From Oikopleura dioica (taxonomy: Eukaryota > Animalia > Chordata): a DNA stretch of 64,000 nucleotides. The notes under the pieces were generated by a model. The model saw only the letters and a list, made by a program, of their open reading frames with translations, made no database searches and was not told the DNA's origin. The position numbers and the translations under genes were made by a program. This document shows positions 1 through 64,000 of this stretch, piece by piece; the first letter of the stretch is position 1, and each line of letters begins with the position of its first letter. The stretch spans positions 3,658,001 through 3,722,000 of the forward strand of contig OU015566.1 in NCBI GenBank assembly GCA_907165135.1, read 5' to 3'.

Positions 1-84
1 CGTAAACTAACTAAAAATAATAAAAAATATCAGACAGGGTCGGTTACTCATTATTCTTCGCTTTGAAAGAAGTCCTCTTGAGAA

Positions 85-2354
85 TGGACGGAAAAAATCC
101 AAATTTGAAAAAACTTTTGGAATTTCAATTTTTATTGCTACCATCGAATTCCCCATATTTGAAAACCTAGAAAAAATTATTTGTTTAGACAGGGGTCTTC
201 TAAATCTTTTCTAACTATCATCTAAAATAGCAAAAATGCCCTTTAGGAAAAGCTTCTTTTGAGAGGGTTGCCGGATTTTTCTTTTGATTTCTTTATAGGA
301 TCATCAAGAGACAAGTCTGAGACAGTCGGCGAACCAAAGAAAATAAGAAAGTTTCAATGTCTTCATGCTTAAAATAGGCATTTAAAAACGTGAAATTCGT
401 CAAAAACAACGAGAAACGTGAAAAAACGCTGCACGGTCAGTAATCGGCATTCTATTGAGCAAAAAAGTCGAACAAGTCAAAGGGAAGATATTTCGATATA
501 AATGCCTATCGAAATATATTTATATATATTAATCTTTCAGATCTCCTCTTTAAATACACACAGATTCGACTATTTCGCTTTTTTCAATCAAATGAATTAT
601 CTAGGCTTCTTCGAAACGCAGCACGACTAATTTTTACGCAAATTATTATTTTTGAATGCTTAAAAATAACCATTTATTTTAAAGATGGTCGAAATCTTCG
701 AGCCTCCAGTCTGATTTTTCTCGTGCTGGTTCAAATAGAGTCACTTATCATGTGCACAAAATTTCATGCGTTTTGAAGTGCAGCGCGACCATTTAAAGTA
801 TAAATTATTAGATAAGCTTTTATCAGCTCTAGAATCTGATTTTTCGAGCCTCCAAGCTAATTCCTCTTAACAAAAGTTCGGTTACTATTAGGTACCCGCA
901 TGCAAAATTTCATACAATTTCAGACGCAGCGCGACCCTTTTGACTGAATTGTATCGAAATTTTATAAAAATAGCCATTTATAAGTAAGTTTTGGCCCTAG
1001 AATCCGATTTTCGAGGGCCTCCAATCTAATTTTTCGAGAGCGAAGTAAACCGAGTGCATTCTATCATATTGCAAAATTTCAATCGATTTGAGGCGCAGCG
1101 CGACCATTTTTTAAATAAATTAAAGAAATAGGCATTTATTATTTAATTTTGGCCTTAGAGTCAAAATTTGAGGGGCCTCCAACCCAATTTCTCTCAAGCG
1201 TGGTAAAATGCGTGTTTTCTATCTGTCTACAAAATTTCAATCGATTTGAGACGCAGCGCGACCAATTTTCTTTGACAACTTACTTTATAGTGGTTATAAT
1301 TATTATTTTTGTAAAAAATGGTCGCGCTGCGCCTCAAATCGATTGAAATTTTGCAATATGATAGAATGCACTCGGTTTACTTCGCTTTCGAAAAATTAGA
1401 TTGGAGGCCCTCGAAAATCGGATTCTAGGGCCAAAACTTACTTATAAATGGCTATTTTTATAAAATTTCGATACAATTCAGTCAAAAAGGGTCGCGCTGC
1501 GTCTGAAATTGTATGAAATTTTGCATGCGGGTACCTAATAGTAACCGAACTTTTGTTAAGAGGAATTAGCTTGGAGGCTCGAAAAATCAGATTCTAGAGC
1601 TGATAAAAGCTTATCTAATAATTTATACTTTAAATGGTCGCGCTGCACTTCAAAACGCATGAAATTTTGTGCACATGATAAGTGACTCTATTTGAACCAG
1701 CACGAGAAAAATCAGACTGGAGGCTCGAAGATTTCGACCATCTTTAAAATAAATGGTTATTTTTAAGCATTCAAAAATAATAATTTGCGTAAAAAATTAG
1801 TCGTGCTGCGTTTCGAAGAAGCCTAGATAATTCATTTGATTGAAAAAACGCGAAATAGTCGAATCTGTGTGTATTTAAAGAGGAGATCTGAAAGATTAAT
1901 ATATATAAATATATTTCGATAGGCATTTATATCGAAATATCTTCCCTTTGACTTGTTCGACTTTTTTTGCTCAATAGAATGCCGATTACTGACCGTGCAG
2001 CGTTTTTACACGTTTCTCGTTGTTTTTGACGAATTTCACGTTTTTAAATGCCTATTTTAAGCATGAAGACATTGAAACTTTCTTATTTTCTTTGGTTCGC
2101 CGACTGTCTCAGACTTGTCTCTTGATGATCCTATAAAGAAATCAAAAGAAAAAATCCGGCAACCCTCTCAAAAGAAGCTTTTCCTAAAGGGCATTTTTGC
2201 TATTTTAGATGATAGTTAGAAAAGATTTAGAAGACCCCCTGTCTAAACAAATAATTTTTTTCTAGGTTTTCAAATATGGGGAATTCGATGGTAGCAATAA
2301 AAAATTGAAATTCCAAAAAAAAAGTTTTTTTCAAATTTGGATTTTTACTGTCCA
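85..2354. repeat. Large inverted repeat (arms ~85-1113 and ~1312-2354, ~200-bp spacer) with internal ~155-170-bp tandem units; foldback-transposon-like
   Basis: Left arm tggacggaaaaaatccaaatttg... is the reverse complement of ...caaatttggatttttactgtcca (2354). The arms match throughout with scattered substitutions. The motif GCAGC(G/A)CGAC recurs near 617, 780, 926, 1095 and 1253 and is mirrored in the right arm. No clear TSD. Confidence 0.85.
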
Positions 2355-2511
2355 ATGCCCACGTGACCACTTTTCTTTTCAAAAATGAAAAGGAAAAAAA
2401 AACCGTCAAGACGGCAGCCTAGGTCAATAAAATTCTTCCCACCGCGCCGCCTACAGATTTTGTCCTTTTCCAGATTTTCAAAAGATAAACAGCTCGTCAT
2501 TGGCAAAAATT

Positions 2512-5500
2512 ATGCAAAATGACGAAAAAGAGAATAAAGAAGAAAATCAACTCGAAGTCATCAACGAAAAATGGAAGAGAAAACTGAAAAATGTCGAGAG
2601 AATTCACGCAAAAGTAACTTTTCGAAAAAAATTTTTTTTCAAGAAAATATTTTAAGGCTCTTCAAAATTCAGTTAAAGTTAATGAAGAAAAATCAAAACA
2701 GATTCAAGTAAGTTAATTATTCATATATAATAAACGATTAAAATGAACCTTGGAAAAAAAATAGAAATTGGCAGAAGAGCGAACAAAGTCGCTTCAGTCT
2801 AAGAAAGGAAGGCGAACAAGGGGACATTATTCAGAATTGGGGATGGCCCCTTGTTCGCGTTCTTTTTTAGTCTGAAGCGACTTTGTTAGCTTTGCTCTGA
2901 ATTCATAAATTTTCAATTATTTTGCTCATTTATTTCATCTTTTTCGAAAATAATTATTCAAAAATCAAATATTGAAAATGACGTTCACCTCAATGAGTGG
3001 TCACGGGTGAACTGACTGTCAGAGTCGATCGCCTCAGAGTCAATGGCCGACGTGACCCGCGGCCGAAGCAGGTGCCGCAGCTCCCTTGCCGGTTATTTTT
3101 GCTTTTTCCTTTACTGTCTGCTTTAGGCCCTTGAGAGACAACTGGCCGAGTGGGAAGAAAAATCGGCCGACAGTTTAGTTTCAAACTGGAAGAACAAAGT
3201 TGCCGAACTCGAGAAACGGGTCGAAGAAGAGCGGAAATACGCGCATGAAGCGGAAGATTTACTGACAGAGGCGCTGCAATCTAAGGAAAGGGGTATAAAG
3301 ATGTTATTTTGCCGGCAGATATGGGACGATTTTTGATTGATAAGCTGATCAGCAATTCAAAAATTCAAGTAGAAAATTGGGTCGTCAATCAAACCGGTTT
3401 GTTGAAATGAGTATCTGAATAAGAATGTAAGTTATTTGTTTATATCGTAAAGTTGACGAGTATTTAATACATTATCTCGTTTATTGCAGAAGCTTTTCGC
3501 CTTTCGGCATCATCAGTGCTACAGGAAGTTAGAAACATACAGAAAACAAAAAAGCAGTTACAATGGTTGATCCTCGATTGGGAAGCGCGCGCCGAGTCCT
3601 CGATTGGGAAGCGGCAGCGCATATAGCGAGCCGATCTCTAGAGAAGTGTGGTGCGGACCGAGTCCTCGATTGGGAAGCGACGTGATAAAGTGCCCTTCCC
3701 AATCGAGGATCAACCATTGTACCTTTAGAGATGCAAAGTTGTATCTGACAAAACCACGAAAACAAACACCGAAATCCCTTCTATTCTAGAGAATTTTTTC
3801 CTTTAAAAACAAAAACAAGCGCAAAGATGTTGACAATTATTTGTTTATTCGCAACCGTTAATCTTTCAATTAGAAAGATGTTTGAATAAACCGGCTCTGA
3901 TGGGTATTTTGACAGATGGTTTTACAGATATTTATTGCAACAGAACAGTATGATTGAGGATTCAATTATCTCCTTATTCCTCTGAAAACCTTGTCAATCA
4001 AGAATATCCCGCACTAGGAATAAAGTAAGTTAATACTGTAATAACTTACTGTTTTAAATACCCCTCAAAGCAAAACGAAAAGCGTTTTTTCGCGGAAGAA
4101 CTCGAAGCAAAAAACTCACAAATCGCCGAATACTCAAAAATTCTCTCGGAAATGTCGGATCTTGAAACGATGAAGGCAGAGCTTGACACGGCCCGGAGCG
4201 AGTTCGCCGAGCGAGAAGCGAATTTCAACCGACAGAAGGAAAAGGCGAAACAGATTATGAAGGCGCAGCAGGTCAAAGTTAAGCAACTACAGTCGGAATT
4301 GGAGAAACTGCAGGCAGAATCTAAGGGGAAGAAAGAAGAGTCAGAAGAAGTAGGAAAATTGAAGGAGGAGAAGGAACAGCTGGTGAAGACGCTAGAAGCA
4401 AGAGAAGGGCAATTGGAGGCTCTTCAGGGAAGATTGTCGGAAATCGAACAAGGTTTAAACTTCTTGAATAGCTTTGAAAATATTTTTGATAATTTTAGCT
4501 AGCATGAATTTCGGTAAGAAACCACTCATCTCGAAGTCACTATCAACCGCATGATATTTCTAGCATTTTTACACAACGAATCATCTAGTCTAGCGAAAGA
4601 GCCCTTGTTCTTCTTCATTGTTTGTTCATAAATGACCTTGTTCGTTGCAAAGGCTGAACAAGTGTTTTTTTTACCATATCTCTTATAGTTTTAGTTTGAA
4701 AGTTTAGTATAGTTGTCAAATTTTCCTGCTTCTTTCAAAATGAAACCCTAACTCTTCTTTCAAGAAAATGAAATCATGGGCGACCGCGACGACAAAATCC
4801 TCCAGCTCCGCGACGAACTAGCTGCCCGAGAAGACCAACTCTTAGCGCTCAAAACACACATGACCGAAGTCCAAAGTAACTCTTCTTCTCTTTCCGAAGA
4901 ACTGGATCAGCTAAAACTCACCTGCTCAGAATTGGAGAAGAAAGTCACAGAAAGAACTGAAGAAAATGAAAATCTAATGCGAACCGTTGAAGAGCTCAAA
5001 AACATGCTAAGAGAGGAAGAATCGACAGCCCGAGAGGTTTTGGCGGAAAAAGGCGAAATCATGATCGCGTTGGCTGAAAAAGACGACGCTCTTTCCGCAG
5101 CGGAAACTCAACTCTCAACGCTCAAAGAAACGATGGTTTTGTTCGACAAGATCAAGCTGGAAAACGCCGAAATGACCGAGACGCTTCGAATTGCAAATGA
5201 AGCGAAGGAATCGACAGAATCAAAGCTCTCTTCTTATGTTGAAAAAATCGAGGGATTGGAAACAGAAAACGCTGAAATCCCCGAACTCAAAAGATTGATT
5301 TCTCAACTACAGTCGAATCTCGCAGAGAAAGAAAACGCAGAAGAAAGCGGAAACGCGAGTAATGAAATGATTTCACAGCTTCAAAATGAAATTCGATCGA
5401 TTGAAAAGAGTAGAAATGCGCTAAAGGAAGAAATCGCTGCTGCGGATTCTGAAATTTCTGATCTGAGAAACCAACTAAAAACCGCTCAAACTGTGCCAAA

Positions 5501-8500
5501 ACAAAAAGGAAAGAACAAAAACGAAGAAAATCTTAAGAAAAAACTCGACCAGTCGAAGAAACTCATCGAAAAACTCCGTGCCGAGCTGAAATCAAACACT
5601 GAAAACGTCGACCGACTCAATTCTGAGCTAAGAGAACAGTCTGAAATCGCCCAAGAAGCTATTCTAGTCAAGGAGAAGCTCGAAGCAACTGAAGAAGAGA
5701 TCAAATCACTCGTTGCAGCTTTCGATCAAGAAAAAGAAATCCTCAGAGAAGAGCTTCTTGGAACTCAGGAAGAATCTGCTTCGAGACTCGCTGAAATCGG
5801 AAAATTGAAAGATCGTCTTTCCGCCAACGAATCGGACGTTGGGCAAGCTCATAAATCGCTGGAAAAAGAACTCAACGAGGCGAAAAAGAAGCTGAAGAAT
5901 CAGGAAAAGCGGGCGAGCTCGCTTGCTGCGGAGTTAAATACGACTGCAGCGCAACTTGAAAAGACGGAAAAGTCGACAAAGACGGCGAAGGAAAATCTCA
6001 AATCTTCAGCAAAAGATCTCCAGTCAACCAAAGAAAGTCTCAAGCAAAAATATGAGGAATCAGAACAGCTGGAGAAAGAGTTGAGCGAAGCTAGGGGTCA
6101 GCTTGAAGCGCTTGAGATCCAGAACAAATTGTCGCTAGACTCGTTACAGAAAGAAATTAGCGAAGAAAGAAGGCTTTTCAGTCAAGAAAAAGAGGAACTC
6201 TTAACTTCTTTATCATCTGCTCAAGCTGAAATCGACGCGCTCAACTCCCAGAACAACGAATCTTCAAACTCACTTTCCGAAGAACTTCTCGCTGCTCAAA
6301 ATCAACTAACCTCACTCACATCCCTTCGAGAAGCCGATCAAGACCGAATTCAAGCGTTAGAACAAAGCTTAAACGATGCCCAAGAAGCCCAAGTCGCCGC
6401 GTCTCAAGATTCAAGCGCTTTGCATGAGCAATTGAAAGATGCTCTGGAGCGATTCGAAGCGGAGAAATCAAAGTTCAATTCGGCTTCTGGCGAAAATACT
6501 CAGCTCAAGTTGGAATTGAGCGAAACATCAGCTCAACTTCAGGCTTCACTGGACGAAAAAACAAGCATTTACAGTCAGCTACAGGAGACACAAAGCATTC
6601 TGGAGAAGTCGCAAGAAGAATTGAACGTCCTGGAGACGGAAAAGATCAATTTCTTGGAAGAAATCAATCATTTGCGCGAGCAAAACGAGGAATTGACAGT
6701 TTCGTCAAAAGAATCAGGATCCAAAAAGACTGAAGAAATCGACTCGCTCACCAAAAAGCTCGAAAACATGAAGCTCAAGGGCAAGAAACTTTTCGCCGAA
6801 AAGAAGATCCTCGACGAAAACCTCAAAAAAGCCGAAGCAAAGCTCAGTGAATCCGAATCTGCTGCTCAAGCCGCCCATGAATTGATAGATCAGCTGAAAG
6901 AATCGAGCTCGGCGCTTATGGGCGAGAAGGAATTGCTGAGCGCGGAGAATGAACAACTCAAGTGCGAGATCCAAGCGCAGAGCGGAAAATTGAGCGAAAT
7001 GGCCGAACTAGAAGGGAAACTCCAGCTCTCATCAAGCGAATGTTCTTCTCTTACCGAGCAACTTTCCTTGACAGCGGAGAAACTGACTGTCGCGCAAGAT
7101 CTTGTCAAATCTTCTGAAACCGAGATCATCGAACTCAATCTAAAATGCAAGGATTTGGAAAACATCACGATTCCTCTTCGAGAAGCGCTTGAATCGACTG
7201 AAAAGAAAAACGAGTCGCTAGAAGAAAAACTGATCAATCTCGAGTCCAGTTCGAAGAACATCGTGGAAGAGCGAGATCAGCTTACGGAGCGATCAGCGGC
7301 GCTCGAATGCTCGCTTCAGAAAATGCAATCGGCTGTCTTGGCGGATAAACAGAAGCTGGCGAAGCTTCAGAAAAAGTTGAAATCTCTAGAATCATCAGGA
7401 AAGAGGGTTGAGCTTTGTAATTGTTTCTCAAATGATGAACCTAGGCTTGGACGTATTTTTAGCAAGAAAAATTCATACTTTCAAAAATTCGAACCCCGAA
7501 AAAGGCGAAAACGGATCGCAGGAAGTCAAGAAACTCGCCGAGGCAAATGAAGAACTGAAATCGAAGCTAGATGCACTAGAAAATGTCGAAAAAGAGTACG
7601 AAAACCAGGCTCACAAGGCAAAAGAACTCGCGGATAAACTGAGCGAGGCGGAAAAGCAGGGATCTGAAGCGCAAGCGAAGATTCAAGCGCTTGAAAATGA
7701 CCTAAGGTTAGTCTTTTTCTGAGTAAGGCAGCTTTTAACCGTCTTTTATTTTCAGCCTTATGAACGAAGCAGTCTCCCTCCAACGCGACGAAATCCGCCG
7801 CAACTCCGTTGTCACCGAAGAGCAACTGGCCCAACTCAAGCTGGTCGGAAAAAGCAAAGAGCTTGAGAACGAGGTCGTAACCCTCACCGAAGCCAATAAA
7901 AAGCTTCAAGAACAAATCGCCCTTCTTGAGAGCCAGAAAGACAACCGCACAGAAACGCAGTCCATAGCGAGCATGTCGATCGCGTCAGAAAAATCGAACC
8001 TGGCGGATCTTGAAAATGACGAATTGAAAGCAAAATTGACGAAAATGCAGAGCGACAAGGAAACTTACACGAGAAAATTGAAAGCCGCCCTCTTGAGCCG
8101 CAAAGAACTGATTGCTTCCGAAAAGATTCTCAAAGCTCAAAACGAAGATTTGAGAAAAGATCTTGATGAAAAACGCGAAATCCTCGGTCAGAAAGAAAAG
8201 ATCGAACAAGAACATCTGGACAAGATCGAAATTCTCAACAAAAACATCGAAAATTTGACAAAAGCGAACGCCGATTCTAGCGCAAATGCTTCAAGATCAA
8301 ATGACAGCTTGCTGGATCAACTGAAAGCGATGAAACAACAACTGACAGAAAGAGAAATTGATGTTCAAACCATCCAAAGAGCACTGGAGCAACAAGAAGC
8401 TGATAATGTAAGGATTCAAGGGGAAGTTAACGGCTTACAGTCGGAGAACGATACGCTAGGAATGAGTCAAAATGTGTTATTTTTTGATATGAACCCTCTG

Positions 8501-11500
8501 GTCTCTGAAACATGTGTAGAATCTGAGTCCTGCTCCTCAAAGAAACCTGGCTCAAGCCAGTATTGGAGTTCAATACAGGTATAAATTATACCGTATAATT
8601 GATGATATATTTTTGACTTATGAAAAGACACTTGCCAAAAAGACCTGACAGAGATGGTTAAAAAGCTGGAAGACCAAAAAATGTCCTTGGAAACAGCACT
8701 CGCTGAAAAATCCGAGCTTCTTTCAAATCTTGAAAATCGAGCAGACACTGGCACGGAACAGCTGCTAGCGATTCAGGAAGAAGCTGATGAATTAAGAACC
8801 AAGGCGAATATGACGGAGGAATTGCAGGCTTTGAATTACGATCTGAAGAAAGCTGCCGAAAAAGCTGAAGCCGAGCTTTTAGGTAACTAAAACTAACTAA
8901 CATTTTCCAACCGATTTAAAGTCGCGAATGCGGAATTAAAAGAAGCTCAAAACGCCAAGAATCTCTTCGAAGAAGAGCTCAAACATGCTACAGATCTATC
9001 CTCATCCCTTGGCCAAGAAAAACAATCCCTACAAGAAGAAGTTGCCGTCCTTCATGCCCGAACAAAGGAGCTTCAAGAAAGCTTGATCAATGCAGGAAAA
9101 GCGCTTGACGATTCGATCCAAGAAAAAGACGAGCTTGAGCGCAACTTTCACGCTCAACTTCGGGAAGGCGAAATGAAGCTGGAGAAGGAGCGACAGCAGT
9201 TCGAAAATGAAATGTCGAACACGAGGCAACAGACAGAATTGCTTCAGCAAAGCTCTGAAGCTGCTCTTTTTAAGGTACATTTGATGCTCTTTTTAATTTT
9301 TTTATCTTTTTTTTCTAGCTTCAAGGAGAGAGACAACAAATCAGTTCCGTCCGTGATCAACTTGTTGAGCAAAAAGGACTGGTAGAAAAATACAAGAATG
9401 AAATTCAAAGCTGGAAGACGAAGTTTGAAGATCAATTTGGCGACAAAACTAGTTTGGAGAAGAAAATCGTAGAGTTGAATCAGAAGATTCAGACTTTGGA
9501 AGAAGATATCGACCAGATTGGAATTGACCGGGATATGTGGAAGAATAAGAGCAAGGAGTTGAATCAAGTTCATGCTGATAAGGTGCGAAAGACAATTGAT
9601 AATGGATTCATTGACTCCTTATTTTAGCTCGCGCTCCAACAAGAGCTCTCCGGAATGATGAACCGTCTGCGCGACGCATCCGGCCTAGCCGAGCAAAAAG
9701 AATCCGAAGTCGAAAAGCTGAAACGTGAGAAAAGACATCTTATTTGGACAGTGATCTATCTCCGGTCATTTTTAGTTAAATACGGTGAGTTGCGCCAGGC
9801 ACTCGATATGGCCGAGAAGGAGCGCCAGTTCGATCTCAAAGAACGGGAAGCGCTGGTTTATAGGGCGGAAGCTCTCCAGCGCGAATTTGATCATACGAAT
9901 AAGTTGCTGCAGGTAAGAAGCGGTGATCATTGGTGAGTTCTTTCATGTTATACAATCAATTATAACAATGAGAATCGGATCAGAAGCCCTTCTCTTTTAT
10001 AATCCTTAATTCCGGTGATTCATAAATTTCCATTTTCTCCCATTCAAAAAAGGACGGGGCTCGCTACCCCCGCCCAAAGAATCTAACTCATGAAATGACT
10101 AGAACGAAAAGTCGAGCAAAGTAAGCGTCGAGGACGAGCTCGCCAGGCTCCGAAAATCGGCGCAGACCGACTTGGACAAGGCTCAAGAGACCAACGCTCT
10201 GAAAGTCAAAGAACTACAGTTAGAAATCGAAAATCTGCAGCAACTGAAACCTGAACAGCTCAAGGCATCGCTCGAAAGAGCGGAGCGGGAATTGGAATCA
10301 ACCAGAACTTCTTCTGAGGTAACTTTCCAATACTTATTCTCCAAAGCTTAAAATTTCTTTCAGGAAATTGTCGAAAAACTCCGCTCAGAAATCGCCTCTT
10401 ACAAATCATCAAACTCCACTCAAATCGAGTCCCTCACCTCCCAACTTGAAGAAGTCTCCACTCAACTCTCTGCCTCCGCCGCTCAAAAATCCGTGCTCGA
10501 ATCCGAGCTTGCCGAAAAAAGTGCCGAGTTCCGCTCAAAACTCGAGCGATATCAAGAAGCAATGGTTGAGCTCGAGCGATCCCTCCGCGAGCGAGAAGCT
10601 TCAAACAGCTCAAACTCGGCCGAATTGAGCGAAACAAAGACGAAACTCGAGCGCAGCGAAAGAGAACTTTCCGAAGCTCGTTCTCAACTCGACGAACTTC
10701 GCAGCTCAATTCTCGAATCTCGCCGCGCTTCCGCTTCTGAACTCGACAAAATCCAGACCGAACTTGTGAATGAAAACAAAAACTATAGAGCTCAACTTTC
10801 AGCAGCTCAATCTGAGCTTTCATCCGCTCAGAGTGAGATTGAGCGATTGAATGCTAATCTATCACGAGTTCGAGAACAACTTGATCGTCAAAGCACTGAA
10901 TCTGCTAGCAGAGAGGATGCGCAAATGGCATCGAGCTCACAATTGAAGGATCAGATGACAAAGATGCAGGTAAGAAAGAAAACTCAAGAATTCTGATCCC
11001 AATTCAACTATTTTCTAGGAACGATTGAACATGGTCGAACTCGAGAAAAACTCAGCTGCTTCGGAACTCACTTCCATTCGCTCAAACCACGACGAGCTTG
11101 AACGAGAGCTAAACAAGCTCAATTCTAGCAATCGAACTCTCACTCTCGAGCGAGAACAACTCTCAAGCGAATTGGCAGAAAGCAAGCGAGAGCGGGAAAA
11201 GCTCGAGGAAAAGTACAACGAGCTCATGATCAAAAAAGAAGAACCAGAAGTTGATACGTCGAAAATTGTCGACGAAGATGGTGATCCAGCGATGGTGAAG
11301 GCGATGAAGAATGAATTGGCGGTGCTCAGGGAGAAGAACAGGATTTTGGAGCAGAAATATAAACTCAACAGGAGAATTTCTCCAAGAGTTCAAATCAAGG
11401 TAAGCCATAACTTAAAAGATTCCATTAGATAACAAATCAAGGCTGGCAAAACGATCGAGCCCCCAGAAATGGCGCCAGAATCTACCTACACTTCCAGCTT

Positions 11501-12133
11501 CGTCCAAGATTCCGAAACGAACCAACCAAGCTCTAGCGCTCAGCTAAGCGTTCTTCGCCACGAGCTGCGCCAGCGAGAAGAGCTCATTTCCCGCCTTGTA
11601 GACGACATCAGCAATATGAAGTCGACGCTGAAAAACAAAGACGACGAAATGTCGACAAAATTTAAGAAGTTCGCTGAGCGCGCGGAAGAGTATTCGGCGA
11701 ATTTGGTGATGGTGGCGCAGCTTCAAAAGTCGGAAAGGAAGTTGAAGAAAGATCTGAAGAAGGCGGAGAAGAGGGCGCTGGGAACATATGACGGCGATGA
11801 TGAATTGAAGGTGATTTTCTTTATCAATTTACTTTCAGAATAAGCGCAAGTTTGTAACTTGAGTATAATCTCTATATTCAGGAAATGCTGAAGCAAAAAA
11901 TCGACGAAATCAGCGCCCTGAAGTCTTCTCATCAAGAAGAGATCAAAAAGCTTAAATATCGCCGGAAATCCCGCCGTTCTCGTCGCTCTAAAGAACCTTC
12001 TGAACACCCAAACTCCACGCTTTCTTCTGAAATCAACGAAAATGCCAATCTTCTCCCTTCGCCAAAAATCGATGCTAAAGAAACAGCGGCGGAGGAAAAT
12101 CCAGACGATTATGTGACTTGTTCAATGATGTAA
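2512..12133 (+). CDS. Very large multi-exon coiled-coil protein, giantin/GOLGB1-like golgin; ends in a CaaX motif (CSMM*). Start and exon limits approximate
   Basis: Chain of E/K/L/Q-rich heptad ORFs (4152-4502, 4776-7550, 7760-8584, 8654-8890, 9083-9385, 10493-10996, 11025-11432, 11469-11843, 11885-12133) separated by short introns. RKLKAALLSRKEL resembles the giantin motif RKLQAALISRKE. Stop after DYVTCSMM at 12131-12133. Confidence 0.6.
3561..3719. mobile_element. 159-bp MITE, Tc1/mariner type (TA TSD, 25-bp TIRs), intronic
   Basis: TA|CAATGGTTGATCCTCGATTGGGAAG ... CTTCCCAATCGAGGATCAACCATTG|TA. Two further internal direct copies of CCTCGATTGGGAAG. Confidence 0.85.
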
Positions 12134-12520
12134 AAAATAGCTAAAAAATGAATGTTTTCTGTATAAACCCCTTTTCTGTATCATTCTTCAAAGATTTACC
12201 TATCGACCATTGTGGTAGTAGTGCAATAAAGTTCAAAAATATCATCATAAAAAAGAAATGCGAATTAATTTATCAAAAGTATTCCGCATCAGGCAAAATT
12301 TGTGAGCAGGTGATCAAATTAATGTAAAATTGGCAGTTTTTTGAGTCCTGTATTGCTTCTATAGCTCTTAAAATTCCAAGAAGCACTTTCTTTAGACGAT
12401 TGTTAAGAAGATTATGACGACTTTTAATTACACTTCATTTTTTCGTACTTTTAGTATGTGTTTTTATGATCAGCTCAGAGTAGCCAAATTTACGAAATCT
12501 CAGATGAGAGAAACCAAGAG

Positions 12521-26486: not shown

Positions 26487-28329
26487 GATAAAATTTGAAC
26501 TCGCCAGGAGAGGTTAACCTTTCACAAATAAACATGATTATGCAGAGCGTAGACAACACAGTATTCAATGGAAAGTATCAATTTTTTCCATTCTCCAAAA
26601 TCGCGATGAATGAATTAAGGGGGTAGAAACAGCTTTTTTCGAAAATAACCGATTTTTGACCGGCGCTACAGACAAGAAAATCTTAGATTTTTAATTTTTC
26701 TCTTCATATTTAGATAGAAACATCTTGGATCAAGGAACATCTCCCTCGAAATTGGCTTGAGTGATAAAATTTTTGAGTAATAAGGCTCAGAAGCAACTCA
26801 TCTCTACGAAATTCTCGATTTTCGCACATTTTCGACCTCGAATATCTCGAGTCACGTGATAAGAAAACAAATTTCATTCACATTTTTGTAAAGCTGAACA
26901 CCATTTATTATTGAGCGTCTCGAAATCGAGAAACTGGCTGTTATTATGTGAGGCTCTACTTAGAATGTCTGACTTTTATAGACACAAAGACCCTCAAAGT
27001 CAGGTCCTATTGAACAGATTAGCGATTTTGCCGTAATTAAAAAAAATATTTTTATATGGGAAAATCTAGTTGTAAGGGCTTCTTATTCGGAGAAGACTAC
27101 CATTCTCATTATCCGTTCGACAATCTTACCGAAATATCTGCCAACTTGAAGAATCAACCCAATCAACACTGGAATCAAAAGAAACATCATCGCACTGCCT
27201 TTGTTGTTCCATTGTATGTCGAAGAGGAGCTTCAAAAAGAGCCTCATTTGACTCATCTTCGGTGAGTACTGGTTTCTTCTTCTCTTGCAAGTTTTTTTTC
27301 GTTCAGTTTTCTAAAACAAGAAGAGGATAAAAAAATCGTACGAAAATTGTCTTTTATGGATATTTTTAGCGGCGCAGTTTGTTTGACATTGAGACAGAGA
27401 GCGCCACTCGCAAAAAGTCAATTCAGTCAACTGAGGTCAGCAGCGAAGGTGGTAGACTTTGGCATGAATAAACAAAAAGAAAAAAATTATGATCTTTTTA
27501 CGATAAATTATGCGGCATTCAATTTTCTCTATAATTTTTATTCTCTCGATGTTTTTTTTGCAAGACGATCATCTCTTATTTTCGTCTCAAAAAAGAGTCA
27601 GCAATCACAATAAAGTTTATGGAAACGATTATTTTAAAATATTTTTGATTATCTTCACTCGAATTCGAATAACATTAAAGACACGTAATGATACGTAAAA
27701 TTTCATATCGAGTTGTAAAATAATTATTTAATGTATATTTTATTTAGCGACTATATTTTTCAAAGTCAGCATGAAAAAAGTCATCAGTCTCTGAGACAGT
27801 TTCGAACTCAATTGCCAATTTGTGTTATGTAACATCCATGATAGAAAATTATTTCTTATTGATAATTTGTTTTATAAAAATCGAGTCGATGAATAATTAT
27901 TTATGTTTCATACCTTTTATCTTTTGATTGAAATCGTCATTTTCGTTAAGTCTCTTTTTGTATCGCCAAAAATCGGGATCGGCGACGAAATATCTCGCCT
28001 TATTTCGACCGAACTACAGTGCTCGATAAACTCACTGTCCTCCAATCAACGCGAGCTATAAAAAGGTCACGGAGGACAGCTGGACAAAAATTGAACCAAA
28101 ATGAACTCTGGCCCAGGGTCTTTAGTCTTGATATTTTTGATGATTTTGTTATACAATCTCCTCGGGCAAAGTCGGGAAATCAAATTGCAGGAGATCAGAT
28201 GACTTCCTTGGAGACTGTCTGAGAGTCAAAGACCAACAAGCATTTTTTAGTAAACGGCAATTTATAAGCAACTCAATCGATTAAGAAAGATAAGAAGCAG
28301 GATTACGATTTTGGCCAAAATATTCTGCA

Positions 28330-28520
28330 TTTGAGCGAGCGGGATTTGAGCGAGCGGGATTTCAGCGAGGGCTGAGCGAGCGAGTAGCTGAGCGAGAATT
28401 TTTGATCATCGACTGGGCGAGGTTCAAGCGATCGAGGGAGCGACATTTGAACTAGATCTGAGCGAGATTTGAGCGGGATACGAGCGAGGTTTGAGTGGGA
28501 TCTGAGCAATGCTCGAGCGA
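28330..28520. repeat. Degenerate GAGC-rich tandem repeat (TGAGCGAGCGGGATT-like units)
   Basis: ttgagcgagcgggatttgagcgagcgggatttcagcgagggctgagcgagcgag... read directly. Confidence 0.8.
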
Positions 28521-29633
28521 AAATTTGAATCTACAAAGTTAAAAAAAACACATTTTCGGGGGAATTGAATTCATGAAATTAACATTGATTTGGGTAATTT
28601 CTCGATGAGAATTTCTAAAGCATATAAATAGACCGACAGACAGGTAAATCTGGCATGAAGCTGTTTTTTCTGTGCCGTTGATCGCGAATAATAGCTGTTA
28701 GACACCACCAGACGTCGCTGTTTTTGTCCTCGACATAGTTATTTCGGAGTTTGAACTTTCTTAACTTGTTTGATCTGTCTTTCGGTCTAATTTTTCTGTC
28801 CCCTTTTTCCCAAATTTTTTAAATAAAAATTCCAAAGATGGTTCTAAGCTCCGAAAAATAGGCGAAAGTAAACTTGTTTGAATGAACTCTAGTTCATGCA
28901 AAAATGATGTAATAAAATGGCCTTATGGCATAAGGCTTGTGCAAATAATATACGGCTGAATTCATCTGAACTCGTGTGCACTCGTCTACTGTCGGACGAA
29001 GCCGCTGAACGAGGAAACAGATCAATACAGACTTATGCGAGATTATAAGCCAAAACATATTTACAAAACAATTTTGTCGCAAGTCTGGAACTCCAAGTGG
29101 TTTTTTCCGACCTTGAAATCGTATTTTTTCAGCATGTGAACTTTTCTGCAGACGAGTTCACTTTTGGAGTTTGTTCAAACATGCAGGCAAGGAAGAACAT
29201 TCCAGAAGAAAGAATAACTTTCGATTCGGAAACTCATGCAAACCAGTACGCACCACTTCGTTCTCATATTTTTTTTTTCAGGCTTGACTCTCCATGGGTT
29301 AGGATTAGGGGCTGGGAAATCTAAAGGGGAGGGGTGCGGGGGCGAAGTACCCTGGTTTAGGTCTAAGTTGTGGTCCCGGGGTGGGGGGCATAGCCCCTTG
29401 GTTAGGTTTAGGGTTAGGGGTTTCCAAAAAAGCAGAGTTTCCAGTACGAAGAGAGTGTTATCTTCAAATATAGTTTTTTTTTTATATGATATCCTTGTTA
29501 GTAATATTTGTAGGAATTTAAAATCATTTCTGTCGCGCGAGGGGTATTTGCCTTAGTAACTATCATAAATATTGACACATGTATCTAACGAGCTCTTGAA
29601 TATTCGTTTCGTTAATTTTTTAAACATAAAATA

Positions 29634-30231
29634 ATGATACCGTTAGAAAACGATTTTTACGGATATCCAGAGAACGACCCAAGAAGAGGTTGGAGCATTT
29701 TGACCTGGTGGACAATTGATCCAAGCTCGTGTTTCGCGCTGAGTTTCGCAGTGTCTCTTCCTTGGCTTTCAATGACCTTGGCTATTGCAAGCATTTGTAT
29801 TTTTATTTGGGAAATCGACTATCGGGGTGCAAGGGTTCTTTGGTACTCCTTGGCGTTTATAACGTCCATTCTTTTCTTTCTAGGACAGTTTTCTCTTTTT
29901 ATCAGATTTTTTGTCTTTTTTTTGAAAATATTCAAAGCTCTTGATAGATTCAAATTTTATTATCACCGCATTGTACAACGACTCATACGAGTGGCAAACC
30001 GTTTTGACTCTTCTTGAAGCTGGTCGAATCACTGCTTGGATCGTTCTCGTCTCTGGAACTATTTCCTTCATTCAATGCCTGATCGGGCTTTGCTGCTGGC
30101 CGGATCAGAAAGTCAGTCCATCGGAAATTGAGCTTCAAGTGGACCCAGCAATTGCTAATCTACCGCTAGAATATCAGCAAGAAGCGATAGAACATCGAAA
30201 AAGAGAGCTAGAAAAGGAAATGGTCCAATAA
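29634..30231 (+). CDS. Hypothetical multi-pass membrane protein (spliced; may have an upstream exon near 29100-29270)
   Basis: Hydrophobic segments CFALSFAVSLPWLSMTLAIASICIFIW, VLWYSLAFITSILFFLG and AWIVLVSGTISFIQCLIGLCCW across ORFs 29634-30017 and 29941-30231, joined by a short intron. Confidence 0.55.
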
Positions 30232-30454
30232 TTTTTTCTTGACGAATTTATTTTTGGGCGAATTCGGGACCAAAAAAAAGGAGAACAAAAACGGCCTCAA
30301 AAAATTCTGCTCGTTGAATGCTGGATTCATGATCATAACAATTGCACTTGCTTTTTCTCATGTTTGGTTTATGGAATGGATGAACGAGCATGGATTCTGC
30401 GACCTGCTTTGATTTGCTTCAATAAATGTTTTTTTTTATTTTCATGAAAAAATT

Positions 30455-32684
30455 TTAATTGACAAATTTCAGCTTTGATTTCTTTTTCGTCAGCGTCGCC
30501 TTTTGATTCTTGATAAAATTGTAGTACTTTGTCGCAGCTGCAGTTTCAGCAACGATAATTTGCGCCTTGAGTTTGTTTATGAATCTTTCAAGACCGATTT
30601 CTCGCTGTTTCACTTCGAAGACTAGTTTTTCATCGAAGCTGGCTTTGAAGTCGAACTCGTTTGCTTTTTTAACAGCCTTGTCGATTTTCGCCCCGAGTTC
30701 GTGGATTTGACGGGTGTAGGATTGGATTAACGCTTCTGTATGTTGACCACAGTTGGTTCTGAAACGAAATTGTTAAGTTTAGGGAGAGTTACAAATTTTT
30801 GAAAATTTTTTTCTGAGCTGAGCCGGCTGAGCTGAGGTCGAAATTGAGCTGAGCTGGGCTGAGCTGACCTCTTTCAAAAACCACTGAGCTAAGCTGAGCT
30901 TAGCTCGTTTTCTTCAAAAAAAATTGAGCTGAGCTGGAACTTATCTGAAAATTTTTGAGCTGAGCTTAGGACAATTTCTCGAGCTGAGGTAGCTAAGCTA
31001 AGCTGACAATTTTTCAAGCTGAGCTAGCTGAGCTGAGCAAAAATGGTTCGATCTTGATCAGCTCAATAGACTGAGCTGAGCTGAGCTTAGGTCGAAATTG
31101 AGCTTGCTGAGCTTAGCTGGCTCTTTTCGAAGAGAGATTGAGCTAAGCTGAGCTGAGCTGACCCTCACCTAAAAATTGCTAAGCTGAGCTACAGCTCAGA
31201 CTGCTCAGCTAGCTCAAAATATTTGCAACTCTGAGCCAAGGGAAAATTGTAAAAGAAGACTTACTTGTACATATCTCTTATCGTTTTCTCAGTGCCCTTT
31301 GCTTCGACAATTAGTTCGGACATTGGCTTGAGTTCCTGGTACTCCATCAATTTTTTCACCAAAGCAAAGTATTCTGTAGGAGTGCCAAAAGTATCAGCAA
31401 GTCGAATTCGCTCATTGTTCGTGAACTTCTCGTTGATTGCGATGTGCTCGATTCGATCCCGCATGTCTAGGAGCGGAGGTTAGAGCTGAGGTTTCACGAA
31501 AAACGGGTACCTTGGGTAAAGTTGTGATATTTCAAAAACTCCTTTTTCGCCTCGACATATCGGTCAAAATAAGGATTGAGATCTTCGGTCTGAGCAACTG
31601 GGTCAGGAATGGAATTGAATTTTCCGCTCTTGATTTTGTCGAATGCTTCATCCATTTTTTTCTAAAATATTTGAGCTCGATGAATTACTAATTCAGAATT
31701 AGGCGACTCGTACCTTGTAAAAAGTGAGGTATTCATTTGCGATGAATCTTTGGGCTCCGATTTCTCGGCAGGTGTTCAAGACTTTTGTGATTTCATCTTC
31801 GATAGAGTAAAAAAGAAATATTTTAATTCATAATTCTACTCAAATGAATCGTCGATTCAGAATCGAGAGAAATGATTCGAAAAAAATCTCGAAAATTTCT
31901 CGAAAAATTTCTCTTTTTACTTTTCCTTGCAAACCCTCGATCGGTTCTGTCAAATTAATGTATCCTTGTCCTAGCTCATTTTCGTCAAAAAACTTCGAAT
32001 GCGCGTCGTAAATTTCTTTGATTTGTTTCGTCGATTTTCTCATCCCTTCTTCGTGCTGTTTGAGTTGGGAGATCAGACTTGGCGCTCCGTCCATTTTTTC
32101 TTTCGCTTGCTTGACGATTTTGAAGCGCTCGTCTTCCTGGGTCTTGATCGTTCGCAAGTCTTCGAGGAGTTGGTCCATCTGAAGAATGATTCCTCCTGGG
32201 TCGCCGATTTCGGTGAATTCGCCTTTGATGTATTCCATCAGGTCTTTTTTCTGGACTTGCAGCGTTTCGTTGAGCTTTTTGAACTCGGCGATGAATCTTT
32301 TCGAGAGTTTTTCCACCGAATAATAAACAGAATAATTTTGACCAATAGGAGTCTTGAATTTCGGCTGCCAGCCAATCAAAATTCTCCCTTTTTTGAATGA
32401 AGGCAAAACCCTTTCCTATCAGCTTTTTCAACCGGCCAAACTTCATTCATTCCTTTCAGCATCAGCTCCACCCGAGTCACCTGCCCCTCCAAGCCGGAAA
32501 TCTGTCCATCCAAAAACGAGTCGATTCCGGTCACAACCGACATTGCGATAAACGGCGTAACTGCCATTGTCCACCAGGGAAGAACTCTTCGAATCACCCG
32601 TTTTCTCGACTTAGCCTCGACTTTTTTCTCATCGCTCTTCTCAACCTTTTCCACATTTTTTCTCTGACGAACTTCGCCTGTCAT
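30455..32684 (-). CDS. Hypothetical spliced protein with N-terminal basic region, one hydrophobic segment and coiled-coil body
   Basis: ORF pieces MTGEVRQRK...WWTMAVTPFIAMSVVTG, 31840-32406 (coiled-coil-like), 31261-31464 and a final exon ending ...KSKLKFVN* at 30455. Short introns lie between them. Confidence 0.45.
30785..31232. mobile_element. ~450-bp MITE-like element filled with (CTGAG)n/GCTAA pentamer repeats, intronic
   Basis: Terminal inverted repeat AGAGTTACAAAT (30785-30796) / ATTTGCAACTCT (31221-31232). Interior dominated by gctgagctgagct. No clear TSD. Confidence 0.6.
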
Positions 32685-33578
32685 TTTTTTTCGAGAAATA
32701 GAGAAAAAAGGGTGGTGTTTATTTCTCAACCGGCAGTCGACCGATCGGTGCTCCGGTACCGGTGACGCAGCGACTCTTTCGCCACGAAAAAAGGCAATGT
32801 GAGAAGGATAATAATTATCCGATAATTTTTTATTCAAATTTTCATTTCAAATTTTTTTAGCAATAAAGCTGGAAAGCTTCGTTTCTCTCTCAAACGCCTC
32901 AAAAGCAAGAAATCGTTGCCAAAGATCTTCGTCGACATCAACTGGTCGGACTCGATGATCTTCTTTTTCGTTTTTGAGATCAATTAGATGCCAGTACTTC
33001 TTCTGCTTCTTGTTGATCTCCTATTGATAATTTTCTTTTATTGTTGGATCTAGGCGTACCTTGTTGATTTCACGGTTGGCTGAGTCAATATTTCGGAGAG
33101 TTTTTTCCACTTTGGAAAGTCTTCTGCTCGCTAAAATTGAAAAAGAAAATATTTCTTGTGCTTGTAAAAATTCAAACCGTTAATGATGAATCGAGCGTTC
33201 TCGATAAACTCATCATAATTTCGTCCTGCCTCCATCTTTCCCCTTTTCTTTCTCTTGAGATCACGAATGAAATGATGGAAAAGAACAAAAGTTGAGGAAA
33301 AACTCTTGTTATGAGCATCCTGAAAGATTATCAAGGATCTGAGGTTTCTCTGCTTTCTGATAAGGAGTTTCACATGAATAAGGCTCTCCCCTCAATATTG
33401 AATAAAATATAATAAATATCAATTATTTCTTTATAATTAATAAAATTCAAATAACTATTCTAAAAAATAATCTTATTTTTTATGATAATAAAATTTCTAA
33501 TTTTAATAATTTAAAAAAAATATATTTTATAAATTCATTGATTATTTTCATAGTAATCATTATATTATTCATAAAATA

Positions 33579-34303
33579 CAGTGAAAACCCATTTTAAGGC
33601 CGATTTTCGGATGACAGAGAATTTCAAAAGTGGCCTTAAATTGGATTTTTTTGTCTCGAGTCGGATGACAACAAATTTTTTCCATTCTTTGGATAAAAAA
33701 TGATGAATGAGGGTTATAGGGTTATCGCATATTTCTCTCGCTCGAAGAAAGTATAAATCATGGACTTTTTCCAAATGTGTCCTTTTAACTGAACTCAAGG
33801 TGATTATTTTTTTCATTATTTCAAAAATAATATTCGAAAAACACGTCTGAAAAAAGATAAACATGACAAATGCTAAGAAAAAAGATATGAAGAGATTCAA
33901 GTGAAGACGTCAAAGAATAGTGACGTGAAGAAGACAATTACTGAGCTTTTTCGATAGAAAAATGGTCTGTAAATTCGTCTGCGTGTTTATACACACCTAT
34001 TTAATGATAGATTGGAACTCTTGGACTCAAATCTAAGTCAAAATTTAAAGAGGACCGTAAGAAATCATCGTCAATTAAAAAATTCGAGAAAAAATCATCA
34101 TAGAGTACAAAAAAAGAGAAATAAAAATTATCATTTTTACCAACTCTGGATAAAACACAAGACATCCCGCAGTCGAATAATCAGATATTAAATAGAAATT
34201 GAAAGAAAGTGGCCTTAAAATGGATTTTTTGAGGACGACAGATTTTGGAGATTTTCCGAAAAAGTGGCCTTAAAAGGGCCGGCCTTAAAATGGGTTTTCA
34301 CTG
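33579..34303. mobile_element. 725-bp non-autonomous Tc1/mariner element (TA TSD, ~24-bp TIRs)
   Basis: TA|CAGTGAAAACCCATTTTAAGGCCG ... CGGCCTTAAAATGGGTTTTCACTG|TA. Subterminal repeats AAAGTGGCCTTAAA. No transposase ORF. Confidence 0.9.
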
Positions 34304-34430
34304 TAAAAAGGTTTTATAGCCCCTTTCAATTGAATATTAAAATAACGATCCTATATCTAAATAATTTCAAGAAGAAACAGAAGATGTCTAATTTTATTTA
34401 CACGGCAGTTCATTTCAATTCTTTCTTTAT

Positions 34431-36068
34431 TCAAAGCTCTTTCTCCGATTCCACGCCATACGCCTGGTACGTGTCCGTGCCACCCGTCAGCTCGAGTATT
34501 TTCTCAAAATTGTCCGTGTAGAACAAATAGCTCCAGTAGATCAGTGACAGAATGCCGAACGAAAGCGGGAAGAGCAATCGAGAGGTACGGTCAAGGCTTT
34601 TTGCCATTGTGCGATAATACTGAATTTTAAATCGAGTTTTGGATAGTTTATGGATTGAGCTTACATTTGAAGCTTGTACGTCTTCCTTAAGGGTGTCCTC
34701 TAGAATCTCTTTGACAGGCCGCGCAGGAACAGTCCTATGTCTCTTTGGAGCATGCTTATTGCAAGTTTAATCACCCCCTTTTTTGTCCAAATAACTCACC
34801 AGTTTCCTGACTACTTGATTGATCCCATTCGTCTGGTAGCCCTGCTTCTCTGAGTCTGGATACGGATTCATCATAATCATCATTCGCGTTTGAGTTTGGG
34901 CGCGAGGACCTCTTCCATTTTCATTTTCAACTCTCTCGACTGAAGATTGCTTGATGCTGGTTTTTGAAGAGTGGGAGTGGCAAGATATCATTCGTCGAAT
35001 TAGGCGGTCAATATGTTTTAGCTAGAACAAACTTGTTAAAAGACGAATGGTTCTTTAGGGTTAGGGTTAACCCTCAAGGGGCCTCATGACAAAAAATTGG
35101 ATAAGGGTAACGGTCAAGATAAGGGCAAAGGAAGCCATCTCAAAAGATAGGTGACGTTTTATATCTGACAGTTACATACAGTAAGACTTTGAATTTAAGA
35201 CATTTATGTTCTTTTATTCAAATGAGCTTACTTCATCCCACCCTTAATCTTTACAGAGGCTTCATTTAATCCAATTTTATTGAAAAGGAAGCTTCTGGAA
35301 AATAAGGGTTTCAGCCTTAATGGACCCCCAAGGCATTTGAAAAATATAATTCTTCATTTGAAAATGATAATTTTCGTTCAAACAAGTTCAATGATGTCAT
35401 TCCTAGCATATTGAAATGCATGAGCCTTTTTACATTGAACATGATGTCTAATTGTATCATCGCTAGGTTGGTTCAGCTAGGTACGTCAGATGCGATAATT
35501 GACGGATCATCCTGTATCTCACCTTGAGCTTCCTGCCATAAAGTATCCCCTCGGATTGTCTGGATAAGTAATTGGCGCACGCAAATTCTAGCAGAGCCGC
35601 GAAAACGTATGTGAGACAGAGCATTAGCCAGATGTCGATCGCTTTGACGTATGAAACCTTTGGCAGTGAACTTGCCGCTTTTAAAGCGGTTCTAGAGCGC
35701 TTTTTTCGTCCAAAATCACCAAGAAAAGAGAGCTCTAGAACCGTTCCTGAGCTACTCATCGATGAAATAGTCCAAACCGTTGTTATTCCTTAATAAATTA
35801 TTTCAATTTTATGTTCAAATTTAGTATTTAACTATTCTATTTAGACTAGAAAAGTGCCACCTTAGCAGCAAAAAGAGAGACTCTTAGCAGAATAAATTAA
35901 TGTTAATCCAAAGATAGTAATTAGCTATGTTGCGGTGGTTTCCCTTGAGTATTCTGAATAAGTAATTCGCAGGTACTAAATTGTGCCTGTATAAACGATG
36001 CATTATTGAGCTCACCAAGTGTTGTGCGAGCTGGAGTCGAGTCGATGTTCACCCAAAATCCGAGCCAG
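34431..36068 (-). CDS. Cys-loop ligand-gated chloride channel (glycine/GABA-A receptor-like), 3' exons only (end of M1 to M4), copy A
   Basis: [19 protein letters not shown]|[51 protein letters not shown], and M4 [23 protein letters not shown]. These match the GlyR pattern ARVGLGITTVLT...[17 protein letters not shown] at 34431-34433. Confidence 0.9.
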
Positions 36069-36307
36069 CTTTTTTTTGCGGAATCAAAATGATGGAATTG
36101 GGAAGGGCTTTTTGGGGGGCTTGCTCGTTTCTGATTGGCTGAGATGATAAATACTGGCTTCTGATTGGCTGAGAGGACCCCATAGCCCAAATGGCCCAGC
36201 GACTTCGAGATATCAATACCCTATGGCCCATAAGTTATGGGTTTCAAGTTGAAACTTTCAACAACGATCGGGTCGAAATTGGTCAAATCAGTGTTGACAC
36301 CCTTAAG

Positions 36308-36807
36308 NNNNNNNNNNNNNNNNNNNNNNNNNNNNNNNNNNNNNNNNNNNNNNNNNNNNNNNNNNNNNNNNNNNNNNNNNNNNNNNNNNNNNNNNNNNNN
36401 NNNNNNNNNNNNNNNNNNNNNNNNNNNNNNNNNNNNNNNNNNNNNNNNNNNNNNNNNNNNNNNNNNNNNNNNNNNNNNNNNNNNNNNNNNNNNNNNNNNN
36501 NNNNNNNNNNNNNNNNNNNNNNNNNNNNNNNNNNNNNNNNNNNNNNNNNNNNNNNNNNNNNNNNNNNNNNNNNNNNNNNNNNNNNNNNNNNNNNNNNNNN
36601 NNNNNNNNNNNNNNNNNNNNNNNNNNNNNNNNNNNNNNNNNNNNNNNNNNNNNNNNNNNNNNNNNNNNNNNNNNNNNNNNNNNNNNNNNNNNNNNNNNNN
36701 NNNNNNNNNNNNNNNNNNNNNNNNNNNNNNNNNNNNNNNNNNNNNNNNNNNNNNNNNNNNNNNNNNNNNNNNNNNNNNNNNNNNNNNNNNNNNNNNNNNN
36801 NNNNNNN
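36308..36807. other. Assembly gap (500 N)
   Basis: Run of N. Confidence 1.
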
Positions 36808-37090
36808 CTGATAAGGAGTTTCAAATGACTAAGGCTCTTCGCTCACTATTGAATAAAGTTAATATCAAATTTTTACTTATAATTAATAAAATTAAAATAT
36901 TTTTATTAAAAATAATATTTTTCATTATTAAAAATAATAATTATTTAATTGAATAAAAAGGGTAAGTAACCCGATTTTATTATATATTAAAATAAAGATA
37001 ACCTATGCGATCTTACATCGGAATAATTTTAGAGAAAACAGAAGATGTCTGATTTATTTACACGGCAGTTCATTTCAATTCTTTCTTAAT

Positions 37091-38642
37091 TCAATGCTCT
37101 TTCTCCGCTTCTACGCCATACGCCTGGTACGTGTCCGTGCCACCCGTCAGCTCGAGTATTTTTCAAAATTGTCCGTGTAGAACAAATAGCTCCAGTAGAT
37201 CAGTGACAGAATGCCGAACGAAAGCGGGAAGAGCAATCGAGAGGTACGGTCAAGGCTTTTCGCCATTGTGCGATAATACTGAATTTTAAATCGAGTTTTG
37301 GATAGTTTATGGATTGAACTTACATTTGAAGCTTGTACGTCTTCCTTAAGGGTGTCCTCTAGAATCTCTTTGACAGGCCGCGCAGGAACAGTCCTATGTC
37401 TCTTTGGAGCATGCTTATTGAAAGTTTAATCACCCTTTTTTGTCCAAATAACTCACCAGTTTCCTGACTACTTGATTGATCCCATTTGTCTGGTAGCCCT
37501 GCTTCTCTGAGTCTGGATACGGATTCATCATAATCATCATTCGCGTTTGGGTTTGGGCACGAGGACCTCGTCCATTTTCATTTTCAACTCTTTCGATGGA
37601 AGATTGCTTGATGCTGGTTTTGAAGAGTGGGAGTGGCAAGATATCATTCGTCGAATGAGGCGGTCAATATGTTTTAGCTAGAATAAATTGATTTTCGGAC
37701 GAATGATTTTTAGGGTTAGGGTTAACCCTTAAGCGACCTCATGACAAAAATTTTAAGAGTTAGGGTTAGGTAAAGGGCAATCTCAAAAGCTAAAATGATA
37801 TTTTACTGATAGCTTTATACAGTAAAACATTCAACTTAAGGCTCTCCCTCCCTTAATTCTAATAAGTTGTGTTTATCCGACGCTTTATTTTTTACATAGG
37901 CTTCATTTTATCCAATTAAATATTTGATTAAAGTGAAGCTTTTGGACAATAAGGGAATTTTCGTTCAAACAAGTTCAATGATGTGCATCCTAGCATATTG
38001 AAATGCATGAGTATTTTTACATTGAACATGATGTCTAATTGTATCATCGCTCCGGTTCAGCTAGGTACGTCAAATGCGATAATTGGCATCCTTTATCTCA
38101 CCTTGAGCTTCCTGCCATATAGTATCCCCTCGGATTGTCTGGATAAGTAATTGGCGCACGCAAATTCTAGCAGAGCCGCGAAAACGTATGTGAGACAGAG
38201 CATTAGCCAGATGTCGATCGCTTTGACGTATGAGACCTTTGGCAGTGAACTTGCAGCTTTGACACGGTTCTAGAGCGCTTTTTCGTCCAATATCATCATC
38301 AAAAAGAGCTCTAGAACCGCTCCTGAACTGCTCATTGACGAAATAGTCCAAACCGTGGTTATGCCTTAATTAATTATATCAATTTAGTGTTCAAATTTAG
38401 TATTTAACTATTCTATTTCGACTAAAAAGTGCCACCTTAGCAGCAAAAAGGTAGACTCTTAGCAGAATAAATTAATGTTAATCCAAAGATAGTAATTAGC
38501 TATTTCGCGGTGGTTTCCTTGAGTATTCTGAATAAGTAATTCGCAGGTACTAAATTGTGCCTGTATAAACAATGCATTATTGAACTCACCAAGTGTTGTG
38601 CGAGCTGGAGTCGAGTCGATGTTCACCCAAAATCCGAGCCAG
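37091..38642 (-). CDS. Second copy (B) of the same GlyR/GABA-A-like 3' exons; tandem duplicate or alternate haplotype
   Basis: Exons and introns are co-linear with copy A with scattered substitutions and indels. Homology extends to the 3' flank (36808 corresponds to ~33358). The Tc1 MITE is absent from this copy. Confidence 0.85.
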
Positions 38643-38844
38643 CTTTTTGCGGAATCAAGATTATGGATTTGAGAAGGGATTTTGGGGGACTTGCTCGTTT
38701 CTGATTGGCTGAGAGAATAAATATTGACTTCTGATTGGATGAGAGGACCCTATAACCCGAATGGCCAAGCGACTTCGAGATTTCAATTAAGAGTGTCAAC
38801 AACGATCAGATCGAAATTGGTCAAATCATTGTTGACACCCTTAA

Positions 38845-39214
38845 GGGGGTCGACGAGAATCGGGATTTCCGTGACCAAAAATGCGGGAAAACCGGATTAG
38901 ATAGGGAAAATCTGATGTTATTGATGGATAGAAAAGGGTTGAAAAAATCAGGCGGCGAAAACTAGAAAAATTTTCGCCAGAAAAATTGGTCAAAAATCCC
39001 CTCAAAGTAGGGGCATTTTCGCGAAAATGCACCAAAAATGGCGATTTTTTCACATTTTCTTAATTTCAACCCCTAAATCTCATTTTTATCAAATGTTTTT
39101 AGGCTCAACAGATTCGGGAGGATCTGACAATTCCAAAATATAAGTTTCATACCCAGACTATGTGTACAAGCGAAATTACGATCACCCCTGAAAAAATTCT
39201 CGTCGACCCCCCCC
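38845..39214. mobile_element. 370-bp MITE with TTAA TSD and GG termini (Kolobok-like)
   Basis: TTAA|GGGGGTCGACGAGAAT ... ATTCTCGTCGACCCCCCCC|TTAA. An adjacent 50-bp TTAA-flanked mini-element at 38791-38840 (GAGTGTCAACAA...TTGTTGACACCC) shares the TTAA at 38841-38844. Confidence 0.8.
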
Positions 39215-39267
39215 TTAACGTTTTGAAACCTCGAAGTTGTTTGGTCATTTTGGTTATCGGGTCCTCT

Positions 39268-39574
39268 TGTTATGCGCTGCCTTGCAATGGTGTATCAATC
39301 TTGCAATAAAAACTAACGCATATTTTGGTATAACGTATTTTGTGTTTTATTTCATGTCTTGCACATGGTATGAAATGAGAACGTTACTGATCTGAAGGAA
39401 GGTGTCTTCCTTATATACTGATCGCTGAGCCCCCAGGCTATCCTACGCTGCATCCCGAGCCATCCAGGTTCTTATTGGTTGATCAATTATGCACGAGGCA
39501 TATCGTCAGGATGGAACGAGATGCTCAGGCTAACCTGGGCACTCAGCTGCATAAACATAAGTTATATCATAACA
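39268..39574 (-). repeat. 3' LTR (307 bp) of the giant retroelement
   Basis: 7-bp terminal inverted repeats TGTTATG (39268-39274) / CATAACA (39568-39574). On the minus strand TATATAA (39417-39411) precedes AATAAA (39351-39346), giving a U3-R-U5 layout. The polypurine tract abuts the LTR. Confidence 0.9.
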
Positions 39575-39587
39575 CTTTACCCTCCTT
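39575..39587 (-). promoter_or_regulatory. Polypurine tract (plus-strand primer) directly upstream of the 3' LTR
   Basis: Minus strand reads AAGGAGGGTAAAG|TGTTATG. Confidence 0.85.
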
Positions 39588-39640
39588 AGGGAATCTGGAA
39601 GAGAGAGACAGGAAAAGAAGTACAGTAAATTTTTAACTGG

Positions 39641-40260
39641 TTAAGCCTCATTGGATTTGGTGCTCGATGCCGACCACTTTCGTCTGTTACGTTGGATTTT
39701 TCGCATTCGTTGTCTGGTCCCTTTTCTAGCCGGAGTTGGCTCCATTTTTGGCAAGCCGGGTTTGACCACGCGTTTGGCGAGGATGATAGTAGAAGCGACC
39801 GCTTTAACGCGGATTTCGATCGCTTGGAGTTTGTCTTGGAGTTCGTTTCTTGGCAATGCTATTGGTCGAAATGGGATCTGACGTCGACCATACTTGGTTT
39901 GGAAAGCATCCGTGAGGTATGCGATCAGTCGGTCTCTGGTTTCATGGAAGGTCATATGGGCGACGATGATGGTTTTTGCGATCCAAGTAGAACGCATTGC
40001 TCGGTTTCTTGTCTTGGGATTTGATTCAGAAAGGCGTCCAGGAAAGCGTCAGAGTTTAAGTTCGGGATGGACCGGTAGGTGATGGCGGAAGCGGTGACTT
40101 TATCGATAAAATCGTACATGGCTTGGACGGGCTGCTCATCACGAAGGGTCATGGTTCCAATGGGTATTTCGATTCCGACCATTCTTGGGAGGAGCAGCGT
40201 TTTTACAATTCGTCGGTTTGACGCGGCTTGGATCGTTTGGATTTCTTTAAGGATTGACAT
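39641..40260 (-). CDS. Unknown ~205-aa protein with basic C-terminal tail; last ORF before the PPT (two ORFs joined by a -1 shift at T5 39973-39977)
   Basis: ORFs 39952-40260 and 39641-39997 overlap in frames differing by -1 at an A5 run. ATG is preceded by TTTTTAG-T. Tail RKGTRQRMRKIQRNRRK. Confidence 0.55.
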
Positions 40261-40483
40261 ACTAAAAATCGGATGTTGGATGAAAGTGGCCTATTTTAAA
40301 GGAGTGAGCGCTATTCATAAGGCATAAAGATTTTGTTTGAAGTTCGAAATAATGGGTACAGACATAAATGGGTGGCAGCTACTATATTCTGGGTGTTTAA
40401 GTTGTTGTTTGTCAGGATCGAGCGGGATTAACTACGTAATTGGTTAGTGTTGGTTTTGTAGCGCCATCGCGTTTATATAGTAA

Positions 40484-41403
40484 TCACCTTTTCCTTCTAT
40501 TCCCTTTCTCTTCTTCCTCCGAGTGTTCGAGGAGTTCTGCGATGTAGATTTGAAGCCGCCGGGTTCCCGCGTTCACAAGTCTTGCTATTTCCTTGACTGA
40601 CTTTGGTCGGTTTATTCGGTCGATATATACGTAGGTGCTGGCGGCGGCGAGCGTTTTTGCTGAGGTTGTGGCTGATGGGGTTTCTTTGCTTATCAGGATG
40701 GCATGCGCTTCGATTTCTTTCGCTTGGTGATTAGTTAATCGAAGCGCAGCTGCTATTCTTTGGATGTAAGGTTTGATTCTGTTTTTAATGTGTGCGTCGA
40801 TTTTTGCTGTTCTGAGGAAGGTATCGAATTTGCGAATCATTCTCTGGGTGATTAGGGAGAGGTGCCAGTTGCCTGGCAGATTTCTTCCAAGCTCAGGTCG
40901 CAGTTCTCTTGCTTACTGGCCAGGTAGAGGCACGCCGCTATTGCCACGGGTTCTGCGCGATTTTGGCGGTGGAAGTACCAAGTTGTTCCCTGTTTTTCTT
41001 TGAGGTATAGCTTTTTGATGAGTTCGTAAGCTCGTAGTTTTGTATTAGTGAGTCCTGAGTATATCAATCGGGCTCCTGCTTCTTCGATGAGGTCTTCACA
41101 TTCCCGAAGGACAGTTTGTAACCTATTTTTCTCGCGGTTGGATAGTTGGGCCTCGTTTGATATGATGCATTCGTCCCCTGTTTCTTCGTTATTCCGGGTG
41201 AAAGTTTTTGGCAAGTTTTCGTTTGGTTTGATGGCCGTCACTCGCATTGATTTTTCTGGGTTGAGTGGTGGGCATCTTTCTCCTACGACAAGTCCGCATA
41301 TTTTGCAGATAAGGTCTCCTGTCACAAGCCTTTCGTCGGCTATGTGCTTTGGGCCATGATATGAGCAGGTAAAGGCGGGAAGAGAGCAGCCTGGAGCAGA
41401 CAT
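40484..41403 (-). CDS. TFIIB-like general transcription factor (Zn ribbon + two cyclin folds), split by a 1-nt shift at 40855-40857
   Basis: CSYH...GDLICKICGLVVGER (TFIIB CPNH...GDMICPECGLVVGDR); AIAACLYLASKQEN..LSLEEIC; second repeat TLAAASTYVY...KSVKEIARLV. Adding one C at TCTCCCTAA fuses 40852-41403 with 40484-40840. Confidence 0.85.
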
Positions 41404-41440
41404 TCTAAAGCGTGTTTCGTTACAATTTGGTAGTCGAATT

Positions 41441-42412
41441 TTACGTCCGCCTGATTTTCCATTGTCTTGACAGAATTCTATGAATTATTTTAATCAGGTA
41501 AAACAGTCCGCCTGTTGCTAGCGTTAGAGTGCCCGCTAGGGTTGCACCGATCATGGTACAGGAGATAAACGTTTTTTCCGTGAATTTGTCGACAGTACAG
41601 ACGGACTCGGATTGGGCACATGCGTGCTGTGCTTTCCAGAAGAAGTAACGCGGGTCAGCAGGATCATATCCAGTTTCCGCGAAATTCCTCGTCTCTTTTT
41701 CTGATAGTATCGCGTATTTATCAATTTTGCAGATAAATGAAGCTGGGGTCTTCAACAGTTGTCCTGCCTTAAGGAGGGTCGTCCAAGGTGTTTCGTGGTT
41801 GTATTGGTGTTTGAGGAGCACAAAATTCATAATTAGAAAAATAAGGTCAATGACGCACAGACTGGTTAGGAACAAGATTCGTTTCCAGTTCGTTGATGGT
41901 GTCGTGATGACCAGGCGATTACCTTTGTATTTTTCTTTGAAGCCTTGCATATGCCCATATTTTGAGCGGAGTTCATTAAGCCTCTTCAGTTGAAATGTCC
42001 AGCTTGGCCGGTCCTGGCGATTTGGCCAGACGATTAATTCTGTCGGTTTTGGGTTTATGTCGTGTTCGAGTAATCGCATAAGCTGTACGTCTTCTGCGGG
42101 TTTCAGGATAAGATGTCCGAGCCCCAGAGTGACGATCCCAATAATGACGAGGTGCCAAGTCCAAAATCTAGTCAGGTTGACTGGTAAAAATTGGTTATAG
42201 CAAACTGAGCTACACAGTTGCTGTTTGGTGCTACATCTGAATCCGCCTGAATCGTTTGAATAAATTTCCGTACCAACTGTTAATAGGACAATACTTCTTA
42301 CCAGCAAAGTTGCGTACCAGACTTTACCGAGGGGACCGAGGTGTGGGAGCAAATCATTGAGCCCAGAAAGCAGCCCACTTGCCTTTTCTCCGATAATTTT
42401 ATGTTTATCCAT
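41441..42412 (-). CDS. Connexin (gap junction protein), intronless, 323 aa
   Basis: LGKVWYATLLVRSIVLL (TM1). EL1 with exact C-x6-C-x3-C: FRCSTKQQLCSSVCYN, then RFW. EL2 FIC...CAQSESVCTVDKFTEKT (cf. PCPNTVDCFISRPTEKT). Four hydrophobic segments. Confidence 0.92.
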   Translation of the reverse strand: MDKHKIIGEKASGLLSGLNDLLPHLGPLGKVWYATLLVRSIVLLTVGTEIYSNDSGGFRCSTKQQLCSSVCYNQFLPVNLTRFWTWHLVIIGIVTLGLGHLILKPAEDVQLMRLLEHDINPKPTELIVWPNRQDRPSWTFQLKRLNELRSKYGHMQGFKEKYKGNRLVITTPSTNWKRILFLTSLCVIDLIFLIMNFVLLKHQYNHETPWTTLLKAGQLLKTPASFICKIDKYAILSEKETRNFAETGYDPADPRYFFWKAQHACAQSESVCTVDKFTEKTFISCTMIGATLAGTLTLATGGLFYLIKIIHRILSRQWKIRRT

Positions 42413-42458
42413 TCTGACTCTGAACAGTTTAAGATTGGAGGGGCTTTAGTTCGAGAGT

Positions 42459-42671
42459 TTATGGAGTTCGGGTAGGTGCAGATGGGATCAAGATTTCTTC
42501 TTCGGGGGCCTCCCGATTCTGGGTTTTACTTATCCCTAGTTTTCGTTTGATCTTGTCGCGGAGAGGAACTCTCCGGGTCACCTGCTCCCTTCCCTCAATC
42601 GTCGGGTCAGCTGGTGTTGCTAGGCAAAGGCACGAGAGCCATTTATGCCAGAATTGCGGAGCGAGATGCAT
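42459..42671 (-). CDS. Small unknown protein with CLC motif and C-terminal PSAP
   Basis: MHLAPQFWHKWLSCLCLAT...EEEILIPSAPTRTP*. ATG at 42671 is preceded by an AG acceptor-like motif. Confidence 0.4.
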   Translation of the reverse strand: MHLAPQFWHKWLSCLCLATPADPTIEGREQVTRRVPLRDKIKRKLGISKTQNREAPEEEILIPSAPTRTP

Positions 42672-42764
42672 AGTCTTTTTCAATCTGAATGTTCGGTATT
42701 GGACTCTCAGTTCCGATTTACTTGCGGTTAATGCGGGCTTAATTATAATTAAAGCTAAGGGATT

Positions 42765-43622
42765 CTAGCGATTAATAGCGCGTCTTGGTCTTGTTTGTAT
42801 GCCACCGTAGGGTACGTGCAGGTTCCCTAGTTTAGCTGCAAGCGCTCTGAAGGTTAAATCTTGGGTTCCGTCGCTGCTCTTATATTTGACAAGGGTATGG
42901 AACTCGGCAGGGCCACAGTTCTGTAGGAGAATAGGGTAAATTATTCTGAGGGCCGCGGCGTCTGATAGTGGTTCTTCGCCAGGTGACTTTTGCAGATCTG
43001 CGCAGAGTCGTCCGAAGAAAATGATCAGGGCTTCGCCTTCTTTGCGTTTTCCGTTTACTTCATTCCCCTTATTATGGTTTTGATGTTTCGCTGAAATACA
43101 TTTCTTCATTCTCTCGATGCAAAGCTCGAGTTTGGTTTTTTCATTCCTATTTAGGCCTTTCTCGAGGTGTGCAAACTCTGGTCTGAGAGTCATAAACAAA
43201 AGACGAGTGAGATCAACATCTAGAAGCCCACATTTTCTTGCGCTGTTGAACCCTTGTCTGTTTCTTGCCACATGTTGTGCGAAGCTGATTTTTTCGTTTG
43301 GTCCCCATACATAGAGCCGGAATTTTTCCTTGGCGTCGAGGTATGGCAAGTCTCGATCGTATACCAGGTTCGTGGTAAGAATCTTCCTCATCCGATCTAC
43401 GCATAGATCAAAATTTGTTTTCTCAATTTCGTCGAGGAGAGTCTCGTAACTCCTTTGTTCTGGTGTCAGTGTTATGAGAAAGAGACTTGTCAATTGTTCG
43501 TCGGAGAGCCCTGCTTTCCGTGCGTCCCGGAATCCTTGTTGGTTCCTCGAGACATGGTTCTCGAAAAAAATGTTTTCGGTAGGAAGCCATACGTAGAGCT
43601 GAAATGTGTTTGTGGAGAGCAT
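42765..43622 (-). CDS. Gag capsid-domain paralog with tandem duplicated N-terminal capsid-like repeat
   Basis: Repeats FQLYVWLPTENIFFENHVSRN...GLSDEQLTSLFLITLTPE and FRLYVWGPNEKISFAQHVARN...GLLDVDLTRLLFMTLRPE match Gag FQLKNWKTEENITYWEHLTRN...GLTDSQMVSLFMLTLRPE. Then KRKEGEALIIFFGRL matches Gag KRRPQESLLAFFIRL. Likely ATG at 43622 (TTTAG-A-ATG). Confidence 0.85.
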   Translation of the reverse strand: MLSTNTFQLYVWLPTENIFFENHVSRNQQGFRDARKAGLSDEQLTSLFLITLTPEQRSYETLLDEIEKTNFDLCVDRMRKILTTNLVYDRDLPYLDAKEKFRLYVWGPNEKISFAQHVARNRQGFNSARKCGLLDVDLTRLLFMTLRPEFAHLEKGLNRNEKTKLELCIERMKKCISAKHQNHNKGNEVNGKRKEGEALIIFFGRLCADLQKSPGEEPLSDAAALRIIYPILLQNCGPAEFHTLVKYKSSDGTQDLTFRALAAKLGNLHVPYGGIQTRPRRAINR

Positions 43623-43694
43623 TCTAAACATCATAGTGCTATCCTTTGGTATATTTTAATTTAGGTGGTTTCTGAATCTGTTGCAACTTCAATC

Positions 43695-44024
43695 TTATAG
43701 GGGGGTGTTGCAGTACTTGCAGTAAGGTCTGTTTGCTAGCCATTTTCGCAGGCACGCATTATGGTAGTAGGCGTAACAGCATGTCATGACCGATATGTCT
43801 TCAGGCAGGTCTTCCTGGCAGAGCCCGCAATCACTTTCGTACTTTTCTACTGCGCTTATCTTGATTTTCTTTGTCAGCATGAGCCTTTCCTCCAATTCTT
43901 CGCCTTCGACTTTCCTGAAGATGATTTTTATTTCAATGAGCGATCCGTCCGGTTCGAGGCGGAAATGTGAGTTGATGTTGTCATATTCTTCCTTCTTTTC
44001 AAGTATATTTACCGCATCGAGCAA
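43695..44024 (-). CDS. RING-finger protein (variant RING-H2); start uncertain (no ATG in frame)
   Basis: CGLCQEDLPEDISVMTCCYAYYHNACLRKWLANRPYCKYC. Confidence 0.7.
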   Translation of the reverse strand: MLDAVNILEKKEEYDNINSHFRLEPDGSLIEIKIIFRKVEGEELEERLMLTKKIKISAVEKYESDCGLCQEDLPEDISVMTCCYAYYHNACLRKWLANRPYCKYCNTPL

Positions 44025-44071
44025 CGATTCGTACTTAACTTTATGTTTCTTTTCCAGCCAATCCTTAATTG

Positions 44072-44539
44072 TTATTGGGATGGTTCCTTTCGGCTTAACC
44101 TAAAGTATTTTCGGGTCATGTTCAATCTGTTCTCGTTTACCGGTAAGATGCATAGTGGGCAAGAATCCTTCCATATGAGCCAGTTTCGTAGACAATGTTG
44201 GTGAAAGAAGTGTCCACAGGTGGGTATAAGGTTTGCTGTTTTGTCAAATTCTTCCAGGCAAATGCGGCAGGGGTCGCCTACCTCTTTTTCCCATTCTGTC
44301 AATTCAATGCGTGAAAGTGAGTCTAAGAGTGCTTGCAGTTCCTCGCACGTGGCTCCTCCTTCAACGAATTGTTGCAAAGTTCTTGTTCCATCTGGGTTGA
44401 TTACTTCTAGGCGCCCTATTTTCTTCGGTGGTGTCATTATTTCTTCCAAGAAACATGGCAGTGTTTGTTCCTTCTGCCTTGAATTATGCGGTGATTCTTC
44501 GTTTTCAGTTTGTGCTGCTTCCTCTTGGTTCTCGTCCAT
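44072..44539 (-). CDS. RING-H2 E3 ubiquitin ligase-like protein
   Basis: CRICLEEF...CGHFFHQHCLRNWLIWKDSCPLC. ATG preceded by TTAAG-T. Confidence 0.9.
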   Translation of the reverse strand: MDENQEEAAQTENEESPHNSRQKEQTLPCFLEEIMTPPKKIGRLEVINPDGTRTLQQFVEGGATCEELQALLDSLSRIELTEWEKEVGDPCRICLEEFDKTANLIPTCGHFFHQHCLRNWLIWKDSCPLCILPVNENRLNMTRKYFRLSRKEPSQ

Positions 44540-44591
44540 ACTTAACAGGGTAAGTTAAGAGTGTCAGAGTTATCTTTTTCTTATTATTATT

Positions 44592-45366
44592 TTATTTTGC
44601 TATGATTTCCTGGCAAATTGGACAGGTATTTTTGTGGAGAAGCCATTTTAGGATGCAGTGAGTGTGGAAAGTGTGCCCGCACGAGGGGAGGAATGAACAG
44701 CACTTGGCCGCGAATTCTTCCATGCAGATGCCGCAAGGGTATTCAAGAGTCTCATGCATGGTGGAATGTCGAAGTGTGTCCTCGCGTCTTTCATATTCGC
44801 GAGTCCCAATTTCTTCAATTGTTTTTTGTTTATGTCTACGCTTCCCATTTGGTATGAGGTATCTTCCTTGGCACTGTCCCCGAATACCTTCTATTTCTCC
44901 TACCCTTGGCTGTGGTCTCATTTTCAATTGATTCCGTCCTTCAAGGTTAACAGAAGTCGGTGCCTTTTTGAAACTGTTCTTTTCTTCTAAAAGCCCGGAC
45001 GTCTTTCTGCCTGTTGGGTCTTTCGGTGGTTCCGTTGATGGAGTAGGCCCCGGTGTTTGGGCGTTTTCATTTGTTTCACCCTGATTAATTTTTTACTTTT
45101 TCCCAACCATCTAGGGCACTTACATGTGCAGAGGTTCGACAGTTACTAAGTTCCATCAAGTGTTTGATTTGGCTGATTGCCCTCTCGTGGTTTGCAACGA
45201 TTTTGAAGAGAATCTCTCCATTGTTGTAACCGGTCTTGTCTACCACGTCTTCTTTTTTCCATTTTCCTATTAGATCGATGAACTTACTGTTGCAATTCGG
45301 GCAATTCCAGGGTTTTCGAATCTCCTCGCAATTCAGGTTACAACCTAAGCAGCGAAAGCTAGCCAT
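44592..45366 (-). CDS. RNF115/RNF126-like protein: N-terminal C4 zinc finger + C-terminal RING-H2, interrupted by a frameshift near the A6 run 45089-45094
   Basis: FRCLGCNLNCEEIRKPWNCPNCNSKFIDLI (cf. RNF126 FFCHCC...YICPRCESGFIEEL). RING CGICMEEF...CGHTFHTHCILKWLLHKNTCPIC. The frame between 45090 and 44927 is open in the RING frame. Confidence 0.7.
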
Positions 45367-45415
45367 CTGAAATCGGGTTCAGGTTAAGATCGGTAACTCT
45401 GATTGTTCAAGCAGT

Positions 45416-45892
45416 CTACTCCCGCCGGGCGGTAATAAAACAGACTATTTTGAGATGCTTCTGAATGGTTTGGGCTGTTGCCAGAATTTGCGCTGTGGAG
45501 AAGTTCCATTGCTGTGCTACTTTCCTCGCCGACATTGGTGTTGGCGAAAATTTGTATGCTAAGTACGCGGATGATGCAGCAATTCTTTTCGGGCTCGCTT
45601 TGATGTTGGGGTGCCAGGCATGGTCGGCTATTTGTCTTGCCCGAGTGATCCAATCCGAATCAGCGAGATGAGCTTGTTGATCGATGTATTTTCTTGCAAT
45701 CTCTAGCTCGTTTTTGGTCTCCTTGTTGAATCGTGTCCGTACTAACGGTGCGGTTTTGTAAATCATCCAATTTGGGCATTTCAGCATTTCTCCGATCGCT
45801 GTTGTTGTTTTTGGCTCTGGCGAAAATTTGTACGCCAAATAAACTGCGCTGGTCACGATACCTTTTGGGGAAAGCTTTGGGTCAGTTGTCAT
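45416..45892 (-). CDS. Second TFIIB-core-like protein (two cyclin-fold repeats, no zinc ribbon); frame open ~37 codons further upstream
   Basis: Internal repeat SPKGIVTSAVYLAYKFSPEPKTTTAIGEML / SPKRIAASSAYLAYKFSPTPMSARKVAQQW resembles TFIIB [31 protein letters not shown]. Confidence 0.65.
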   Translation of the reverse strand: MTTDPKLSPKGIVTSAVYLAYKFSPEPKTTTAIGEMLKCPNWMIYKTAPLVRTRFNKETKNELEIARKYIDQQAHLADSDWITRARQIADHAWHPNIKASPKRIAASSAYLAYKFSPTPMSARKVAQQWNFSTAQILATAQTIQKHLKIVCFITARRE

Positions 45893-46422
45893 TACTCGTT
45901 TAACGACAAGTTTGGCATAATTGTAGATTTGGTTCGGAAGGAGGTGCTTGTAGGATTTGAGTAGCTCGAGATGAACGGATTCCTCCTTAGGGAAGATTAG
46001 CTCTTATCATTTTGTTTATTTACCTTTATTTCCGGCTCGGTTTTTTGGAGCTAGGTTCGAATCTCTTGGGGAGCTCATTTTCAATCTTGAAAGAAATCTT
46101 ATTAATTCCGGTTTTCAGTGATAATTCCTTATAATCGATTGGTGTTTTCAGATGTGGTTGTTGGGTATGGTTGTAGGAGGGGGATGGTTAGCCCGGAAAT
46201 ACATATGGTTCAGGGTTATTGAAAGGCAGGTGGGAAGACTGTTTCGAAGAATTTGTCTACGTTTCCGTCTCCGATGAGATTCTCCGTTGGCATCTGGATT
46301 GGTTGTTCCCTTGTTGTCGGCTGGATTTGAGTGGTGTGTTGCCCGGGGAAAATTTGTGTTGTCTGAGTTGTTGGTCCCGGAATTGCTACAGACGGATCCA
46401 TTCGGGCGATTTTCTAGATTGT

Positions 46423-47037
46423 TTAATTTCGGGACACATCTTGCAAGCTTACCTTCGGTGGCTCCGCGCCTACGCCCTGTCTGGGTAGTTTCTGTCGTCT
46501 CATCATGAGATTGAAGTACAGGTGTGCGAATATTGTTTTAGGGCTCCAGTAAGCCGGTGTTTGTACGTTTGCCAATCGAGGAAACACGACTTGCACTATT
46601 TTTCGATAGCCTTCCTCGTGAAGAGGTGAGTGACCGTGGCTTTTCATAAAGCCTATCGCGGTTCCCATTAGAAGTCCTCCTTGTTCTGCAGGCAGGTCTC
46701 GACCCTCGGACAATTCTTCGAGGGTTTGCTTCACTGCCTCTATCATAGCGTCGATCCCAATTTTGCTACCGAGGAATTTGTCTTGAGTTCCTCCGCATCC
46801 TTCCCCGAATGCTCTACCACGGTCAAGTCCCTTCGCGGCGAGCTCCTCTTTGGGCATTGCAGTTGGTTGATTCATGACAAGGGAGAGGATGTAATTTCCT
46901 CCGGTTTGCTTCATTCTTAAATTACTTTTTGTCAGCAAATGCTTTCTAAAAGACGTTGACTTGTTTAAGACGGAAGGAAATGAGTTCGGGGAAGTATTAT
47001 CCAGCTTTTCTCTTATCGCTGGGAAAGTGTCAGACAT
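46423..47037 (-). CDS. Unknown 204-aa protein
   Basis: Clean ATG-stop ORF co-oriented in the cassette. No motif recognised. Confidence 0.55.
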   Translation of the reverse strand: MSDTFPAIREKLDNTSPNSFPSVLNKSTSFRKHLLTKSNLRMKQTGGNYILSLVMNQPTAMPKEELAAKGLDRGRAFGEGCGGTQDKFLGSKIGIDAMIEAVKQTLEELSEGRDLPAEQGGLLMGTAIGFMKSHGHSPLHEEGYRKIVQVVFPRLANVQTPAYWSPKTIFAHLYFNLMMRRQKLPRQGVGAEPPKVSLQDVSRN

Positions 47038-47570
47038 GCAGGTTTAACAGGTTTTTTCGGGTATCTTCCAGTGATTCTTCATTTTTTATTTTTGTGTACG
47101 CCTCTTCGATGATTGCCGGAATCGATTCTATTCCCGTGTTTACGTCGCGAGCGAATTCCTTGGCGACCGCTGGTTCTTGAACATTGATGCTCCCAATTTC
47201 TTTGATGATCGCGCGATCAAAACCTTCTTTTTTGCCAAGGGCTTTTCAACTTTCTTTGCATAGTTCGGAATGCGATCAGCAGTGCGAGGTCCTTGGTGGA
47301 AGACAAAGTTGTTGTCGCTAGTCGTTGTCTCGGCAGTTTCGCTATTGTTGCTTGTTCCTGCCAAGTTTGGGATCTTAGCCATAGTTCGGCTTTCTGGTTT
47401 ACCAAATGAACGGCGTCTCTCAGGGGACGCTGCCATTCTTCTTCAGCATTGAAACCAATCAACTTCGGTTTCCCCAGGATTTCTCGTACGATAATTTCTT
47501 GGAAGGAGGAAAGCTTGATCGCGTCTTCCGCTGTTCCAATGATAATATTGTCAATTTTTGCCTGTTCCAT
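47030..47570 (-). CDS. Unknown family X protein, copy 1 (probably extended past 47217 by a -1 shift at T6 47228-47233)
   Basis: Ungapped by-eye alignment with 58393-58752 (GT....I.LS.F.E...R.IL.KP...EEW..P...AV...E.WL..QT...LA...L.ST.DL...IAFR..QR.L). The -1 frame continues EGFDRAIIKEIG...LHV*. Confidence 0.6.
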
Positions 47571-47629
47571 TTGTTCTTAAAAGAAGGAACAATTACTCAA
47601 TTTGCTCTTTAGCTTCTTATAATTCGTGG

Positions 47630-48163
47630 TTAGAAGAAACGCAGTGGGACTGTTTGGTTGCAGTACGGACAGCGCGAGCAGCGTGGTTGGTTTAACCACT
47701 TGCGAATACAACCTTGATGAAAAACATGATTACAACGTAGGCAAGCAAGGTTGTTGAAGAGTCCTTCCTGGCATATTGCGCAGATGTCCACTTCCTTTTG
47801 GCGTTGCTTGTCCACGGGAAAGTCCTTACCGCCTTCCTTTTCGGTTCTTAGCTTCTCTTTGGGCGAGGAGGGCGTCGGAATGCGGAATCGCATCATCTTA
47901 AATACGTGATTCATTAAGCCGCTCTATTTTTTCTGTTTGCTCTTTACCAGGTCGGTGTTTAAGGACTTAAGCTTCTCCCAGTGCCTTTTCTCTATCGTCA
48001 GAGTCCACTTGATTTGTCCCAGGGTGGTCCAGTTTGTATTTGAATCTCGTGTGCTGGCTCGATCATTGATTATTTCGATGAAATCGCTATTGCAATTTCT
48101 ACAGCCGTCTTCGAAATTTATGGACGCCCATTGAGTGTTGCAATAAGCGCATCTGTACCGCAT
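47630..48163 (-). CDS. Second RNF115/RNF126-like zinc finger + RING-H2 protein, with one in-frame TAG at 47924-47926
   Basis: MRYRCAYCNTQW...GCRNCNSDFIEII; same frame continues TAG AGC GGC TTA ATG into CAICQEGL...CNHVFHQGCIRKWLNQPRCSRCPYC. ATG preceded by CCTTCAG. Confidence 0.75.
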
Positions 48164-48197
48164 CTGAAGGGAGCCTGTTACCTATTCACGTCTTTTA

Positions 48198-64000: not shown

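Follow-up and report, generated by a model that had tools for sequence, protein, structure and literature searches.

Eukaryotic TFIIB (PF08271 + PF00382; PDB 29vf_M, 1VOL) combines a CxxH zinc ribbon, a linker and ordered cyclin repeats, and its ribbon recruits RNA polymerase II (Pol II), as described in PMC7111264. Tetrahymena Emit3 is a divergent TFIIB with ribbon and core that is missing most of the B-reader; it is a host gene for silencing and is tied to transposon transcription (PMC12082453). Among mobile genomes, TFIIB mimics include ASFV C315R and M1249L and vaccinia Rap94, which serve a virus-encoded RNA polymerase (PMC11579359, PMC8119876). Giant Ty3/gypsy elements exceeding 20 kb, namely Burro of planarians and foamy-like fish ERVs, carry host-derived ubiquitin-pathway cargo, in Burro as a 5-kb-scale polyprotein within one giant ORF, and the reviewed maximum for LTR elements is ~25 kb internal (PMC6431247); transcription factors have zero occurrences in that review. 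The Tor elements of Oikopleura are gypsy-type, carry gag, pol and env, and have downstream genes that are spliced or internally promoted, and TFIIB has zero occurrences in the paper on them (PMC4402516). Across the literature searched, DNA-virus cases were described, and no retrotransposon with its own TFIIB was found. To our knowledge, retroelements are thought to be wholly dependent on host general transcription factors, using activators at most.

We analysed a 64-kb stretch of Oikopleura dioica DNA (hereafter the window), in which a giant Ty3/gypsy LTR retrotransposon on the minus strand carries two genes, A and B, as cargo (Table 1). The element is at least 23 kb long and its 5' end lies beyond the window, which holds a single LTR copy with TATATAA at 39417 and AATAAA at 39351, in agreement with the TATA-containing LTR of the preliminary description. 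Gag is followed by protease, reverse transcriptase, RNase H and integrase, the Ty3/gypsy order, and ORFs cover 92% of one strand versus 49% of the other. The element shares its host species and gypsy type with the Tor elements; however, no env family was matched among the window ORFs scanned, and hydrophobic stretches occurred in 4/81 ORFs, none of them long except in the connexin. Its pol forms a 100/100 clade with P0011 and P0012, and none of its 24 matches is a named Tor. Like Burro and the foamy-like fish ERVs, it exceeds 20 kb and bears ubiquitin-pathway cargo of host derivation; unlike in Burro, its ORFs are small, separate and numbered in dozens, flanking gag-pol on either side, its LTR measures 307 bp, and acceptor-like sites are present. 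The cargo block contains RING genes at 43695, 44072, 44592, 47630 and 51556 and two small Cys ORFs paralogous to each other; internal duplications are frequent. No TBP-like ORF was found among 78/81 minus-strand ORFs scanned. A Teratorn-like fusion with a DNA virus was rejected, as viral hallmark families were absent from 78/81 ORFs scanned in the part of the element that lies within the window.

Table 1. Features of the retrotransposon and its cargo in the window
Feature	Position	Strand	Remarks
3' LTR	39268..39574	-	307 bp, TGTTATG...CATAACA ends
Purine-rich, PPT-like tract just upstream of 3' LTR	39575..39587	-	
Gene A C-piece (other frame): cyclin repeat 2 and basic tail	40484..40912	-	
Gene A N-piece: CxxH zinc ribbon, truncated B-reader, linker, cyclin repeat 1	40852..41403	-	stops at frame break
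TTTAG splice-acceptor-like site, 1 nt before gene A ATG	41405..41409	-	
Connexin cargo gene, intronless	41441..42412	-	Pfam PF00029, E 5.7e-18
Stand-alone gag-like paralogue, two internal units	42765..43634	-	
Cargo block: five RING genes, gene B, small Cys ORFs, orphan ORFs	43695..51861	-	
Gene B: two tandem repeat-2-type cyclin folds, no ribbon	45416..46003	-	open frame
pol: protease, RT, RNase H, integrase	52505..55987	-	three frame breaks, zero in-frame stops
gag with CCHC knuckle	56034..57915	-	one frame break relative to intact gag of L001
Cks1-like cargo gene	61105..61413	-	Pfam PF01111, E 1.9e-26
Second stand-alone gag-like paralogue, upstream of gag	61571..62332	-	
Ras-family-like fragment, probably cargo	63039..63422	-	Pfam PF00071, E 2.9e-5

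Sequence and profile comparisons confirmed gene A as TFIIB-derived, as the preliminary description had proposed. The top PDB match of its 183-aa N-piece is full-length TFIIB (E 5.6e-7), and hhalign against a five-sequence TFIIB profile gave 98.4%. The zinc ribbon is likewise borne out, with all four ligands present (C13/H16/C33/C36); its block of 41 residues aligns to human TFIIB 9-48 and is the best-kept part of A, and the C/H/C/C ligands, GD and GL.VG.R are invariant in A and five TFIIBs. Both cyclin folds claimed earlier were recovered in order, below curated cut-offs: on TFB PRK00423 the C-piece covers repeat 2 (profile 201-288, E 0.0034), following immediately and collinearly on the N-piece (169-194), and its score of 12.0 bits with the TFIIB profile was reached by 0/200 shuffles. 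The B-reader had been called unrecognisable, and its EWRTF helix is indeed missing; the next R-V strand is kept as MRVT, so the reader is truncated rather than beyond all recognition. At ten TBP contacts, A has one identical residue (S249), two conservative changes (R169 to K, F177 to L), four other changes and three positions that could not be mapped, and its TBP surface appears partly eroded. We take the BRE-contact residues of TFIIB to be V283 and R286. In its deleted reader helix, eroded TBP contacts and retroelement location A differs from eukaryotic TFIIB. A search of 1.84 billion proteins gave only five non-self matches to A at E <= 0.001, with 28-41% identity; no relative outside its own cluster was found in 5.8 billion proteins (search limited to 100-321 aa). 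An origin from the Pol III factors BRF1/BRF2 was rejected, since yeast Brf1 reached only E 0.63 compared with 5.6e-7 for TFIIB; the C-piece also stops shortly after repeat 2, without a long C-terminal extension of the BRF type. The structure models of the two genes are of low confidence (pLDDT 47 and 51), and that of A was built on a TFIIB alignment, so its fold match to TFIIB is not independent.

Gene B has the repeat-2 motif in common with eukaryotic TFIIB and differs in its repeat2+repeat2 layout, missing ribbon and location in a retroelement. The repeated SPK.I...AYLAYK units noted earlier are genuine, with z = 15 between the two repeats and 0/1000 shuffles as high. Each unit aligns with TFIIB repeat 2 (profile 221-298 and 227-287; 22.4 bits; 0/200 shuffles), so B is not the normal repeat1+repeat2 core that the term core-only had implied and is instead a tandem repeat-2 dimer. 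Its start had been placed at 45892; however, the reading frame stays open as far back as 46003, and a start at 45892 loses the two opening helices, which are predicted better than the rest of the model. The ATG at 46010 is in a different frame, and a 5' frame break at the start of B is probable. No zinc ribbon was found in its own frame or in three frames over 46420-45900. B reaches none of the curated cut-offs (Pfam TFIIB E 0.0023), and NCBIfam gave no match. Profile and fold searches placed TFIIB/TFB ahead of cyclins. For B, Foldseek ranks 1-14 were all TFIIB/TFB, none at E <= 0.001, and the sequence profile favours TFIIB repeat 2, whereas VIA-align gave a near tie (Z 7.2 for TFIIB, 7.1 for cyclin C). 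In the ESM Atlas, 10/10 family matches fell in one clan, with short viral TFIIB-repeat proteins as neighbours. A relative in another lineage (P0003) shares 61% identity and has a weak Cyclin_C hit as its sole Pfam match. That B is a true cyclin is disfavoured. B retains equivalents of D243, P246 and S249, and 3/4 repeat-2 TBP contacts. B may or may not be a plain duplicate of the core of A: its alignment with the A C-piece gave z 4.5 and with ordinary TFIIBs z up to 6.3. Metagenome contigs searched with B yielded no match.

Gene A had been described as full-length; in fact, the N-piece stops at 40852-40854, the C-piece lies in another frame, and the second known copy (P0002) has its break at this site too and shifts there to a different frame, each copy stopping after repeat 1. 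Relative to the intact P0011, pol has three frame breaks and no stop over 1167 aligned codons. As the two copies of A disagree in frame and pol has breaks without stop codons, the break in A is likely, though unproven, to be an assembly error. The A N-piece recurs letter for letter on a second contig of 17.09 Mb together with the cargo proteins 60489-60962 and 49356-49865, and exact look-ups of window proteins returned matches for 1/10 and 2/10. A divergent relative (L002, 66% identity in pol DNA) shares with the window element, order included, the first three cargo ORFs that follow pol; one apparent L002 cargo match was not significant, and neither was the second half of the DEK-like region. 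No TFIIB gene was recovered in related loci, L002 ending before the expected position, and viral contigs searched with A and with pol gave nothing. We rejected the explanation that a host TFIIB gene was caught beside the element, because neither A nor B has introns, both sit in the interval from pol to the 3' LTR, and the second contig carries A along with distant cargo.

Taken together, A likely serves the element as an alternative TFIIB of its own, and B would be a modulator that lacks the ribbon; we favour this reading of the TFIIB-derived cargo genes tentatively, at a little under an even chance. A would recruit host Pol II to the element's own promoter; unlike the ASFV and vaccinia systems, the element has no RNA polymerase of its own and must act on that of the host. 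Its ribbon would dock on Pol II and initiation would proceed with loose start-site choice, as in Emit3, which A resembles in having ribbon and core without most of the B-reader and differs from in being carried by the element itself. B, unable to recruit Pol II, would either stabilise or compete at TBP. If most of the frame breaks reflect recent slips or errors in the consensus, active copies would make a single A protein. Separate cargo mRNAs may arise through splicing or SL trans-splicing at acceptor-like sites: TYYAG occurs within 15 nt before the first ATG in 13/47 ORFs versus 22/309 other ATGs (p = 1e-4), compared with 2/31 versus 17/325 on the opposite strand, and no such site precedes the reported ATG of B (45892).

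The preliminary description had offered retargeting of Pol II or interference with host initiation, and the sequence features fit both; for A, we lean towards retargeting. Interference would make the proteins decoys, with A, even as a short ribbon piece, filling the Pol II dock and B filling TBP, so that host transcription, for example of silencing or defence genes, is damped together with the RING ligases. In favour of decoys, A retains the ribbon but neither the reader helix nor a large part of the TBP surface, B has TBP-contact equivalents and no ribbon, both A copies stop after repeat 1, and the remaining cargo seems aimed at the host (RINGs, Cks1, Ras-like, connexin). TFIIB is also often targeted by viruses (PMC8119876). 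However, a general block of initiation would presumably also shut down the Pol II promoter of the element itself, and Emit3 illustrates that loss of the reader does not necessarily entail loss of function (PMC12082453); we regard decoys as rather unlikely.

Frame breaks in A, gag, pol and probably B, frequent internal duplications and the low similarity scores of B are what would be expected if these genes were captured host mRNAs decaying without function in a permissive element. This is improbable given that A shows no nonsense codon beyond its single break despite ~70% amino-acid divergence, with its metal ligands intact, that B is 61% conserved in another lineage, and that ORF coverage is strand-biased and cargo order is held in common with L002. 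Divergence without nonsense codons and the B relative instead suggest long-term selection on A and B, in favour of an alternative TFIIB and its modulator. Ty3 integration uses the TFIIB-related Brf1. By analogy, the two proteins might direct the integration complex towards promoters or towards chromatin occupied by Pol II, without any role in transcription, much as Ty3 integrates beside Pol III genes (10.1101/2021.07.27.453949), but the sole element end in the window is not at an obvious promoter and we consider such tethering very improbable.

By coding content, the element ranks among the longest LTR elements. The genome of O. dioica is known as very compact, and so large an element in such a host is relevant to how much sequence reverse transcription and packaging can handle. 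A retroelement carrying TFIIB would make the boundary with large DNA viruses less sharp and offer a tractable animal system for the role of reader-less TFIIB. More broadly, and doubtfully at present, a family of giant, virus-like LTR retroelements of larvaceans may encode basal transcription machinery of their own, comprising a reader-less TFIIB for host Pol II and a TBP-engaging repeat-2 dimer, with dozens of captured genes expressed from an operon that the spliced-leader (SL) system of the host resolves; if true, this would be a retroelement rewiring Pol II initiation as large DNA viruses do.

The minus-strand block running from 39268 to the window end has an A-rich coding strand and holds two TFIIB-like genes, termed A and B, with ORFs of at least 80 aa covering 92% of the coding strand versus 49% of the opposite one. 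It contains a gag with a CCHC knuckle and a pol encoding protease, RT, RNase H and integrase in the Ty3/gypsy arrangement, and terminates in an LTR (see table). No second LTR copy was found in the 64-kb window, and thus the 5' end of the element lies beyond it; direct evidence supports an extent of at least 23 kb, as far as 62332, and its composition suggests a length above 24.7 kb. The cargo includes a connexin, five RING genes, Cks1, a Ras-like fragment and a pair of stand-alone gag-like genes. One of this pair is internally duplicated, and they could change particle size to suit a very long RNA or serve as restriction factors. The retroelement carries a channel gene (the connexin), and no env was recognised in it. 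The position of cargo upstream of gag is unusual for accessory genes, and one protein encoded there recurs, identical, on a second contig. The small CxxC...CxxC ORFs are presumably similar to the zinc finger at the N-terminus of RNF126-type ligases, a similarity that a follow-up search did not confirm. Outside the element, the exons in the tandem duplication, which may be an assembly artefact, carry a motif that we take to resemble a Cys-loop receptor.

Features of the window, with the element on the minus strand
Feature	Position	Strand	Details
Long inverted repeat	66-2373		Near-perfect; arms ~1.1 kb, with 150-bp repeats inside; foldback or MITE-like element
Host gene, long coiled-coil protein	4752-12000	plus	
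Host gene, ACE-like peptidase M2	16151-17161	plus	
Host gene, ABC transporter	21836-24733	minus	
Tandem 2.6-kb duplication	34300-38850		Surrounds N gap
LTR	39268-39574	minus	307 bp; TGTTATG...CATAACA ends, TATATAA, AATAAA, purine tract upstream
Gene A	40852-41403 (N-piece), 40484-40912 (C-piece)	minus	Pieces in different frames
Connexin	41441-42412	minus	Intact, intronless; acceptor-like site present
Stand-alone gag-like paralogues	42765-43634, 61571-62332	minus	30-46% identity to gag capsid part
Small CxxC...CxxC ORFs	45085-45366, 47924-48163	minus	Paralogous; each immediately upstream of a RING gene
Gene B	45416-46003	minus	
Pro/Gln/Thr-rich ORF pieces	46030-46401	minus	Acidic-hydrophobic patch; immediately upstream of gene B
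Orphan ORF pair	47030-47576, 58177-58791	minus	Duplicated, 31-39% identity; flanking gag-pol
Cargo 5' of gag	57963-63422	minus	~6 kb: Cks1, Ras-like, orphans

Relatives of the window pol accounted for 7/24 matches, two of them close and intact (76-77%) and five at 37-44%; the pol tree placed the window copy and the two close relatives in a 100/100 clade nested in a 100/99 clade of eight. A metagenome scan yielded two related loci out of 307 candidates. In one (L001), gag is intact and overlaps pol. In the other (L002), pol is intact and the three ORFs after it are homologues of the first cargo genes in the window, arranged in the same order (E = 1e-11, 1.5e-9 and 4.7e-7); a fourth ORF gave no match. 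This locus covers 3 kb past pol, short of the expected TFIIB gene position.

Gene A is certainly TFIIB-derived. Human TFIIB was the top PDB match of its N-piece (E = 5.6e-7; yeast Brf1, 0.63), and five non-self proteins among 1.84 billion matched at E ≤ 0.001 (28-41% identity), all of which align as TFIIBs and two of which are named, both as TFIIB. Against a profile of these five the N-piece reached 98.4% (hhalign), and an Atlas search agreed with the assignment. The C-piece matches repeat 2, immediately after the N-piece on the TFB profile, with a score equalled in 0/200 shuffles; its pairwise hhalign value was weak (4%), and a PDB search with it gave no relevant match. The preliminary description of a full-length gene with a divergent B-reader stands in part: the ribbon and both repeats are collinear, but the pieces lie in separate frames and both copies are broken; the EWRTF reader helix is deleted, but the R-V strand remains recognisable (hhalign).

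Neither gene A copy is intact (0/2), because the window copy stops at 40852-40854, next to a short C run, and the second (P0002, which carries the label Oikopleura dioica and clusters with gene A, on a 17.09-Mb contig) follows 183 identical residues with 23 in the third frame; the copies differ at one site. Compared with intact metagenomic relatives, pol showed three frame breaks and no stops over 1167 aligned codons, and gag one frame break. Two further cargo proteins (157 and 169 aa; 2/10 looked up) are letter-identical on two contigs. We infer that consensus error in a repeat would fit many indels and no substitutions better than decay.

Gene B is, with good probability, also TFIIB-derived. 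Its halves are homologous to each other (z = 15), and each of them matches TFIIB repeat 2, so the repeated units of the core-only gene proposed earlier are real, but both are of repeat-2 type and the start was placed too short: the open frame reaches back to 46003, 37 codons upstream of the ATG first reported. An ATG at 46010 sits in a different frame, and the Pro/Gln/Thr-rich pieces belong either to a gene of their own or to a broken extension of gene B at its N-terminus. Reading native letters against human numbering, the first unit retains D243, P246 and S249 among four repeat-2 TBP contacts, and the V283/R286 positions, presumably BRE contacts, are altered. The single-sequence model was poor (pLDDT 47; residues 11-40 at 71-82); TFIIB/TFB chains filled Foldseek ranks 1-14, none attaining E = 0.001, and TFIIB and cyclin C tied in VIA-align. 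Atlas neighbours were short and mostly viral, 16-52% of members carrying TFIIB repeats, and one relative was found (P0003; 61% identity across 77% of the query).

In 13/47 ORFs a TYYAG was no more than 15 nt from the first ATG, compared with 22/309 other ATGs (p = 1e-4). At a distance of up to 2 nt the counts were 8/47 versus 6/309, and the opposite strand showed no excess. Such an acceptor-like site precedes the gene A ATG and is absent before gene B's reported ATG. Trans-splicing occurs in O. dioica, where an unpaired acceptor is enough, as described in PMC6883708, and Tor elements, which are gypsy-type elements of this species, use cis-splicing or internal promoters according to PMC4402516; either route could serve to express the cargo genes.

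TFIIB-like genes are a real component of the element. Cargo-carrying gypsy giants (as described in PMC6431247) and viral TFIIB mimics (PMC8119876, PMC11579359) are already known; in searches of the open-access literature we found no report of a TFIIB within a retroelement or of a giant cargo-bearing element in Oikopleura, though the element may be present in supplementary material such as repeat libraries.

The ribbon is the best-preserved part of gene A. At ten TBP-contacting residues, taken from a figure legend in PMC7111264 and placed by alignment, gene A has one identical, two conservative and four changed positions, and three are unmappable. This eroded TBP surface and the anatomy of gene B point to a possible decoy role, a close second that we regard as rather unlikely. 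It is improbable that the genes are mere passengers, and an integration tether is less probable still. We tentatively favour, at a little under an even chance, gene A as a putative alternative TFIIB, because the ribbon is conserved, the LTR has a TATA box and the reader-less Tetrahymena TFIIB Emit3, as described in PMC12082453, gives precedent for a functioning TFIIB without the reader. As such, gene A would pair with host Pol II to serve the element.

What the first reader, a model, noticed from the sequence alone, without database searches (positions are those of the whole stretch)
41441..42412. A full-length connexin encoded by a retroelement
Seen: 323-aa intact, intronless ORF with four TM segments and all six extracellular cysteines (EL1 C-x6-C-x3-C exact; EL2 with a ~35-aa insertion between the first and second Cys), plus the TEKT motif. 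Established: connexins are chordate gap-junction/hemichannel proteins. Ichnoviruses captured innexins (vinnexins), but I know of no connexin in a retroelement. Inference: it could alter coupling of the host cell, act as a dominant-negative, or support cell-to-cell spread in an element with no env.
Basis: partly seen in the sequence, partly recalled or inferred. Interest (0 to 1): 0.9.

Follow-up and report, generated by a model that had tools for sequence, protein, structure and literature searches.

The report
Connexin gene inside giant LTR retroelement
An intact gene for a gap-junction channel protein (connexin) lies as cargo between the polymerase gene and the end repeat of a very large retrovirus-like mobile element in a tunicate-like genome; related elements in ocean samples carry one too, and I found no earlier report of a retroelement carrying this kind of cell-to-cell channel.

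Summary
The ORF is real: window 41441-42412, on the MINUS strand, 323 aa. It passes the Pfam Connexin cut-off (66 vs 31 bits). It has four TM helices and the exact EL1 Cys motif. EL2 has three Cys with a ~31-residue insert, followed by TEKT. The model (pLDDT 89) matches only connexin structures.

It lies in a 24-kb block (39.3-63.45 kb). There 78% of the minus strand is ORF and coding strands are A-rich even at fourfold sites, unlike the host genes of the window. The block holds gag, pol (RT-RNaseH-IN) and many small cell-like genes (CKS, four RING, TFIIB-like). It ends in a purine tract plus a 307-nt TG...CA LTR, 1.87 kb after the connexin. The 5' LTR is not in the window.

Look-ups by connexin protein alone found marine metagenome contigs with intronless connexins two ORFs after an intact pol. 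Two lineages keep the gene and its neighbours open although synonymous sites are saturated. The closest named relative (47%) is an intron-bearing chromosomal Oikopleura dioica connexin with the same EL2 insert.

Verdict: a true connexin cargo gene of an LTR retroelement family, unreported. This copy's element is decayed, and the gene's function is inferred only.

The parts
41441..42412 (-). Connexin ORF, 323 aa, intact, intronless
   Evidence: ORF; Pfam Connexin 66 bits; PDB connexins; AF2 model and Foldseek; Cys and TEKT positions
42414..42427 (-). Two splice-acceptor-like motifs (pyrimidines then AG) just upstream of the connexin ATG
   Evidence: Upstream sequences; YYYAG within 12 nt of the ATG in 11 of 38 minus-strand ORFs against 11.6% of all ATGs, P=0.003; inference only
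39268..63450 (-). The retroelement as far as the window shows it (5' end not reached; at least 24 kb)
   Evidence: Continuous A-rich coding strand; minus-strand ORFs cover 78% against 20% for plus; fourfold-site A>T bias in nearly all of its ORFs
39268..39574 (-). 3' LTR, 307 nt, TGTTATG...CATAACA termini, TATA-like box and AATAAA inside; the far end is inferred from the inverted termini only
   Evidence: Sequence read; only copy in the window; its first 18 nt plus the purine tract are identical in L002
39575..39587 (-). Polypurine-tract-like run directly before the LTR
   Evidence: Sequence read; part of the 29-nt stretch identical in L002 3448-3476
52508..55871 (-). pol (RT, RNase H, integrase zinc finger and core); broken by two frame changes, no internal stops seen
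   Evidence: Pfam RVT_1 105 bits, RT_RNaseH_2 74 bits, rve, Integrase_H2C2; 3 HSPs in 3 frames against the intact pol of L011
56034..57882 (-). gag: 451-aa main ORF, CCHC zinc knuckle read in a second frame (one frame change; programmed or a break, not decidable)
   Evidence: ORFs; zf-CCHC E=0.001
40484..41403 (-). TFIIB-like gene directly downstream of the connexin (zinc ribbon plus cyclin-like repeat), in two pieces (one frame change)
   Evidence: PDB TFIIB E=5.6e-7; weak Pfam TFIIB and Zn_Ribbon_TF hits
42765..43634 (-). 289-aa ORF directly upstream of the connexin, no recognisable family
   Evidence: Nothing significant in Pfam (one hit at E=0.073, far below its cut-off), no PDB match
43695..44927 (-). 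Three consecutive RING-finger ORFs (109, 155, 111 aa)
   Evidence: Pfam zf-RING_2: 29.9, 47.2 and 45.6 bits
47630..47914 (-). Fourth RING-finger ORF (94 aa)
   Evidence: Pfam zf-RING_2 33.2 bits
45416..45892 (-). Second, weak TFIIB-repeat-like ORF
   Evidence: Pfam TFIIB E=0.0047, below cut-off
61105..61413 (-). CKS (cyclin-dependent kinase regulatory subunit) ORF, upstream of gag
   Evidence: Pfam CKS 92.4 bits
62519..63422 (-). Small-GTPase-like region (weak; possibly one gene in two frames)
   Evidence: Pfam Ras 24.1 bits, cut-off 21.6; no PDB match for the second piece

Best explanation
The ORF is a genuine connexin-family gene carried as cargo in the accessory region of a very large Ty3/gypsy-type LTR retroelement. 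That region lies between pol and the 3' LTR, and the host is a tunicate, probably a larvacean. SHOWN: family membership and fold; position inside the element; shared composition with the element; related elements in marine metagenomes that keep an intronless connexin at a fixed place downstream of an intact pol, across divergence that has saturated synonymous sites. INFERRED: (1) The gene came from a larvacean-specific connexin subfamily marked by a ~31-residue insert in extracellular loop 2, through reverse transcription of a spliced host mRNA. The element copies have no introns, whereas the chromosomal O. dioica member has several. (2) It is expressed from the element's long transcript through an acceptor site placed just before its ATG, by cis- or trans-splicing, like the other small ORFs. 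(3) The protein assembles into connexons in element-expressing cells and, by co-assembly with or docking onto the host's connexins of the same subfamily, changes junctional coupling or hemichannel activity to the element's benefit. The virus-borne innexins of ichnoviruses do this for their carriers. The copy in this window belongs to a decayed element (pol broken), so here the gene is most likely a still-intact relic.
For: Connexin identity. Inside the element: gag and pol on the same strand upstream. There is no LTR or other repeat between pol and the connexin. A purine tract plus TG...CA LTR lies 1.87 kb downstream, where the ORF array and the A-rich skew end. The 29-nt tract-plus-LTR start is identical in L002, again just after a connexin-bearing ORF array. 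Fourfold-site A:T is 46:26 in the connexin, like the element's other ORFs, against 129:167 in the window's host ORFs, Fisher P=0.0024. Relatives: L003-L006 and L011-L013 on one hand and L007-L010 on the other share the order pol - ORF - ORF - connexin - three more ORFs, all on one strand and without introns, with intact pol. Between the two lineages pol is 71% and connexin 44% identical in protein. dS is saturated in six of the seven ORF pairs and 2.4 in the seventh. All seven ORF pairs are open and all six loop Cys are invariant. Within one lineage the connexin shows 4 nt and 1 aa differences, dN/dS 0.09. The EL2-insert clade has 100/100 NJ bootstrap support and window+O. dioica P0001 has 89/100. 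P0001 has host-type neighbours and several introns. Acceptor-like motifs before ATGs.
Against: Only one LTR is in the window, so no LTR pair, primer-binding site or target duplication ties the ends together; the LTR's far end rests on a 7-nt inverted repeat. More than 5 kb of ORFs lie upstream of gag, which is not the usual layout and could mean a composite element. No close copy of this element's own connexin was available, so selection in this lineage is untested. With two breaks in 3.4 kb of pol, an open 0.97-kb ORF is expected by chance about half the time. The dN/dS at population level rests on four differences. The direction of transfer is open: the intron-bearing O. dioica gene nests among element-borne genes in the tree, so it could be a domesticated element gene with later intron gain. 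The metagenome contigs have no known host. Expression and channel function are not shown at all.
Confidence: 0.72

Rival explanations
1. Passenger without a role: the connexin was transduced into the element by chance and is carried along neutrally, in this lineage at least. Its intactness here is luck.
For: This copy's pol has two frame changes and at least one cargo gene is split, so the copy is not under selection as a whole. At that break density an open 0.97-kb ORF is not surprising. No close copies of this lineage's connexin could be compared.
Against: Two other element lineages keep the connexin open, with all six loop Cys, at the same place, across saturated synonymous divergence. Within-lineage dN/dS is 0.09. 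The window connexin has taken on the element's fourfold-site bias, which implies long residence.
Confidence: 0.15
2. Host gene cluster or operon: the connexin and its small neighbours are ordinary host genes on one strand, and a gag-pol element merely landed among them.
For: Larvaceans have dense same-strand operons (general knowledge). Cell-type genes (CKS, RING, TFIIB-like) lie on both sides of gag-pol. No LTR pair is seen.
Against: No LTRs flank gag-pol closely. The only LTR comes after the whole ORF array, with a purine tract. All ORFs of the block share an A>T bias at fourfold sites that the window's clear host genes lack. Unrelated contigs again put a connexin right after pol.
Confidence: 0.06
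3. Composite or nested structure: the block is two or more elements (or an element plus a piece of an endogenous DNA virus) joined by recombination or nesting. In that case the connexin belongs to a different unit from the gag-pol seen here.
For: The size is unusual (at least 24 kb). ORFs lie upstream of gag. The gene set (TFIIB-like, RING, CKS) recalls large DNA viruses.
Against: No DNA-virus hallmark genes in any ORF scanned. There is a single strand, a single compositional class and no internal LTR remnants. In L003 and L007 the connexin is 1.5 kb from pol.
Confidence: 0.05
4. Assembly artefact: the element-bearing sequence is wrongly joined to this scaffold or is a contaminant.
For: A 500-N gap at 36308-36807 separates the clear host genes from the element side, and near-duplicate 2-kb segments flank the gap.
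Against: This would change the neighbours, not the finding: connexin, pol and LTR lie on one gap-free stretch (36808-64000). The duplicated segments on both sides of the gap support the join.
Confidence: 0.02

Closest known systems
Chromosomal connexin of Oikopleura dioica, CAG5111107.1 (P0001; OKI2018_I69 chr2 g5441)
   Same: Closest relative found (47% identity, E=1.3e-73; named). It has the same EL2 insert and the same six loop Cys and is sister to the window protein in 89 of 100 NJ bootstraps.
   Different: It lies among trypsin, C-lectin and EGF genes on mixed strands, with no gag or pol within 10 kb either side. It has several small introns and a longer C-terminal tail.
Tor elements (Ty3/gypsy Oikopleura retrotransposons), PMC4402516
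   Same: LTR retroelements of a larvacean with gag, pol and a further gene downstream of pol. That gene is expressed by splicing from the 5' LTR or from an internal promoter.
   Different: Tor's extra gene is an envelope glycoprotein. No connexin or array of cell-like genes is described for Tor. No named Tor protein came back in the pol search, so membership is untested.
Vinnexins of ichnoviruses (polydnaviruses), PMC8402728
   Same: Gap-junction protein homologues carried by a virus-like entity and derived from the host lineage's own junction proteins; reported to disturb host cell functions.
   Different: They belong to the innexin family, not the connexin family (Pfam gives Connexin only). 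The carrier is a dsDNA polydnavirus of wasps, not a retroelement, and the hosts are arthropods, not chordates.
LTR retrotransposons with additional ORFs (bdelloid rotifers PMC5408684; plants PMC7264820; Retand lineage with long pol-to-LTR region PMC11963269)
   Same: Extra reading frames between pol and the 3' LTR, and long internal regions.
   Different: Those have one or a few extra ORFs, mostly of unknown or element-related kind. Here there are about 25 small ORFs after pol and about 9 before gag, several clearly cell-derived (connexin, CKS, RING, TFIIB-like).
Oncogene-transducing retroviruses (general knowledge, not tested here)
   Same: Intronless copy of a cellular gene inside a retroviral genome, as expected from capture of a spliced mRNA.
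   Different: Such captures are recent, usually cripple the virus and are not conserved. Here the gene is kept across deeply diverged element lineages with intact pol.

Membership tests
Connexin (Pfam PF00029) | Profile score above the curated cut-off | tested here: met
   66.1 bits against 31.3. The match stops at residue 201 because of the EL2 insert.
Connexin (Pfam PF00029) | Four transmembrane helices with an N-terminal helix; protomer fold | tested here: met
   AF2 pLDDT 89.2. The 50 best Foldseek matches listed are all connexins, aligned over about 300 columns, TM 0.63-0.81.
Connexin (Pfam PF00029) | EL1 C-x6-C-x3-C | tested here: met
   Cys 60, 67, 71; invariant in 40 aligned connexins.
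Connexin (Pfam PF00029) | EL2 with three Cys in canonical spacing (C-x4/5-C-x5-C) | tested here: inconclusive
   Three Cys are present (228, 265, 272) but spaced x36 and x6. The same layout occurs in the whole clade, including a host gene.
Connexin (Pfam PF00029) | Hexameric connexon and intercellular channel | not testable with these tools
   Only a monomer model was made.
LTR retroelement of Ty3/gypsy type (Metaviridae-like) | gag with CCHC knuckle; pol with order RT - RNase H - integrase | tested here: met
   The protease was not recognised by Pfam.
LTR retroelement of Ty3/gypsy type (Metaviridae-like) | Two long terminal repeats with TG...CA ends | tested here: inconclusive
   One LTR with TG...CA ends at 39268-39574. 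No second copy in the window; the 5' end lies beyond base 64000 or is lost.
LTR retroelement of Ty3/gypsy type (Metaviridae-like) | Polypurine tract directly before the 3' LTR | tested here: met
   Purine-rich run at 39575-39587, conserved with L002.
LTR retroelement of Ty3/gypsy type (Metaviridae-like) | Primer-binding site and target-site duplication | not testable with these tools
   Both need the 5' end, which is outside the window.
Tor elements of Oikopleura | Pol groups with named Tor1-Tor4 sequences | not testable with these tools
   The pol search returned no named Tor protein. No comparator was fetched.
Vinnexin / innexin | Innexin-family sequence | tested here: not met
   Pfam reports Connexin only. 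The likeness is one of role, not of family.

The most novel reading that the evidence does not exclude
The connexin stands in for the missing envelope gene. Placed in the membrane of element-expressing cells (or around budding particles), its enlarged EL2 docks specifically onto the host's own EL2-insert connexin. EL2 is the loop that sets docking partners. Junction formation, followed by the normal internalisation of junction plaques into one partner cell, would then carry element material from somatic cells into neighbouring germ-line cells. Together with about 30 further small genes (CKS, TFIIB-like, RING, GTPase-like), each apparently served by its own acceptor site, this would be a 'complex' retroelement of a gene richness so far known only from DNA viruses.
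Probability: 0.1. Interest if true: 0.95.

Novelty: new variant of a known kind. Interest (0 to 1): 0.8.

Why it matters
Connexins are regarded as purely cellular, chordate-only proteins. The only virus-borne gap-junction proteins described are innexin homologues of polydnaviruses. A connexin kept under constraint inside retroelements would show that retroelements can also exploit cell-cell channels. It would also give a natural experiment on what the docking loop EL2 does. The carrier itself is remarkable: at least 24 kb, about 38 ORFs on one strand, several clearly taken from the cell (cell-cycle, transcription and ubiquitin genes). That is far more accessory coding capacity than is described for LTR retroelements. 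Larvacean genomes are shaped by strong compaction and by Tor elements active next to the germ line, so such cargo may bear on how elements reach the germ line. Finally, the chromosomal O. dioica connexin nested among element-borne ones raises the possibility of gene traffic in both directions.

Tried and rejected
(1) Word-indexed protein search with the connexin: no hit at all, not even itself, so the window's genome is not in that collection. The full HMMER scan was needed.
(2) LTR pair: three repeat searches and a local alignment of the 3' LTR against the likely places found no second copy.
(3) I first took the 2-kb direct repeats at 34.3-38.8 kb for LTRs. Rejected: they flank a 500-N assembly gap and have no relation to the element's end.
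(4) I first took the A-rich plus-strand block at 4-12 kb for a second element. Rejected: no protein similarity to the element or to the loci and no A>T bias at fourfold sites. It is a host gene for a charged coiled-coil protein.
(5) dN/dS between the two metagenome lineages: dS is saturated in six of seven ORF pairs, so only a qualitative statement is possible.
(6) Other cargo ORFs of the window against the related loci: no similarity at E<1e-4 apart from pol and connexin.
(7) Rfam and tRNA scans of the element: nothing.
(8) A simple purine-run pattern to find LTR starts in L003, L007 and the other loci: nothing. The end of L002's LTR could not be placed.
(9) Naming the source organism: the ABC-transporter ORF has no relative above 35%. 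It is therefore not an annotated O. dioica; I write 'larvacean-like tunicate' on the strength of the connexin tree only.
(10) Literature: no paper holds connexin + retrotransposon + Oikopleura, nor 'connexin homolog' + 'virus-encoded'.

Full report
OBSERVATION. The ORF exists at exactly the stated coordinates but on the minus strand: ATG at 42412-42410, stop at 41443-41441, 323 codons. The nearest upstream in-frame stop is 11 codons before the ATG. No other connexin-like sequence is in the window.

WHAT THE PROTEIN IS. Pfam Connexin scores 66.1 bits, against a curated cut-off of 31.3. phmmer against all PDB sequences returns connexins only, best Cx43 at E=1.9e-13. Cys 60, 67 and 71 give the exact EL1 motif. 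Cys 228, 265 and 272 are the three EL2 cysteines, spaced x36 and x6 instead of x4/5 and x5, and TEKT follows at 278. An AlphaFold2 model built on 40 aligned connexins has mean pLDDT 89.2 and pTM 0.84. It shows an N-terminal helix, four long helices and a folded EL2 insert with pLDDT about 80. The 50 best Foldseek PDB matches listed are all connexin protomers aligned over about 300 columns. The cytoplasmic tail after TM4 is only about 13 residues. (The model and alignments A1 and A2 lack Met1, so their numbering is one lower.)

RELATIVES.
- A full HMMER scan of 1.84 billion representatives finds 420 proteins at E<=0.001 but only two at E<=1e-30.
- The best hit (47% identity) is a chromosomal Oikopleura dioica protein, CAG5111107.1.
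- The next hits (25-33%) are unnamed proteins from marine metagenome assemblies. Then come Ciona and vertebrate connexins at about 20-28%.
- The EL2 insert is shared by the window protein, the O. dioica protein and the metagenome proteins P0002-P0005. It is absent from the next relatives.
- This clade has 100/100 NJ bootstrap support, and window plus O. dioica has 89/100.
- The O. dioica gene lies among trypsin, lectin and EGF genes on mixed strands and is interrupted by several small introns.

CONTEXT IN THE WINDOW. From about 39.6 to 63.45 kb the plus strand has an AT skew of about -0.25. Minus-strand ORFs of 75 aa or more cover 78% of this block, plus-strand ones 20%. In the host part of the window both strands stand near 30%.

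In 5'-to-3' order on the minus strand the block holds:
- a weak small-GTPase-like region;
- a clear CKS gene (92 bits);
- several ORFs without family;
- gag with a CCHC knuckle;
- pol with RT, RNase H and integrase;
- about 25 further small ORFs, among them four RING fingers, two TFIIB-like genes and the connexin. The TFIIB-like gene next to the connexin matches the TFIIB zinc ribbon in PDB at E=5.6e-7.

No ORF downstream of pol is long enough or hydrophobic enough to look like an envelope glycoprotein.

The array ends at a purine-rich run followed by a 307-nt unit that starts TGTTATG and ends CATAACA. This unit contains a TATA-like box and AATAAA. I read it as polypurine tract plus 3' LTR. 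The connexin stop is 1.87 kb upstream of it. No second LTR copy is in the window. The element therefore runs past base 64000 or has lost its 5' end, and at least 24 kb of it is seen.

INDEPENDENT SUPPORT FROM COMPOSITION. At fourfold-degenerate sites the element's ORFs prefer A over T (skew +0.10 to +0.68, with two exceptions near zero). The connexin has 46 A against 26 T (+0.28). The two clear host ORFs of the window have 129 A against 167 T (-0.13); Fisher P=0.0024. The connexin has thus taken on the element's synonymous-site signature.

RELATED LOCI. I looked up contigs by connexin proteins only.
- P0153/P0005 (L003-L006, L011-L013) and P0004 (L007-L010) lie on Tara and other marine metagenome contigs of up to 10.8 kb.
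- Both sets have the same layout: an intact pol (RT, RNase H, integrase), two small ORFs, the connexin, then three more ORFs, all on one strand and without introns.
- Contigs within a set are 99.3-99.8% identical over their whole length. They are therefore variants of one sequence found in several samples.
- Between the two sets pol is 71% and connexin 44% identical in protein. Synonymous sites are saturated in six of the seven ORF pairs (dS 2.4 in the seventh), yet all seven ORF pairs are open. All six loop Cys are kept.
- Within one set the connexin differs by 4 nt and 1 aa (dN/dS 0.09; few sites).
- The window's pol is 32% identical to that of L003 over 745 residues, so this is a third, distant lineage.
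- P0002 (L002, L015) and P0003 (L014) also sit in compact same-strand arrays.
- In L002 the 29 nt that span the purine tract and the LTR start are identical to the window's, about 390 nt after the last ORF.
- The hosts of these contigs are unknown. No contig looked human.

EXPRESSION SIGNALS (INFERENCE). A pyrimidine-rich motif ending in AG lies within 12 nt of the ATG in 11 of 38 minus-strand ORFs, the connexin included. The background is 11.6% of all ATGs on that strand (P=0.003), and plus-strand ORFs show it in 3 of 31 cases. A similar '...TTAGA ATG' pattern recurs in the related loci. This fits splice-acceptor use for each small ORF, either from a leader in cis, as in complex retroviruses and some Tor elements (PMC4402516), or in trans, as in larvacean operons (general knowledge). 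It is not shown.

STATE OF THIS COPY (COUNTS ONLY).
- pol: two frame changes and no internal stop, relative to an intact relative.
- gag: the zinc knuckle is read in a second frame (one frame change, possibly programmed).
- The TFIIB-like gene next to the connexin: two pieces (one frame change).
- The GTPase-like region: possibly two pieces.
- The connexin: unbroken.
At this break density an open 0.97-kb ORF is expected about half the time. Its intactness here is therefore no evidence of selection on this copy; the evidence for constraint comes from the relatives.

MECHANISM. Best supported: a connexin of a larvacean-specific subfamily was taken up as a spliced cDNA into the accessory region of an LTR retroelement and has been kept there. 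The protein most likely forms connexons that mix with, or dock onto, the host's connexins of the same subfamily, and so changes coupling or hemichannel activity in element-expressing cells. The capture and the conservation are supported by data; the cell-biological effect is inference by analogy with vinnexins (PMC8402728). Transfer of particles or genomes through the pore itself can be set aside on pore size (established knowledge). Rivals: a neutral passenger, a host operon, a composite element and a mis-assembly. They are weighed in their own sections. The direction of transfer (host to element, or element to host for the O. dioica gene) stays open.

COMPARISON WITH WHAT IS KNOWN. The carrier works like a Tor-type or Ty3/gypsy-type element with extra genes after pol. 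Membership of Tor could not be tested, because no named Tor sequence came back. Extra ORFs in LTR elements are known (PMC5408684, PMC7264820, PMC11963269), but not in this number and not connexins. Virus-borne gap-junction proteins are known only from the innexin family. Full-text searches found no report of a connexin in a retroelement or virus. I rate it a new variant of known kinds.

STEPS LEFT OUT, AND A SLIP.
- I did not look up contigs by the element's own pol relatives, although intact ones of 72-73% identity exist (P0294, P0295).
- I did not scan any collection with the LTR-junction pattern, and I did not search the viral contig collection for connexins.
Exon-like blocks of the host gene P0001 were only mapped and counted.
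- Slip: my first notebook entry and two scripts give coordinates of the separate reading-frame pieces of the broken pol, gag and TFIIB-like genes. That shows roughly where the frames change.

VERDICT. The finding is a real and, as far as I can find, undescribed case of a connexin carried by LTR retroelements, set in an unusually gene-rich element. Its function is still to be shown.

Noticed in passing
window 39268-63450 (minus strand): The element itself is extraordinary: at least 24 kb and about 38 ORFs of 75 aa or more on one strand. About 9 ORFs lie upstream of gag (CKS, GTPase-like) and about 25 downstream of pol (four RING fingers, two TFIIB-like genes).
   Followed up: partly
window 36308-36807 and flanks 33357-36307 / 36808-38845: A 500-N assembly gap is flanked by near-duplicate segments (86% overall, blocks of 96-98%). 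This is either a haplotype duplication made by the assembler or a true tandem repeat. It lies 420 nt beyond the element's LTR.
   Followed up: partly
window 85-1120 and 1305-2354: Inverted repeat with arms of about 1 kb at 98% identity, with further internal repeats at 900-1530; a foldback or transposon-like structure.
   Followed up: no
window 4152-12133 (plus strand): An A-rich coding block with ORFs of 924, 274 and 167 aa that give only weak coiled-coil-type Pfam hits. The A-richness vanishes at fourfold sites, so it comes from the amino-acid make-up. It is a host gene unrelated to the element.
   Followed up: yes
window 16163-17161 (+), 18629-18701 (+), 21836-24676 (-): Host genes: an angiotensin-converting-enzyme-like exon (178 bits), tRNA-Val(AAC), and an ABCA-type transporter read as one 946-aa ORF. 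The transporter's best relative is only 35% identical, so the source genome is not among annotated genomes.
   Followed up: partly
window 39557-39585 and L002 3448-3476: A 29-nt stretch (purine tract plus first 18 nt of the LTR) is 100% identical between two elements whose connexins are only 31-33% identical. It is probably the conserved integrase and plus-strand-primer site.
   Followed up: partly
window 63611, 39565, 36238 (minus strand): The 9-mer ATAACTTAT from the LTR start occurs three times on the minus strand and never on the plus strand, with about 0.25 occurrences expected per strand. The one at 63611 continues like the L002 LTR start for 12 nt. Its meaning is unknown.
   Followed up: no
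L001 9797-10000: The annotated O. dioica connexin model (P0001) seems to lack its N-terminus. The window protein's residues from about 10 onward already align upstream of the annotated start.
   Followed up: no
L002 533-1198 and 2394-3059; L015 2475-3143: In the P0002-type array the connexin is flanked on both sides by C2H2 zinc-finger ORFs of 222 aa. The cargo differs between lineages while the connexin is kept.
   Followed up: no
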